A stretch of 64,000 nt of DNA. Origin: Amphiscolops sp. MND2022 (Eukaryota). The DNA lies in NCBI GenBank assembly GCA_964187785.1, contig OZ076409.1, positions 60,576,001 through 60,640,000 of the forward strand. Direction: 5' to 3'. A program made the position numbers and the translations under genes. Below, piece by piece: positions 1 through 64,000 of the stretch. Positions within the stretch are counted from its first letter, which is position 1. Each line of letters opens with the position of its first letter. The notes below the pieces were generated by a model. That model searched no databases and was not told the DNA's origin. It saw only the letters and a list, made by a program, of their open reading frames with translations.

Positions 1-1478
1 GTAATTGTTTCAGCCAGTTCACGCCTAATAGTGGAGTGATGTCGTTTCTTTTTGTAATTAAGATTGGTAACTTTGTTGTCTTCCCGTTATATTCGATATC
101 GGCCCATATTTTCCGGAGGAGTTTGATTTCATTTTTGTTTACGTCTTGATATCTTTCTTTCAGGGGTTTTATATCTCTTTGGTTGTAGAGTTCTGGGTTG
201 TTTGCATTATTGTAACTGGAGAACCGGTATCAATGGTGAAATTTTGATATTTGCCGTTAATTTTTAGTTTGATCCCGTAGTTGTCGTTTTCATCCGGTAG
301 TACTTTATTGATTTGCGTGATTTGTTGTATTTCTTCTGGTTCGCTTTCTTTTTCTTCGGTGTATGTTTCTTCCAGGTAGTTAATTTTTTGTTTTCTTGTG
401 TTCTTATTGGTTTTGCTACGGCAAACTCTTGCAAAGTGTCCCATTTTGTGGCAATTGTTGCATTCTGCCGTTTTCGCCGGGCATTTGTGCGATGGTGACC
501 AGTTTTGCTGTCCGCAGAAACCGCAATTATTGTTTTTTGCTGTTATTTCGGTATTTTTCCGATGGTTTCGTGGTTGTATCTTCTGTATGGGTTCTTCTTT
601 TATTTCTTTTTCTTTCGCCAGTGCTGGTGGTATTGTTGATTGCTTGTGTCTCTTTTCATAACTGTCTTAGGTTACCAGGTCCATGGTAGTTTTCAGATTC
701 AGGGTTTTTTCGCGGATGAGCTTTTCCCGTAGTTTGTTATCGGTGATGCTGGTGATAAATTTTAATATTAGTAGGTCTTCTTGTTTGATATCTTTGAATT
801 CGCAGTTTTTTCGAGGGATACTAATTTTCGCCAGTGTTCTTCCGGGGTTTCATTAACTTCTTGTTTTGCCCAGAAGAAATCTCCTCGGCTGTGGTAGGTG
901 TTTCGCTTCGGCATGTAGTAGTCCTTGAATAGTTGGATGAGTCTTTTTGTATTGATGGTGTCAGGGTCTGTGTTAAATTCTATTTTGGTGATCGTCTCTA
1001 TTGCCGATGGTCCTGCTCCCCAGATGAAATCTTGTCTTATTTCCGGTTCTTTTGCTGTCCATTCGTTACTTGTTGGCATTGTTTCCCCGGATAGAGCCGG
1101 TTTTATATCGATATCATGGATTTGTTTTATGTAGTGCCGTAGTCGTTCGGTCCATTCTTTGGGGGTTTATAGTTTTTTCCCATCAAGTCCGGTATCCTCG
1201 AGGTATGGTAGCAATATATTACTCTTGGTTGTCGTCATTGGTATTTGGTCGGTTAAAATTGAATTATTTACGGATAAAAGTAAATCTTGCTACTGCGCCA
1301 TGTTGTATTCTCGATCTAGTACGGTAAAAAGGCTCTTTATCTATGACAATAAATTCGTATCTTCTTCAGTAACTAATATATGATATCTATCTCAAGTACA
1401 ATGGTCAATGATCTATCGTACAACACAAAATGCAGTAAACTCAAATTGACAGTAATTAGAGTTCAATGTTTAACAACA
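1..1478 (-). mobile_element. Decayed Ty3/Gypsy LTR retrotransposon, 5' part (LTR, PBS, gag, protease); continues beyond the window start
   Basis: LTR 1301-1478 bounded by TGTTG...CAACA. The minus-strand PBS TGGCGCAGTAGCAAGATT abuts the LTR and resembles tRNA-Ser primers. gag starts at ATG 1238 and has an in-frame stop and frameshifts. CCHC knuckle CNNCHKMGHFARVC and aspartic protease motif FTIDTGSPVTI lie within 169-480. Confidence 0.85.
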
Positions 1479-4400
1479 ATAGTATGCTCTCTGTCTAGGT
1501 TCATAGTTTTGAAGGTCATGATATCTGCATGATATCACAGCCAAATCGACTGTCTTTGGTTTTTTGGTACCCTAGTGAAAGTCGAATTCGCTCCAAACAC
1601 CGGCTTGTTAAATTTTTGGATTTTTTACGGTTGTAAAATTGTCTTTTTGACACAATATTATCATATCACACAAGATTCTCAAACTAATGCTTTAGCTTTT
1701 GACATTTCAGCCCATACTTCAGAATGAGAAAAAAATATTACAAAGCAAGCTAAGTTTTTCCAAAGAATACAAGTACTTTAAAAAAATTTCTTACCAGAAA
1801 TGTTCAGAAGTAGGGAACAATACAAACAAGAAATGCCGTAAAAACCTGTAAACATCAAATACTTTTCTTTGACCACTTTAGGCGATTGTTTCAGTTTTTA
1901 GATGTTTCCAAGAATTAGAACACCCTCAGAGTTCGGAGATAAAAAAGCTAGCTATCCCTTGCGCTTTTAAGCGGAAAAGTGCCTCAAAAAAAGTGGCACG
2001 TAGTGACCTTGAAATACCTGAAAATTTCTTTATAGTTCTATTGTTTGACCAATTGGACGCATTTTAGTATTGTTTATTTGCTTTAAATAGGTCAGAATTT
2101 TCACAAACGTAAACAACAAAAAGCAGCTATCCAGTATTTGCGATATATACGAAGCTTTCCGTTCAAAAATGCACGAGAATGCCTCAGAAAAAAAATGAAT
2201 ATTTCCAATGGTTTTCCATATATTGGGTGGCCTATTTTTTCAAGGAGTTCTAAAACAATCTTTTTTTCCAGAATACTCAAACGAACGAATTTCAATTTTT
2301 ATTTGCAACAAACTGATAAAAAGCAGAAACTTTCGAAAATTGTTAACGCTTGACCATTTCACGAGTTTTGTTTATGGTCTTCGCACGTTTTGTGCATACC
2401 CACAGAGTTGCTAATAAGCTAATTGTATGGGAGAAAATTGAGTCTTTTCTGCAACCAACAACGTAATTAACCCAAAATGCGTCACTGTTTGTAATATTTG
2501 ACTATTTTATGCAGCTTTTGCCCAAATCACAAAGGTTTTTGTTCATATGACTCTCTGCAGAGTCAAACGACCGAAATTTTAGCTACTTTTATAAAGAGCA
2601 CCTCAAACTACGAAATAACAAGTTTTTTAAAGATGCCTGAATTAAACTGAAAACTTCAAATTTTGGAACGTTTCATGCAACGTTTTTTTTACAATTGTTC
2701 GATGTTGCTTTGGATTTAAAAAATTGAGAAATGAACGAGTTGATTCAAAATTTTGCAGATATTCAATCAAAAATGATCTCTAAATTACACAAAAAATAGG
2801 TGAAAATTCCAGTTTTAGGGAATCCTCGTGTTATTGTTCGAGCAGAATGCGGTTTTTGAGGGAAAATTAGATTCAAACCTTTTTCAACTCACAAGTTTTG
2901 ATGAAGTTGTTCTTTGCTATTATACTTAGTCATGAGAGAATGCAAACAGTTATGTTGTCGTACAAAACAGTATTGTTCAAGGAACTCGGTATAACAAACA
3001 GCGCGAGAATACGAAAAACAAGTTTATATAATGAAGTTTCATTAGTGTTACGACTACCTAACGGAGTGTTATTTTGCGTAGTCGTTTTAGTTTTTCATAG
3101 GGATTGATGTGGATGCAATGAATATATTTTCAAGCTTTTCTGACTTCGAGTTTTCATATGGAGTTGAGTCAAGGAGTTTGAAAGAAATTGAAATTCCAAG
3201 AGAAAATTGTTTTAACAACGGTGTAAAACAGTGCAACAAGGATCTTTAATAACTAACTGATCTAATTTACAAAAGCAACATATTTATACTTTCCTAGCAT
3301 CATTTGTTCCTCATCTTAAAATTCCTAGGTATCATAAAAGTCGGGTTTGTTCACACAAAAATCCAGTTGATTCATATTATTTCAATCCGGCGTCTACCAT
3401 TCAGGTATCAAAATTCCTGGTTACGTCAACTCTGCGTCACGATTGTTAAAATCATTTTTTCTTGCTTGAAAAGGCGGTAAAATTAAAGTCTACTTAACAG
3501 TTTCAACGATGAAAGCACAATGGCGTGAACAATTAGTCATTTTTCCAACCAAGAATTATGAAATCAAGACAAAAGTATGACTCGCGAAAATGGCAACGCA
3601 ACTGAAACGGAGCAAATAATTTAAAGAGCGGAAATATTTGAATACAGATGAAAAGGAACGAATGATGCCGGAATGACACGTTCCAGGTATTGGCATTATT
3701 ATTAGCACGAACAAAAAAGGACGTAAACATATGTAAGCTAAACATACAGTCACATGAATACTACAACAACGGAGACCTTTTGGTCAACAAATTCCACACT
3801 TTGGAAAATGCTAATCAGAACGTCGGTTAGTAACATAAACACGTTCTCACTTCAGTCAACATTTTCGATTTCATAGTATAAATGCAGAACACTTAACGAA
3901 AACACTGGTAAGAACGTCATTCAAAAGGAAGTATCCATTCATATGACGTTGCCCTTACGATACATTCTAATCACGGAACATTTGCAATTCATCAATTCCG
4001 GTGAAAAATGTCCTACTAAACAGTGTTTAGGACGTTAATGTGATAGCTACAAATCTTACAATTGCTCCGTAACGTCTCCGTGTGTTTTAGGATTAGCTAT
4101 AGCTGACCAGCAATTAACAGAGACGTTACGTTGGGGCTTTGAAAATCACTCCAATGCTCTAATTAGTGACGTCACAAAATCATTCCAAATAACAACGCAT
4201 TGCTAGCATAGCTGTCTTGATGACGTCACAAAAAGCATTGCAATTAGTTCACAACAGTATATTTAACCGAAGCAATCGCGTTAAAAGCGATTACAGCCGG
4301 GACCTTGCTGTGAGAATTAATAAAACTTTACTGTAGCCTGTTTGGAATCTTTGGTCCAATTTCTTTCAGAGAAGCAGTACCCCTGTCGGGTCGTCGCTTT

Positions 4401-4865
4401 GGAAAAGCGTTTGAAAAAAGTGTTTGGGCAACCACTTTTTTCGGCACTATGACTTTTTCCCAATCAGAAATTTTCCCCGAATTTTTTAAATGTTTCCAGT
4501 TGGGTTAACGACTGTTTTTGAGTCTTATGGGTATCTTTCTGGTTTTTTTATGGCGTAAGATCGATGGAAATTTTCACAATGCTGTGCCTTTGCCTATTCA
4601 AAACTCTTTGCTTTTTGAAACTTGAGGGGAGCGCTGACTTTACCCGTTCCCTGTTTGTTTGGATATTATCTCTGAATTGCAACCGCTGATACCACATATG
4701 CAACCAATTGTTTTTTTGAAGCTGTGGCTTCAAAATGAGTTGTTCAAGGTGAGATGAAATCTGACTGCGCATATTGGATTTTCCTTTGTTTTCTTCGTCC
4801 TAGCTTTAGCTTTCGTCAGAATCTTACTAGTACGACAGAGAGGAAGAGTTTTTGCGCTTCAACAA

Positions 4866-4938
4866 TGTGGAGTTGAGGGAGAATCGAACCTGGTATCGCC
4901 ACATTACAATCATAATGCTCTAACCACCACCATACCAT
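4866..4938 (-). other. tRNA-derived sequence (probable SINE head or tRNA pseudogene)
   Basis: Minus strand reads GGTGGTTAGAGC (A-box/D-arm-like) ... GGTTCGATTCT (B-box/T-loop-like) at tRNA-like spacing; acceptor-stem pairing is poor. Confidence 0.45.
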
Positions 4939-6175
4939 GTTCTTCATAAGTTTACACTTTTGCAGAGTTCCTCATTTAATGTTGTCTCCTAAACAAGTTA
5001 ATCTGAATCATGATACGACTGTTAGAGCTTATTCTACTGATATGATACTCCTTAGGATTGCGAATTGATAAAGTTCTCCTGACGTAACACTTATTGCCTC
5101 TGCTGGAAATGCTGAAAAGCCATCTTTGCATATTTCAAATACAATCTCCCTTTCAAAAAGCCTTTCGACGTTTTTTATTCCAGTTTCAACGATCGTTGGT
5201 TAATGTACGATAGTATCGATAGATTTAAGAAAAATTCTAAAACGTTTTTGATTAGTAAATTTCACAAAAAAGTGCAAACATGCATTGAATTTCACGGTTC
5301 AGTGTTTAATAATTTGGTGGTGTATGTCTTTCACAAGGTAAGATAAGTGGTACAGTTACAAGAACGTCAGCCTAGAACCATTAAATCATCCCGAGTGTTT
5401 CTGTTATGGGGGCAAGTATTTAATGATTGCTTAATTTCGAGTGGACTCAATTGAACGCAGAACCTTTCAAAATTCAATTTTAACCTTGTCTCAAAGGTTT
5501 CAATATTGAATCTCTGATTTGAATGAAGATAGGAGCCAATTTTTTCCTGGATGAATGTTCTCGAATTTGAGTTGTAACTCAACTGGTGACGAGTAAGATC
5601 AAAATAGCCTTTTTGAACTTTCATTTTTATGGCAAAATTGTTGAAAATATCACGTTCTGATAAGTAAAGAGTAATATAAAGTAATTACTCTCAAACTAGC
5701 AGACAAATTCGAGCTTTATATCAACGCCGTGTTTTGAATAAAATATTAAATCTTGAACCATGTTCATCCTATTAAGGTCAACAGCGTGGATTTTTGTGTC
5801 CTCCTTTTGAACAACTTTATCAGAAGAATGGTTCTAAATTAAAACACTGTAATCTTCAGATCAATCGAACTCGGTAAATCAACTCACTCATGAGAGATAT
5901 ATGGGCTGATTTCAACCTCTCACGTGTGCTTTCGGTGGAATTTGAGGTTAAAATTAGTTGAGTTAATTCAGTGATATTCGAATTATGTGAAATCTTCTCA
6001 GCCAAATTTGCTCAGAAGATAAGCTTCTGCTTGTACACTTTTCTGATCACTCCGACCGATCTCACATTTTGACTCTTTGTTTGAATTCGTTCGTTTCTGG
6101 TCCACTTGTATTTAGGTGTGCTTGTTTTCACACGCTCTCAGCATCAACCCTCACTTCATTTCAACCGCCTAAACC

Positions 6176-6207
6176 TATATAAAGAACGTTCTAGAATTTT
6201 CTGGAAT
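6176..6207 (+). promoter_or_regulatory. TATA-like box plus five-unit heat-shock-element-like array just upstream of the SMT start codon
   Basis: TATATAAA at 6176-6183; aGAAc gTTCt aGAAt tTTCt gGAAt at 6183-6207 (five alternating nGAAn/nTTCn units); ATG at 6215. Confidence 0.5.
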
Positions 6208-6214
6208 TATAAAA

Positions 6215-9200
6215 ATGTCTAAACTCAGAGAATTCGGTACCAAAGATCTTCAAGGAGCTGTGGATAACTATGTCACCGAATACGGTAGGAGAAATTGAAT
6301 TCCAACCTTATGAAGTATAAAGCTGGATGTTTCCACGTAGATTGATTAAAGTTGCTTGAACAACCACAACGTTGAAAACTCAAGGGTACAGAGTTTTGTA
6401 GGATTCGAACGAAATGACAAAAAAACAACCAGATAGAGAAACTAAAAATTTTCTGGAGTCTTAGTTCGTTTGCTGACTGCTTATACATCGTATGAGAAAT
6501 AGAAAAAACGTTGCAGGAGCGTTCCAGCAAACTTTTAAAACTTTTAGATAGAGAGAAGCTGGAATTACGCAAAATTGGACACCATTTAATTTACTCAACA
6601 GTTCGGAATACAGAGACCATGACAAGTCTCGAATAGTTTAGAAGATATTGCGGTGTAAAATTTGAGCACCAGACTTTTGGATGACTTCGGAGATTCCGTC
6701 GTCCCTTTAGGGTTAAGATAAATAGGTAAGCTGAAATGCGACAAAGTTTAATATAACGTAATTATCAACGACAAAGTTTCCGACGGCGATATTTCTGGTA
6801 ATCGTTTTACACACGGTAGCTGACGTTTTGAATGCAGAAAGACTGTTGGAAAACGAGAACAAATTTTTGAGATAATGCTAAGCTTTCAGATTTTTTAAAC
6901 CACACTGGTAAAGTAAGAACGCACTTGAGATGTTTATACAAAATTGGAATATATGTTTATTATTTAAAAATCTGAAGAAAAGAGGAGTATTACCAATTAG
7001 CAACAATAAATCAGATTCTTCAGGATATTGCGCACTTGATGCCTTTATAATTGTTAAGAACAACGTGACGACATTTACCACATAGAATATAGACTTCTAG
7101 ATGTCATCAAATTGAAAGAGTAGTCCAACATCAATTTTTCCGTGACAAGCTGATGAGACTTCTAGGCTGTGTCCGTTGACAAGAAATGGTGGAATTATTT
7201 AAATTATGAAATTACTAACTACTAATGACAAATAATTAAATGAGTCATTGATGCCCTTTAAATTGATACAGGCCCTAACAAATTTTTGTTAGAAATTCGT
7301 ACTGGAAAATGGAAATCGATGTGGTTGAATGCAAAGAAATACATAATTTTACAGAATATCTTTGAAATTTTCCGAAAACTCTTTTTTGCATTTAATTATA
7401 TATGTCTCGAAAAAGATTAGCATGATCCAAAAACCGTGGCCAGATGTATTCATTCATCTGTTTATAGAACAAGGAGATTTGGTCGGTAACAAGGAGAAGA
7501 CCGAAGGGTTCGTGAACAAGTATTACGACATTGCGACATCCTTTTACGAGCATGGATGGGGACCCTGTTTCCACTTTGCCACCCAGACCAGGGACGAGAC
7601 ATTCAGGGAGGCTATTAGGAGACATGAGTACTACCTCGCCATGAAACTCTCCCTCAAGAAGGACATGAAGGTGCTGGACGTGGGGTGCGGAATTGGGGGA
7701 CCCGCAGTCAACATCGCCAGATTCAGGTATGCAATAAATAAGTTCAAAAAGTTCAAATGCCATAAAGTTAAAAGGCCAAAGGGTCAAAATTATCGGACAC
7801 AAAATGCACTGAAAACACCCGTGAATGTTTAGTTCAGTCAAATCATTATTCAACAAATTCAGTATGATTCCAAGACAACCGTATTGATTTTATTCACACT
7901 TTACAGGAAATACTTTATAGCGAGCAAAAACGATTATATAGCTCCTGTGAAAAGGTACGCTAATGCTGGAAATGAAATTGCTCCGTGTAACCAGATTTTC
8001 TCTAATTTTGTTTGGAAAATTGAAAATCCGATTTTTTTGGAAAACTTTTGGCCAAAGAAAATAGCAGAAACTCTTTAAATTAGAGAAAAAATGAGGTTTT
8101 TGGGTAAAATATTTTGGATTCACTGATCTTCAGCAATGGTTCCTTACTTCTAGTCAAAACTAGTTTCCTTCGGTGAAATGTAACAAAGTTTGGTTATCGT
8201 AACAAAGTAGACCGAATATGAAGAAAAATACCAAATGCAGTATTTACATCTTCACATCTCCATTTCAGCGAGGCACACGTGAACGGAATAAACATCAACA
8301 AATATCAAATTAAGCGGGGAAACGAAAATGCGGCTGAAAACGCCCTGACAGACAAGGTTAGTCCTTGGGGTAGCCCATCTTATGTTTTCAGCGAAAGATT
8401 ATCACATACTCCAGAACTTTTTGGGCTTATTCAGATTTGCAGGTCAAGTTGAGCTGAAAAATTATCAAAGAAGTCCTTCGAATACTTTGTAGATATTGAA
8501 TCAAAATAATGAATACTTGTCTCGAAAAAAAACGCAAGAAAGTGACTCACAAATTTTTGCATATTTAGTTGATGAAATTTCTAAAAGAATCAAATATTCA
8601 CGATTTTAACGATTAGTAACGGTTGGGCGCGCGGCATTGGACGGATTGTCCTGTAACCAAATTTCTGGGTACGATACTTGATTAAAAGCTGTGTCTACTG
8701 ATTTTACTTTTTGTAGCTCACTTTCACCGAGGGTAGTTTCCTGGAGATGCCTTTCTCGGAGGGGACTTTCAACGCCGCCTACTCCATCGAGGCCACCTGT
8801 CACTCCCCCGACCAACACAAGGTGTACTCAGAGGTGTTCAGGGTGCTCAAACCAGGCTGCCTCTTCGCCATGTATGAGTGGTGTCTCACAGGTGAGTACA
8901 AAAAATACTTTTTTTAAATTGAATTATATAATTACATTGTCAAGTTTATAGGTTAAGAAAATGAAATATTCCGCTTTTTGAATCCTTTGAATTAGAAGTT
9001 TGGGTCCTCTTTCAGCTACACATGTACAAAAAAACATAGAAAAAATAATCGGCATCGAGTAAAAGCCCCCCTCGTTTAGAAACCGCTTCTTGTGAAGGTA
9101 AAAAACAAAAACCGCGGAATTGCATCAGGGAAATGTTTAGCATTAATGACTCTTTGTGAAACTCCCAAAATTATGATAAAAGTGCTTGGCACCCTATGAA

Positions 9201-12200
9201 AACATGTAAACGTTATAAGCAGTTTCAACTAGGGCGCGGTTACTATTCGAATGAAAACGATAATCTTCTTTTAAACTCGCCAAACGCTTCCATTTTTGCG
9301 CCAGACAAGTTTGATTTCGAGAACCCGGAACACATGGAGATCAAGAGACTGATTGAGATCGGAGACGCTCTTCCGGACATCAGAACCGTGAAGAAAACTC
9401 TTGAGGTTGTGAAAGAGGTGGGGTTTGAGATCCTGGAGACTGAGGACAGGGGAGAGACCACGGCCATCAACGATGTACCCTGGTACAGAATCATAGACCA
9501 GGGATTCATCAACATGAAGAACTTCAAAGTAACATCCTTCTTAAAACTAACTTCTAGATAAGCGAGTCTTCTTTTCAGATGTCTTGAATCTAGATTTAAC
9601 AAAGACGTTTTGTTATCTTATGTTATCAACTAAAATCAGGATTTCCTGTTTTATACTTTTTAAATTTTTGTCGCATAAATATTGCATATGGGAAAACAAT
9701 TAATCTCTCAGTCGTCGTCTGTTTTTTTTTCACAAATTTTGCTCTAGCCCTATTTTGTACCTAAAAGGTACAGTGTTGAGACTGCAGGAACTTTTTACAT
9801 GCTGCAGGCCTGCATGCAGGGTAATTGTTTATAAAACCTAGAAAATTCAGGGTAATTCAGGTGGTAAATCTTGTAGAATAACACTGCATTTTCCACTACT
9901 GCAATTAAATTTGAAAATAGATACAACATCATCACCGACACGACCTTATTGTATTTACAGTTTGCTTTCTCAACTAATCATCTGATGTGATCACCGCGTC
10001 TCAAATAGGACGCTAAACATGACGGTATATTGCAGTTTATTAGGTGACTGAAGTAATTTTGCATTAAAATGGCTGTTAAACTGAGAGCAATTTATTTGCT
10101 TTTAAAATTAGAACTGCTTCTTCATGAAACCTGCAAAACTTCAAGGCGTAAAATTGCCGCCAAAACTTTGATGAATCTTTCAAGCAGCTTGATAAAAGTC
10201 GAATACAACAGGTAAATATTTTCTCATTAAAGTTTCCGTAAGAGTTTTAGATAATCATAATAAAAGTTGCTGGCAACATTAAAGTACATGCAAAAAGTTC
10301 AAGAAGTTTCAACAAGGGCTACGAGCCTACGAACATATGCTACGAACATATGCTACGAGCCTTAGAAGTCTGTGGAAGAAACTGCAGTTTCTTCCACAGA
10401 CTTCTAAGGCTCGTAGCATATATTATTTTGAGAACTTCTAAACTTTCAGAAAAATGCCGAATATTTAAAGTAGCCAAAAGAATTCTTTTTGAACAGGTTT
10501 CAAGTTTTCAACTGATTTTTGAACGCTCGTTGCTAAAATTGGGGCAAAAATAATTGCTTCTCCTAAAAAGATTTCACATTTGTTTTGGAAGATTTTAATT
10601 GCCACCTTGAAAAAGAAGCCTTTTAAAATTCATTTTTCTTTCATCTGAAACGAGCCAAAAATTTTCTAAGACGGAATTCAGGAACGACAAAACAGATGAT
10701 TTTTTTCCAATAGAGCCTGCAAAAGCAATGCTCTACTGAAACTCGTTGAAGTATTTAATAGATGTTTGCTTTACAAAAATTGATTTCAAAAAATCACTTT
10801 TAAAGCCCGCTATTATTCAGTTTTATTGGGATTGCTTCAAATCTTGCTTGAACCGGTTGTAACCATTTTTTATAGTATTTTCTTTGTTTCCAGACCTCTG
10901 AGCTAGGAGTGAAGTCGACCCATGTTTTGGTGAACGTCATGGAGACTTTCAGAATGGCCCCCAAAGGTACCGCCAAGTGCCACAAGGTCAGCTATGCAAT
11001 TGAAGGTCAATTTGAGGTCAAATCAAACGCATATATTTCCCTCAAATTTGAATGATTTTCAAATTCCATGTTTAAAAACGCTTGCCTACTCAGGCTATCA
11101 TCATCCATGACTCATCCATAATTCATGATTTCGGTATTTCGAGAATTATTCAAAGACAATTAAGTTGTGTTGTGTCTAGAAATAGGTGTTTACTTTCGAA
11201 GTCTTGATTTTTATCAAAAAAGTGTTTTTTTTTAATATTACAACAATCATTCAGACTTTTCTACTGATTAGTTCACTTTAATGTTGAACCGATGTGTTTT
11301 GGGTACATTTGATAAACTTCAAGAGTTTTGCAGTCAAACAACTTGAATTGTTCAGTTCAGATAAAAGAATTTTACGCCACACTTTCACAAAGTCTCCATT
11401 AGGCCATGAAGTGGTATCTATGAACACCTGTATTAGATGATTGCAAGATAAGGTCAGGTAATTAAAGCTAGGTTCAATATACCCAATCACTTCTGTTCAC
11501 CTGGTCTAGTCTAAGTGACGGCATTATACTTCCAAATACCTGATTTCTGACTGAGCATTTCAAAGTGGATATGAAGGATTTTGCTCAAACGTGCCAGTTT
11601 GTATGTCTTGAGCAATTCTTGCAAAATGTATGACCAGTTCAATGGTATTAAAACATTTTGAAACAGTATTTAGGTATATGCAATATATACTCTATATTAT
11701 AAACACGATTGCGGCACAACAGAATTTCAGAACCGCTCCTGGTTGAAAAAGCTTTTCTTGATGAATTTTCACACTTTTCCTTCAAATCCCTGTTCTCTAT
11801 TTTTTCTGAATAGTTAAAGTTATCTGGGGTGAAACTAGATAACAAAAAAGAGTATTAAAACCTGATTTTCATCCAATAAAGCTTTTAAGTGACACCCATA
11901 TTTTATATACCTTGTGGTATAATGGGAAGTTCATTTCTCAGTAGCTTTTTTGAAAGGTTAATTTGCCGTACTCTAATTTTATACTTCAAAGATAGAAGCT
12001 CTTACGCAGAATAGAATAAAATGAAAACTGATTGTAAATCATAACCTTTTATGGAAAAAGTAAATTTTGTGAAGGATTTGAAACTAATTGTCATGAGTTG
12101 ATTGGTTTTCCCATTAGCACTTATGTTGCTAGAATGATTAAGGGTGGAAAATGACCCAGGGCTTGGTGAGCATCTTGTTTCTCAGCTTACAATACCTGTT

Positions 12201-12372
12201 CAGTAAAATAGAGTTCAAAGACTTTTTCTGAGCGAGTTATCAAACCACCATCCACAAAAAATCTTGTTTGTTTTAGACTCTTCGCTACGCTCTCAAAGGC
12301 TTGAAAGCGGGTGGCCGAGAGGGTATTTTCACACCTGCGATGTTTGTGTTGGCAAGGAAGCCAGAAAACTGA
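6215..12372 (+). CDS. SMT: Sterol C-24 methyltransferase (SMT/ERG6 family), 7 coding exons, 334 aa
   Basis: Exons 6215-6284, 7468-7726, 8269-8356, 8717-8891, 9305-9528, 10894-10986 and 12277-12372 are all GT-AG, phase-compatible and total 1005 nt with no internal stop. Motifs: YYDIATSFYEHGWGPCFHFA, VLDVGCGIGGP (SAM binding), YSIEATCHSP, VLKPG, YEW, IEIGDALP, and C-terminal APKG...GGREGIFTPAMFVLARKP. Confidence 0.93.
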
Positions 12373-12852
12373 CGGAACCCACCAAGTAAATCCAAAACTC
12401 AACCAAACATTCCAAGGACTTTCAATTCAGGCTTCCATTTTGCCACTAAACTGTCCAACCATGTTACCCAAAAACTAAAATACTCAAAATAAATTTTGTA
12501 ATTTCTGACTGCGTTTTCACATTTTCTATCTGCAAGATGATCAAAACAAATGATGAGAAGATATTGAAGAGATAAGTCTAGCAAAAATGTCAGTTGAAAC
12601 ATGAGACAATTGAGAAAAAATATCGTTCAAAAACCAGAGTGAAGTGGCTATGATAAATGTTTCATTTTCCGTCCTCATATTTCATATGTAGCGAAGAAAA
12701 ATTACCATGCCTTTTACCCACAAGACTTGCTATGTTCCTATTTCACAAATTCCACAGACTTGAGCTACCAAAAATATATTGGATTTCAGAAGAGAATAAA
12801 GAAGGCTTATGATTGAAACGAAGATTGACCGCACTAAGCTATTTTGATGGTT

Positions 12853-13878
12853 CCCAGTGTTCGAAGCCATGGAACTTTTGCCATGATCATGGTAAAGCTT
12901 GGTAAATCATGGTTAACCATGGTACCCTTGTCAAGATCATGGCAAATCATGATACATGGAACGCTTGTAAAGATCATAGCAAGATCATGGCAAGATCATG
13001 GCAAGATCTTGACAAGATAACCATGGTAAGACATGTAAGCTGGTATTAATTGTGCATATTCTTTTCGCAAAAATTCCTTGTCGTCTGCAATTTCTGAATT
13101 AGCCATTGTAATAACTTCGGACATAAAATTTATTGATCGAAAATAGTTTTTTAATTGAAAAGTATCCAAAACTTGCTCAATAATTTGCTGCACCTATTGA
13201 TAGAATTTTTTTAGTTGAGAGCACGGCCTTGTTACTAATATCATAAATTATCATACAAAGCAAACTCCGAGTCAAGTTATTGCAACTTGCGGGTTTGCGA
13301 TATCGGTGTGAAAACCAACTTTTCTAGCTATGATTTGTTTACAATTATGCAAATCATGCTATTACCTTATCTATTGAGGTAACGGGTTCTAATTACTGAA
13401 GATCGAGAATGAAATGAAAACTTAAAATGGTCGGAGCAAAAACATTTTCCTTTAATGTCTTGAGTACCCAATACTTGTCTGTTTTTTGGTCCGAATAAAT
13501 TTTTAGATACTAGTTATAGTTTGAAAATAAGAGCTGTGAATTTTCCAAAAGTTTCGCTAAAACTTAAAATGGTCGGAGCAAAAACATTTTTCCTTTAATG
13601 TCTTGAGTACCCAATACTTGTCTGTTTTTTGGTCCGAATAAATTTTTAGATACTAGTTATAGTTTGAAAATAAGAGCTGTGAATTTTCCAAAAGTTTCGC
13701 TAATGGTACCATGGAACCCTTGCCAAGATCATGGTTAATCATGGTTAGCCTTCGCACGATTTTGCATGGCCATGGTAACTTTGCCAAGATCATGGCAAGA
13801 TCATGGCAATATCTTGGCAAGGCTAGCAAGGAACTTGCCATGGGTCTTGGCAAGGGTACCATGGCTTCAAACACTGGA
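12853..13878. mobile_element. MITE/foldback-like non-autonomous DNA element with CATG-rich subterminal repeats
   Basis: Imperfect TIRs CCCAGTGTTCGAAGCCATGG / CCATGGCTTCAAACACTGGA; arms made of GATCATGGCAA-type units; related CATG-rich tracts near 27385-27555 and 59810-59885. Confidence 0.65.
13418..13703 (+). repeat. Near-perfect tandem duplication, 142-bp period, 2 copies
   Basis: AAACTTAAAATGGTCGGAGC...AAGTTTCGCTAA occurs twice; the copies differ by one T in a homopolymer run. Confidence 0.9.
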
Positions 13879-14169
13879 TTATGAGTATCCATCGCGTTTG
13901 AAGGACAAAACAGTCATCATTCGTTTTAAAAGTTCAGAGTTTTTGAAGATTGTTCATAATACCCAAAGAGAGTTCATGCATTGAGAAAATAATTTCAATC
14001 GAGACTATACTGTATTATTACACGCGTGTTAATAGATGTAAAATAAAACGTTGCCAAGTTCAACAAATCGCGTAAAATAGTCATACTAACAACTCATGAA
14101 ACAATCTTTAACGTAGTTAAAGCAATGACTCACAAAACGCGTGAAATGATCAAGTTATTTAGTGTGCTA

Positions 14170-14332
14170 CACTGTTTGACTAATTTACACCAGGTAATTG
14201 TGTAGTGAAAAATTGTGTAATTTAGTCAAAGTCCGTAGGAATGCATAAGTGCGTAATGCAGTCAATTAGCACAATTTTTCGTCCCGGAAAATAGTGTAAA
14301 CTAATCAATTAGTGAATTTTATTCATTCAGTG
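14170..14332. mobile_element. Short putative MITE (CACTG...CAGTG flanked by TA)
   Basis: TA|CACTG at 14168-14174 and CAGTG|TA at 14328-14334, with internal TTGTGTA/AATTAG repeats. Confidence 0.35.
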
Positions 14333-14429
14333 TAACTAATTATCACTCGGTGTAATATGAGAAAAAGTGGAAAACTGTATTTACCATAATAATTCACTGT
14401 GATTGGTTATAAATGCAAGTCGCAAGATC

Positions 14430-17400
14430 AGGGAAGTTGCTTGCCGGGATACGTATCGTAATGATTGAATCTGAGATTGTCTATCCGGCAGTTGGGGTTG
14501 CTCTATTCCGGATTAGTTTTCGTCTGCACCCTCCAATTCAGGTGCTTGGTGTAGTGTTCTCCCTTTCAAGTGATAAGTCCAAGATATCTTCTTCCAGCAC
14601 TGGGGTGCTGCTTCTCTCCAGATGTTCTAAGTTCTGTTGTTCTTGGTGATGCTAAATCGTCCATCTGGGCCTCGTGGGGTTTCCCCCTTCTTGATAGAGG
14701 GTTCTGAAAATAAGGATTCATGGGTTTGCAAGCTCGTTTTCAAGGTATTATTTTATTTTCGTCTGCTAGTATTGTATATTTGGTTCCGGTTATTGCCGTT
14801 TGTGTCTTCTTTTCGTACAGTATTTCTAGTCGTATAATTTATCTCGTTTTTTTTTCGTTCCTTGAAATAGGTACGGAAAGTTAATACAAACATTTTATTT
14901 CCAGTTTTCTCGGTGTTTTTGTCACCAGTTGATCATACGGTCCATTTCCGTTTGAGAAAGAGTAGACTTGTAGTGCCTCCTGTTTGGCTGAACCAACATT
15001 TTTTTCTGAATTGTACTTGGGTGATTGTCTATTTCCGTCCTAAGATTTCTACCGTAGAGGCGTTCAAACGAAGTTTCTTTCATCTTTGAATTCGACCGTT
15101 CTTTTCATTGTATTCAACGGGTGCCTCAGTGCTTCGTTCATTTCTTTGCCATCCTCTAAACGTGTTCGCAGAAAAAATCTTCGGGGATTTTTATGCCTCA
15201 TTCCACCAGTCCGGTTGGTGTGTGTATATATGGTGTCCCGTATATCACTTTTATGTTTAAAAACTTACAAAAATGTCTAGAATCGTTCCGGTGAAGGCAG
15301 TGCCTTAATTTCGTTGTATACGTTTGTGGTAATCCGTATAAGGTAATGTATTGTTTCATAAATTTTTGCTGTTTTTCCGTTAGGTGTTTTGCATATACAC
15401 GCGGCCACCTCTCTGGCAAACCGGAGTTTTGAAATTGGTATAAAAATCGCCGGTGCTTCAATTTTATCCGGCGACATCCAATTGTATTTCTTGATTTGGT
15501 TTTTCTGCCGGGGGTAGGTAATTTTTTCCGTAATCGGTGTTTGGGCTTGAATGTTTCTACCTGCTATTTTTCACGGGATAAATTTGTCGCACTTTTATTG
15601 TAAATCCCTCTGTAGTTTTGACTAACAGAATAGTTCTGCTACCGTTGCCATTCTGTTTATGGCCGCGTGTACTTTGTGGAATAGCATACTGATTGTTCCT
15701 CGTATTTCTTGTGGTATGACAATCTTGCTGTCATGGAATACCACATTGAATCGCGTCGATAGGTTTTTAAAAAGAGATTCTACTCTCCCGGTATCTGGAC
15801 CAGTGCGTTTCTGTGCAGACAGACCAGCGTCTTCAGTAAATTTTCAACATCGGCTTTTTCGGTTGCGATCGTTTTTAGTTCGTTTGTGAACTTCTGTTCC
15901 GCCAGTATTCTCGTGTCTTTCAGGTTCCGAGTTTTGTCTGCTTGTATGTCGCTTACTTGCCCCATCTAGACTTATTGCACTCCTGATGTTCCCAAATATC
16001 AATTTGAATTGATTTCTGGGACGTCGATTGAGTCGTTTGTGCTGTTTGATAAGGGTTCGAGTTTTTCTAGTGTATTGCGTTTTTCTGATTGGTTTTCGAT
16101 CTGGAATATTTTGCACGGCCCCGTAGGTCTTTAATTTGTCGTTCGTGTGCTGTAGTTCTCATTTTTTGAATAACTCCTTTGTAAGTGTTCTTGTGACTCT
16201 TTGTTTTGTTTTTCCATTTTGTCCCAGGTCACTCTATTTCTCCTCTGGTGAAGTTCTATCTCTATCGATCCTGCATTTCTAGGCGATGTTGTTGGGTTTA
16301 GTCTAGGTAGACTCGCAATTTATTAGGTCGTCTTCTTCGTAGTCCTCGATTGGTTCAGGCTTTGATGTTGGATTACTGCTTAAATAGTTGGTCTGATCTA
16401 AATTTTCATATCAAAGTGTGCTAATTGATTTGATTCTTCCATCTTGATAATCGTGCACTGTACAGTTTATTTGGTCTAAATCTTTTCATCAGCTTATCTA
16501 GTGCTTGATGGCTTGTTAGCATTTTGATTGGATTTTCTGAAGTGTGTAAATGAAAATGTTCCAATCAACAGACTATTGCAAGTACTTGTAGTTCATATTA
16601 TGCGTATTCTTTTTCGGAATCGGATAGAAAACAGCTTGCGAGTGGTTTAAGATTCCCATCTTTTTGTCTTTGCCAGTGCCAGAGTGTTGCTGGCAGTCCA
16701 ATCGTACTGGCATCCGTTGTTATTATTTTATCCTTTTGTGCGTTATAATGTGCAAAGCATGGTAGTTTGATTATACACTTTTGAAAGCACTGAAAACTGT
16801 AGTGTTTTTTTCAGTCCAAATCTATTCGTTTTGTTTCTTTAGTAATTTCCTCTAGTATCTCAGCGTTTGTTGACAAATTCTCGATTTATTTTGACAATTA
16901 ATGTATCGCCCTAAAAAAAGGTATCAGTTCTTTCTCGTTTTTTTTTGTAATATTAGTTTTTGTCATCGCTTCAAGGTTATATGGTAATGGCCGTATCCCT
17001 TGTTGATTCCGTGTCCTATCCATTTGAGTTCTCCTTTTGAGAATTCAATTTTTTGGTTCTAAAATATATCCGGCTATTTCCATTTTCGTCCTTGTTTACT
17101 GTAATTCGGCTTCATGTTTTTCCATGTCTCCTTTCATTACAATTTTTATATCATTTAGCCAAGCCGGGTGCTTGTGTTCAAGTGAAGGTCTATCCATTTT
17201 TGGAAAAGTGTTGGAATGTCTGCCAGTCTGTAGAATTCCTTCAGAAAATGGCTACACTCCTGTTACGCCAAACATTCATTCCTTGTTTTTTGGTCCAAAT
17301 TACTTTGCTTGTAAGCTTAATTGAAGTCAGCTAGGATTTATCCATCCATTTTTTCCGATGTTTTTCGTACTTTTCGTACAATCAGTTCTTCCACATTTGA

Positions 17401-19100
17401 GCTTTTTAATGGTCACATCTTTAAAGTTTTTTGAAACCAGTGCAATTTCTGCCGATTTGTCTTTTTTCACCATTATCACCGCTGTGATTACGAAACAGTC
17501 TTCTGTAATATCAGTTGCCATTTCCAGGTAGCGGTGATCAATTAGTAGTTTGAGTTCATTTCCTATTAATCCTGGCGATGTTTCGCAATAGGTCTTCCCT
17601 TTTGTTAGATCATATGTGCCCCTTTTTTCAAGTTTACCTTCACTGACAGATTTTTTGTTGTTGTGGAAGTACTGTACAGCTTTATGTTAAGATTTTGCAT
17701 TGCGTCGTTGTTTGAGATTTGTTTTTTTAAGTCGTTGCATCAAGTCCGATTGCCTTAACGGGGATGTTTGCGCTTTTGTTGTCAGCAGCAACAGCTCAAT
17801 TGTCTCTTTGTTAGTTTCGACCATTGCTTTTGTTTGTCCTGCGAATTGAATCTTGATTCTTTACATCTTTGTAAGTAGTTTCGAGTGGTTTTCTTTTGGT
17901 TTGCTCGTTGAACAGACCATGAGGGAATAGTGTGTCCGGTGGGTGGCTCTCTATGATGAAATTTATTGGTTCATTCTCAACAATAGTGTTGCGTTATAGA
18001 ATCCCTTTTTTTGTTTTTCATTGTGGTTCCTCTGAATATTTTCGTAATCCCAGTTGACTCCTTCTGCTGATGATGTTTCTCTGTCGACGTCTTGGAATCC
18101 TTCCAGGGATCTGTATGTTTTCTCTTAATTTACCTTTCTTTCGCAATTTCTGCACTCTGCTGTTTTTGCCGGGCAAATTTGGTGTCTTGTCCAGTTCGGT
18201 GCGCCGCATTGTCCATATCAGTTGTCTCTCCGTTTGAATTTTTGAATAATTTGCTTGCTGTTTTCCGGTCTTCTCTTCGAGCTTTCTTGACTTGACTTTT
18301 CTGACCATTTTTTTAAAGGGTCTTTCTCGAACATGTTTTATTCTTTTTCGTTATTGGAATTGTTTGGGTCGTTTAACCGATCGTACGAACGTTCTTGTTT
18401 TAGGGTTGTTATGGTCTCGATTGTCATGTCGCTCTTGCGAAACTTTCTTACGTTCATAGTGCTAATAGTTCAGCTTGTGTGACATTGTTGAACTCGCAAT
18501 TTTTTCCCCTTGTGGTATACTCATCCATACGTCTTCTGCCGATTCGTGTTTTTCTCTTGTTGTTCCATTGAATTCAGCTCTGCTATGGAATGTGTTTCGT
18601 TGTGGTATGAAGTGTAACAAGAAAAATGTGTGTATTTGGTTTATGTCGATTCTGCTTGGATCATTGTCTCTAACGGATCTCTACACATCCGTTATTGCCG
18701 ACTTGCCTAACACCCAGATGAAAAGATCGTTTATCAGTTATTCCAGATCATCTCTATATGCCTTTAGTTTTTCGCGGTTTGTGGTCATTTCGTTTAGGTC
18801 AAAATTTCGTGTCTTTTTTATGTACTGTGTACATCACCGAAATTTTGCGTCTGGGATACAGCGTTTCTAGAACGTCGGTACCGTAATGTTTTGGTGGGTT
18901 TTCTCGTTCTTGGCATTTCCTCTTTCTACTGTGTTTTCTCCGCTTGAGGAACTCGTACTCTCTGATGACTCCGCCATGTTCTAACTAGACTTGAAACAAT
19001 AAAGAAGTTGATATACGCTGAATATTCTATTCTCAACAGTGTTATTTTTGGAATGGTAAGTGAATATGTCAGTGTTAGATTCATGTTACTATATTTCACA
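14430..19100 (-). mobile_element. Heavily decayed Ty3/Gypsy element (gag-pol remnants), related to the element at 1-1478; outer limits approximate
   Basis: Minus-strand remnants: integrase VIYGTPYIHTPTGLVE (~15200-15250), RT-like CFVITAVIMVKKDKSAEIAL (~17440-17505), and gag-like IPQRNTFHSRAEF and FIWVLG that match MPKRNTYHSRGDF and FIWGAG of the first element. PBS-like TGGCGGAG abuts an LTR-like segment starting at 18977. Many stops and frameshifts. Confidence 0.8.
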
Positions 19101-20474
19101 GACAGGTACTACGCTGTCAATTAATACGTTACGAAAGATGTAAAAGTTTCAATTTTTCAAGAACTTGTTGTTTTGGTTACAACTTTATCCCTGTGGGTGC
19201 AATAAAAGGCTCTAATCACTCTATCACTAGCTTAGTCAAACTGTTATAACAAAAAATCATTTGAAAGAGGAAACAAAAAAGCAATAACGAGCAGTTTGAA
19301 TTTTGCTACCATGAGCAAGTCACTTCGAAATTACAGCTCAAAGCTGATCGTTCCTTGACCAATTGGCAGCCCCTTATGGTACAAAAAGAGCACGGACAAA
19401 ACTGCGTAGTCAGAATTCATCCAACGGAGATAAAGATCAACCCCTAAACGGTCAATTTCAGGGCCATGCTCAAGGTTCAAAAAGTGCAACATGTTTGAAA
19501 TGTTCAGAAAAAACTATTGTGAAACTTTTGAATTATCACGCAATGCAATAAAATATACCGCAAGAATACCCCCGAGACTCGAATTAGTTGTTTAATGAAT
19601 TAGGAACGCCAGAAAACCCATGCGTTGAAAAAAATCAGAAAATTTTCTCCTCTAAATCAAAAGGCCCTCTGAGTTCGCAAAACTCTTTATCCAAAAACTT
19701 CTTTAAAAAAGGGGTACGCTTTGACCAAAACAAAAAGTTACGAAAAAAACACAGTGCCAAAAATACGTATAACCTTTCCACGGGCGTTGAAAAAAAAACA
19801 AAAAAACTCTCATCCGTCCCACAGGACCAACTAATAACCAAACATGTCACCCTTGAGGCTTTGAAAACGACAGAAACCCTCGAAAAACCAAAATTTAAGT
19901 TTGAAAATTCTCATTCAAATATTTTTGTTTTGAAAACTTTTTATTCGAAATGTTGTCTTCCATCAATCGCTTAGTGCCGGAAAACTTCAAGGGGCACTCT
20001 ATGCTCGTAAAGCCGTTTGTTTCTGCTAAATATGGAGGATAACAACGCAGCTTGAAAAACAATTCGGAAAAAGTCGCATTGAACAGAAAAAGAACTCAAA
20101 TATGGAGCCTTGGGTATTTCCGGTACCTTCGCAAAAATCTTGGTTTAGTGCGGGTTTCGAACCAACGCCCTCCCGCTTCAACATCCCCTGAAATCCGCGT
20201 ACGCTGGGTGGGAGTAGGTTTACAAAATTTATGAAACATGACTTATTTCAAGAGGACGTTACAGGGTGAGAAGAAAAAAAACGTCGAAGTTCGGTTATAG
20301 CGCATTTATTTCGAACCTCCGTACGCGGGGTTTCAGCTTCCGACAATCCAAATTTCTCGAGTTTCCGTTCCAATATCCAATGCGTATGTTTTCATGAACA
20401 AGATTTCAGATCTGCGGAGGCCTTTTGGCAACAATGTTTCCTTACTTTTTTCTCCACCTGAAAAGAATCTTGTA

Positions 20475-21354
20475 TAGTTGGCCGCAAAAAAATGAGACTA
20501 GGAAGAATGCATATAAAATTTGAACTACTGAACGTATGAACTTAATAAATGTATGCTTTTGAAGATAAATAAATGGACTACAAACAGATAGCTTTAAAGT
20601 CTAATTTGTTTTCCTTTTGAAGAAATAACTTCGTTTAAACGAACTGAAACTGAATTCATCAAATTGGACCTCATTTCAGATGTCAAAATGTGTTGACTTT
20701 CTTGAATTTTTTCTCTCAATTCGGGAACATTTTTCGGGGTTTTCTTATCAACTTCTTCAATATCTGCCACACATTTTCAATAGGGAAAAGATCAGCAGAA
20801 CTTGGTAGCCATTACAAAAATTGAATAGTTTTCAGACAACCAATTTTTTGTTTTTGCTGACGTGTGTGGGGTGCTTTCATGAACTGAGATGTTGTCTTCA
20901 GCTTGAAATCGGTTTGCAATTTTTTTGCAGAAATATGGGGATTTTTGAGGGCAATTGAGACAGCTTTTTGAATGAATTTTCCCTTAATTTATCTCGGGCG
21001 TTCACTTCCTTTTCTTCTTTTTAGAGATTCTCCTTCACGAATTTTTTTCAGCTTCCGAAAATTAGTTGATCGAGAAATTTGCGATGTGTCAAAGGCAAAT
21101 TGGAGCTCTTCCAATGTTTCCATTCCGAAATAATTAGGTAGCAACTTTGCAATGCAAAAATACTTGTTCGGCAAGAGTTTTCGTTCATTCACGAAGTACC
21201 AGTCCGACTAATTGACTTTTCATTTTGACCGTTTTGAAGCTCAAGGCCATATCTTTCTTTTTTGTTTCTGATGTTCTCCCCTAAAATGTCTCCATGAGGT
21301 TTTTACAAAGCGTTATAAAACAGGTGGCCAGTCTCATTTTTTTGCGGCCAACTA
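20475..21354 (-). mobile_element. Internally deleted Tc1/mariner-superfamily DNA transposon
   Basis: Perfect 25-bp TIRs (TAGTTGGCCGCAAAAAAATGAGACT) flanked by TA on both sides. Transposase fragments RRKGSERPR (GRPR-like) and WLPSSADLFPIENVWQILK (SPDLNPIE-like). Confidence 0.88.
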
Positions 21355-21999
21355 TAATAGTAAACGTAAATACCACAAGGCTACTACACCTCTTGTCATT
21401 GTTTATACACCTCTTCTTAAAAGCTATAGCAGTGGTTTTTTTGTGGTGCTTACAAATTTTCTTTCAATCCTGTCGAAGTGACCATTAAAAACTCTATAAA
21501 AAAATCCATGGTATGAGTCAAAGGGCTCTCATTTTCATTTTTCGACATGTTCAGCCAGATTTAAACTCATATTGTGCTTTTTTCACACTGTGAGCTTATT
21601 TTAACTCTTTTACTTCCACAAAAGAGTCCGTAATGTGGTTTTTTGAGGTTTTCAGTTCAAAAGAAGCCTTCAAGGGATCATCCATTCTGGGTTTTTCGAC
21701 ACTGTGAGATTGAGATTTAAGGGATGTGTCGACTTTTGCTGTTCCCGGCATAATTATTTTTCGCCGCGGAGGTTCGAAACAATTGCACTTTATCCAAATT
21801 TTGACGTTATTTTCGAAGTTTTACCAAGGAGGATGTAACTTGTTGATAAAGTGTCTATTGTTAGCCAATTGAAAGTAGAAAATATCCGGGTGCATAGCGG
21901 GCGTCTTGTTCATTATGATGCTGGAGTGATGTTCAATCTTGTTAGGTAGTTTCTTACGTCGAACGTTGGGTAGCAACTTTAGTGTCCATGGTTTATCAG

Positions 22000-22320
22000 A
22001 AACAAGCCGGGACCCGCCCAAGTTGGCGCCATATCCAAGGCTCAAAGATATCAAAAAGATTTCAAAGTGTCAAAGTATTGAAGAATTGGGAACACTTTGA
22101 GTAAAAACATTTTCTTCGAAAAAAAGTCACACTGACGAAAAAACTCAAAAGGGGGACCCTTTAGTCTTGCCGGTATTGTATGTTCCGCGGAAAAAAGGAA
22201 AAACCCTTTTGGTTCAGTTCCCTGGGCTAACAGGTTTTGGGCACTTTAAGTGTATCAAAAAAAAACTGACGAAAAGCCATGACTATGGTCAACCCTTCTT
22301 AAGAAAAGCGCTGATTGAAA
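22000..22320 (-). repeat. Copy of Helentron-like (HINE/DINE-1-like) interspersed repeat family
   Basis: Begins with the reverse complement of the family 3' end (AAACAAGCCGGGACCCGCCCAAGTTGGCGCCATATC) and contains the GGGGACCCTTT core. Confidence 0.65.
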
Positions 22321-23949
22321 ATGTGTTGAATATTTAAACCAATACCGCACTTGATCTTTCTCCTTGTAACGACTATAATTTATTCAAATATAATTCAAAT
22401 ATTTATTTTTTATTGACAAGCTAAATTAACTTTTTCGTAACTCTTTAGTAACTTTTTCGTTTTTTAATATGTTGCTATGTTGAATCGTTAATTTTTGACA
22501 ATGTTTCATGATTTTTGGAAATTGAATTGTGGACATTTCCTCGAATCGATTATTCAATTTGAAAGAAAATGGGAAAAATTTTGCCGCTACGCAACAGTTT
22601 AAGGGTTTCTACGAATTTTAAAAATCTATTTAAGCACTAGAGTTTGCTTCAAAGTTGAACATTGAAGTTTTTAATTTGAAATTTGCATCTGTTGTTAAAT
22701 TGGTTCCAACCATTTATCCAGCAATGAATTATGTTCTGGAATTGTCAAAAATTGTTCAATAGGAATTGTCTAGAACATTCTAGAACAATCCAGAACATTT
22801 TGCAACAATTTCAAGTTCAATAATGCCAAACCCTTTCCAAAGTGTTAACGACAGTAACGTCATATGAATTCTACTCCCAACTTCATATAGAACTTGTGCT
22901 TTTCTGAAGCTTCGTGCCAAAATTTCCGGCCCGAATCACAACGTGTTATCAGCCACCCATCTTGGCAACTCTGAGAACAAATAGGAACACATAAAAATAG
23001 TCAAACGAGGTTCGGCTTGGTCCTGTTTCCCTTATCAGTAGTTATTCGCAGGAGTTAAAGCTGTTTCAACAGAACGTAGGTTATATGTTATATTCAATGT
23101 AGTTGTAGATTACTCTACATAACGTTGTTGGCTTGTAATCAGGGACTATACCAAATTGTTTCCCGCGGTTTTGAGTTTAGTTTTCCGCGGAAATTCTTAC
23201 CATGAGAGGTCACGCCCTGGGTACCGTTGATCCCTAACTTCCCCATACAATTGCGCAATGGCATTGGCGCAGATAAAAGAGTGTCGACATACACGTGATA
23301 ACTGTGTTCACAAACTTCATTCTAGTTTCAAACTCTTTACTAGCGGCCGGGCAACTTACTGTGAGTACAAATTCCTTGTAACTATACAAGTATAAATGGA
23401 TTAATAAGAAGCACAGACAACGTTGCGAAAATGATCCTAAAACCGTACTTTTTTTTCCAAATTCCTATTCAATGAATTTAATTTTCTTGACGATTATATG
23501 TATATTGCCCCCTCTACCAAAAAAACATAATATGTCTAAACATCTTTTTTTTCTTTGCTTGCAATACAGCTAGAATCATTTGAAATTTTTTCGAAAAAAA
23601 ATAGTCAACCTGTCGTTTCTCAGCTGATACTCATTGCAAATATAAGTTTTAAGAACCATCATCGAAAACAATGATAGAGCAAATTGAATATTTTTAATCT
23701 GTCTCATTTCATTTGCTGATTAACTATCGAATTTTGTACAAATATAGAAACTGGATCAAATCATTTCGAAACGAAGGAAATTTTGTTTATAAACATTTTA
23801 AACGAAAAGATCAACTAAAGCCCTAAATGATTTTGCAACTCTGAGTACAATCAAATTTACTATTTAGACTATTTATTTTGTTCACCCCGCATTGTTGTTG
23901 TTTTTGCTTCAGAACACGAACTAGTCTCCCTTTCTCTCTCGCTCTCAAG

Positions 23950-26929
23950 ATGGACAAGCTGTCAGAAGAAGAGATCAGTGAGTTGAGGGACGCCTTCACC
24001 CTGTTTGACACCAAGTTCGAGGGGGTCATTCCCGCCTCAGAGGTCAGTAAACTGAACTGACCTATAGCGCCGTTGAATTATAAGTGTTATAATCAGAGTT
24101 GGAACCGGGCCCGAATATTCCGTCCCTTCTCGGCCTGGCGCGGTCAATGGTTTTGAAAATCCTCCTCTAACAGACAGAGAATGAATTTAATTCGGACCCT
24201 TTTATTCTACACCTATCGAAACACAGGTCCGGTTCTAACTCTAGTTATAATAGTATATTATTATATGCTCTCGCTTCCAGTTCCATAATATGTAAAAAAA
24301 TCTTATGGAAATTAAAAATCTGAGTATATGGAATATTTTTGAGACATCTGATCCAAAATGTGGAACTGAATTCATGAGTTTTCCAGAATCCTTATAGCCA
24401 TGCATCCTTGAATCATGTGTACTTTTTACAACCATTGAATAACTCTTGCCATGACTGAAAATGATCATGGATAGAAATCCGTCTCTAAGTGGTGTACCTG
24501 GGTTATCTAGAAAACATACAGTGTTTGTTTCTCTTGGTATAAGACATACAAACCCCGGCCGTTTTCCTCATTGTAACATACTTCCTCAATTTTTAATGAG
24601 AACTCCCATGACATCTTCCATGTTTCGCTCATTGGACAACACAAGCACAGCCCTCCTCTCAGCAGGATACAGCGTGAGCTAGTGTAAACAAGACGGGAAC
24701 GTCTAAAGTCGGCGCTATATCTAAGGCTCAAAAAAGCGCTAAGTTTTTAAACTTGTAAAAGGGGGACCCTTTGGGCTTTTTGAAACTTCAGTTTGCTGCA
24801 AATTATCAAAAAACTTGAAGGGGGGACCCTTTGGCGACAAAAAAAATTTGAAAATTTTTTGAAAAAAAATTCAAAAAAAACGAAAAATGAGAATTTTGAA
24901 AGTCTCACAGTGCCGAAAAACTAGAAAGGGGGCCATTTGGGCTTTTTGAAACTTCAGTTTGCTGCAAAATATCAAAAAACTTGAAGGGGGGACCGTTTGG
25001 CGACAAAAGAAAATTCGAAAAAAAGCCGCACAGTGCCGAAAAAAATTCAAAGGGGGGACCCTGTAGTCCCGTCCGGTTTTGTATCTTACCTTAAAAATTG
25101 AGTACACGAAAGGGGGGGCCCTTTGCAGTAACTCAGATGTGATTCCGCTTGCCGGTTCAGTACTTTTAGTAGTTCTGTAAAAAGTGTCCACTACGCATAC
25201 ATTCTGTGGTTTGACGAAAAAAAGAAAAAAACTACCCACTGTAAGAGTCGGGCACATTTTCTACTAAAATGCGCCGACTAATAAAAAACACTGCACATTA
25301 CAAAGAACAAGTTTACATTCGACTATCAAAAACCCAGTCATAACTGATATTCTGCTGCCTTGTTACATCTGCTGTGGAACTGAAGTCAATAACATTTCGA
25401 GAAAATGATTGAAAGAAGTCATGTTTTTTAATTGAAAAAAAATAGTTTCTTGAAAATTCGTTTATCGAGGAATGTAAGGCACAATTGAACGGAAGAATTC
25501 CTCAATGGTCATACGTAATTTAGCATATTGGGCGAAGAATAGAGCAAAAGACCTTGAGCTATTCTAATATCATACCCACAGAATATCGTTCAAAACCTTC
25601 ACAAAACGTTGAAAGATTGATGAAAATTTTTTGCTACTTTCATTTTTGGGACTTTTTGTGAAAATTCAGTCACAAAAATCCTTAGAGTATACTACTATAC
25701 TAAATATTTTCGTGGCTGAATGTATGTTATGAACTATGGCCCTCAAGTATAAAAATATAGTATGAATGTATTAATTAACAGGGCTGTTAAGTTGATTTTT
25801 GGCTAATCAATAAATTAAGTATGGGCGGAAAATGATTAACCATGCTTCATAAAAAAGATCAAAGATTCGGTTTCGAGACATTTCATCCTATGCAATTTGA
25901 ACCGTTGCCGTTTCAACCGCTCACAATTTCAACCTATTATATTTTCAACTTTCTACAATTTCGACCTATACTAATTTTAGCTAACTGATCCTAATTTCTA
26001 AAACCAATTATGCTAACTTTTACGCCAGTTTTGATGAGATTTCGGCTTCTTCATGAATAGATACCATTAACTAAGCCTATTTGATTCATTACTAACAATG
26101 ATAATGAAATAATCCTCAACCGAATTAGGATTAATTATCTCAAATTAGTTTAGGTTGAACATGCAATAGGTTGAAATTGTCGTCTTAGTGCAATTTCACT
26201 CACACACACCAATCAATCGTCTTAGTGGGTGACCCAGTGATTGCTATTTGTGGTGTAGGTGGGCAACCTGGCGCGTGCCATGGGTCTGAACCCGAAGGTG
26301 GCTGACGTGAACAGTATGACCGGAGCAGATAAGGAGCCCAACAAGAAGGTGAAATTCGAGGAATTTGTGCCCATATACCTGGACCTGCAGAAGATCAAGG
26401 ACGAGTACAAGATTCCAGACTACATCGAGTGCTTCAAGGTCGGTACCTGGTAAATTGCATCCATCAGAAGGGAAAGAAAGGAACGACATTTTAAAGGAGA
26501 GTGTATTTGAAGCCTCTATTTCAAAGTTATTTTAAAGTGTATTTCAAAGTTATTACCCCCAGCTTCTTTTTATCTGCAAAATATTAATGATAAACTTTAG
26601 CTGCATAGCTCCTCACCTTTGCCGAAATCATTTCCTACTTTACCGGGTATTTAAAAATCCTTTAATTTCAGCCAATTAAAAGCTTCGGGAAGAGTGATTT
26701 TCTTGTTTCATACAATATTGTGACTAACTTTCGTTCACAGAGTTTGTGTGACCACGAGCACAGTGGCCTGGCCGAGGCGGCTGTTTTTGCCAAAATGGTA
26801 CAGAAGCTGGGAGAGAAGCTAGAACAAGAATACGTGGACCAGGCCTTGAAGGGATTCGAACCCGACCAGGATGGAAAAATCAAGTACATCGATGTGCTCA
26901 AGAAGGTAATGGAGGAAGCTAAGAACTAG
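23950..26929 (+). CDS. Myosin essential (alkali) light chain-like EF-hand protein, 3 coding exons, 153 aa
   Basis: Exons 23950-24042, 26259-26438 and 26741-26929 with phase-0 GT-AG introns and branch point GACTAAC near 26722. Sequence features: ELRDAFTLFD, VGNLARAMGLNP, KFEEFVPI, LGEKL, DGKIKY. Probable 5' UTR intron 23361-23912. Confidence 0.88.
24686..25282 (-). repeat. Helentron-like interspersed repeat copy inside myosin light chain intron 1
   Basis: Subterminal inverted repeat AGTCGGCGC/GCGCCGACT, terminal hairpin GACG-TTCC-CGTC on the minus strand, internal GGGGGACC tandem units. Confidence 0.75.
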
Positions 26930-27929
26930 AATCGATCGGCTGTAGCCTATCAGAGAATAGATCCGACGATGCTCACACAAAGACAGGATAATGTTCTATT
27001 TCTATTTTTCAATTTCTATTGCTTTTGAAATAATGTATCTCTTACTAATAATTTAGTTCTTTGCCCCGGAAGAATGTTGGTTTTTTGAAACTCAATAACC
27101 GTAATCAGATAGAACTGCGTCGCGAATTATTTTGAAGAGATTTAAAAACGACTTTAGTCCCGCGCCGCTGTCAAATATCAAGTACTGAAATTACTTTTTT
27201 AAAATTCACAAATGCAGAAATGTGAACAATTCAGATGATTCGGTAATGATGTCGGAGAAAGCATTAATAGAAAAGAACGCTTAAAAATCTTGGTCACTTA
27301 AAATTCACTCGAAATTTCTGTGAACTATGTGCACAGGTAGCTGCCATGTCCGACATTCTCATTACATTTTTTCTCTTGAAACAAGGTTTTCATACTATGT
27401 TCATGATATGAAACATGATGGTCATAGTATGATCATACTATGAAACATGGTCGCCATGGTAAGATCTTGGCAAGATCATGATCATGAAATGACCATGATC
27501 ATAGTATGATCATACTATGATCATAGCATGGTGAGTATGTTTGGTCAACCTGGGAAGTTATATTTTCACTGTTAGATAATGTCGATCTTAAGAATTCGAA
27601 TGGATGCTTGGAAGCTTTATTGCGTGAAAATTAGTTTTTAATGCAGATAAAAAAGCCATTCAACAGGAATGACAAAACTGGATTTTTTCTAGATTTCCGA
27701 GAAATTCTGTACCTCCGATTACTCAACGATGGTATAACATGGTAAAAATTTGATAAATGATTTTTTATTTCATTGAGAAAAGGAAATGAAACAATCGTTG
27801 TTTATCTTGAAACCCTAGCCGAATAAGAAGAAGCAAATAGAGCCCGATCAATGAATATTCTATTGAACTTTCGCATTAAAGGCACAATTGTTCTATTACA
27901 GTTACCTTAATTTCTCGTATACTATTTTT

Positions 27930-28997
27930 TCAGTAAGGCTGATTGATTTCATATTCATCTGGTGCTTCTCGCTCGCAAATGACATGACCTTGAATGTCAC
28001 AGGGGAAATCATCTAACCCCTCGACCTTTTGACCTTCGTCTTCTGCGTCTCGCAGCCATTTCCTGGACACACAAGATTCCATTGTGTCGTTTTTGGAGTT
28101 ATCCGGCTGATTTTTTCGCCAAACTGTTTCCGCCATTAGAAGTGCACAAAATGGTTGACATTTTAATGTATCGAAAATTGCTGGTTAATAAATTGAGGAG
28201 TTCAATCTTTCAAGCCCATCGCCATTTTTTGTGACATTGATGATCAAGTGACTTAGATTTCGATTAAACGTTTAGCGAAAAATGTTTCTCGATCATTTCA
28301 TTTTCCTATTAAAAGCGGCACTGGGATCTTTCGTTTTGTTTCTTGAGAAACGTTTTCAACATTTTTAGCGAAACTACAAGAGTCAATTTTGCGCACCGCT
28401 ATCGGGCATAGCCAAAGACTGGTCATAAACATCTCTGAAGTAGGACTTTTCCAGGACAATCTCGTCCAGATACTTCCGGTCGAAAGCGGCCAGTGAAAAG
28501 TGACGTCGTTTGTAGCCAGACCACATAACCTCTTGTTGTGACCACGTTTGACCCAGAATGAATGACCTAAAAATTTAAGCACGCGTCAGGCTTATTCAGG
28601 CAAAAACTGCGTTTGTCATTGAAAATCAGCAGTTCGACAACTTTGTGTTTTGGAAAAAGCTATTTAGTCGTTTCAAAATTAATGCTGCCACGATTCATAA
28701 CATTCCAGTAACGAATCATAACAGCATAAAATCGGACAATTTGGAAGTTTTTCGAACTCGACATGGTTCGGAATTGTTATACCGTACTATGTTTACGTCA
28801 TCAGAACCCAACGAATATTTCAGAGTCGGTGTGGTTTTTGGGTCATCGTGTGTGATACCTGAGGAGTTCGACCTCTTGTGTGTTCCGAGGCTGAACTAGT
28901 CGGGCGTAGATTCCGTTGCAGTAGTCAAAGGCTTCGTACCAGTTCATAGCCTCTCCACTGAACAACACACATGCCTTCTCACACGAACCAGTGTAAC
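27930..28997 (-). CDS. C-type lectin domain protein (3 exons found; 5' exon(s) not identified)
   Basis: Phase-compatible exons 28997-28859, 28566-28397 and 28123-27930 give CVLFSGEAMNWYEAFDYC...ARLVQP...MWSGY...VWRKNQPDN...ESCV...LDDFPC...HVICE, the CTLD cysteine pattern with a QPD motif. Confidence 0.82.
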
Positions 28998-31740
28998 CTG
29001 GAATTAAAAAAAAAACAAAACTGAATCTGCAAAACTTTTCTTCCGTCTGTCAAAAATGATAACAAGACGCCCGCTGACCAGCAGGATATTTTCCGTCCCA
29101 ACTATTACAGCAATGACATAGTTTTGAGGCTCAAGAGTAGCCATTGCACTATGAAAACGCATAGAGGTTTGATGAAAAAAGGTTTGACACTTTTTGAATA
29201 ATGTCATACCATTTTAGAAGGAAATACTTCAAGAAGACACCGCACACCTATTTGGTTTTTCGTCAGATTGTGTGTATTCCAAAACCTAACCAATTGACTT
29301 TTATTTAAATTTGCACGATGTCGCCCAAAACGTCAAAACTTCTACAATTTTGCTTTTTCGACAACTTTGCGGTCATTTGAGGAACTTTTACAAGAAACTT
29401 TAGATGTCTTTTTAAAAACGCCTATTGGATAACAGGTCCAGTCGTTCTTGAATAACAAAATTGCTCGAAACGTTTACAAAAAAGTATATCAAAAATTTCA
29501 GAAACAAAAAATTGATTTTCACTAAATTTCAAGTCGTTCTGACGAACTTTTTGCATACACAATTGTAGATTTCTTTTTTAGAAATCCTGCATGCCTACTC
29601 CGAAAGGTTAGACATCTGCACTATTAGGATGTTTTGGTAACTTTCAATAGAAATTCACTAATTTGTCGAACAACTGCCAAAACTTGTTTTTTTTTTCGAC
29701 TATTTTGGGGTCATTTTGAGGCTCTTTTCTAACGTGAAACTGCAATTCACCTTCAAAAAACCTACTAAATAACGCATTTGTTCGCTGTTGAGGGTTTTCT
29801 GTCTTCCAACGATGGAAACGCCTCAAAAAATTCAGAACTTTGCATAAGAAACGTTGAATTTCAACTTTTTATTTCCGACTCATCAGGGTCACATTTGAGG
29901 TTTTGAAGTACTTTTGAAGCAAAATACTGCAACTTTCTTCAAAATAGCGTACTGCATAGCTGGTTTTTTCGTTTTCGAGAGTTTTGAATATTCTTAGTCA
30001 CAAAAACTTTCAAAATTTGAACAGAAACTGCAGCAAAAACTTTAAATTTGAAGTATTTCTGATGTAAAGCACTGTAATTTTCTCATCAAGAAGGGAAACT
30101 ACATACCTGATTCTATCGCCTTTGACTGTTTTGAACCATCTAACTCAACAAATTCTTGAAAATTGTACCCAAATAACAAGAAGAGCCTACATAAACTGGA
30201 AATTTTTGGAGTTTTCGACAATTTTTGAGTCAAATTACAGCACGTTTGTTACCAAAAACTGGCACTTATCACCTCAAAAAGCCCAACAGACACGGCCTTC
30301 AGTTGTTGTTGAATAGTTTCAGAATTCTAAGCCATGAAAAAGTTGAAACGTTTACAAAAATTTAGTTGTAAAGAACAAAATTGTAAAAACGTAAGATTTT
30401 TTGATTATTTTGGGTTCCATTTGACAATTCTTTTTTTACAAAACTGCATTTATCTCCGCAAACAACCCTATTGGACAACGAAATCATTCGTGGTTGAAGG
30501 TATTTAACGTTCTGATCCATGAAATCTTTAGAAATTTGACAAAAGTTGCATGAAAACGTGAAAAATTGGTACTTTTCGAAGTTATTGTCATTTTTGGTCG
30601 CAAATTGTGTTTTTTTTTCATTAAAAACCTTCGTTTATTTCCTAAAAAAGCCTCCCGTACAATCAATTTGTTGAAAGCCACGAAAATTATCAATAAATTG
30701 ACAAAAATTGCACAAAATTGGAAAGTTTTGCAGTTTTTACTATTTTTGTGGGGTCATTTTTGGGTCACTCTGGGGTTTTTGGGGCCAATCAAAAAAGTCC
30801 AAAAATCTCGACAAATACATACCGCATGATACTAATTTTTCATCAGTTGAGTTCTATGGGTGAAACCCTTTAGGTAGGATATAATTTAATTCTTGGCAAA
30901 TTTTTGAAAAAGAACCCGTTTGATTTAAATATTTTCCTTTTCCATATGAAATATGGACGGAAAATACCAATGACCAACGTGACGCCTAATAGTGTTACAA
31001 TGTTTATCCAATGTTTATCAATAATCAACTACCCAATGTTTAAGTGATAGAACTAAGAACTAAGAAAGAACTAGAATGATTAAATTTCTCAACAAGCTCT
31101 ATCTGGAACCTCAAAACAACCGCAATGACTATGCAAAAGTTTTCAGTACGCCCGTATTTAGTACGAAGTTGCCAAGAAAATGCCAGTAGGCTTCAGATGC
31201 GTGCAGCGGAAAATTTGCGAGAAATGGTCAACCAGAAACGTTTTCATCTTGTATGTACCTTCAGTAAAGCCACTTATGGCCGAAATGGGTCAAACACCGA
31301 GCAAAAAAGCCCGACTGTTTCAAACTGCTCAACAGATTTTAAACTGACAGATTAGCTAATGCATCAGTTCGAAATAGTAAAAATTGTTGATTTTTTTCAC
31401 GGGAATGGAGTATTTGAAGACTTATTCTTTTTGATTTTTTAACCTCAACAAAGAAGTTATATTTTGGTTTTTGATGTTCAAAGTTAAAAATACGAACTCC
31501 GTGGAAACAAAAACGTTAAAAGTCAACGTTGTAAGAAAGAGTTCTCTTCTTGTGGTTTTTATTGTTCTATACTTTCAATTACAAAGGGACCAATGATATG
31601 CCACATGGCAAAGCGGTTAACGCGAATTTCTCACCGTGGCGAGTGAGTTTTTCTTCGCGGACGTGGGTTTTATTCTCGCTCTGAACCATGTTTTTGTTGC
31701 TCGGAAAGGTACAGTGGAGACCAAAAAGCCCCGTTCATGT

Positions 31741-32270
31741 TTTTTAGTCGGCGCCTTTTCCCTTAAGGAAAAAAGCCCGACTCTTACAGTGAGTAGTTTT
31801 TTTTTCAGTTGACAATCTCACTCTGAGTGGTCCACTTTTCTTACAATTTTTGTTCATCTTTCATATTCGTTCATCTTCCATCTTCGACCCAGCCGGAGAG
31901 CGTGGGTTCGATTCTCGCACTAAACCATAAATTTTTTATTGCTTCCAAAAGTACAGGTGAGACCAAAGGGTCCCCCCTTTGGGTTTTTTTCGGCACTATG
32001 CGACTTTTTTCGAAAATTTTCGAAATTTATCAAGGGGTACCCCCTTGAATTTTTTTGAAGTTTTCGGTTTGTAGAAAACGTTGAATGAGCCTGAATGGCC
32101 TCTTTTTGAGTTTTTCGGCATTGTGCGACCTAAAAAATACTTTTTTTCGAAAAAAATCAAAAATTTTTTTTTTGAAAAAAAAATTTTCTTCCAAATTTTT
32201 CCAATAGTTGTTCCTTGAATATTTTTGAGCCTAAGATATGGCGCCGACTTGGGACGTTCCCGTCTTGTTT
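31741..32270 (+). repeat. Helentron-like interspersed repeat copy
   Basis: TTTTT-AGTCGGCGC (31746-54) ... GCGCCGACT (32241-49), hairpin GACG-TTCC-CGTC, then TTGTT. A 3'-truncated copy starts near 32985. Confidence 0.75.
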
Positions 32271-33411
32271 GACATTATCGGACCTTTTTAAATGAAGGGT
32301 TCCCTTCGATTTTTAGCTGTAACACAGCGTGCTGCGAGCATACAGGATCGCAAAGAAGTTTTGAAACAACGCAATTGTTGAGCGTTTTTAGTAGGCGTTT
32401 TCGAAGAAAAAGCACGACTTTTACAGTGGCTAGTTTTTTTTTCGTCCGTTCAACGCAATCGGTCCAGCTTTTGTACATTATGCGTTTTTACCATAAGTAC
32501 TTAGTACTTCATTTTGAATGCATTCAAAGCCTCTAACATGAAATAAAAAACCATTGCAAAGCAGAAAGGTGCCCTTTCCACTTTTTTAACACTATAAGAC
32601 TTCCCCCTTTTTTCGGCTTTGTGAGACGAGACGTTTTTCGAACGTTTTTCGATGTCTCCCAATCGTCCCCCTTGAATTTTGATAATTTGCAACAGAATGG
32701 TTGTTAAAAACCTCAAAGGGTCTCCCTTCCATCAAATATTCCCAATCTGAGGCTAGATCAAAAGTTCAAATGGTTTTGGGCCTTGGCTTGGAGCATACAA
32801 ATATCGTAGCACCTTCTGCAAACCATTGAACGCTTCTGTTCGAAGCCAAGTGCGACATGCCGTCGCGCCTATGTTTCTTTTATTCATCTTGTGTTAATTT
32901 TACTCGGTGGTTTTTACTTTCGAGTGTATTTTATCTTTTCCAAAAGTTGCATCTGTGAACAACCTTGTTCATTTTATGTATCTTTTTTAGTCGGCGCCTT
33001 TTCTTTTTTTTTCTCCAGACCACAGACCTCACACTGAAAAGATAACTTTTTACAGAAACTACTAGATTACTAGACCAGCCAAGTCCGACCAGCGGAAACG
33101 CATCCAAGTTAGTACAAAGGGTCCCCTTTCATGTTTTCTTTTCCTAACGTAACATACAAAACCGAACGAGACTGAAGGATCCCGCTTTCAATTTTTTCCG
33201 CCACTGCGAGAATTTTTGTCGGGAATTTTTTAACGTCTCCTAAGTGTCCCCTTGAATTTTTTGATATTGTGCAACAGAATGAATGTTAAAAAATACCAAA
33301 GGGTCCCCGTTTTACATTTTTTTGGCAAAATTCTCATTTTTTAAACAATTATTAGGTTTTCTCAATATACATCCACCGATAACTTTTTTTCAAATCTCCA
33401 AAATAGCCGGA

Positions 33412-33679
33412 TGTACTGATCTACATTAATAACCAATAGTATTTAGATGTTTATAGAATGTTCTAGAATGTACATTTATTTGTTATTGAATGATTGTAAA
33501 TCTCTACTCCTTCAGAGAGAGAAAACTAATAATCAGTATTCAGTTGACTTCCTTTTTGTTCTACTCCTAACACCTCGGAATAGTTGTAATAAAGTAAGCT
33601 AGCTAGCCTGTCTCTCAGCCGCTTTTAGTAGTTGCGTATAAGACCATAAAAACAATAACCAACCATTAAAAGCAGCACA
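33412..33679 (+). repeat. 5' LTR (268 bp)
   Basis: TGTACTGATC...AAGCAGCACA; no difference from 51593-51860 seen by eye; AATAAA at 33588-33593. Confidence 0.95.
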
Positions 33680-33682
33680 ATT

Positions 33683-33697
33683 TGGTGCGACTTGTAA
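33683..33697 (+). promoter_or_regulatory. Putative primer-binding site (primer tRNA not assigned)
   Basis: TGGTGCGACTTGT begins 3 nt after the LTR end. Confidence 0.7.
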
Positions 33698-33920
33698 AAT
33701 TTTTCTCTTGTCCTTTCTCCTGGATGATTTCTCTTCTCTCAACAATCATACAAATACCACTCTCCATATTTGAAATTCTCTGGAATTGCAGTAAAATCTT
33801 TCTAGAATTTCTTGAAAGTTTGGTCTGTGACTTTCTAAATTTCATTACCAAATACATCATCGTTCGAAACACAATTTCTCCACTACAACAATCAATTTTA
33901 ATATAACAAAATTTCTTCAA

Positions 33921-34252
33921 TACCGGTTTATCACGTTTTCTAACACGTTGACACGGTTCTTTTTCCTGTTCTTCTAGCCATACCGGTTTATCACGTTTTC
34001 TAATACGTTGAAACGGTTTCATTTCAGACTGATTTATCCATTGTGACACAGTTCTGTTTTTCTTCTTTTTCCAGACTGATTTATCCAAAGTGACACAGTT
34101 CTGTTCTCCATACTGATTTATCACAGCTAATCCGGAAGCTTGTTGAAACAGTTCCTTGATGTATGTCTGGTTTATCAAGGTTTTCTAACACCTTTGACAC
34201 AGCAACATTTGTCTGGTTTATCATGGTTTTCTAACACCTTTGACACAGCAAC
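33921..34252 (+). repeat. Degenerate tandem repeats in the retroelement 5' leader
   Basis: Paired units CCGGTTTATCACGTTTTCTAA.ACGTTGA, CTGATTTATCCA..GTGACACAGTTCTGTT and TGTCTGGTTTATCA.GGTTTTCTAACACCTTTGACACAGCAAC. Confidence 0.8.
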
Positions 34253-35495
34253 TTTCTTCAATCCTGCTATCTTGAACGTCAGGTGGACTCCTGGTGTAAT
34301 AGTTGACTGAGTGCATGTCCAACTCCGTTCACCTATAAGCACATACGTCTCAAGATCAACTTCGTGTTGGCAGAAAACCTGGATTTTCTACTTTTACGTT
34401 TCGGATCCCCTTTCTACAAAATTTCCTATAAAAAAATTTCAGAAATAGACTCTGAAAACAAAAAAAGGCAACCAAGACTAACTACCGAAAACAACCACGC
34501 ACTATTCCCTTTCTTTCCCTATTGTCGACAAACAATACAAATAAATTCACAAAACTTAAATAATACACATAACTCCAAAAAAATGTTTTCACCAATCAAC
34601 AAAAATAACAATAACAAATAAACTCAAACTTCCCTTAAGTACTTCTAATAATAATAATAATTTTAACATAATCCTACCAAACAATTATTTTAACAAAATA
34701 CAACATACAATTTTCACAACTCTTTTGCTTTAAAACTTAAAATAAGGCATGTAAATAAAACAAAGAAAGTAAAGTTAGTTTTCTACTTTCAGGCACCCAC
34801 AATTCCTATTCCCTTCCGTAAGACTTAGCCAATCAGATAGCCACACCAGCGTACTCTGATTCTAAGACTGACTAAAAACCTTAGTTAAGTGTAAACGTCT
34901 TTAAGGAGAATCGAGAGGACACCGAACTACGTTCGAATCTTCAAAATTCTCAAGAAGTAAAAGTAAAAGTAAAAGAAACAAAGATCAAATTCTGATCTTG
35001 ATCAGTATTGATCAGACTTTAGATGGTGGACGTTGATTGTTCAGAGTTCCACTCCTTTAGTCTTAAAACACACAACCCACTTAAAATTAAAACAATCTTA
35101 GTTTTTCTGGACGTGTCAGTAACCTTATGTTAGACACCTTAAAGAGATCCAGACTTAAAATAACATTTAGTTTCTGTTAGCAATCCTTTGAGGTTGAATA
35201 CAGATCCTATTGCAACCGCTTATTTCTTCTCTATCCCAAAATATTAACTTCTCAAATAACTTCAAATTACAATACAACTTTTATGAACCCAAACCAAGAA
35301 ATTTATCCTTTCAACTTTTACATTCCACCAATTAGCTCACTTCAAAACCCTACACCAAACGATTTTGAAAGATTAATTGAACGATATCAACGATATTTCT
35401 TCTATATCATAAATCAACAAAGAAATTACCCAAGAGCTCGAACTTAGAAAATCTTTATATAAAACATTCTAACGTTATAACCTTCACATTACAAC

Positions 35496-35609
35496 ATGTG
35501 GGAAAAGGTTACCACAGTAGTACTCATTACAACATACACGTTTTGTGTCTTATTTATAGTTTGTGTTCTTCTTGAAAAAATACTTACAGTGATAAGAGAT
35601 AAACTTTAA
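35496..35609 (+). CDS. Small putative single-pass membrane protein (37 aa) immediately upstream of gag
   Basis: MWEKVTTVVLITTYTFCVLFIVCVLLEKILTVIRDKL*; 22-residue uncharged stretch; stop codon ends 2 nt before the gag ATG. Confidence 0.45.
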   Translation: MWEKVTTVVLITTYTFCVLFIVCVLLEKILTVIRDKL

Positions 35610-35611
35610 AA

Positions 35612-38600
35612 ATGTCCTCAACGACAACCCCTCTACCTTTCCAAACTCCCACCATTAAAAATGCAAAAGTTGTAAAATTAGAACTAAACCCATTTCTACA
35701 AAGCATTCTTTCACATTATACACAACCACTCCCATTTGAAAATGAACCTCACACAATTGAAACAATCCCTCTTATTAGAGAACATTTGGACACATACCTT
35801 TTCTATATTAGATATAAAGTTTTAACAATCACCGAAGAATACCCAACTTTTCAAATATCCTTTCCTCAACAAAAATTTAACTCATCTCATATATACAGAA
35901 GAACAATAAACCCAATAAACCTTCAAGTTCCTATTAAACAAGTCTTTCATGCTTTTCTAAATAATGTAAAAGACCACAATTTAGCACACGAAATTCCAAA
36001 ATATAGTCCAAATGCACTCGACGATCTTCAAAGATACATAGACAATTTCGACGTAGAAACTATTGAAACATTGGTTAATCCTGAAGACAATCCTCATCAT
36101 TGGTTACAAACTGATATATTACAAATTCAAAATTTCATCTACCACTACTTCAAAGACCTAACATTAAATAACCAAACAATTCCTCAGATCAAAGTAATAT
36201 CTTTATTTCTTAGAAAATATTTCAGATTTAATTACCAATTATTATGGTCTCAACAAGATCAACCTGCTTTTACAGAATTCCCAGATCAATTTACATCAGA
36301 AGAATGTTTACCATTCATTATCAGCGAACAAAATGAACACCCTTATTTTCATAAACCACAATTAATTACAAAACAAACCTTAGATTACATAAGTTTCGAT
36401 CCTCTATTAATTACAGAAAATGATCTATTCCCAGATAATAAACCTTACCACTATCAACAAAATTCTCAAGATCAACAAAATTTACATTTTAACACTAACA
36501 ATTCTACTGAAGATGATAACACCGATCAAGAAAATACAACCCAACAACAAAATCAACCTGAAAACTATAACGATAATGAGTTTACTACCCAAGAATCTAC
36601 AATTTCAACACATAATCCATCACAAACAGGGACATCAACATCAGTACATACTTACTCCTTTAGAGTTCCAACTAGAGTTATAAATCAAGGACAAAATATA
36701 CATAGTCCTCAATCTCATTTAGATACATCTCCAAACCGTAATATAACTTTTAACCTTCCACATACAGATGACATAAACGATGAAACCCATGATACATTAC
36801 AATATGATACTATGACTACATCTAGTGCTCACAATACTTCTGTTAATGTTGCATCCCCAACAAGAACTACCTCTGATTCTACAAGATACATTACTCGACC
36901 TAGATATGATCCTCCATCAATTCCCTCCGCCTTTCGCTCAAACAGATCGACCACTTCTAGCAACAATTTTAATGATAATCCTCAAACTTCCAACCGATAT
37001 TACGATCCATTTAATTATAACTTTTATCCTCCATCAAACACAACTACCAATACGAATATAAGCCAAAACCACTCTCAAATTAATACAATTTCAACAACAC
37101 AAAATCCCTTCATACAATTATCAAATACCAATACGTCCCAGAATATACATTCTCAAAATCGAGGAACCTCGTGTACTTCCATTTCTTATTCTAATATTAC
37201 ACAGAATTCTCAAAGAAGACTTCATAATCCTCCACTCACACATATACCAACTGATCCTCTGTATCAAACGCATTCAAATCCAAATCTTAACCCTAATCCT
37301 AACCCATTACCATCAAATACAATCCAATATATACCTCCACCACTCACACAACAATTAGCTCCGCCACCCCAATATTTCCCAATGCCGCAAGATACCTTTA
37401 TAAACATGTCCGCTTCAATACCAGAACCTATGAAACCTTTTGATGGTTTGGACCATTCTTACACCCCTGAAGAATATCTACAACAAGTCGAAGCAAGATT
37501 AACCTTCGCCATAGGTGAAGAACCTCAAAATAATCCTATAAAATACAAATCTTGGCATAATAGACGCATGGCTTACATACAATGTTCATTAATAGGAACA
37601 GCTCTCGATTGGTACACTAACCTCCATATATCATATAAACAACAATGGAATTCCTTTGTACAACTATTTAAAAAACAATTCTCATCTCAAAAAACTGCTT
37701 ACTACGCTCAAGTAGAAGCTATGTCACTCATGAAAAAGGATAATGAAACAGTTCGCCACTTTGCCCATAGAGTACAACAATTAGTTAAAAAGGGATGGTG
37801 TAATGAAAATGCAGCTACCATAAATCTCAAAAATAACGAAATCTTTACAAAAGGGTTACCAAAGAAATTAAAAGATTTTGCCCATAAACGACAAGTTAAA
37901 CATGTATCAACATTACTTGAACCTTCAATACCATTTCATACACTTGTTAGACATGTCGATTCAGAAGATGTTGTTAATGAAAAAATCAGAACTAACGACT
38001 TAGCCTTAGAAATAAACAAAGTATCGCTTGAAGAAGATACTAACAAAAAAGAATTTGAATACGAAGATCAGATAATGGTTACTCAAACTGGAGACCCAAA
38101 TAACAAAAGCAAACCAGCGTATAGAAAATATTGTTCCTATTGTCATAAAAATAATCATAGTATTTCAAATTGTTATCAAAAACAACGTGATGACGAATAC
38201 CAGAAATACAATAACCAAAGATCACGAACTCCTCAACAATGCTTTGTACAATATTTCCGTAGTAAACCTAATAATCCTCAGGAAAATCGAAATGAAAATA
38301 CAAACTCTTATTCCTCAGATAATGATCGTAATAAATACAATCAAAACTACTATAATGATAGATACAAAAACAATGATAGATATCGTAGCAATAGTAGAGA
38401 ATATTCGCAAAACAACTATAGATCAAACTCTCGACAAAGATGTCATAATCGATCCCGAAGTCCGTATAGATCTCGATTTGATAATTATTATCAAAGAAGA
38501 ACTCCATCTAGATCTCCATATAGATCTCCATACAGAAATAACTCAAATTACAGATATAATTCTCGCTCAAGATACAGATCTCGTTCTCAATCACAAGGAA

Positions 38601-41600
38601 ACTCCTTTAAACGATATAATTACCCATATAGATCTCCATCAAGACCTAGAGATTTTAGATCAAGATCTAGAACACCCTCAAGAAACAGACAACAAAACAG
38701 AATAAATCAAGTAGACGTTAAAACACCAAAAGAAAATGATAGTACAAAATTTGAAATCCACACCTGTCAAATGACTGAAATAGCTAATACAATCACCCCT
38801 TATAGTTGGTTTTATCCACTATATATTCACGCCTCTGAAACAAATGACAACATATTACCTTCAAAATTAGAAATCTTATTCCTTTTAGATACTGGAGCTT
38901 CCATATCTGTTTTGAATTTACCAACATTTCATGTAATTTCCAAACAAAAAAACATCCATGTTCCAACTAACATCCAAAACAAAAGAGCCAAAACTCTTAC
39001 AGTTGCAAACCAAACTGAAGTACCAATAATACATTATATTTCGATGACTTGTTTCACTGAAGTAAATCACAAAACACGATCCTTCAATATCGATTGTGCC
39101 GTAGCAAATATCAAATACAACATTCCTGGAACACCCTTTTTCAAAAAGCACATCCAAAATATTGATTTTCAACAAAACATTATGACATACACAGAACAAC
39201 ATCCAAAGCTTTCAACAAAAACTACATTTTCTACATTTACAGAAAAAGATTATCCATATATTTCTTACATTTATACTATTAAATGTAAGGAACCAATTCA
39301 CTTTAAACCAAGGTCAGGAAAAACCATACATTTCCCAATTAAAAACTATTCAAATCTACATTTTGAACTCGAAGATAATACGAAGTTCTACCCAACAAAC
39401 CCATATACATATTTCTTACAAAAATTTAAAAATATCTTTCATTTCTTAGACATGATAGTCAATGAAAAAAGCAAAGACTCATGTGCAACTATAATTCAAA
39501 ACTTTACATCTTACCCAGCTACATTACCACAAGGAATTATTGGATATATAGAAATACCGATTACGCAAACAACTCCTCCTCACTACAGAGTTAACGATGT
39601 AAATTCACTCATTCACTCTGTAATACATGCATATCACCCTGATACGACAACCCCGATTAAACAAAATCCATATACAGATATGAACTTATGCACTAGGGTA
39701 ATACCACAATCCCTATTAGAAATAAACAAGATAGAACTTAACGACAAAACACTTCAACTTCCTACACCTTCTGTTACTGGAAACCTTCGACCCTCAGATA
39801 AAATTCGAAAAGATTTCCCTCCATTACCCTATTCTACAGAAAACCAACAATTCATGAAGAAATTCAATTTCGAATACTCAGATTTAACCGATACAGAATA
39901 TGTAAACCTCTGCAATATTCTAATTAACAACCAAAATTGTTACGCCAAACATAAAAACGACGTAGGAAAGATTTCCACTCCTTTTCGAATTAGAATAAAA
40001 GATAATTGTAAACTTCACACACAAAGACCTTCTAAAGTACCTATCCACTATAGAGATAGACTAAATAAACTTTTACTAGAACTCGAAAAATACAACATCA
40101 TAAAACAAATTGGTTCAACAACAGATGAAAAACATACTATTGGAACAACTTTTTTAAACCCTTTAATTATTATTCCAAAAGGAGACGCAATAAAAGTTGT
40201 TTTAGACGCAAGACATCTAAACTCAAACACTAACCAAGAACTTGAATCTTGGCCTATTGAACCTTTAGCTCTTCAATTAGCTAGAGCAAATAAAAAATAC
40301 AAATCAACTATTGATCTAATGTATGCATATGCTCATACACCATTAGATGAAGAAACAATTAAACTTACAGGATTTTCATCCGGTGACAAATTATACGCCT
40401 TTATCCGTGGATTTTACGGATTAAAAGGACTTCCAAACCTTTTCACAAAACAAATGTCAACTTTCTTTAGATCACTTATAGACAAACGTTCTGCGTTAGA
40501 TTATATAGATGATATTCTATTACTCGCAAATGAAAAACAAGAAATGTTTGAACTTATAAAAGAATTACATACAATAGCATCTCGAGAAAATCTCAAACTT
40601 GCACCTGAAAAATCGTTCTACATGCTACTCAAAGTAAAATTCCTTGGACATGAAATTGGTAACAACACAATTAAGCCAATTCCATCCAAAATTGAAGCTA
40701 TTAAAAGAATCCCATCACCAAAAGAAAAGAAAGATGTTATGCAATTTCTTGGCAGTGTTAACTTTTATTCAAAATTCATTGAAAAACTTCATATAAACCT
40801 TAAACCATTGTATACATTACTACATGATGATGTTAAATGTCAATGGACACCTGAATTAGAAAAACTATTTCAAAATGTTAAAAACGCAATGACAGCAGAC
40901 ACTGAATTAACAATACCCAACACCACGCATCCATTTTTTATAACAGTAGATGCTTCGTTAGTAGGTTTAGGCGCAGTCTTATTCCAAATGAACGAAGAAA
41001 ATAAGATGAAAGTAATCTCTTATAACTCCAGAATTCTCAATACACAAGAACAAAAACTTTCAACTTTAGACAGAACTTCTTGCAATAGTTTACGCATTAC
41101 AAATATATGAATTTTTGATCATTGGATCTCCTCATCCTATATATCTCTTCACAGATCACAAGCCTTTATTACATTGCTTCGCAAAGAAAGGAAATCTTAG
41201 TCCTAGATTCTATAGAGCACAAATGCAATTAACCAAATTCTCCAAATTAAAAATCATTCATACCCCTGGAAAAAATTTAACTGTAGCAGATATGCTTTCA
41301 AGAACCTTTACAAAAGAACAGCTACAAGTACACCAATTACGACACAAACAATTACCACCTCAAATAGATTTCTTTATCATGAAAGATAATCAACTCAAAC
41401 CAGTACATTATTTAGTAAAACATGAAGAAATAAAATATAATCAAAAAAATGATTGTCATCCTATCCTTGCTGATTACGGAGACGATCAATTCTCCATCCG
41501 TATAAATAACAAAGGAGAAGATATACATATAAAGCCTTCAGATTCCTTCTCTTTTCAATCTATTGTTCCATTCGAATCAAAATATAAAAGGCCTACAAAA

Positions 41601-43644
41601 AAACAAGCAAAATCTCTTTTACAACAATCGGCAATTCTTAATGATACTGACATTCTTAGTGATGAAGAGGAAATAACACCACCAAATAATATCCAACAAC
41701 AAAACTCGAACATAGTAAAAGAACATACCCTTGCTATACAATATCCTACCAAATCTGACTATTGTACACAACAAGTTCCATTTTTTGATCCGTCTTTTTT
41801 CAAATACAAAAAGTATTTTAATTACTTCTTCCTACCAGAAGATACACAAATTACTATTGAAACAATAAAAACTCAACAAAATCAAGATACTGTTTTACAA
41901 AAGGTTTACCAATGGATACTTAATAATGAAAGACCCTTACAAATAGACCCAACAATTGCAGCTAACTCTTTCCTATTAGTATATTACAAACTCTTCAACC
42001 GATTGTATATTAATCATGATACAAAAATTATTCACATAGATTATCCTAATCTTCACGATTCCAACCCGAATCAAAGAGACAAAATATGTTTACCATTTAA
42101 ACTTTTCCACACAGCTTTTAACAAACTCCATGCTCATGGACATTCAGGAATAAAAATATCCATCAAAGCTTTCAACCAATTTTACTTCATACCGTACCTA
42201 AATAAATGGATGTCAAAATTCATCCATGATTGCATTGAATGTAAACAAAATAAACATATTAACCAAAAATTACAAACTGCATCTATACAAACCTTCTCAG
42301 GAAATGCTTCATATTTTAATTACAGAATATCAATGGATACAAAAGGACCTATAAACCCACCATCAAATCAAAATTCATACATTCACGTTATAGTAGACGC
42401 TTTTAGTCACTTTGTAGTAACAGTACCCATAAAACAAAATAATGCTCAAAACGCTGTTAACTCATTACTACATCATTGGATAACAAAATTTGGACCTCCT
42501 GTATACCTAGTTACCGACCGTGGAACAGAATACATTAATTCAGAATTTGCAAATCTTTGTACTACAATGGGAATTAGACATTCACCAAGAACTCCTTATG
42601 CACCATGGACAAATGGTTTAGTTGAAAATCAAAACAGAAATCTTGGAACTCATCTTAGACTTTTCTTACACAACACTCCAGAAAATTGGTCAACTCAAGT
42701 CCATATGTATGCTTATGCACATAATTCACAACCACTTTCTGAATTAAACTTATCTCCATATGAAATAGTATTTCATACTATACCCAGAATTCCCATCAAC
42801 TTTGAACTCAATCTCCAAAGAGATACCTATAGAAATTGTACTTCTCAATATTGTCAAGAGCTACCACTTCATACACACTATGACATCAAATCTAAACCCT
42901 TTCTTTCATAAAATTTTATCTAAACCAATTCCACAATGGATCTTAGCTACTGAAACTGCCATGATACAGATATACCATACGGTATATGAAAACACAAAAA
43001 GAAAGATTAATTCCTATGCTTATTTTAACAAAACATATCACAATCCAAGACCCTTAGATATTGGTACATTTGTACTAAAAAGAAATTTTCTCCATGTTCA
43101 TTTTTCCGATAAATTAAAACCTCTCAGAATTGGCCCATTCAAAATTATTAACAAACTCTCCGATATAACATACGAAATTGTTAATCAAGATGGTTATACA
43201 TCGCACATACAAAGAAATCATTTAATTCCTTATTATCCAAAAGAACCAGTTATTTTCCCTTTCATACAACAATATAACCCTCATTTATTTAATGACTGTC
43301 ATTCAAATACAAATGATCAAATAATTAACTCGGATGAAGACAAATTTACAGACGAAGAACAATTTCCTTCCACAACATTTAATAAAGAAACGGATGTACC
43401 ATCCACGATTGACTTACAATCAGAACCATTTAACCAATATTCTTCATTTCCATATAAACAAAAAGAACAAATTCCTCAAAATACCTCCCTGGATAACCAA
43501 TCAGATATTCATGATTATGACAATTTTATTAACCCCCGAAGACACTCCTATAATAGATACAATTTCCGCCCACAACCAAGAAAAGACTACCGACTCTTCC
43601 TTGGTGAAAAGGATATAATTTCACTTTCTCAAAAATCCTGCTGA
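35612..43644 (+). CDS. gag-pol: Gag-Pol polyprotein (Gag, CCHC knuckle, RS-rich region, PR, RT, RNase H, IN), disrupted by two frameshifts
   Basis: Capsid-like PMKPFDG...EEYLQQVE; CSYCHKNNHSISNC; LLDTGAS; VVLDARHLN, IDLMYAY, FYGLKGLP, YIDD; VDAS...TDHKPL; HGHSG...CIEC; MDTKGP, TDRG, NGLVE; IGPFKI. Restoring 2 nt near 41073 gives LDRELLAIV; restoring 2 nt near 42885 joins the 42802-43644 frame. Confidence 0.93.
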
Positions 43645-43828
43645 AATACGGAATACAGAAAGAAATACACACAAAGAAAGTTTGAAAGAAAGAAAAAGTT
43701 TGAAGCTTAGAACGAAAATAAATGAAATTTATTTTACGAATGAGAATAAAAGAAAGAAATCCTAATTGATATAAAACTATAACTATTTTACAAGCTGAAA
43801 CTAACTATCGTAACACAACGATTTCAAA

Positions 43829-45271
43829 ATTGATAGACATAATCACTCACCATCATCAACTACAGATAACTCTTCTTCTAGTTCAACACATTCACTCCAA
43901 AGATTACCTGAATATACAGCATATTTAAACTCAGATACAGACATACTGGATTCCTCATCCTCAAATCCCAGTCCATCCGCTCCATATACTCCTGATAGAG
44001 TACCAACAACACCCACTAATACACCTATATCCCAAACTCAACCACAAATATTAACAACTCAATCACAACCTAGTTCACGAAATCTAACATTTTTAGAAAC
44101 AAATTCACCACTTTCTGACTCTAATGATGAAACACCTACAATACCAAATACACAAGATACTTCAGATATTTTGAATAGACCTCCTCTTCCACCGATTACT
44201 ACCACTCGTTCTATTCATATCCCTGATCCTAACTCAGTATTACAATACATAAATTCTTGTCCACACAAAGTACCAACTGCAACGAAAACAAAAAGAAAAA
44301 CTCCTTTACCAACATTACCACAAAATCTTGATTTACCATCATCAAGTAATATTCCAATAACATTTTTACCAGAACCTTCATTAAAATCACCAACGAAAAA
44401 ATCACAACAATACCCAACTCCTTCACCATTGGAACTAAGTTCCTTCACATTTTCTCAAATATATCCCAAGCTTGAATTACAACGTGTACATTCAACAACT
44501 ACCTCTTCATTAACAGACTTATATCATAAAGATAAAGACTCTGACTCAACTGCTAGTACTAGAGTACCAAGACATAATTATAACCTTCGATCTCAACAAC
44601 AAAAAAATTCTCAAGAATTACAATCCTTAACTAGCTCAAGTACAAATTCAAGACTACTTCGACAACACGCCCAACCCAGATTGGACACTTCTTCTCTTTC
44701 CTCATCTCAGCCCACTATACCATCTTCTCTATCACTACCATTTCAAATCACATCAGGATTTGAAACAGCCTCTCTTATTTCTGAAGAGCCAGCAACTATA
44801 TCAGATAGCGCAGCTAATTTTTCACGAGTTTACTCACCTAGTTCAATAGCCTCAAACTCCTCTATACAATTACCTGAATATTTTTTAGAAGACTTCTCAA
44901 GACCTCCATCGCCAAATCCTCACGAATATCCTATTCGTGTTAACTCAAAAATTGTTCGTACGCTTAACGAAGATCCTCGATACATGGTATTACCTGCAAG
45001 ATTTATAAACAATAGTTCACTCTCAACTCAAAGAAAACAAAGGGAACTACGAAGATTACAAGAACAACAACTCACATTAAAATTTGAAGTAGAAGTCACA
45101 TTCAACTCGTTAGGACCTCATCCATTCTCTCTTTCAACAAGAGTAGCACATAAAACAACCCCATCACCATTCATTGTTACCTCCATTTCCTACCTTCGTG
45201 ACGCCGATTTACCTGAGATTAGAACAGGACATATAAACTTTTTTAATCCCCTACTCAGGACTCAATTATAG
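43829..45271 (+). CDS. Accessory ORF2: Pro/Ser/Thr-rich, largely low-complexity protein (~480 aa)
   Basis: The frame of track ORF 44171-45271 is open back to 43814. ATT at 43829 after CAAA looks like a mutated or non-canonical start. Contains PSAP, YPKL and HNYNLRS. Confidence 0.7.
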   Translation: MDRHNHSPSSTTDNSSSSSTHSLQRLPEYTAYLNSDTDILDSSSSNPSPSAPYTPDRVPTTPTNTPISQTQPQILTTQSQPSSRNLTFLETNSPLSDSNDETPTIPNTQDTSDILNRPPLPPITTTRSIHIPDPNSVLQYINSCPHKVPTATKTKRKTPLPTLPQNLDLPSSSNIPITFLPEPSLKSPTKKSQQYPTPSPLELSSFTFSQIYPKLELQRVHSTTTSSLTDLYHKDKDSDSTASTRVPRHNYNLRSQQQKNSQELQSLTSSSTNSRLLRQHAQPRLDTSSLSSSQPTIPSSLSLPFQITSGFETASLISEEPATISDSAANFSRVYSPSSIASNSSIQLPEYFLEDFSRPPSPNPHEYPIRVNSKIVRTLNEDPRYMVLPARFINNSSLSTQRKQRELRRLQEQQLTLKFEVEVTFNSLGPHPFSLSTRVAHKTTPSPFIVTSISYLRDADLPEIRTGHINFFNPLLRTQL

Positions 45272-45286
45272 ATCAATATTTTAACC

Positions 45287-47866
45287 ATGAACGAAATCAC
45301 CTTTACCTTTCATTTAATATATATATAATACAAGTTGTTAAATACAGGTATATAATAAATATAGTTCACTCTTTAGTTCATCCTTCAACTGTTCCCAAAG
45401 TTGACATCATCAATTCCGAAAATCATATTTCAGACCAAGATCCTAACATTTTAAACTTAATGGTATCTCATTATGATTGTGCAAAACAAAACAACCTAAG
45501 ACAATTCAGTTTATTAAACGTAGAACCGTGTAAACAAGCACCCTCAGATATACAACACACAAAAACCCAAGCAACAATTTACGTTAGAGCAAAAGCCAAA
45601 AGAATAAAAGCCTTTAAATGTGAAGCATATATAAAGACTGAGAAAGTCTGATGTTCACAAACATTCACATCTAGTAGACGATATGATCGTTTACAATGGG
45701 GACAAAACACATTAGAACTTCCAAAAATATTGGACCCTATTGAATGCAAAAATATGATCAGACATTTAAACGCGACTGATAGCGAAGAATTAAACAACTA
45801 CAATATACAAAGCTCTTTCTCATTGTTCGATGATAGTAATTATCAAAACACAATTGAACGAATTCAGACACCATTTAGAGTAAAAAAGTTAAATACATGG
45901 CATATTGGAACCTTCGTATTTGACGAAAATTATCCTGATTGGATAGTTAATGTTACACAAAATACATACTCTAGATGTCGATCAGACCGCGAACATTTAA
46001 TCACCCGACAAAGTTGGAAACTTAGAATTGTTAACACCGCAATAGATTATGACGATAAAAACAATCAAGTAATACATGACGGACACATATTACCATGTTA
46101 TCATTCAGACGGATTTTGTAAACCAACGACCAAAACTCCATATACATTGACATGGTTTGATGAAAAATTTTGCCTCATATTTAAACTTCAAGAATTCATT
46201 GGTAGAATGACACGAATCAAAGATATATATTGGATAGAAACCGATACCTTTATTGAAACTTCAAACATCACACAAAAACTTCAAACCGAAGGAATACAAG
46301 GAACAAAATACCCTAATATAAAAACACCAAAATCAAAAGTAAGCAATCCAAGCCTTTCCCGATTTGAAATATACCCAATTGCACAAACTTTCTCTGGAAA
46401 ACCTGAACCATTATTTTCAACACAATATGATGACATCTTTGTTACATACTTAGATGGTTTTGATATGAACACAGGATTACCAAAACCACACTCAATAATT
46501 GACCAAACAATTAGTGGAAATATAAAATATGATGATTCAAACAAAAGGTATATAATCCCTGCATTGAATATATCAAACAATTTCGCCACTTTAGACTATG
46601 ATGCCCACATTATTACAAAAATTGATTTCACAATAAATCATGTATTTAAATCCATGACAGTACAAGAATTAAACACTCTACATACAATATGTGAACTAGA
46701 AAGAACTCAACTGTTAACAATACTAGCAATGTCAGTTAAAAATCCCCAATTAGCCGGTTTTCTTTTAACTGGAAATCGTAGTAACTTTCTCTACGTTGAA
46801 GGATGTACAGCATGGCTGTATGATTGCCCTCATTTTATATCACCACTATACAAGGCAGATAAATGCTTTGATAGAATTCCTATACACTACAGAGAAACGA
46901 TAATGTATGTTGACCCAATAGCAAGACAAACTTTTAACTACGCAACACCAATTGAATGTGGAAATAACCCACAAAATATAATAGAATTAGATCCAGATTC
47001 TAACGACGGAGATTTTTATGTGTTAACACCAGAACCACTCAAACGAGAAGCACCACAAATGTTTAAACCTACCCAAATTAAAACAACAATCACTCCTAAT
47101 ACATTTACCGCCCAAGATGCCGGTATATACTCAAATTGCAGAATTAGATCAATTCTGGAATAGAGTATTATTTGCTAAACATTCAGAGACAACTCTTCGA
47201 TTACTTGGAAAATCATTAAGCTATGATTTCATTTCAATGCATAACGAAAAACACTCATACTCCCAACATAATCCCTACAATCATTTAAGGATTGGAGTAC
47301 ATGACCACTTGTTAAATCTTTTACCACTTTTTAACCCTGACTGGTTCAGTCAAGCATTCATTAAATTCTTTGGATATCCACGTTATGTTTTAACCCAATG
47401 TGAAATTTATTTTTCAACATTCCTTTTCATTAGAGAAGTTTTAACATTTTTACTCAAATTCTACAGAACAATTAGCATAAAATATAATCTCCAAAGCAAT
47501 ATTTCCATTTTGAGTTCAATAGCCCATGGATTTTTTAATATAGTTACATCGGAAATGGTAACCGATTTAAATAATACAGGAAAACGAAAACGGATATATA
47601 CTAAACACAAAATTACAACAAGTGAAAATGATAATATCCTATTGCCGGAAAAAGAATTAAACAATAAACGAAGACACTCTGATACTGACTCCCCTTATTT
47701 ACCTCCTAAAAATTCCAGTAAGAATTCAACATTTCAATCACCGCAGAAGACACACCCAACTAATGTAAACGATATTAATTCTCAGGACTATGACCCAATT
47801 ATGTCAAATATAATAGCTGTACCGGAAAGTCCTGCTAAAGTCTTTATAAAATTCAATCCCTCCTAA
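45287..47866 (+). pseudogene. env: Env-like class III fusion glycoprotein (chuvirus G / herpes gB-like), disrupted
   Basis: Hydrophobic N-terminus from ATG 45287 with a frameshift in the (TA)n run near 45320. HYDC...FSLLNVEPC...FKC; TGA at 45649; ICELERTQL...LYDC...KCFDRIPI...YVDP...IEC. A +1 frameshift near 47136 restores GIYSNAELDQF. C-terminal hydrophobic segments and a polar tail follow. Confidence 0.85.
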
Positions 47867-48264
47867 CTGAAAAGCAATAACGTAAAAAACAAATTAACCT
47901 CAAGAAAAGTTCACAAAATTATCAACCAAATTCTTCTCAGTTTCAACTTTCATTCACATCCAAATTCTCACTCGGACCGGTCTCTCCTTTTCAACTCAAC
48001 TCAACTCAACTCTCAACCAGAAGACATCAACTGGATTTTCAGTCCATCTAAACGACCGAAATCACAGAAGTTTCTATTCCTGGAATAGATGCCACTGTGA
48101 TTGTTGATGTGTTCAACCCATCATTGACCCAGTATTCCCATATTGTAAGTACAATTTAAACTTTAATTTTAACAAACAATTTAATGGATAGAAAAGACAT
48201 AACAAAAATTACCCAAATGTTATAATTATTATTTTAGCTCTACAAAAACACGCAAGTTTAAATA

Positions 48265-49557
48265 ATGGAATCCTTGCCCGAAATTGATGTAGTTAATTCT
48301 AATCCCTCTGAATTGCTTGCAACCCCTTTAAATATAACTATTCAACAAAATGTTAACGAAGATAATAACTCCCCCTCCAACTCTCAAGATCCTATAGAAA
48401 ATATCCCTATTGAACAAGTAGATCATGTCAACACAAGATCTCAAAAAAGAAAGTACCCAGATATAACTGCAGATAAACCTTTTATGGAATCTGGCGCTTG
48501 CCCTCCTTTCATAAAACCAATTAAACAAGATGAAGATAGAGATTGTGAATTAGTTCCTATTCTCTCGTCAAAACAATTCACATTTCAATCTCAGTTAACT
48601 TCGTTATACATGATCCCAACGAAATACAAATTCATCATCAGAGAATTTAAAAATGATTATCATACATCAATTGCTTCAAAACTGATTACCCCATATGATT
48701 GGTGGTTGAACAATAAAGTGAAAATTTTCTCACTTCAATACAACTTCCTCAGACCATCTCCATATGATCTCCGAACAGAAGAAAATGATGCAAATTTTTT
48801 GCCATATCAAATCAAAAAGGCCCACCATATGACTTATCAAAAGTTCCTTCAATATAAAGAGCCCGATAATTATATATTCTTCAACTCAAAATATACATCG
48901 CCATCCACTTTCAACTCAGAATATTTAATAGATCATATCAAAACAAAAGGAAAACTTAGAAATTATGACCCACTGAAACAAAGTTTTCTCTTCCTTCCAA
49001 ATGATAACCCAAAAAGACCAATCATTGTTCCACAAGAATACCTCATTCTAAACGACGATTCGTTACTACAAGAAGATATACCTCAACATATATCTGATCC
49101 TCTTCCTCCACTTCAACAAATAGCCTCTCAACCATTGGGAGACTGTGAAAAGTCTTATTTTCACGCAATGATCAAAAAGGGAAATTCAAACAATGAATTA
49201 ATTTTCATTATTTCCCACTTGCTTTCACTTCTTACAAATGGAAATCACAAAGAATATAAAAAGGCAAAACAAGAATCGCCTAAGAAAACCAAAAATGATA
49301 TTCCTCAACCACAAAGCTTTCGCCCAACAGATGAATTACAGAAATATACAGAAATTCTGAATATCATAAAACCGTATCATCATCCAAACCGAGATATTCT
49401 TATAACAATCGCTGAAATCGTAAATACCCTTGAACAAGCTCGAAGCATAATACAAAATATCGTATTTGATACGACAAGAATTAGCCAATCAGCTTTGTGC
49501 ATTCGCACATCTTTAGATGAATTCAACTACACTATTGAAAAAATGCATCGATCTTAA
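48265..49557 (+). CDS. Accessory ORF4, 430 aa, unknown function
   Basis: Intact ATG-to-TAA ORF inside the element with the same A/C-rich codon usage as gag-pol; basic patch TRSQKRK; helical-looking C-terminus. Confidence 0.75.
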   Translation: MESLPEIDVVNSNPSELLATPLNITIQQNVNEDNNSPSNSQDPIENIPIEQVDHVNTRSQKRKYPDITADKPFMESGACPPFIKPIKQDEDRDCELVPILSSKQFTFQSQLTSLYMIPTKYKFIIREFKNDYHTSIASKLITPYDWWLNNKVKIFSLQYNFLRPSPYDLRTEENDANFLPYQIKKAHHMTYQKFLQYKEPDNYIFFNSKYTSPSTFNSEYLIDHIKTKGKLRNYDPLKQSFLFLPNDNPKRPIIVPQEYLILNDDSLLQEDIPQHISDPLPPLQQIASQPLGDCEKSYFHAMIKKGNSNNELIFIISHLLSLLTNGNHKEYKKAKQESPKKTKNDIPQPQSFRPTDELQKYTEILNIIKPYHHPNRDILITIAEIVNTLEQARSIIQNIVFDTTRISQSALCIRTSLDEFNYTIEKMHRS

Positions 49558-50078
49558 CTGGTAATTATGGGATAATAGCTTTAAAGTTATTAACACTTAT
49601 CACTTAATCTTTTAACAACCTGTCAAAAATAATTGAATCTACACGCATATGCCTGCTATGCATGAATTTAATACTTACTTGATGTTAAAATACATTTTTA
49701 AAATGAAATAACATAAAAATTTCAATCACGACATAAAAATTTTCAACGAAATTCTTCAATTGCTCCTCCTTTTAATGGACCGATTTCACCAAAAAAGTAC
49801 TTATATGAAAGATATTTAAATACCCTTCAAAAGATTTCCAAAATACAACAACTTAATACTTAAAATTAAAAAGTTATAACATCACAAAATTCAATAAAAA
49901 AATGTCAACTACGAAATTCTATTTTCAAAGGAACTTTATTGTAAACAAACTAATCTATTTTAGGAAAACATCGTCACAACTGCTTTTTCCGCATTTCTTA
50001 CTTCTCTCAGGTCACCCATTCAGGAAGAATTCCGAAGTATCCTCTACAGCTTTCAACGAAATTTTCTCATTCTTCAAT

Positions 50079-50555
50079 ATGACAACTATCCACTCTGCCG
50101 ACATTGACTGCCCGATAGCTCCTTTCCTTTCAATCTCTTCAGCTCGATTGCGATCCTTGATCCTGAAAAAGCATTTAACGACATTAAATGCGCAGCTTCG
50201 AACAGAAAAAAAGGCTGACCCACATCTCACAAGGATGATATTGCTTAATATGTTCCAAATATTCCAAATAACAAGAATAAATTTCGACCAATATCTCCAT
50301 ATTCATAAACATCCTGACACTTATTCAACTCAAAAGGATGCCACTACACAAACGGAACATACTACAATCAAACCCAAGCGTTTACTACGAACCCTATCCA
50401 ATAGAATGCGTTCCAAAATGGAAAAACAACGTCTAAGTTCATATTGGCCCTCAGATGACAATGATGACACTGACGAAGACCTTCAAAAAGATCCCCCAGA
50501 AGCACTTTTAGACGATAACTATCCACATAAAACATATACTTACGTTTCCTTCTAA
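50079..50555 (+). CDS. Accessory ORF5, ~158 aa from the second ATG (frame open from 49902), unknown function
   Basis: Strong splice-acceptor-like TTTCTTACTTCTCTCAG at 50010 precedes ATG 50079; contains DATTQTE, a basic patch and an acidic tail. Confidence 0.6.
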   Translation: MTTIHSADIDCPIAPFLSISSARLRSLILKKHLTTLNAQLRTEKKADPHLTRMILLNMFQIFQITRINFDQYLHIHKHPDTYSTQKDATTQTEHTTIKPKRLLRTLSNRMRSKMEKQRLSSYWPSDDNDDTDEDLQKDPPEALLDDNYPHKTYTYVSF

Positions 50556-51577
50556 CATCAACAGACGCCACCAACAGCACCCGTCAACTCTCATCTTCGA
50601 ATTCCACATCTTCTACGAGCAACAGATCAGCACCCATCTTCATTTCATCGCCGCCCAACAGTTGCCCACCTTCATTCATCTGCTGACCCTTCTTCTTCCA
50701 TCTTCCCATCGTCCATCATCACCCACATGCTCAGCCGAAGATGATCGATAATTAATAATAAAGAAAACTCAAAGAAAAAACACTGTGCATGATAACATTT
50801 CGAAAAGTTTCAAACTCATCTAATATTTAAAGAATTCAAACTTTTACCGAAATTATTCATTATGTAGTTACTATTTCAAATTTCATCCCCACCCATATTA
50901 TTGCCCAAAAATCTTTTATTCATATCCATACCGATATTTATTTGCTTTATTTTTAAAGAATAATTAGTAATAATTATTATTTTTCGGTGCTATCCTATCC
51001 AAAAAATTCACAAATATTATCAACAAATCTTTTCAAATTTCAACAAAACCAACTCAAAATCAGATCAAGCACATTGTTCAGATCAAATTTGAATAATGAC
51101 AGACACAAATTCTCAAAGTTTTCAACATTTGTTACATAACAAACCCGCCAAAGTTAATCACAACCTGAAATTTTTTCAAACGTATTCCACGTTCAAAAAT
51201 TTTTCTTTCTCAACAATATTATTTCCTTGACTCTTTGACCTTTAACTCGTATGATGTTTGCTCACGTTTGTTCAATGCGAAGTTCATTCAAAACTTCAAC
51301 AGAAGCATAAAATTGAGCATCTACCAGTTCAAAAAACAAGCCGACGAAAGCATAGTGAAAAAGAACACTTTGACGCTTTTTGAACTGTAGTCGCACCTAC
51401 GAGGTGTCAATCAAAATTTTGACAATTCGAGGTACACCAATGAGTCGAACTACACCACTTTTAACGAGACTTATGCCAATCATACATCAAATGAAAAATG
51501 TTAACTAGCTGAAACGCTAAGAACATTTAAACAAAAAATTTTTCTTCATTTCATGATGCTACTTTAGATTTTTATAT

Positions 51578-51592
51578 AAAAACCGGGATGGA
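51578..51592 (+). promoter_or_regulatory. Polypurine tract-like sequence
   Basis: AAAAACCGGGATGGA immediately before the 3' LTR TG. Confidence 0.6.
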
Positions 51593-51860
51593 TGTACTGA
51601 TCTACATTAATAACCAATAGTATTTAGATGTTTATAGAATGTTCTAGAATGTACATTTATTTGTTATTGAATGATTGTAAATCTCTACTCCTTCAGAGAG
51701 AGAAAACTAATAATCAGTATTCAGTTGACTTCCTTTTTGTTCTACTCCTAACACCTCGGAATAGTTGTAATAAAGTAAGCTAGCTAGCCTGTCTCTCAGC
51801 CGCTTTTAGTAGTTGCGTATAAGACCATAAAAACAATAACCAACCATTAAAAGCAGCACA
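51593..51860 (+). repeat. 3' LTR (268 bp)
   Basis: Matches 33412-33679. Confidence 0.95.
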
Positions 51861-52660
51861 CGAACAACCGGACAGGACTGATTGAAGCCGGATACCGGCC
51901 GGACCGGACAATATCCTCAATTGTAAGCGATGAAGGGCTGTTTTCAGAACTGGGTATTGAGGATAACGAAAAATTACGAAAAACGAAGCAGGCTTTTACC
52001 ACAGAGCGGTGAAAAACTATTTTCCCTGTGCCATAATATAATGAAACTTGATTCACAGTCACAATTTCAATTTTTCGATGCACATATACCTTTTCTAAGT
52101 TACATATTCCGATTGTTTAAGATTATATTTCAAGATAATATCGTAAAAAGTCCATTGTAAAAAGTCCGGCTGGATACCGGACAGGACATTTTGCTGAAAT
52201 TCGGTCGGATACCGAACTGGACTTGTTGTCCGATACATCTCTAGCTGGTAAAACCTCAGATTGTACGTCAAAATTTTAAAAAAGTTTAGTACACAATGTT
52301 TGCATGCAATTGGTTTTTTGTAAAAGCAAGGTGGCAGCATCCGTATTCAACGTGTATTTTCTCAGTTATATGAGGAAGATTATGTTAACGGTGTAATTCA
52401 TTTCACTCCACATTCATTTCACAACAAATCGTTTCGCCGCCCCTCATCCATTTTACCCCCACATTGAATTCACACCATATTGTATTTATACAATTACGTC
52501 TCGCCTTAATTAACCAATTAACAACAAGCATTTGATGCCTACTGTATAATTTGAGTCAGTTTTGATTTGATTGTCAGGTTCTGGCCATACGTGATTATTA
52601 AAACGAAATATGTAAATTTTTGCTGAAGATTCGCAGCATCCATAGTTAAAGATTTGATTA

Positions 52661-52839
52661 GGCAACGGTCGCTTTTTTAAAATGGGACGAATGGCCGCTT
52701 GTGACGAACTGCCGCTTGGGACGAAGTGCCGCTTGGGACGAAGTGCCGCTTGGGACGAAGTGCCGCTTGGGACGAATTGTCGCTTTTTGAAATTTGGGAC
52801 GAATTGTCGCTCGGGACGAGTCGTCGCTGAATGATTGCC
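52661..52839. repeat. Short element with a 17-bp minisatellite (TTGGGACGAAGTGCCGC)n
   Basis: About three perfect and several degenerate units, bounded by GGCAA...TTGCC. Confidence 0.8.
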
Positions 52840-53849
52840 CAGTTGTAATGCAGTGTTCAAAAAAAGTTGTTGACAAATGTTTGATTTTTTGGTCGCCTGA
52901 ATTTTTTCTGCGCTGCGTTTTTCGTGTTCCCCGGTGAACCGGAAAGCATGAAAACGTTTCAATCCTAAAATATGATTGCTTTTCAACATAGTCATTGAAG
53001 TTTTTGAACTTTTCTGTCAGTCTTTCGAGATTGATCTCTTATTACATAACCAATTTATCTGACACTGATTTTAGAATCTTCTCAGGGTGTCCAAACATCT
53101 TTTGTGACTTATGATTGACAGACTGAAAAGCGATTTTCTGAGCTATTTTGAATGAGTTGTTGACAAATATTTCGAAATTTGAGGGCCCCAAAATTTTACA
53201 TCCAGAAATTACGTACTAATTTACGTACTAATAATGTTGCTGATGTAATTAAGAAAACTGGTACTTTCCCGATATTCTTCCGCTTCGAATTTCCTCATTC
53301 TTAGCTTGACTCTTTCACTTACGATTTTATCACAATTTACCGGTGCTTTTACTTACAATCGCAATTTTAGTTTTTTAGAAGTGCGAATCGAAAATTTTGA
53401 CAAATACGAACACGAAAAACAATATCAAACTTTTTGTGTTCCTAATCTAAAAATGCCGCTATTGACGCAGTGGCCAGAATTTTGCTCAAACTGAAACTTT
53501 GATTTTTTGTTGAAGAATTTTGCTGAAGAATTTTGTTAGAATTCATTTGATATAGCAACAAAACTGAAAATCTGAGTTGTCAGATCAAAATATAGGTTGA
53601 AATTTTAAATATCTAATAGTCTGGGGAACCACATATACAAGCCTTGCTCTAAAAGCAGGAGCAAAGTGAAGCGGTAGTTTTGACCAAGTTGGAGTTAAGC
53701 GACAAGCAAGATTTTTACTTGCTTTCAAAATCGATCAGGGGAATAGCGCTAAAATTTCGACTCACTGGCTGCTGATGAAAGATGTCCTTTTTCGATTCGC
53801 AGTTAAGTTTCTTGCACATTTACTAACAACAACTAACAATACTAAAAGT

Positions 53850-56800
53850 ATGTGGCGTTGGTTACCATGTGCCAATAGGAAGGACAAGTTCGGGAAGGAC
53901 TTCGTGATGTTGGCGGGCCTTGTTTTGCAAGGCAGCGAGGAGTCGATCATCACGACTAAGATCCTCAAAGGAATGTCGGAGAGCTCCATGATCACCCAAT
54001 GGACCGATGACCCCGCCGATATCAATACCATCACTATCGGCAAGGGCATGCGGGAAATGGAGCTGTGGGAAAACCACGCAGTGCCGAGATTCGGATTGTA
54101 TGAGTCATCGCGATGAGTCACCGATATACTTTATGGCAAAAAGCAAAATCAACTGTTCAAACTGGGATACATGTTTTATTCTTTTGACTGATATTTTTAG
54201 TGTAGTTTTTGACGTTCTTAATTTCGAGTCTTCCAAAACAGTCGACGTTTGCCGTTCAACTATTATGATAGGCAGTATTAAAACAGACAGCTGGAAAAAT
54301 TCAATTTCACATCCAAGGGACAAGATGGTTTTCAAATAAGAGAATTTGATGATACTCTTAACAGAAATCGATTTGTAACGAGAGCCGTATCGATTGATGA
54401 AATTTCATGACTGTGCATTGAGATTTTTTGGCCACCTGGTAGGCTATAAACGTTACCCGGCAACAATTTACAGACTTAAACATAGCACGCACTATTATGA
54501 TTTGCGTTTTTATGGGGTCACCGAATGGTACCTGCATTCAAAGTAATGACTCATCTCGCCATCCAGTGCGGCCAAGCCACGCGCGCCTCCTAAGCAGGTG
54601 CACGGTATGATATTCTGTGTGGATGGCACTATCCCCTTTCGGGGGGAGGAGCGGGCCCTGTTGAAAACTATGCTGGACAAAGTCCTCCCCAAGTATGCAC
54701 CCTTCATGGTGCTTATCAACAAGCCATATGGCCATGGACCAAAGTTAGATTTGCTTTCGACCAGTTCTGATTCCGGATTGGTCAACTAAAACTCACTGAC
54801 CGTACTCTGACTCAAAATTTCCTTGTATGATCCTAATATGATCAGCCTTCAATCATGCATTTATCATGCTTTTATCACCTTGAAATCATAAATATGTATG
54901 ACTGACTATTCTATGATCAGCCTACGATCAGTCTGTTTTTGTCCAAGATGCATTGTCCAAAGATACTCAACTTAAGCCCTTTTCAGCGTATTTTAGATGA
55001 GTTTTTAGTCCGAAGCGGTGATTTCTCTAGATCTCATTCAAGGTCGTGTATAGTATAGTTCATCTCTTGTATAGTTCATGGGTTTCTACTAGGTAATTGC
55101 AAAAATTGCTACAAATTGCTAGGACCCGCAAAAATTGCTACACAAAGATTTCGGGAATTTGACAACGTAAACATTTCTCAATTTTGTAAGTTTCATTTTC
55201 CCGCTTGTCAACCATTCAGACCAACATCCGCTTCGAGGACACAGATTTGGCAGGTACTTTGACTTTGAATCACAAAGTTGTCATCCGTGGCCATTTTTAG
55301 TCGGCGCTTTATCCTTTTAAGGAAAAATGCCCGACTATAGCAGTGACTGTTTTTAGTCGGCGCGTTTTCCTTTTAAGGAAAAATGCCCGACTATAGCAGT
55401 GACCTTTTTTTTCTTCAGACTACAATCCTCACACTGATCGGTCCACTTTTCTTACAATTCTTACAATCTTAAAATCTTACAATTCTTACTTCGCAAATTT
55501 AAATAAAATACTTTAAAAGCTTGCGAAGTAGTATTTTTACATCATCTAAGAAACTCAAAGGGAGTATTTTCGGCTCTGTGAGACTTTTTTTCGAAAAAAA
55601 TTTTTTCCCAAAGGGTCCGCCCTTCAATTTTTTTGGAGTTTTCCGACAGAACGGATGTTGAAAAATCCCAAAGGATCCCGAAAAAGGATTTTTTTTCCGA
55701 TAGAAAAACCCTTTTCAGTTTTTTTCGGCATTGTGAGACTTTTTTCAAAAATTTTGTTTCACCAAAAGTGCCCTTCAATTTTTTTTGATGATTTGCCAGA
55801 GAATGGATGAAAAATCTCAAAGTGTCCCCTCTGGTGCGCCAATTCGGTTCAACTTTTGGGTTTTTCCGGTACCGTAGAAGAGAATACTCTGACCATTTTA
55901 AATCCTTTTGCTGTTTTTGAGCCTTAGATATGGCGCCGACTTGGGCCGTTCCCGGCTTATTTTTCTTGTTCAGACTACAATCCTCACACTGATCGGTCCA
56001 CTTTTTAGAAACAATCCTGAAACCACCTAAGGCGCCCAGTCCGACAAAGGGGCCAAGGCAAACTTAGTGCAAAGGGTCCCCCTTTCAATTTTTACTTTTT
56101 CAAGGTAACCTACAAAACCGCCCGAGACTAAAGGGTCCGTCCCCCCTTTTGATTTTTTTCGGCACTGTGCGACTTTTTTTCTAAAATCCTATATATAATA
56201 GAGACACTTTTCTTTTGTCTCGGCAGCTTTGTTACGTAATAGCCGAGAGCCGATCAACATTATCACAGCATATTGCGTAACAATTTGTATGCCAACTGAA
56301 AGATATTTTTGAAAAATGGCATGACAATCAAATTCGATCTTTTTGAAAACTGACTTTGAGAAAAAAAGATCAAATGACTTTGGAAGCCAATTGATTGACA
56401 TGGCTGCTAACATCGAATCTAAAGAAATACCAGTGAAATGGTCGATAAAGGATCTTCGGAAGATCTTCGAGATCAAATATCAACCAAGAACCTTCGGAAG
56501 ATCCTCGAGATCAAAGATCATTCAAGAATCTTCGAAAAACCTTCGAGATCAAAATTCATTCAAAGATCATCGGAAGATCTTCGAGATCAAAGGTCATTCA
56601 AGGAACTCCCGACGTTCTTCATGATCGAAGATCAATGAAGGATCTTGAAGATTTTTGAGGTGAAAGATAATTTAAAGATTTCCGAAAACTCTTCAACCTC
56701 AAATATCGTTCGAGGATATTTAGATAATCGAGATCGAAGACCATTCAATGACCTTCTGAAGATCTTTGAAGGATCTTCTGAAGATCTTCGAGATCGAAGG

Positions 56801-59047
56801 TCATTCAAGAATCTTCGAAAAATCTTCAGATCAATTTTCATTCAAAGATAATCGGAAGATCTTCCAGATCAATTTTCATTCAAAGATAGTCGGAAGATCT
56901 TCGAGATCAAAGGTCATTCAAGGAACTCCCGACGTTCTTCATGATCGAAGATGATTCAAGGATCTTGGGAAGTTTTTTGAGGTAAAAGATAGTTCAAAGA
57001 TTTTCGAAAACTTTTCGAAATCAAATATCAACCAAGACCTTCGGAAGATATTCGAGATCAAAGAGCATTCAAGGACCTTCTGAAGGTCTTTGACATTAAA
57101 GAATATTTGAAGATTTTCGAAAGCCTTTGAAGTTAAAGATCTTCCAAAGATTTTCGGAAGATTTTCGAGATCAAACAACATTCGAGGAGCTTTAGAAAAT
57201 CAAGATCAAAGATCATTCAAGGACCTTCACAAGATGTTCGAGATCAAATAATTTTCAAGGATTTAGAGATCAATCAAGGACCATCGGAAGATCTTCCGTG
57301 TCTTAGATCTTTGAAGGATCTTCGAGATCAAATATCAATATCAAGAACCTTCGGAAGACCTTCGAGAACAAAGATCATTCAAGAATCTTCGGAAGATCTT
57401 TGATATCAAAGAACATTTGAAGATCTTCGGAAGCTTTTGAAGTCAAAGATCTTCCAAAGATTTTCGAGATCAAACAACATTCGAGGAGCTTTAGAAAATC
57501 AAGATCGAAGATCATTCAAGGACCTTCACAAGATGTTCGAGATCGAATATTTTTCAAGGATTTAAAGATCAATCAAGGACCATCGGAAGGTCTTCCGTGT
57601 CTTAGATCTTTCAAGGATCTTCGGAAGAACTTCGAGATCAAATATCAATCAAGAACCTTCGGAAGATCTTCGAGATCAAAGATCATTCAAAAATCTTCGG
57701 AAGATCTTCCATATCACAGATCAGTCACGGATCTGCGGAAGATCTTCGAGATGAAAGTCCATTCAAGGATCTTTGCAAGATCGTTGAGATCAAAGATTAT
57801 TCAAGGGTCTTCGGAAGTTCTTCGATATCAAATATCATCTAAGGATCTTTTTGTAACAGTTTAACGCAAAACACAAGATGTTACTTCAGAAGAGCAATTT
57901 TGCTGTCCTTCGGACATAGGGGTTTGCTAGTTTTTAGTCGGCGCATTTTAGTAGAAAATGTGCCCGACTATTACAGTGGGTAGTTTTTTTAGACACGAAA
58001 GGTCCACTTTTTTGTTCATTTGTTCAACAACCTCAAACTTCAACAACTTCAAACCTCAACAACTCCAACCTCAGAAGCGCGTCCAAAACGAAAAGAAAAA
58101 ACAAAACAGACGTCCACAACCTCGAAAACACACCTTAGCCCCACTTTTTTCAGCACTTTTTTTTGAAGTTTTTTGGATTGCACCAGAGGGTCCCCCCTTC
58201 ATTTGTTTCGATATTTTGCAACACAATGGATGTCAAAAAATCGCAAAGGGTCCTCCCTTTTACATTTTTCGGCACTGTGACACTGTTCAAAAATATCATT
58301 AAAAAGATTTTGGGGAAATTTTTTCATGTCTCCAAAGGGTCCCCCTTCAATTTTTTTCAAATTTTTTGCTACCAGCTGGAGTTTCACAAAGCCCGAAGGG
58401 TCCCCCTATTAAATTTTGAGCCTTAGATATGGCGCCGACTTTGGCCGTTCTCGGCTTGTTTAATGTCCCAAAGGGTCCCTCCTTTGAGTTTTTTGTTATT
58501 TTGCAACAGAATGCATGCTTATAAATCAAAAAGGGTCCCCTTTTACATTTTCCGGCACTGTGCGACATTTTCCGAAAGAAAAATTTTCGAAAATTTCAAG
58601 TTTTTTTCCAAAAAAAAATGTTTTGCGCTTTTTGAGCCTTAGATATAGCACCGACTTTAGACGTTCTCGTCTTGTTTATCAAGCAGTTTGAAAAAGCGCT
58701 TCGCACTTGATTGACAGCTAAGTTCAGACTCACACATCGTTTCGAGATACATTTTGATAGTTGGATCATTTATTTGGTTTTTAATTTGACCAAAAAGTGT
58801 ACGGTTTCTTGCGGGTCACATAGAAATCGCTAATGTATCTATCAGTGTAAGATTTTATTTAACTCGATGACGTAATTTTAGAGACTTGGCGGACTTGGTG
58901 GAGGATCTGGGAATGAATGACATCTTCGACCGGTTCTGGCACGGAAAGGTCATCTGTTGCGACACAGGTGAAGGGTTCCGCAAGAGTCTCAAGGACTTCT
59001 CGGGAATGATCAAGGATTACCGGGAGCCATTGTTCTCGTTCCATTAG
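53850..59047 (+). CDS. Divergent Arf/Arl-like small GTPase-fold protein, 3 exons, 196 aa
   Basis: Exons 53850-54097, 54567-54743 and 58882-59047 are GT-AG, phase-2 compatible and total 591 nt. GMIFCVD, FMVLINK, DLVEDLG and DRFWHGKVICCDTGEGF align by eye with Arf GLIFVVD, LLVFANK, EITDKLG and RNWYIQATCATSGDGL. The start codon is uncertain. Confidence 0.75.
55294..55960 (+). repeat. Helentron-like interspersed repeat copy (duplicated 5' end) in Arf-like gene intron 2
   Basis: AGTCGGCGC at 55299 ... GCGCCGACT at 55933; hairpin GCCG-TTCC-CGGC. Confidence 0.75.
56445..57850. repeat. Satellite built on the palindrome GAAGATCTTC (unit about 38 bp, with higher-order duplications)
   Basis: Repeated TTCGGAAGATCTTCGAGATCAAAGATCATTCAAGGA-type units; blocks ~57100-57320 and ~57410-57620 are near-duplicates. 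Confidence 0.9.
57931..58677 (+). repeat. Helentron-like interspersed repeat with two successive 3' ends
   Basis: AGTCGGCGC at 57936; 3' ends at 58432-58460 (GCCG-TTCT-CGGC) and 58648-58677 (GACG-TTCT-CGTC). Confidence 0.75.
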
Positions 59048-60664
59048 TAAAGTATATTGAGTCTGAGTCCGTTGGTTAGACAAGGCTGTATGGGGCGCTA
59101 ATGAAAGGGGTTGTTTCCAAGGACTACTAGGTGACGCATAAAGACGGCTAACGTACGGTAAGCCCAGATGCTAATAACTAAAACATAAAATCGGTTCCGG
59201 AAAGCGTGAATTTGCGTTGCACGGTCAATGAAATCAATTTTTAGAAACTCCACTCAGAAAACATTATGACGGAAAATGTCCCTGACCAAATAAATTACTC
59301 TGTCTAGTTCAAAATACCTGTCATTTTTTCTGAACGTTTTGTTTCAAATAAAGATTGAAACTTCGTTGTCGTGGTTATTGGTATTTCAAACTTGATTATA
59401 TTAAAAATCTTCATTGCTCATTAGGGCTGCGACTGAGTTTTGTCTAACCAAATGGGAGCATCAACGTGTCTAGCGGGCTCTAAATTTCGCAGTTTTTCGA
59501 AATTGATGGTACCAAATTGCCCGCCAATTTGATTAACCACATCAAGCCAAATGAATGTACTTGGTTGCAAAATCTTTCGCAGTTCGAACACCTAGTTTTT
59601 CACTGTGCAGCAATTCAGGCTGAAGAAAAAACCTCGAATCTTGAAACTGAAAGCTTCGAATAATTGCAAAATATGAATCTATCAAATGGAAATTACTGGC
59701 TTGTGAAACCACATTACAAGATTATGAAAGTCTTTAGATTGACATAGCAGAGCACAAAAACTGGTTATAGGCCAGAGTTCGAAGACATGGAACGTTTGTT
59801 TTATCTTGGTTGAACATGGTACCTTTAGTGATAAGTAAGATCCTTGGTAAGATCATGACATCATGGTAAGCACGGTAAGACATAGCAAATTGAATCATCG
59901 TTCTTATCAAAGTTCAATGTCTTCGAACTCTGGGAGGTAAAAACGTCATTTTTTGATCTCACCAGACCACATTTAGATTGATTTGCCCATTTTAAGCGGA
60001 CACTATTCAAAATAGTGTCTGCCTTAAGAAGCCCACCAAGACATGTCAGTTTGCTCAAGACTCCAAATTTCGTGTTAGTGCCAAGTCATGTGACGTCATT
60101 GTGATGAATTATTTAATAGTTGATCAATTATTTATTAGTAAATATGGAGCATTTTAATGATCAACTAAGCACTGCTACCAATCAAGTTAAACTATTAAAA
60201 GTTTTCTTTTCCCAATTTACAGCTGAGTTGAGAACGAGAGCTTCGATGAAACATTTCCAGTTGAACCCACTGTGCAGAAATTTAATCTCCATTGAAGTTT
60301 GATACTCGGTTTTGGAACAGGCACAAAATTTCTGTCTTTACCAGGTTTTTTACCATCGAAAAAACCCGATTTTTTTTACTAGCGACGACTCAAGTCTCAT
60401 TCTTCATTTGCGCTAATAGAAATATTGACCAGTTAGTCAATCCGGAGAAAGTGACAGGAATAGATCGACCAATAATTTTTAGATGTTGACCAAAACGATG
60501 TCTTCGACTTGTAGAAAGTTTGTTAGCTTTATTCGCACTTCTACGTAAATTACAAAGCTAGAAGAGAATAGCAATATTTTTGTTCTCAAAATAGGTTGAA
60601 AATTGTTCTATTTGAATACTTTGAATTACTCATTTGAATATCATTGAAAAATTACAGCCACTCG

Positions 60665-61280
60665 TTTTTAGTCGGCGCTTTTCCATTAAGGAAAAAGCCT
60701 TACTATTACAGTGACTAATTTTTTAGTTGACGCTTTTCTAGTGACTATTACAGTGGCTTTTTTCGTCAGACCAAAGAGCTCACCCTGTATGTACCACTTT
60801 TTGTGCATTACGCACTTTTACCAATAACCATTCCACAGAAGGGTCCCCTTTCCTTTTTGTTCGGCACAAACGGCTTTGAGTTTTTCGAAAATTTTGCAAT
60901 GTCTCCAAAGGGTCCCCTTTCAAATTTTTGATATTTTGCAACAGAATGGACGTTAAAAACCCAAATGGTCCCCATTTTACATTTTTTTGCCACAATGCGA
61001 CATTTTCCACCAATTTTTTCAAAATGATTTGAATCTTCAATACTATCCGAAGTATACTGCGTTTCACTGAAGGTCGAGGTTTGAAAATATTGCGCTATAT
61101 TCGAATTCTTGACTTTTATTCCGCTATAAGCGACTATATTGCGCTTTACTGAGGAGGCGGAGGTTCGAAAACAAGCGCTCCCATTTGTCCCAGCACGCTA
61201 TATCCGAACTTTTGGCATATCCGTAGTCAATTGCGCATTACTGAGAAGAAAGCGGAGGTTCGAATTTATTGCGCTGTAAT
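60665..61280 (+). repeat. Further copy of the same interspersed repeat family (3' end unclear)
   Basis: TTTTTAGTCGGCGC start and GGGTCCCC cores. Confidence 0.6.
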
Positions 61281-64000
61281 CGAATTTTTTAAGCCAACGA
61301 ACTGACAGATTTCTATGAGCATTTCTGTAAGTAACTTCTCACTCTGCTACTTGGTATATTGGTTAACGCGGATTTCCTGTCCTGTCGGCGAAGTCTGAAA
61401 GTACGTGTATCCGAGTCTTTTTTCAAAAGTTTATTGAAGCGCCACCTTGTGATTTATAACAAGAACAAAACGTTTTGCAAACATCGAGGGCTAAGTTTGT
61501 TTTTTGGCACAAAGCGACTTACCAAAAATTCATCAATCTTTTTCCGTTTTTTGTTTGCATGTTTTCTGTAACAAACATTTTTTCCGAGATCCCCTTCTAA
61601 GAGTGACTTTTTCGGCACTGTGGGACTTTTTCCCGGCATTTCATGAAAAACCAAGCAGGAGCGTTCGTATGGAACGAATTTTGTTATTTAAAAAATGCTG
61701 AAATATGGAAAAATATCAAATATGAAATCAGGGAAACATTCCAAAAGTATTTGGAAACCAAATTGTTTAATCAGATTCATAACCATATAATTCTATAAAA
61801 CAAAGCTTGGTACGAATTAACATCGTTTTTTTTAGACTTGAAACTATAGTATACTAATACTGTATAGTTTACAGTATACGAATTTCAGTTCAACAATTCT
61901 TTTAGTGGTGCTTAAGAGTATTACTTTACCAAAATAAAAGTTAACGGCTTTTTGAGTTTTCATCCATGATTGTCCATTAATTTTCATAAAACTTTTGGTA
62001 AAAATCATGGGACTTCTTGAATTTCTTGGCACGATCTTGTAAAATCCTGCAAATTCGTGGATTTCTTGGTAAGAATCTTTGCAAGATTCTTAACAAATTC
62101 AGGAATATCCAAGATTCTTATAAAGAGTTTCAAGAGTTTTTACACTGGGACGCCATGATCTAAACGTGGGCTTGCAATATTTCTTCATGAATCACCGAAA
62201 AATTCATTCAATTGCGTTTTTTTTCCATATCAAACAAGAGTTAGGGGTTGTTTCAACAAATTTCAATATTCCCCCAAACATTTTGAAATCGGGCAAAATG
62301 CAAACTTCAGGACTTCGACTCATGCGTCAATATTTTCAACGTTTTCAAAGATTCAGGATGCGTGTGCAGCAAGATTTCTACGAACTCCTGGGAATTAGTT
62401 GACGTTCGAATAGAGAAAAAAATTCGAAATTCGAAAAAAGTTTATTGAAAAACATATTTCAGCACCAAACGTTTGGGCTAGCCATCAATTGGGCTCTTGA
62501 GAGCAGTCGTTTCTTAGGGCAAGCAATCAATTGTAAAACAATCATTTAACCTGGTCGTGTGCAAAAAATTTTCCTACGAAGGAGTCAGAATCCTTTTCAA
62601 TTTCTCCGGTAAGTTTGCGTATTTCCTCAAGCAATTGAACTCAGACAAACTTTCTAAGCTGCTTATTCGGCGTCCACCCCGCGGTAATGGGGAAATTAAC
62701 TTCTCTCTAAGCTAATAAATCAGGGTTGATCTTTGCTTGGGTAACGTACGACCAGATATGAAAGTTGCTCAACGCATTAAAAAGTCAATTTCATTGCGAA
62801 CAAAAATCATGTGCGTCTACATCTTTTCCGAGACACACGACTTTTTTCTGAGCTCTGAAAAAAATCTGGCTTCAATCGATTCGACTATTGAAGGACCATT
62901 TTTATATGGGAACAAGCCACAATGGGTAAATGGCTTGCTTGAAAATCACTGTTCATGGTCAACACTCCTGACTTGTCTAGCAAGTTTTCGACAAAAAATT
63001 CAGGTCCGCTGCGCCACTTGTACTAAATCTTTCCCCTATAACTTTTAATATTCATGCTTTTTTCATATGAAGAAGTAAACAAATTACGCGTACGCAAACA
63101 GCTTCTCCTGATAATGGGCTGATAATGGATTATGGTCCAGTTTGTTTAACAAAGAGCAGAACTCCTCTTTGAATTTTGTGATATTTTGTTTTGTATTGAT
63201 GTTCAGAAGAATCTTTTCAAAAATGAAGGTCGCAATCATTATAAAAAATCATACTTCAAAAAAAAAACCTGTAATGTTTCTGGGGTAGGGTGACATTTCA
63301 GCTTTAGGATACAATAACCGTTAACTTCAAAGTACAATGGTAAATCATGCAATGTATCATATCAAATAACTAACTATACATTACACGCAATTAATCACTG
63401 AACCAGTTTACAGCGGTTTCCATTTTACTAGAACTAAAGAAACTTTACTCGAACTAGAGAAACTAAAGAAACTTTTTAGCAGTCATTTTAGTTCTGAGAA
63501 GTTTGTAGGATTGACAAAACAGAAACTTTTCGTTAAATTTCAGCTCAAATTTCAAGACTTTCTTAAACTTTGAACACAAAATCAGGCAAAACTTTGGTGG
63601 GTAAATTGAAATTGGCAAAGCTGCTGTTTATTTCAGATATAAGCAATCACTTCGCCAATTTCAAAGTTCCGAGAAATACAGGTCAAAGTAAGTATGCAAA
63701 AATGAGTTTTAAAAATTTCCTACCAATTACAGGAATCCCGGTCCCTCTACTCAGTTCATATTCGTCAGTGTTGGTCATTTGTTTTTTTTTAAATCAAATA
63801 AAACAGTTTTTTATGCAATTAAACATGTTTTTTATTATTGTTTTTTTATAAATTTCCAACTTCAAACTGAGAAAAACAGATATTATTGTTTCTTAATCTT
63901 TAATTACATTAAGTGTAAATTAAAGAAAATTATTTGTTGTTCAATTGGCGATAAAAAAGTAGAGTTTAGCTGCATTTTCGTTATTCTGTTGGCATCTCAT

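Follow-up and report, generated by a model that had tools for sequence, protein, structure and literature searches.

The gene at positions 6215 to 12372 raises the question of whether an apparent animal genome carries an intact sterol C-24 methyltransferase (C24-SMT) and, if so, on which sterols such an enzyme could act. Animal C24-SMTs have been reported from sponges, annelids, rotifers and corals. The original prediction held the enzyme to be absent from most eumetazoans, with exceptions such as some annelids; the annelid exception stands, and the exceptions extend further, to rotifers and stony corals. Literature searches found no report of a C24-SMT from acoels. The reading of C28/C29 steranes from Neoproterozoic rocks turns on a disputed point: animal SMTs may go back to the earliest animals, with many later losses, or may have been acquired by repeated transfer.

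On the forward strand of the window (the whole 64-kb stretch of DNA analysed here), seven exons totalling 1005 nt join into an open frame of 334 amino acids plus a stop codon. The six introns measure 360-1365 nt, all with GT-AG borders; they interrupt the frame at codon 24 (phase 1), at codon 110 (phase 2), behind codon 139 (phase 0), at codon 198 (phase 1), and behind codons 272 and 303 (both phase 0). Together with the open frame, these borders and the matching junctions of P0003, a Logan protein of 334 aa encoded on a 1215-base contig, bear out the complete 334-aa SMT with SAM- and sterol-binding motifs and six introns that had been proposed. The exons are also richer in GC (0.41-0.57) than the introns (0.32-0.35), as claimed, exon 1 (0.41) just mildly so. 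The features of the gene are as follows:

6176..6183 (+): TATA-like TATATAAA, a candidate promoter element by its sequence, close 5' of the ATG
6215..6284 (+): exon 1, with the start codon; aa 1-23, phase 1; 22/23 aa identical to P0003
7468..7726 (+): exon 2, with the sterol-binding Region I (YEHGWGPCFHF) and the SAM-binding Region II (LDVGCGIGGP); 83/85 aa identical to P0003
8269..8356 (+): exon 3, aa 111-139; 29/29 aa identical to P0003
8717..8891 (+): exon 4, with Regions III (YSIEATCHSP) and IV (YEW) and the rare residues S146 and N158; 53/58 aa identical to P0003
9305..9528 (+): exon 5, with the IEIGDALP motif (D218, yeast position 249) and W257; 69/74 aa identical to P0003
10894..10986 (+): exon 6, first half of Sterol_MT_C (PF08498), E 5e-07; 31/31 aa identical to P0003
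12277..12372 (+): exon 7, second half of Sterol_MT_C, E 6.9e-10, and the stop codon; 30/31 aa identical to P0003
12488..12493 (+): AATAAA, a candidate poly(A) signal by its sequence, 116 nt 3' of the stop

Two intron-free relatives align to the SMT exon by exon and gapless, with 96% and 92% protein identity. The window protein and P0003 agree in 317 of 331 whole-codon positions, and all junctions are in register; on contig L001, which has no introns, the seven exons follow one another directly, with 75-86% DNA identity. These matches exclude a chance gene model, the spliced evidence being the sequences of relatives and not of the window's own genome. P0122, a protein from another genomic contig, is alike over exon 2 alone, and that contig shares the borders of the exon. 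Over 331 codons, pN was 0.054 and pS 0.716, with a dN/dS of 0.024 that is imprecise because dS is near saturation. On this codon comparison the gene is under strong purifying selection, and since synonymous sites are near saturation between the sisters, it is, by the same kind of evidence, an old resident of the genome. A pseudogene reading was rejected.

The family to which the protein belongs was indicated by domains, motifs and best matches. Scans of P0003 and of a second sister protein, P0121, gave 76 bits for the Sterol_MT_C domain PF08498 (cut-off 21.7) and 71 bits for the SAM-dependent methyltransferase domain PF08241, both above the curated cut-offs, and exons 4, 6 and 7 of the window each match SMT domains on their own; the C-terminal sterol domain is complete. 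The structure model (pLDDT 85.7) shows a class I methyltransferase fold, with no close SMT among solved structures, and no NCBIfam model exceeded its cut-off among the best 25 matches listed. The best matches of P0003 are annotated C-24 SMTs with 42-52% identity. The motifs YEHGWG, LDVGCGIGGP and IEATCHSP were all found in the translation. Region I keeps G53, W54, G55, F58, H59 and F60, with H52 in place of yeast Y83; Region II keeps D94, G96, G98, G101 and P102 of DxGxGxxGP; E195 of Region III and G217 of Region IV are present as E164 and G186, the yeast numbering being carried over by motif offset and column consensus in an alignment without the yeast sequence. In total, 24 of 25 residues common to functional SMTs are kept, including all five that are essential in yeast, the exception being D189, here N158. 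This set is a predictor rather than a strict definition; in the study that defined it, at least one of these residues was altered in 7 of 11 inactive SMTs.

These residues also separate the protein from two related activities. A nematode-type sterol C-4 methyltransferase (STRM-1) belongs to the same superfamily and fold family and, in C. elegans, has the same length of 334 aa, so that the window gene could be imagined to act on 3-oxo sterols. However, STRM-1 lacks the Region I aromatics, methylates ring A of its 3-oxo substrates (PMC6997595) and shares only 21% identity with Erg6, whereas the window SMT carries the C-24 signature YExGWGxxFHF, and many C24-SMTs share 46-52% identity with it. 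The nematode identity was accordingly rejected, its probability being close to negligible. The protein falls among SMT homologues in our trees, which included no STRM-1 or other C4-SMT sequence and no other outgroup family. Propylating (C30) SMTs have Gly at yeast position 249 together with Phe at 81 or 83; the residues here are D218, Y50 and H52, and this identity was rejected as well. The evidence supports a real spliced SMT of C24 type, not of the nematode C-4 type, in an apparent animal genome.

The sequence variants to which the original prediction drew attention, YEHGWG and IEATCHSP, are both present in the translation. Among 155 aligned SMTs, 7 have the His of the former, which represents the loss of one Region I aromatic, and 14 have the Ser of the latter, both counts including the two sister proteins. 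N158 stands where 151 of 155 keep Asp, a member of the 25-residue set, and S146 where the aligned SMTs have D (137/155) or N (14). In this alignment, then, H52 and the Ser of IEATCHSP occur elsewhere, and N158 and S146 are rarer. N158, S146, H52 and V104 all deviate from the consensus of the family, and the window protein, P0003 and P0121 have all four in common. Taken with the great length of the stem branch (0.7-1.05 changes per site), they could point to an SMT-family protein that is conserved but has shifted in specificity away from C-24 methylation of ordinary sterols, or that has low activity. The near-complete diagnostic set, with its five yeast-essential residues, and the whole C-terminal sterol domain argue against such a shift or low activity, which we consider improbable.

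The identity of the host was assessed from the neighbouring genes, both of which exist as had been described:

23950..26929 (+): myosin essential light chain gene, three exons, on which the assignment to an animal host chiefly rests
about 27930..29001 (-): C-type lectin exons, with a weak Lectin_C Pfam match (E 0.0057) below the cut-off

The search with the light chain returned two relatives among five candidates and no named acoel match; P0215 is 76% identical over exon 2, and its best solved-structure matches are animal myosin essential light chains. GC3 is 0.66 in the SMT and 0.73 and 0.60 in the myosin light chain and lectin genes. The GC content of the window is 0.356 and even along its length, and that of Symsagittifera roscoffensis is 36.7%. 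The SMT introns have no dispersed repeat in common with the remainder of the window, and the link between the SMT and the host genes 11.6 kb away is drawn from assembly continuity and composition. The spliced leader motif of S. roscoffensis had no match in the window or L001, a result that says little on the host group. In the Atlas, matches to the SMT were generic SMT clusters only, and a retroelement ORF had no usable match. In PMC10692144, animal genes were vetted by their mapping to the animal genome with introns and by a clade of relatives; here, six introns lie beside animal-type genes, and P0003 and P0121 form a 100% clade in the FastTree and mixture-model trees. The host appears to be an animal, likely an acoel. 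Many supposed animal SMTs have turned out to be contaminants, and the best matches of this one are plant, algal and protist-like, as would be expected if a stretch from an alga or protist, either a symbiont or prey, had been mis-joined into the animal scaffold. Such an origin is highly unlikely, as the introns are long and AT-rich, GC is even along the window, codon use (GC3) is similar to that of the animal-type neighbours, the Tetraselmis SMT (P0149) is only 47% identical, none of the four free trees places the SMT inside the supported green-plant clade, and the exon-2 borders recur in the second genomic contig.

The trees were built from 281 of 361 proteins (290-480 aa, at least 250 aa aligned), clustered at 72% to 150 rows, after which 22 more land-plant or partial rows were dropped and the bacterial rows were clustered to 26 of 80; the mixture-model tree is a quick version with 54 hand-picked rows. 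Two of the 20 representatives looked up for names were named animals. Of 101 tree placements, 37 survived, among them sponge-side, green-algal and myxobacterial ones, and longer constrained searches, which are still rough, rejected none of nine origins. Grouping with other animal SMTs was recovered in no free tree, only two named animal sequences being included; with the same two sequences, constrained p-AU values were 0.43 for sponge and 0.30 for sponge plus rotifer (0.12 and 0.22 on the fixed backbone). A recent transfer from inside crown green algae, Tetraselmis excepted, was rejected. Vertical and lateral origins of the SMT are about equally probable.

The gene is an intact, spliced member of the C24-SMT family under strong conservation, its host being an apparent animal and likely an acoel, and it is fairly probable that the enzyme methylates the side-chain double bond of acquired sterols. 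By family chemistry, Region II (D94, G98, P102) would bind SAM, whose methyl group would pass to a delta-24(25) sterol such as desmosterol; the Region I aromatics Y50, W54, F58 and F60 would hold the carbocation, and H59 (yeast H90) would take a proton to give 24-methylenecholesterol (C28). Acoel physiology suggests that the substrate would be acquired from prey or algae. A second methylation to a C29 sterol, by analogy with Olavius and most tested sponge enzymes, has about even odds, and a third round appears unlikely because yeast position 249 is D, not G. Taken to mean de novo synthesis, the original prediction that the animal may alkylate its own sterols is open to doubt, since acoels are regarded as sterol auxotrophs and an inability to make sterols has been described for S. 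roscoffensis and Waminoa. A de novo pathway closed by the C24-SMT, as in Olavius, in which the worm makes desmosterol and methylates it once or twice, has a precedent in gutless annelids; the strong purifying selection implies a steady substrate supply, and auxotrophy was measured solely in other acoels. However, given those other acoels, and with no further sterol gene recognised among the scanned window ORFs (a scan that was not exhaustive), this is rather unlikely. A further reading, speculative and rather improbable, is that an auxotrophic acoel lineage acquired the C24-SMT independently, with a myxobacterium or a protist as the donor in a lateral transfer, added six introns and now ethylates or re-tailors algal or prey sterols, so that the host would finish some C28/C29 'symbiont' sterols and S146, N158 and H52 would mark a shifted substrate range.

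If true, a genome-anchored, intron-bearing SMT would add a new point of comparison from Xenacoelomorpha, a lineage that branches deep within the bilaterians, would clear the contamination filter that struck out the mollusc claims, and would place one more animal group beside the few known with a C24-SMT. Acoels, regarded as passive recipients of algal sterols, could then alkylate them, and this would be relevant to the C29 sterol enrichment, so far unexplained, in the gut region of Waminoa. The chemistry of SMTs is already known, and the surprise is moderate.

Among known systems, the annelid C24-SMTs of Olavius algarvensis, O. clavatus and Capitella teleta are likewise intron-containing bilaterian genes with the four SMT regions; their substrates (desmosterol, zymosterol and 24-methylenecholesterol) serve as our substrate and product model (10.1101/2022.04.22.489198, PMC10692144). 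The Olavius enzyme has 4 exons, 356 aa and de novo sterols, whereas the window SMT has 7 exons, 334 aa and a lineage described as auxotrophic, a comparison made by description, with no annelid sequence identifiable among the SMT matches. The SMTs of the sponge Oscarella lobularis (XP_065843096.1, P0269) and the rotifer Rotaria sordida (CAF1095261.1, P0278) have the same domains and are each 39% identical; the Oscarella protein has some of the less common residues of the window SMT (KYQ, YSIEAxCHS, GDAL, VME), and on the fixed backbone a placement as its sister was retained (p-AU 0.12), whereas one as sister to Rotaria was rejected (0.003). Plant and green-algal SMT1 (cycloartenol C-24 methyltransferase) is among the highest named identities, mostly 44-50%; placements beside Raphidocelis or P0026 were rejected, while those beside Tetraselmis or at the base of the green clade were retained. 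The nearest of the bacterial SMTs (PMC10070321) is an uncultured Archangium protein (L004), 49% identical over 330 aa, whose neighbourhood is the best-scoring placement under LG+F+G4; the FastTree and mixture-model trees give the window SMT other neighbours. This bacterial gene is intronless with 71% GC, whereas the window SMT is interrupted by its six introns.

The sterol methyltransferase (SMT) gene at positions 6215-12372 of the forward strand is real and conserved, and most likely encodes a working C24-SMT. Re-reading reproduced exactly the coordinates and motifs of the original prediction: the seven exons, 1005 nt in total, join into a single open frame of 334 aa, and all six introns (360-1365 nt) are of the GT-AG type. 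The claim that the exons are GC-richer also held (0.41-0.57 vs. 0.32-0.35 in the introns). Intron 5 carries a near-perfect inverted repeat of 80 nt (97.5%) at 10345-10424; the patch around it is richer in GC and holds short tandem copies.

Using SMT exon 2 as the query, the Logan protein P0003 (334 aa) was retrieved, and the size of its contig, 1215 bases, suggests that it derives from a transcript. P0003 agrees with the window SMT at 317 of the 331 whole-codon positions, and the frame is kept across every junction. A second contig, L001, intron-free and 1198 bases long, encodes the sister protein P0121 (92%); all seven SMT exons align to it back to back at a DNA identity of 75-86%. The comparison with L001 yielded a pN of 0.054, a pS of 0.716, and a dN/dS of 0.024 over 331 codons, an imprecise ratio with dS near saturation. 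The C-terminus of P0121 is 19 aa longer, with short EKPE/DKPE repeats (L001 1081-1146) absent from the window protein and P0003. The likeness of P0122, called on a 46.8-kb genomic contig, to the SMT protein is confined to exon 2, so that introns 1 and 2 are likely placed identically in a further genome. These sequence comparisons show an intact gene of long standing, conserved across several related species.

P0003 matched PF08241 and PF08498, both above cut-off, and the best of its 2307 matches were proteins from plants, algae, and environmental eukaryotes annotated as C-24 SMTs, with a maximum identity of 52%; the predicted structure shows, with confidence, the fold of class I methyltransferases. 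The accessible text of Brown and Welander gives 25 residues common to functional SMTs, 24 of which are kept by the window SMT, including five essential in yeast (numbering mapped via the motif offset). The variants flagged in the original prediction, H52 and S169, are also present in other SMTs (7 and 14 of 155 aligned rows, respectively, both counts taking in the two sister proteins). Scarcer changes are N158, one of the 25 listed positions, with D in 151 of 155 rows, and S146, where 137 rows have D and 14 have N. In class I methyltransferases, the latter position generally lies beside the adenine of SAM. The presence of D at position 249 and Y at 81 (yeast Erg6 numbering) argues against C30 products. 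A reading as a STRM-1-type sterol C4-methyltransferase fails, since the nematode enzyme, as described in the accessible literature, lacks the Region I aromatics, unlike the window SMT, and is 21% identical to Erg6; the trees contained no STRM-1.

P0003 and P0121 formed a pair with 100% support on a long stem, and their sister was not stable among trees: the neighbour was a group of environmental and bacterial-like proteins, the EukProt protein P0216, or a myxococcal pair including the Archangium SMT of contig L004, which is 49% identical to the SMT of the worm lineage. This SMT, at L004 1483-2478 on a metagenome-assembled contig of 71% GC, is the closest bacterial match to the worm protein; by our own labelling, it is flanked by pseudouridine-synthase-like and hydrolase-like ORFs, and no other sterol genes were recognised within 1.5 kb. 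In all four free trees, the worm SMT lay apart from the SMT1 clade of green plants. None of nine origins was rejected by constrained AU tests, which were based on rough searches (p 0.25-0.55). With the backbone fixed, 37 of the 101 placements survived, among them the myxococcal (AU p 0.81), P0216 (0.54), and base-of-greens (0.44) positions, followed by the base of Oscarella, Rotaria, and P0300 (0.22), Tetraselmis (0.12), and Oscarella (0.12). Sister placements with Rotaria (0.003), the green alga Raphidocelis (0.017), and the homologue P0026 (0.011) were rejected. Two named animal SMTs, both 39% identical to the worm SMT, occurred among the 20 homologues looked up, and no annelid, demosponge, or coral SMT was recognised among these. 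On the tree tests, vertical descent and transfer are each supported no more than the other.

The host is almost certainly an animal, and rather probably an acoel. A myosin light chain gene of three exons lies 11.6 kb downstream of the SMT, the best solved-structure matches of its relative P0215 being animal essential light chains, and weakly matching C-type lectin exons lie beyond it. GC3 was 0.66 for the SMT, 0.73 for the light chain, 0.60 for a lectin exon, and 0.22 for the retroelement. The SMT introns share no dispersed repeats with the remainder of the window, which counts against a link to the host genes. The GC content of the acoel S. roscoffensis is 36.7% vs. 35.6% in the window, and the LTR richness also fits, neither being diagnostic. 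Direct tests of an acoel host were blank: the light-chain search returned no named acoel, a retroelement ORF had no usable Atlas match, and neither the window nor L001 carries the S. roscoffensis spliced leader, an absence of little weight.

A Ty3/Gypsy-type LTR element of 18.4 kb occupies 33409-51860 (+); its two 271-nt LTRs are 100% identical, indicating a very recent insertion. It has Gag, RT, RNase H, and integrase matches, and the ORF 45652-47163 matches PF24664, the Monjiviricetes fusion glycoprotein family (E 4e-14), an unusual envelope type there. The pol and envelope-like parts are broken across several frames, and C-over-G and A-over-T skew is strong throughout the element (33000-52000). 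Further long ORFs lie within it, the 431-aa one having neither an Atlas nor a Pfam match:
43814-45271, forward strand, long ORF, no Pfam match
47027-47866, forward strand, long ORF, no Pfam match
48262-49557, forward strand, long ORF, no Pfam match
49857-50555, forward strand, long ORF, no Pfam match

Decayed retroelement remnants flank the SMT on the reverse strand, with gag-like CCHC and protease-like pieces at about 1-1330 and pol-like pieces at 14900-18900. A 145-nt unit occurs twice in tandem (13417-13703, 99% identity), next to repeats rich in CATG at about 12870-13020 and about 13700-13870, and a degenerate GATC/GAAGATCTT-rich satellite of about 1.4 kb lies at 56400-57860. GC-rich exon-like patches at 53850-54790 and 58860-59170 (a forward-strand reading at 53850-54116, with further readings near 54550-54789 and near 58860-59050) had no Pfam match in the frames tried and are probably parts of a gene.

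Published animal C24-SMTs, in the accessible texts, come from sponges, annelids, rotifers, and stony corals. The words acoel and Xenacoelomorpha are absent from both main texts on these enzymes, and acoel names from the searchable supplements of PMC10692144; no report of an acoel SMT was found in the literature searched. An acoel sequence could still be contained in the Olavius paper as published in Science, in the supplements on bioRxiv, or in the data archive of PMC10692144. The lineage of the host is most likely a new entry among the animals published as carrying a C24-SMT. These comparisons draw on accessible parts of 10.1101/2022.04.22.489198, PMC10692144, 10.64898/2025.12.19.695621, PMC8007520, PMC10070321, PMC6997595, PMC4183113 (through which Meyer et al. 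1979 is cited), PMC12138185, PMC9911081, and 10.64898/2026.03.06.710013.

Following the chemistry of the family, Region II would bind SAM and the methyl group would pass onto the delta-24(25) bond of the sterol, with the Region I aromatics stabilising the cation and H59 taking the proton, so that desmosterol would give 24-methylenecholesterol. The Olavius SMT and six of eight assayed sponge SMTs are described as proceeding to C29. A less likely alternative is that the worm makes its sterols de novo. S. roscoffensis and Waminoa are described, in the texts consulted, as sterol auxotrophs supplied by their algae, and by analogy the likeliest role of the worm SMT would be the re-tailoring of acquired sterols for membranes.

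Follow-up and report, generated by a model that had tools for sequence, protein, structure and literature searches.

What kind of element occupies 18.4 kb of the genome of Amphiscolops sp. MND2022, and does it carry genes of its own beyond gag, pol, and env? The locus lies in a window of 64,000 nt (assembly GCA_964187785.1, contig OZ076409.1, positions 60,576,001-60,640,000 of the forward strand), to which all coordinates refer. Positions 33412-51860 hold one Ty3/gypsy element bounded by LTRs, whose ORFs are all on the sense (+) strand, as a preliminary description had stated; the signals given below share this orientation, except the target duplication copies, which have no strand. The 5' LTR (33412-33679) and the 3' LTR (51593-51860), each of 268 nt with TG...CA ends, are 100% identical and are flanked by 4-bp target copies, CGGA (33408-33411) and CGAA (51861-51864), that differ by one mismatch; the duplication is perfect in 9 of 10 sister copies. 

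That this is a single LTR-bounded unit is borne out by the identical LTRs and by the sister copies, 10/10 of which are colinear at 97-99% identity, although one lacks ~680 nt of ORF4 and one ~550 nt of pol. The sisters were chosen by LTR identity (LTR differences 0-2), so that their LTR differences are biased low for dating. Copy counts are lower bounds, with at least 40 scored matches of 1442 candidates in the LTR search and at least 102 scored in the env search. The proposed order and sizes were likewise confirmed, with a ~1.9-kb leader (33680-35611, 1932 nt), a ~8-kb Gag-Pol, ORF2 of ~480 aa, env, ORF4 of 430 aa, and ORF5 of 158 aa. The window copy is defective (pol and env each lie in three frames, and ORF2 is frameshifted near its 3' end), with ORF4 and ORF5 open. 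Replication-time hypermutation was rejected as the cause of the defects, since the singletons, of which each copy has 20-46 across 7185 columns, show a broad spectrum.

The primer-binding site (PBS, 33683-33692) complements the 3' end of a host elongator-type tRNA-Met through nine Watson-Crick pairs and one G-U, and a self-encoded primer was rejected because this host tRNA fits; no tRNA genes were found within the window. A polypurine-tract-like sequence (51578-51592) adjoins the 3' LTR. The 3' UTR (50556-51577, ~1 kb), which contains a 9-nt complement of the PBS, had been called structured, and this holds to a modest degree and no further (z = -2.3, 0/20 shuffles as stable); an Rfam search that included it gave 0 matches.

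Gag-Pol (35612-43644) is one ORF of ~2,680 aa in the family, interrupted by two frameshifts in the window copy and open over more than 2,500 codons in 2/10 sister 5' stretches. A ~600-aa N-terminal extension is followed by the capsid, a CX2CX4HX4C knuckle, an Arg/Ser-rich stretch, and the protease (LLDTGA), after which come RT (YIDD), RNase H, a ~290-aa bridge with no Pfam match over the cut-off, integrase (HHCC, DDE, GPF), and a low-complexity tail. Pfam matches comprise Retrotrans_gag, RVT_1, RT_RNaseH, Integrase_H2C2, rve, and a weak SH3_Tf2-1. In a PDB search the RT was closest to Ty3 (E 6e-32) and to 4ol8, of the same RT/RNase H type (6e-33), followed by the 8r0s enzymatic polyprotein (3e-22) and retroviral Pol (2e-17 to 6e-12). 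The organisation had been likened to that of a retrovirus; with Ty3 ranking above retroviral Pol, the element is a metavirus by its RT, and neither a retroviral RT clade nor a class I SU/TM Env with a furin site was found. The element has the features of Ty3/gypsy (Metaviridae), namely TG...CA LTRs, a target duplication of 4 bp (within the 4-6 bp of the group), PBS, polypurine tract, PR-RT-RH-IN order, knuckle, and GPY/F. BEL/Pao elements are marked by Peptidase_A17 and DUF1758/1759; no BEL/Pao-type pol domains occur among the Pfam matches at E <= 0.1, and gypsy-type domains match instead. The element also differs from Troyka, which has CG...CG ends, a 3-bp duplication, no env, and CX2CX8-10HX4C. 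An env-like fusogen ORF within the LTRs of a Ty3/gypsy element makes it an errantivirus in the operational sense, but not in the Drosophila sense, which calls for infectious particles and an F-type env expressed from a spliced mRNA, its Env not being F-type.

Three further families (E, F, and G) in the same genome keep the gene order, and pol, a Met-less ORF2, env, and ORF4 were found in the 3' stretches of 9/9 E, 4/4 F, and 3/3 G copies. Identity between families is 53-64% for env, 32-46% for ORF2, and 31-43% for ORF4, and trees of RT, env, ORF2, and ORF4 give the same three clades. Comparison of the families, all from one genome (protein P0129 is the single outside item), shows that ORF2, env, and ORF4 were inherited together across the four. 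Net pairwise dN/dS was computed in seven comparisons between subfamilies 11-21% apart, and amounted to 0.07-0.13 for env (7/7), 0.06-0.15 for ORF4 (7/7), 0.07-0.21 for ORF5 (7/7), and 0.12-0.23 for ORF2 (4/7 computable), against 0.9-4.6 in other sense frames; for E1 vs E2 and F vs G, uncorrected pN/pS of ORF2, env, ORF4, and ORF5 was 0.11-0.41. These ratios show ORF2, ORF4, and ORF5 to be protein-coding and under purifying selection. The suggestion that the element has its own accessory genes thus stands, the ORFs being kept in other copies with dN/dS far below 1. It is true that G is scarce on this strand (GC skew -0.14 to -0.53) and that some long frames are by-products, such as the +1 frame in gag (38076-38702), which was rejected as a gene (pN/pS 1.4-2.3). 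A reading of the extra ORFs as nested insertions, or as frames left open by chance in such DNA, is nevertheless refuted for ORF2, ORF4, and ORF5, and extremely improbable overall, given colinearity in 10/10 sisters and four families and a dN/dS of 0.06-0.23 in one frame only.

The small upstream ORFs that had been noted in the leader stand in part. The last of them (35496-35609), a 37-aa single-pass membrane microprotein, stops 2 nt upstream of the gag AUG; its pN/pS of 0.04-0.36 in frame, vs at least 1.0 in the other frames, shows it to be protein-coding and under purifying selection, and look-alike leader peptides of 37-48 aa are present in families E, F, and G. A hydrophobic 60-aa ORF (33724-33906), whose pN/pS of 0.20-0.65 compares with 0.68-2.06 in the two remaining frames, is probably coding in subfamilies A-D and was not seen in families E-G. 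A 54-aa candidate ORF (35283-35447) is open in A-D at an ambiguous pN/pS of 0.53-1.08, and peptides that resemble it, 57-69 aa long, occur in C, D, and B. The frame at 34307-34621 was rejected as a gene by pN/pS analysis. The leader peptides match no Pfam family over the cut-off. Like the 37-aa microprotein, the sORF2/FAST-like proteins of the MDG1 group (Voichek et al., PMC11952523) are small, have a transmembrane span, are encoded upstream of gag, and evolve under purifying selection. As described there, sORF2 has 63-107 aa, an N-myristoylation motif, a ~30-aa ectodomain, and a polybasic patch, and belongs to env-less elements, whereas the microprotein and its look-alikes here, at 37-48 aa, lack Gly2, have next to no ectodomain, and occur in elements with an env; the 37-aa peptide starts with MW and has its membrane span near the N-terminus. 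The leader also contains a 34-nt motif (34280-34313) that is nearly invariant across subfamilies 11-21% apart and is likely an RNA cis signal, such as one for packaging.

The env gene (45288-47866) encodes 856-859 aa in sisters and is broken by a premature stop and frameshifts in the window. Sister env matches PF24664 (Monjiviricetes_fusion) at 88.5 bits (cut-off 27), which points, by Pfam alone, to a Monjiviricetes-type (class III or gB-like) fusion glycoprotein; a sequence search of env against PDB gave 0 matches. Env has conserved cysteines, a C-terminal membrane span, and no furin site, and a PPxY motif is found in its cytoplasmic tail in C, E, F, G, and 10/11 A sisters. An element that spreads only within cells might keep env and the extra genes for cell-cell fusion, receptor blocking, and the like, with no extracellular particle, and PMC13524379 calls the transmission mode of non-Drosophila elements unknown and notes that herpesvirus gB requires partner glycoproteins. 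We consider this improbable, since env dN/dS remains at 0.07-0.13 in every subfamily pair and Env keeps its cysteines, membrane span, and tail PPxY in elements that were multiplying until recently.

ORF2 (43829-45271, ~450-480 aa), in a frame of 485 codons from stop to stop (43814-45271), apparently begins without a normal start codon. It is Met-less in the family (the window copy has one private Met), and 120 ORF2-like proteins have 63 Met in 37,449 residues. Conservation starts at AUU or CUG, both in strong initiation context. The proposed AUU at 43829 belongs to a motif, A(-3)NN-ATT-GAT, found in 21/22 readable A-D copies (one has GTT, and 3/25 were not readable), and A(-3)NN-CTG-GAT is found in 16/16 E/F/G copies, in whose ORF2s CTG is rare (0-2 of 42-57 Leu codons). 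In 10 A/C/D/E ORF2s, AUG in any frame was observed 0-3 times vs 5.3-9.2 expected, a level reached by 0-3 of 300 codon-order shuffles, and control coding regions showed such depletion in 0/10 cases. Several observations count against the reading given below: F and G show a less marked depletion (3-4 AUGs against 6.3-8.6 expected, with 24-46 of 500 shuffles as low), and one of their AUGs is in the env frame; the depletion is not significant in one E copy against a synonymous shuffle (104/300); and A and C retain one or two out-of-frame AUGs that open 15-16-codon ORFs. In most copies compared, no more than ~30 nt separate the ORF2 stop from the env AUG, which in F and G falls inside the ORF2 3' end. 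Readthrough or frameshifting from pol into ORF2 was rejected, as the spacer of 57-330 nt varies in phase and contains several stops.

The conserved AUU or CUG start, the loss of AUGs, and the position of env directly after ORF2 together argue for non-AUG initiation and leaky scanning on a dicistronic subgenomic ORF2-env RNA, which we regard as likely. For ORF2, some ribosomes would initiate at a weak near-cognate start, AUU in A-D and CUG in E-G, and the remainder would scan 1.2-1.45 kb nearly without AUG to the env AUG; a splice or a promoter inside the element might supply the 5' end of this RNA. Rice tungro bacilliform virus (Caulimoviridae, PMC5902531) likewise has an upstream ORF with an AUU start and ~900 nt without AUG, through which the next ORF is reached. 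The likeness is one of mechanism only, as this is a plant pararetrovirus with no envelope, and the arrangement lies on the pregenomic RNA upstream of the polyprotein.

ORF2 might instead be the second exon of a spliced mRNA that takes its start from a leader ORF or gag, with env mRNA spliced separately, as in complex retroviruses. The A-D start motif holds a conserved TAG (GATAG at the ORF2 boundary) that could be a splice acceptor and so counts against a non-AUG start; a pyrimidine tract and CAG occur in the pol-ORF2 spacer in the four family-E spacers compared, and Tor3a provides a precedent in its spliced env mRNA (PMC4402516). Families E, F, and G, however, have no AG at the boundary, where a CTG, a rare codon, is nonetheless retained in a strong context, and splicing leaves the loss of out-of-frame AUGs across the whole of ORF2 unexplained. 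The A leader holds only two donor-like sites and an E2 leader holds none, and one pattern search for proviruses with a candidate family-E splice junction (one site, one upstream non-intron base) gave 0 matches. We judge this alternative unlikely, and a splice upstream of the near-cognate codon would fit leaky scanning too.

What ORF2 does is suggested by short motifs. The window ORF2 has PSAP at residue 49 and IYPKL at 211; [LI]YPxL is found in 10/10 ORF2s from four families (in 2-3% of shuffles each) and is aligned between C and E ORF2s at 35% identity, PSAP is found in 6/10 and is missing from family E, and both are missing from the first 900 Gag residues in A, E, F, and G. These correspond, as sequence motifs only, to late domains (P(T/S)AP, YPXnL, or PPxY), and a budding or matrix-like role is thus our best guess. 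We give slightly less than an even chance to an ORF2 that is co-produced with Env and serves as an adaptor for budding or as a matrix-like protein. ESCRT would be recruited by YPxL through ALIX and by PSAP through TSG101, with the PPxY of the Env tail helping, and Gag cores would leave the cell in Env-bearing membrane for neighbouring, probably germline, cells. The same motifs are known from rhabdo- and filovirus matrix proteins and retroviral Gag p6/p9/p12, and MLV Gag has PSAP, LYPAL, and PPPY together (PMC8402826, PMC8952333); here, unlike in those proteins, they are split between a stand-alone ORF2 and the Env tail.

Other observations count against this role. Gag has a conserved N-terminal domain of ~280 aa (33-43% identical across families) that could do the matrix job; in the F/G-like ORF2 set YPxL is conserved no better than its flanks, ranking 76 of 245 windows; and other short ORF2 islands are equally conserved without explanation. 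The conserved C-terminal domain of ORF2 is predicted, at low confidence, as a helix and five strands (single-sequence model, pLDDT 44). A fold search with this weak model gave a best Z of 4.4 to an adaptin/COPI appendage-like beta-sandwich (rmsd 2.8, 69 aligned), BFVD yielded no match at E <= 0.001, and a DUF5696 hit in the ESM Atlas (0.91) was treated as noise owing to low recognition. No matrix-protein homology was detected by sequence or in these low-power fold searches. ORF2 may therefore be translated as proposed and yet be a disordered Ser/Thr-rich regulator (a phosphoprotein-like scaffold, or an RNA-export or anti-piRNA factor), its late motifs having arisen by chance in a Pro-rich protein. 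The 39% Ser/Thr/Pro content, the behaviour of YPxL in F/G, the missing PSAP in E, the lack of a matrix match in the low-power fold searches, and conserved basic stretches (RHxYNLR and RQHAQ among them) agree with such a regulator, which we take as a real possibility somewhat short of even. It fits less well with the retention of [LI]YPxL in four families whose ORF2 N-terminal halves barely align, with a Gag that has neither of these motifs in its first 900 residues, and with co-translation with env, which suits a structural partner.

ORF4 (48265-49557, 430 aa) and ORF5 (50079-50555, 158 aa, with an acidic tail) are both predicted soluble and have no known relatives or protein family in Pfam; ORF2, ORF4, and ORF5 of A/C, E, F, and G matched no Pfam family over the cut-off. 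ORF4 has homologues in families E, F, and G and in P0129; its structure model is of low confidence (pLDDT 31), and the ESM Atlas gave no usable match. A longer ORF5 was rejected, as the 59-codon open stretch upstream has a dN/dS of 1.06 (A vs C) and is thus neutral, which makes 158 aa the right length. ORF5 shares a weak 29-residue likeness with F/G ORF5 (E 0.02-0.6) and no detected likeness with family-E ORF5, and a single ORF5 gene across all four families is not demonstrable from these comparisons. By analogy with the accessory proteins of complex retroviruses, ORF4 and ORF5 might, as soluble regulators, serve counter-defence or the export of RNA, and membranes might be where the leader microprotein acts, a doubtful but conceivable assignment.

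Taken as a whole, we hold this account of the element to be the best explanation, with a somewhat better than even chance. A bolder and rather unlikely extension would see in ORF2-env a matrix-glycoprotein module of negative-strand-RNA-virus type, captured or rebuilt, in which non-AUG leaky scanning sets the ratio; the element would then be a putatively infectious metavirus that buds by a stand-alone matrix protein and not via Gag, with at least eight genes and two orphan regulators. In most mononegaviruses, M directly precedes G. The abstract of PMC5834213 agrees with this order.

The locus had also been put forward as a possibly undescribed lineage of infectious invertebrate endogenous retrovirus and as a candidate new system. 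The host is an animal, as its Wnt genes show, and likely an invertebrate; infectivity is putative. Its gene set was not found in the literature searched (Repbase/Dfam, subscription journals, bioRxiv supplements, and the sequence files of PMC13524379 lay outside that scope), but env-bearing and giant gypsy classes are already described, so that it is not a new system. Ty3/gypsy elements with gB-like env form a widespread class (Chary and Hayashi, eLife 2026, PMC13524379), whose "Ancient" errantiviruses with HSV/gB-type env share with the present element the Ty3/gypsy pol, the gag-pol-env order, an animal host, multiple copies, and a class III-type env in which no furin site is conserved. HSV/gB-type Env is defined by a five-domain class III fold with fusion loops and set cysteine bridges, and the "Ancient" group by RNase H plus a "mini" domain in the bridge and by its place in the RT tree. 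The "Ancient" elements differ in following a three-ORF model, and the main text of that paper has neither "accessory" nor "splic". Its prefilter for most non-insect genomes allowed a pol-env gap of at most 1000 nt and a total of 10 kb, whereas the gap here, which holds ORF2, is 1.3-1.7 kb; the longest LTR-to-LTR span among 67/1512 rows of its supplement 1 is 13.3 kb, although longer spans may be concealed by the extracted windows. The covered text of its supplements contains none of four short peptides and neither of two PBS strings from the present elements. The planarian giant gypsy Burro (PMC6431247) is likewise very large, with thousands of copies, a mononegavirus-fusion-related env, and accessory ORFs, but it exceeds 30 kb, carries env in frame inside a 4,900-5,100-aa polyprotein, and has the host domains MATH, BIR, and BCL2; here env is separate, with a Met-less ORF before it and two orphan ORFs after it. 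Oikopleura Tor (PMC4402516) and bdelloid ORF3 elements (PMC5408684) are also non-insect, env-bearing, gypsy-like elements with captured extra ORFs, and use an internal promoter or splicing to express env; they have one extra ORF per element, and the parts of these reports covered describe no conserved multi-gene cassette.

PMC13524379 treats the assembly, budding, and cell entry of non-Drosophila env-bearing gypsy elements as an open question, to which this lineage offers a testable answer in a separate late-domain protein, proposed to be translated from the RNA that also encodes Env. The lineage also shows a fuller passage from retrotransposon to complex virus than the three-ORF model allows for, with accessory genes persisting across families whose Env is only ~55% identical. 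Annotation that relies on AUG starts, and surveys that limit the pol-env gap, overlook a Met-less gene of this kind in the gap, so relatives may hide in other animal genomes. Homologue searches returned ENA proteins only, which in most cases appear to be copies from the same kind of genome. Among the top candidates scored, however, the ORF4-like P0129 finds its best match in the host genome at 44-50% and the env protein P0319 at most 47%; both appear to come from outside it, and P0129 suggests at least one relative elsewhere.

At 33412-51860 on the + strand, the window carries an 18.4-kb Ty3/gypsy element (subfamily A) that is delimited by two 268-nt long terminal repeats (LTRs) with TG...CA termini, identical to each other. 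The 5' LTR is followed by a primer-binding site that pairs with the 3' end of a host tRNA-Met (elongator type by our reading), and the 3' LTR is preceded by a purine-rich tract. The 4-bp target duplication has one mismatch (CGGA/CGAA) and is perfect in nine of ten near-identical sister copies elsewhere in the genome. GC skew is strongly negative across the entire element and not in the flanks. Pfam searches identified gag, RT, RNase H, and integrase in gypsy order together with a Monjiviricetes-type fusion glycoprotein. Gag-Pol contains a CX2CX4HX4C knuckle, a GPF motif, and the catalytic motifs of protease, RT, and integrase, and the nearest solved structures to the RT are Ty3-type RTs. The identical LTRs, the Pfam domains, and the ten sister copies, all colinear at 97-99% identity, confirm what the preliminary description had proposed, namely a single LTR-bounded element with extra ORFs. 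Membership in Troyka, BEL/Pao, or Retroviridae was considered and rejected, as the element does not fit the definition of any of these groups. The window copy is defective: pol and env are each spread over three frames, and a frameshift lies near the end of ORF2, the Met-less frame between pol and env.

The host carries Wnt genes, which identify it as an animal. In its 1.07-Gb genome, the LTR search gave at least 40 scored matches (1442 candidates) and the env search at least 102. Each sister copy was examined as two separate stretches (5' and 3'). Two of the ten have internal deletions (~550 and ~680 nt), and Gag-Pol, a single frame, is open over more than 2,500 codons in two of the ten 5' stretches. 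Across 7185 columns, private substitutions number 20-46 per copy and show a broad spectrum. This is the pattern of a burst of recent amplification, after which the copies decayed neutrally; the LTR ages of the sisters are biased young because these were selected by LTR identity.

Selection on the extra ORFs was assessed as net pairwise dN/dS between subfamilies A, C, D, and B1-B3 (older and younger), which diverge by 11-21% at the DNA level and keep the layout unless interrupted. Values were 0.03-0.06 for integrase, 0.07-0.13 for env, 0.12-0.23 for ORF2 (computable in four of seven comparisons), 0.06-0.15 for ORF4, and 0.07-0.21 for the 158-aa ORF5, the latter two lying downstream of env. The remaining sense frames over env and these three ORFs gave 0.9-4.6. 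Inside subfamily A, dN amounts to 0.5-1.4 times dS, and the open frame upstream of the 158-aa ORF5 evolves neutrally. By this measure, ORF2, ORF4, and ORF5 are real genes. Judged by pN/pS, a 37-aa leader ORF at 35496 is coding as well (0.04-0.36) and a 60-aa leader ORF at 33724 is probably so (0.20-0.65), while a third at 35283 gave intermediate values (0.53-1.08); the leader frame at 34307 and a +1 frame within gag were rejected as genes on the same test.

Through a distant ORF4 homolog (P0129) and a separate env search, three more multicopy families (E, F, and G; ~17.7-18.6 kb each) were reached in the same genome. Their identity to the window element is 72-75% in RT, 53-64% in env, 32-46% in ORF2, and 31-43% in ORF4. 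All 16 of their 3' stretches show the order pol, Met-less ORF2, env, ORF4, and a last ORF of 150-310 aa, whose resemblance to the window ORF5 is weak in F and G and nil in E. In these families, two or three small hydrophobic ORFs lie directly upstream of gag, one of which looks by eye like the 37-aa peptide. The RT, env, ORF2, and ORF4 trees contain the same three clades, which shows that the groups were co-inherited, not in which order they branched. On this comparison, the ORF2-env-ORF4 layout is old. None of the host-genome candidates that were scored closely matches P0129, and the lineage is therefore probably present in at least one other genome. Head-to-tail arrays were seen on contig C9 of the host genome (G000), with three family-G env matches spaced 18,204 nt and two family-E ORF4 matches ~18.6 kb from each other. 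In another stretch (L068:1701-1749), a family-E copy is inserted in the leader of an A-like element.

Met makes up only 63 of 37,449 residues in 120 ORF2 homologs (decayed copies included), compared with 1-3% in the other ORFs, except the Met-poor Gag N-terminus. Readthrough or frameshifting from pol was rejected because the spacer between the pol stop and ORF2 varies in length (57 to ~330 nt), phase, and stops. In A-D, conservation of ORF2 starts with A(-3)NN-ATT-GAT (21 of the 22 copies that could be read there); in E, F, and G it starts with A(-3)NN-CTG-GAT (all 16 copies), CTG elsewhere accounting for 0-2 of 42-57 Leu codons. Over all frames, ten ORF2s of A, C, D, and E contain 0-3 AUGs (5.3-9.2 expected); in F and G the depletion is less marked (3-4 observed, 6.3-8.6 expected), and ten control regions do not show it. 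The env AUG sits close after ORF2. The same arrangement is described from rice tungro bacilliform virus, where an AUU start is combined with ~900 nt devoid of AUG (PMC5902531). These features make it likely that ORF2 is translated by non-AUG initiation, with leaky scanning to env. Such a model would need a subgenomic RNA, which could arise by splicing at a site 5' of the near-cognate codon or from an internal promoter, for which Tor3b/4b offer a precedent (PMC4402516). The main rival is translation of ORF2 from a spliced RNA, to which a conserved TAG at the ORF2 boundary in A-D and an acceptor-like site within the family-E spacer would point.

ORF2 is Ser/Thr/Pro-rich with a conserved C-terminal domain, modeled at low confidence as a helix and five strands. 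[LI]YPxL is present in 10 of 10 ORF2s (four families) and PSAP in six of these (A, C, D, F, and G, not E); both motifs are missing from the N-terminal 900 residues of Gag in A, E, F, and G. In the Env tail, PPxY occurs in C, E, F, and G; among the A sisters 10 of 11 have it, but the window copy does not. These correspond to the three late-domain types, which are described as recruiting ALIX, TSG101, and NEDD4 ligases (PMC8402826, PMC8952333). ORF2 may act in budding or in a matrix-like manner, a reading we favor tentatively and by a small margin. Three points count against it: YPxL conservation ranks only 76th of 245 windows within the F/G-like set, fold searches of low power with the ORF2 domain model gave no matrix-protein match, and the matrix function might lie in Gag, whose N-terminal domain is conserved. 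ORF2 might, almost as plausibly, be a regulatory protein instead. The Gag domain (280 aa, 35612-36450) is conserved at 33-43% across A, E, F, and G, matches no Pfam family over the cut-off, and is absent from two more distant families (H and I). ORF4 and ORF5 are predicted to be soluble and match no known family; a regulatory function for them would be a guess from analogy.

Ty3/gypsy elements with a gB-like env are described as widespread in animals (PMC13524379). That study works with a three-ORF model, its main text makes no mention of accessory ORFs, and its prefilter for most non-insect genomes allowed a pol-env gap of 1000 nt, which the window layout exceeds. The suggestion of a possibly undescribed lineage of infectious elements with its own accessory genes largely holds, except that the class was already known (PMC13524379) and that infectivity is putative. 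Burro elements differ in being larger and in carrying env within the polyprotein (PMC6431247). Leader membrane peptides have a precedent in the sORF2 of the MDG1 group, which is unlike those found here in size and motifs (PMC11952523). The gene set was not found described in the literature searched (Repbase, Dfam, subscription journals, and eLife sequence files lay outside its scope). The window element is a new, complex form of env-bearing Ty3/gypsy elements, and its most distinctive traits are the conserved Met-less pre-env ORF with a likely non-AUG start and late-domain motifs, the two orphan ORFs, and the putative leader microproteins.

In the env-bearing families H and I, ORF2 and ORF4 were not detected and other extra ORFs are present. 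Family H (L084:5668-7239; ~12 kb) consists of gag-pol-env and one 519-aa orphan ORF, whose C-terminal half is coiled-coil-like; its primer site is a tRNA-Met site as in the other families. Family I (L085:706-6430) spans 18 kb or more and has LTRs no shorter than 1269 nt. Its gag and pol are separate, env is preceded by two small ORFs, and ORFs of 169 and 250 aa follow env. The 250-aa ORF contains a TRAF/MATH domain (Pfam E 8e-22), which looks like a captured host signaling domain, as in Burro.

Within the window element, a 34-nt leader motif (34280-34313) that includes a short CAGG/CCTG hairpin is nearly invariant between subfamilies up to 21% apart, and 46-nt and 30/60-nt repeats lie upstream of it (33920-34255). 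The ~290-aa bridge from RNase H to integrase (41241-42101) matches no Pfam family over the cut-off. A stretch of 8-9 nt in the 3' UTR (51389-51397) is complementary to the primer-binding site in five of six A-D copies tested, with a shifted 8-nt match in F and G and none in E; the two sites may engage in long-range pairing.

Elsewhere in the window, a SAM-dependent methyltransferase is represented by two exon-like frames (7347-9561, + strand), which gave generic methyltransferase matches only (Pfam, PDB). By their motifs, these frames resemble sterol C-24 methyltransferases, which few animals are known to possess. Fragments of other LTR elements were recognized by eye on the - strand, one with a gag knuckle and a protease-like piece (169-1166) and one with an integrase-like piece (15198-15563). 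The window further contains an 80-nt near-perfect palindrome (10345-10424), a 143-nt duplication (13417-13703), a tandem array of a 17-nt unit (52666-52828), and a 38-nt satellite with higher-order repeats (56384-57887). A dispersed repeat family flanks the element on both sides and in both orientations (24685-25284, 31794-33352, and 55287-61642).

Follow-up and report, generated by a model that had tools for sequence, protein, structure and literature searches.

A putative CUG-started gene precedes a likely gB-type envelope gene in an abundant 18 kb Ty3/gypsy element

The interval 45287-47866 of the window (the whole 64,000-nucleotide stretch of Amphiscolops sp. MND2022 DNA analysed here) holds a damaged envelope gene, which raises the question of what kind of mobile element carries it and how that element came by such a glycoprotein. 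The original prediction saw an independent capture of a chuvirus-G/gB-type class III fusogen by a Gypsy lineage. The surrounding element, 18,449 bp in length (33412-51860), is an LTR retrotransposon of the Ty3/gypsy type, and its most unusual part was overlooked in that reading: three conserved extra ORFs and, upstream of env, a CUG-type start. The features of the element in the window, all on the forward strand, are as follows.

33412-33679, forward strand: 5' LTR, 268 bp with TG...CA ends, no differences from the 3' LTR
33683-33691, forward strand: primer-binding-site-like TGG motif of 9 nt, 3 nt past the 5' LTR
35612-43644, forward strand: gag-pol, in three pieces in the window copy and a single frame of 2,400-2,700 codons in other copies
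43946-45271, forward strand: ORF-X, 441 codons long when read from the conserved CTG (context AnnCTGG)
45287-47866, forward strand: env, likely class III of gB/Monjiviricetes type, with its ATG at 45287 and its stop codon ending at 47866
48265-49557, forward strand: ORF-A, 430 aa, 32-41% identical across families, no family match
50079-50555, forward strand: ORF-B, about 158 aa from a conserved ATG, in a stop-to-stop frame that starts at 49857
51593-51860, forward strand: 3' LTR, 268 bp with TG...CA ends, a short purine-rich tract just upstream

Judged from its coding domains and reverse transcriptase (RT), the backbone is Ty3/gypsy and not Bel/Pao. Gag-pol matches Retrotrans_gag, a CCHC knuckle, a protease, RVT_1, RT_RNaseH, RT_RNaseH_2, rve, Integrase_H2C2 and SH3_Tf2-1 (the SH3/GPY region), pol runs in the order PR-RT-RNaseH-IN and the closest PDB match is Ty3-G Gag-Pol (2e-51). 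Together with the identical LTRs, these data bear out the predicted Gypsy backbone. Since Bel/Pao elements have the same domain order, the Pao peptidase A17 family (PF05380) was used as an internal control; it gave no match at E ≤ 5 in the intact gag-pol of this clade and 150 matches elsewhere in the same genome. The element RT is only 23-26% identical to two Bel/Pao RTs of this genome, obtained from two of the four Bel/Pao loci tried, and the tree separates it from them with 100/100 support. A Bel/Pao placement, named beforehand as incompatible with the original prediction, was rejected on these two grounds. The primer-site-like motif recurs identically after the LTR in three divergent families, and a search for a tRNA that would prime from it found none. 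The 4 bp target duplication matches at three of four positions at the window copy and is perfect in all eight sister insertions, two of which were read by eye.

The window copy is a recently inserted, already broken member of an abundant 18 kb element. Its LTRs are identical, yet it carries two breaks in pol and three in env and diverges by about 2% from its nearest sisters, a combination likely due either to trans-mobilisation of a defective RNA or to errors of assembly. Ahead of gag lies a 1.9 kb 5' leader (33680-35611) of low ATG density, with tandem duplications of 46 and 60 bp at 33920-34255. Gag itself opens with a conserved N-terminal domain of about 290 aa (35612-36480; about 40% identical across families, no Pfam match), followed by a long low-complexity region and then a capsid-like domain.

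Outside the element, the forward strand carries host methyltransferase exons at 7347-9561 with Pfam matches to CMAS/methyltransferase families only; by motif we take the product to resemble a sterol C24-methyltransferase, a type of gene that is to our knowledge uncommon in animals. Degenerate LTR-retrotransposon fragments occupy the reverse strand at 1-1166 and at about 14000-19000 (zinc knuckle/protease, integrase and RNase H-like pieces). An 80 bp palindrome with a perfect junction is found at 10345-10424, and tandem arrays with units of 17 and 38 bp at 52666-52828 and 56384-57887, respectively.

The env interval of the window splits into three reading frames. Alignment to sister copies places the damage at exactly three points: the frame shifts near 45317 and again near 47136, and between them an in-frame stop occupies 45649-45651, in agreement with the three lesions that had been predicted. 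A search of the genome (1.07 Gb) with env yielded 9,848 candidates, from which 85 copies were scored at 96-100% identity. Nineteen sister loci were fetched, and 11 of them, with DNA identities to the window copy of 92.7-98.4%, have an uninterrupted frame of 863 or 870 codons. From its Met the protein of these open loci is 856-858 aa long, close to the roughly 860 aa proposed, and the natural sister protein contains every motif originally quoted (YDC, SLLNVEPC, CELER, IPI, VDP, IEC and GIYS). This protein has 16 Cys residues, nine N-glycosylation sequons and no R-x-K/R-R furin site. The hydrophobic ends that had been described were recovered in part: a single C-terminal segment, at about residues 700-730, passes the 19-residue hydropathy threshold of 1.2, and the weakly hydrophobic N-terminus stays below it, so that a signal peptide is only plausible. 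Three further Env families exist in the same genome, each with 50 scored copies that are mostly open.

The predicted protein is likely a class III fusion glycoprotein of the gB/chuvirus type, as had been proposed. An intact sister Env matches the Pfam family Monjiviricetes_fusion (PF24664) with an E-value of 1e-25 and 90 bits against a curated cut-off of 27. Two fold searches with a low-confidence model built from a shallow alignment (pLDDT 34) had nothing but class III fusogens as their top matches. A sequence search against the PDB gave no match, and no F-family (baculovirus F) Pfam match was detected at E ≤ 0.1 in 29 Env members.

The claims of novelty and of independent capture fared less well. 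According to the main text of a recent survey, HSV/gB-type Env proteins, which share homology with the Chuviridae-like glycoprotein found in mosquito BEL/Pao elements, occur in Ty3/gypsy elements across metazoans and are as common there as the F-type (Chary & Hayashi, eLife 2026; PMC13524379). The combination of a gB/chuvirus Env with a Gypsy backbone was therefore already published, and the present element very probably belongs to this known kind. A recent capture might be read from the distribution of close relatives, since Env proteins above 48% identity are found only in the families of this genome and in one further cluster, P0044, and the name of the best Pfam family points to negative-strand RNA viruses. 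We regard such an event as largely refuted and very unlikely. In six elements, pairs with RT identities of 96, 77-78, 73-78 and 45-49% have Env identities of 90, 66-67, 58-60 and 28-36%, respectively. The comparison of glycoprotein and RT trees suggested with the original prediction gave congruent topologies for these six elements, which include two distant gypsy elements on long branches, and this agreement fits old co-inheritance. Env divergence thus tracks RT divergence, which indicates that the capture was old and shared; these sequence comparisons make it most likely that Env was inherited with this pol lineage. The distant Env homologues, at 22-36% identity, include the gypsy elements L085 and L091, and no relative turned up when viral contigs were scanned. 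What is described of the survey's elements, moreover, is a widespread and ancient association (PMC13524379). Among metagenome loci with Env relatives, two of nine have a gypsy pol. Cluster P0044 (20 members) has an Env 61-65% identical to those of all four families and lacks a close match in this genome, so that at least one further genome or assembly must contain the clade.

What appears to be new here is the set of conserved extra ORFs around env and the CUG-type start. The order gag-pol, ORF-X, env, ORF-A, ORF-B is common to the four divergent families of this genome, the elements of which measure 18.1-18.8 kb where their length was determined. ORF-X, ORF-A and ORF-B are genes under purifying selection, with dN/dS near 0.1. 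The ratio is 0.11-0.16 for ORF-X (0.02-0.08 in its C-domain and 0.30 in one saturated pair), 0.09-0.11 for ORF-A and 0.08 for ORF-B, next to 0.09-0.10 for env, and values this low mark the extra ORFs as genuine genes. The position of ORF-B holds an ORF in all families, alignable only between close subfamilies. Pfam searches with the three proteins gave nothing above the cut-off, PDB sequence searches with ORF-A and with ORF-X gave no match, and a comparison of these two proteins found them unrelated to each other. An identification of ORF-A as a chuvirus nucleoprotein was considered and found no support from Pfam or from the PDB sequence search. The element is G-poor and A/C-rich, Ser, Thr and Pro make up 36-41% of ORF-X and no family or fold match is available, all of which might suggest non-coding or selfish filler with frames that stay open through base composition. 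This reading is scarcely credible in view of dN/dS values of 0.02-0.16 over ten comparisons within and between subfamilies, of frames that four families keep open at corresponding positions and of a confident structure model for the ORF-X C-domain (pLDDT 80).

ORF-X, which is 410-447 aa long across families, is striking for its lack of AUG. Its stop-to-stop frame (418-490 codons) contains no Met codon in any of five representatives; the window ORF-X has one in-frame ATG, absent from the other copies examined in its family. In 120 database homologues there are 18 internal Met residues in 41,059, a count that may be biased because these sequences are gene-caller products. Out-of-frame ATG is scarce as well, at 0.12-0.47 of the codon-shuffle expectation in five of five sequences (P = 0.008, <0.001, 0.10, 0.036 and <0.001), compared with ratios of 0.68-1.68 for 17 other ORFs from these elements that served as controls. 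Conservation of the protein starts at a Leu-Asp pair. The codon for this Leu is CTG at 34 of the 34 loci located by pattern, and at a 35th identified by eye, preceded by A at -3 and followed by G at +4 in every case. By comparison, CTG provides 18 of the remaining 1,499 Leu codons of ORF-X (1.2%), and AnnCTGG recurs in frame elsewhere once in 9,297 codons. The copies are related rather than independent, with at least four lineages that differ at dS above 1.3. From these patterns we consider a five-ORF layout with a CUG-started ORF-X to be highly probable. The glyco-gag of MLV is a precedent for a CUG start; in gypsy elements, neither a CUG-started nor an accessory ORF of this sort was on record in the literature searched, which lay mostly outside subscription journals.

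How might Env be produced behind such a gene? Translational readthrough or frameshifting from pol into ORF-X was rejected, because the frame offset varies among families and the 100-250 nt in between contain stops. The model that we favour, and hold to be probable, is that translation of the conserved, Met-free ORF-X starts at the CUG and that the env AUG is reached by leaky scanning on one and the same subgenomic RNA. This RNA would start, or be spliced, between pol and the ORF-X CTG. Initiation at the CUG would be weak, with a minority of ribosomes yielding a little ORF-X protein, and the remainder would scan on to the env AUG and make Env, helped by reinitiation after the few uORFs, of 1-17 codons, opened by residual ATGs between the CTG and the env AUG. 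By analogy with the Drosophila errantiviruses, Env would then be carried on budded particles that convey the element between cells.

Two other arrangements deserve attention. Env might be translated by termination and reinitiation after a CUG-started ORF-X, a mechanism to which the short distance from the ORF-X stop to the env AUG would lend itself (1, 2 and 4 nt in L054, L024 and L073, respectively, and 15 nt in the window). However, the env AUG is located 59 nt inside ORF-X in two families and 29 nt beyond the stop in one, and reinitiation would not require the depletion of ATG in all frames across 1.2-1.3 kb; we consider it improbable. It is also unlikely that an upstream exon supplies ORF-X with an AUG and that env has its own spliced mRNA, the CTG being kept for some other reason at the nucleotide level. 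A spliced env mRNA is the usual retroviral solution, and the env of Drosophila gypsy has one of its own; moreover, each family has candidate pyrimidine-rich AG acceptors 43-236 nt upstream of the CTG, which are family-specific. Against this, conservation of the protein begins at the CTG and not at an acceptor, the CTG and its two flanking positions are kept across families in spite of the synonymous divergence given above, and a spliced AUG leaves the avoidance of internal and out-of-frame ATG unexplained. Leaky scanning past the CUG remains our preferred model.

The composition of ORF-X prompts a suggestion about its function. Its N-part is rich in Ser, Thr and Pro and, in the window copy, includes PSAP, [IL]YPxL and RHxYNLR motifs. 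The [IL]YPxL motif is found in all four families (seven of eight sequences, where shuffling leads one to expect it in 2-3% of cases per sequence) and PSAP in three of the four. The conserved C-domain of about 120 aa has a predicted alpha/beta structure, with two helices and a five-stranded sheet; a fold search in BFVD, the PDB and wide VIA gave no match, a result that implies neither a new fold nor a non-matrix fold. Late-domain-like motifs (YPxL, P[TS]AP and PPxY) occur in 16 of 27 Env tails taken from the homologue alignment, compared with 3.4 in shuffled tails (maximum nine), these tails being related and the counts therefore not independent. The tails of the families in this genome have the PPxY type. 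We know of no matrix domain in gypsy Gag. Motifs of these types are established recruiters of ESCRT in enveloped viruses (PMC6874086; PMC8402826). A tentative and rather speculative assignment would make ORF-X a matrix-like adaptor for budding, its PSAP/YPxL motifs serving, together with the PPxY of the Env tail, to recruit ESCRT.

The ORFs that precede env in distant relatives show no relationship to ORF-X (best E-values 0.09-0.14); of the six tested, four are depleted in ATG and two are not. The metagenome contig L091 (5812-9733) has a gypsy pol upstream, an Env 22-29% identical and, between them, two ORFs unrelated to ORF-X. The first (295 codons) has its start Met only and no out-of-frame ATG against 8.3 expected; the second (1,032 codons) has no Met and 19 out-of-frame ATGs where 41 are expected. 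After env comes an ORF of 617 codons, and the downstream ORF is also mildly ATG-depleted (ratio 0.64). Depleted ORFs also lie directly upstream of the Env homologue at L087 (947-1894; two against 11.7 expected) and L092 (527-1120; one against 4.4), and ORFs without such depletion do so at L088 (3-590) and L085 (6774-7124). No pol was seen at L087, L092 or L088. The 13 kb gypsy element L085 has a gB-type env followed by two ORFs with coiled-coil ends (9651-12092), and post-env ORFs are present in L085, L087, L089 and L091. One might imagine from this a group of 'complex' errantiviruses, retrovirus-like elements of invertebrates with 18 kb and five genes, with a polycistronic env cassette translated by CUG initiation and leaky scanning, a matrix-like budding protein of new fold and late domains in the Env tail, the whole clade having been missed; we put this forward as a doubtful, if attractive, possibility. 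If it is true, the recurrence of AUG-purged ORFs upstream of env with unrelated proteins means that the clade has escaped annotation based on AUG codons or on size.

The main text of the 2026 survey calls the budding and cell entry of gB-type errantiviruses unknown (PMC13524379). A conserved accessory gene and late-domain-like motifs provide concrete candidates for the question of budding. A long, strongly conserved gene that lacks an AUG escapes standard annotation. Because intact, nearly identical copies number in the hundreds over several families, the translation model can be tested directly in the host.

The closest known systems are the HSV/gB-type errantiviruses of that survey, which, as described there, share with the present elements a Ty3/gypsy pol, the order gag-pol-env, a gB/Chuviridae-like Env, LTRs with a primer-binding site and many near-identical copies. 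The present elements differ in their length of 18.1-18.8 kb, in the ORF-bearing gap of 1.3-1.7 kb between pol and env and in the two ORFs after env. The filters given in the survey allow a pol-env gap of up to 1,000 nt, a region of up to 10 kb and an LTR spacing of up to 14 kb (PMC13524379); the 18 kb size and the long pol-env gap place the present elements outside them. As the 10 kb limit and the short-gap filter skip elements of this sort, retroelements with an envelope gene are probably more diverse than present counts indicate. The main text of the survey is free of terms for CUG, non-AUG, accessory genes, splicing, matrix and late domains, and the primer-site string found here is absent from its element table. 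Anakin, a mosquito Pao element (Dezordi et al., 2020; PMC7642597), is likewise an LTR element in which pol is followed by a glycoprotein of the same broad family; its backbone is Bel/Pao, and CUG-started or downstream accessory ORFs do not figure in the available description. The LTR elements of bdelloid rotifers (Rodriguez et al., 2017; PMC5408684) are also gypsy-like elements of an invertebrate that have gained ORFs after pol, but in the text available of that report they have one ORF3 each (F-type env, GDSL or DEDDy) rather than env and three further ORFs, and the terms CUG, non-AUG and leaky are absent from it.

For the proposed mode of expression, the parallels come from viruses reviewed elsewhere (PMC5902531). 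In the account given there, rice tungro bacilliform virus uses leaky scanning, shown for that virus, and like the present elements has a first ORF that starts at a non-AUG codon, with AUG-free ORFs past which ribosomes can scan to the next gene; it differs in being a plant pararetrovirus with no envelope gene, in which the AUU lies on the pregenomic RNA upstream of capsid-pol. The vpu-env mRNA of HIV-1 and the rev-env mRNA of SIV, as outlined in the same source, resemble our model in that a dicistronic subgenomic RNA carries Env as its second ORF, and depart from it in their AUG starts, short upstream ORFs, class I Env and retroviral backbone.
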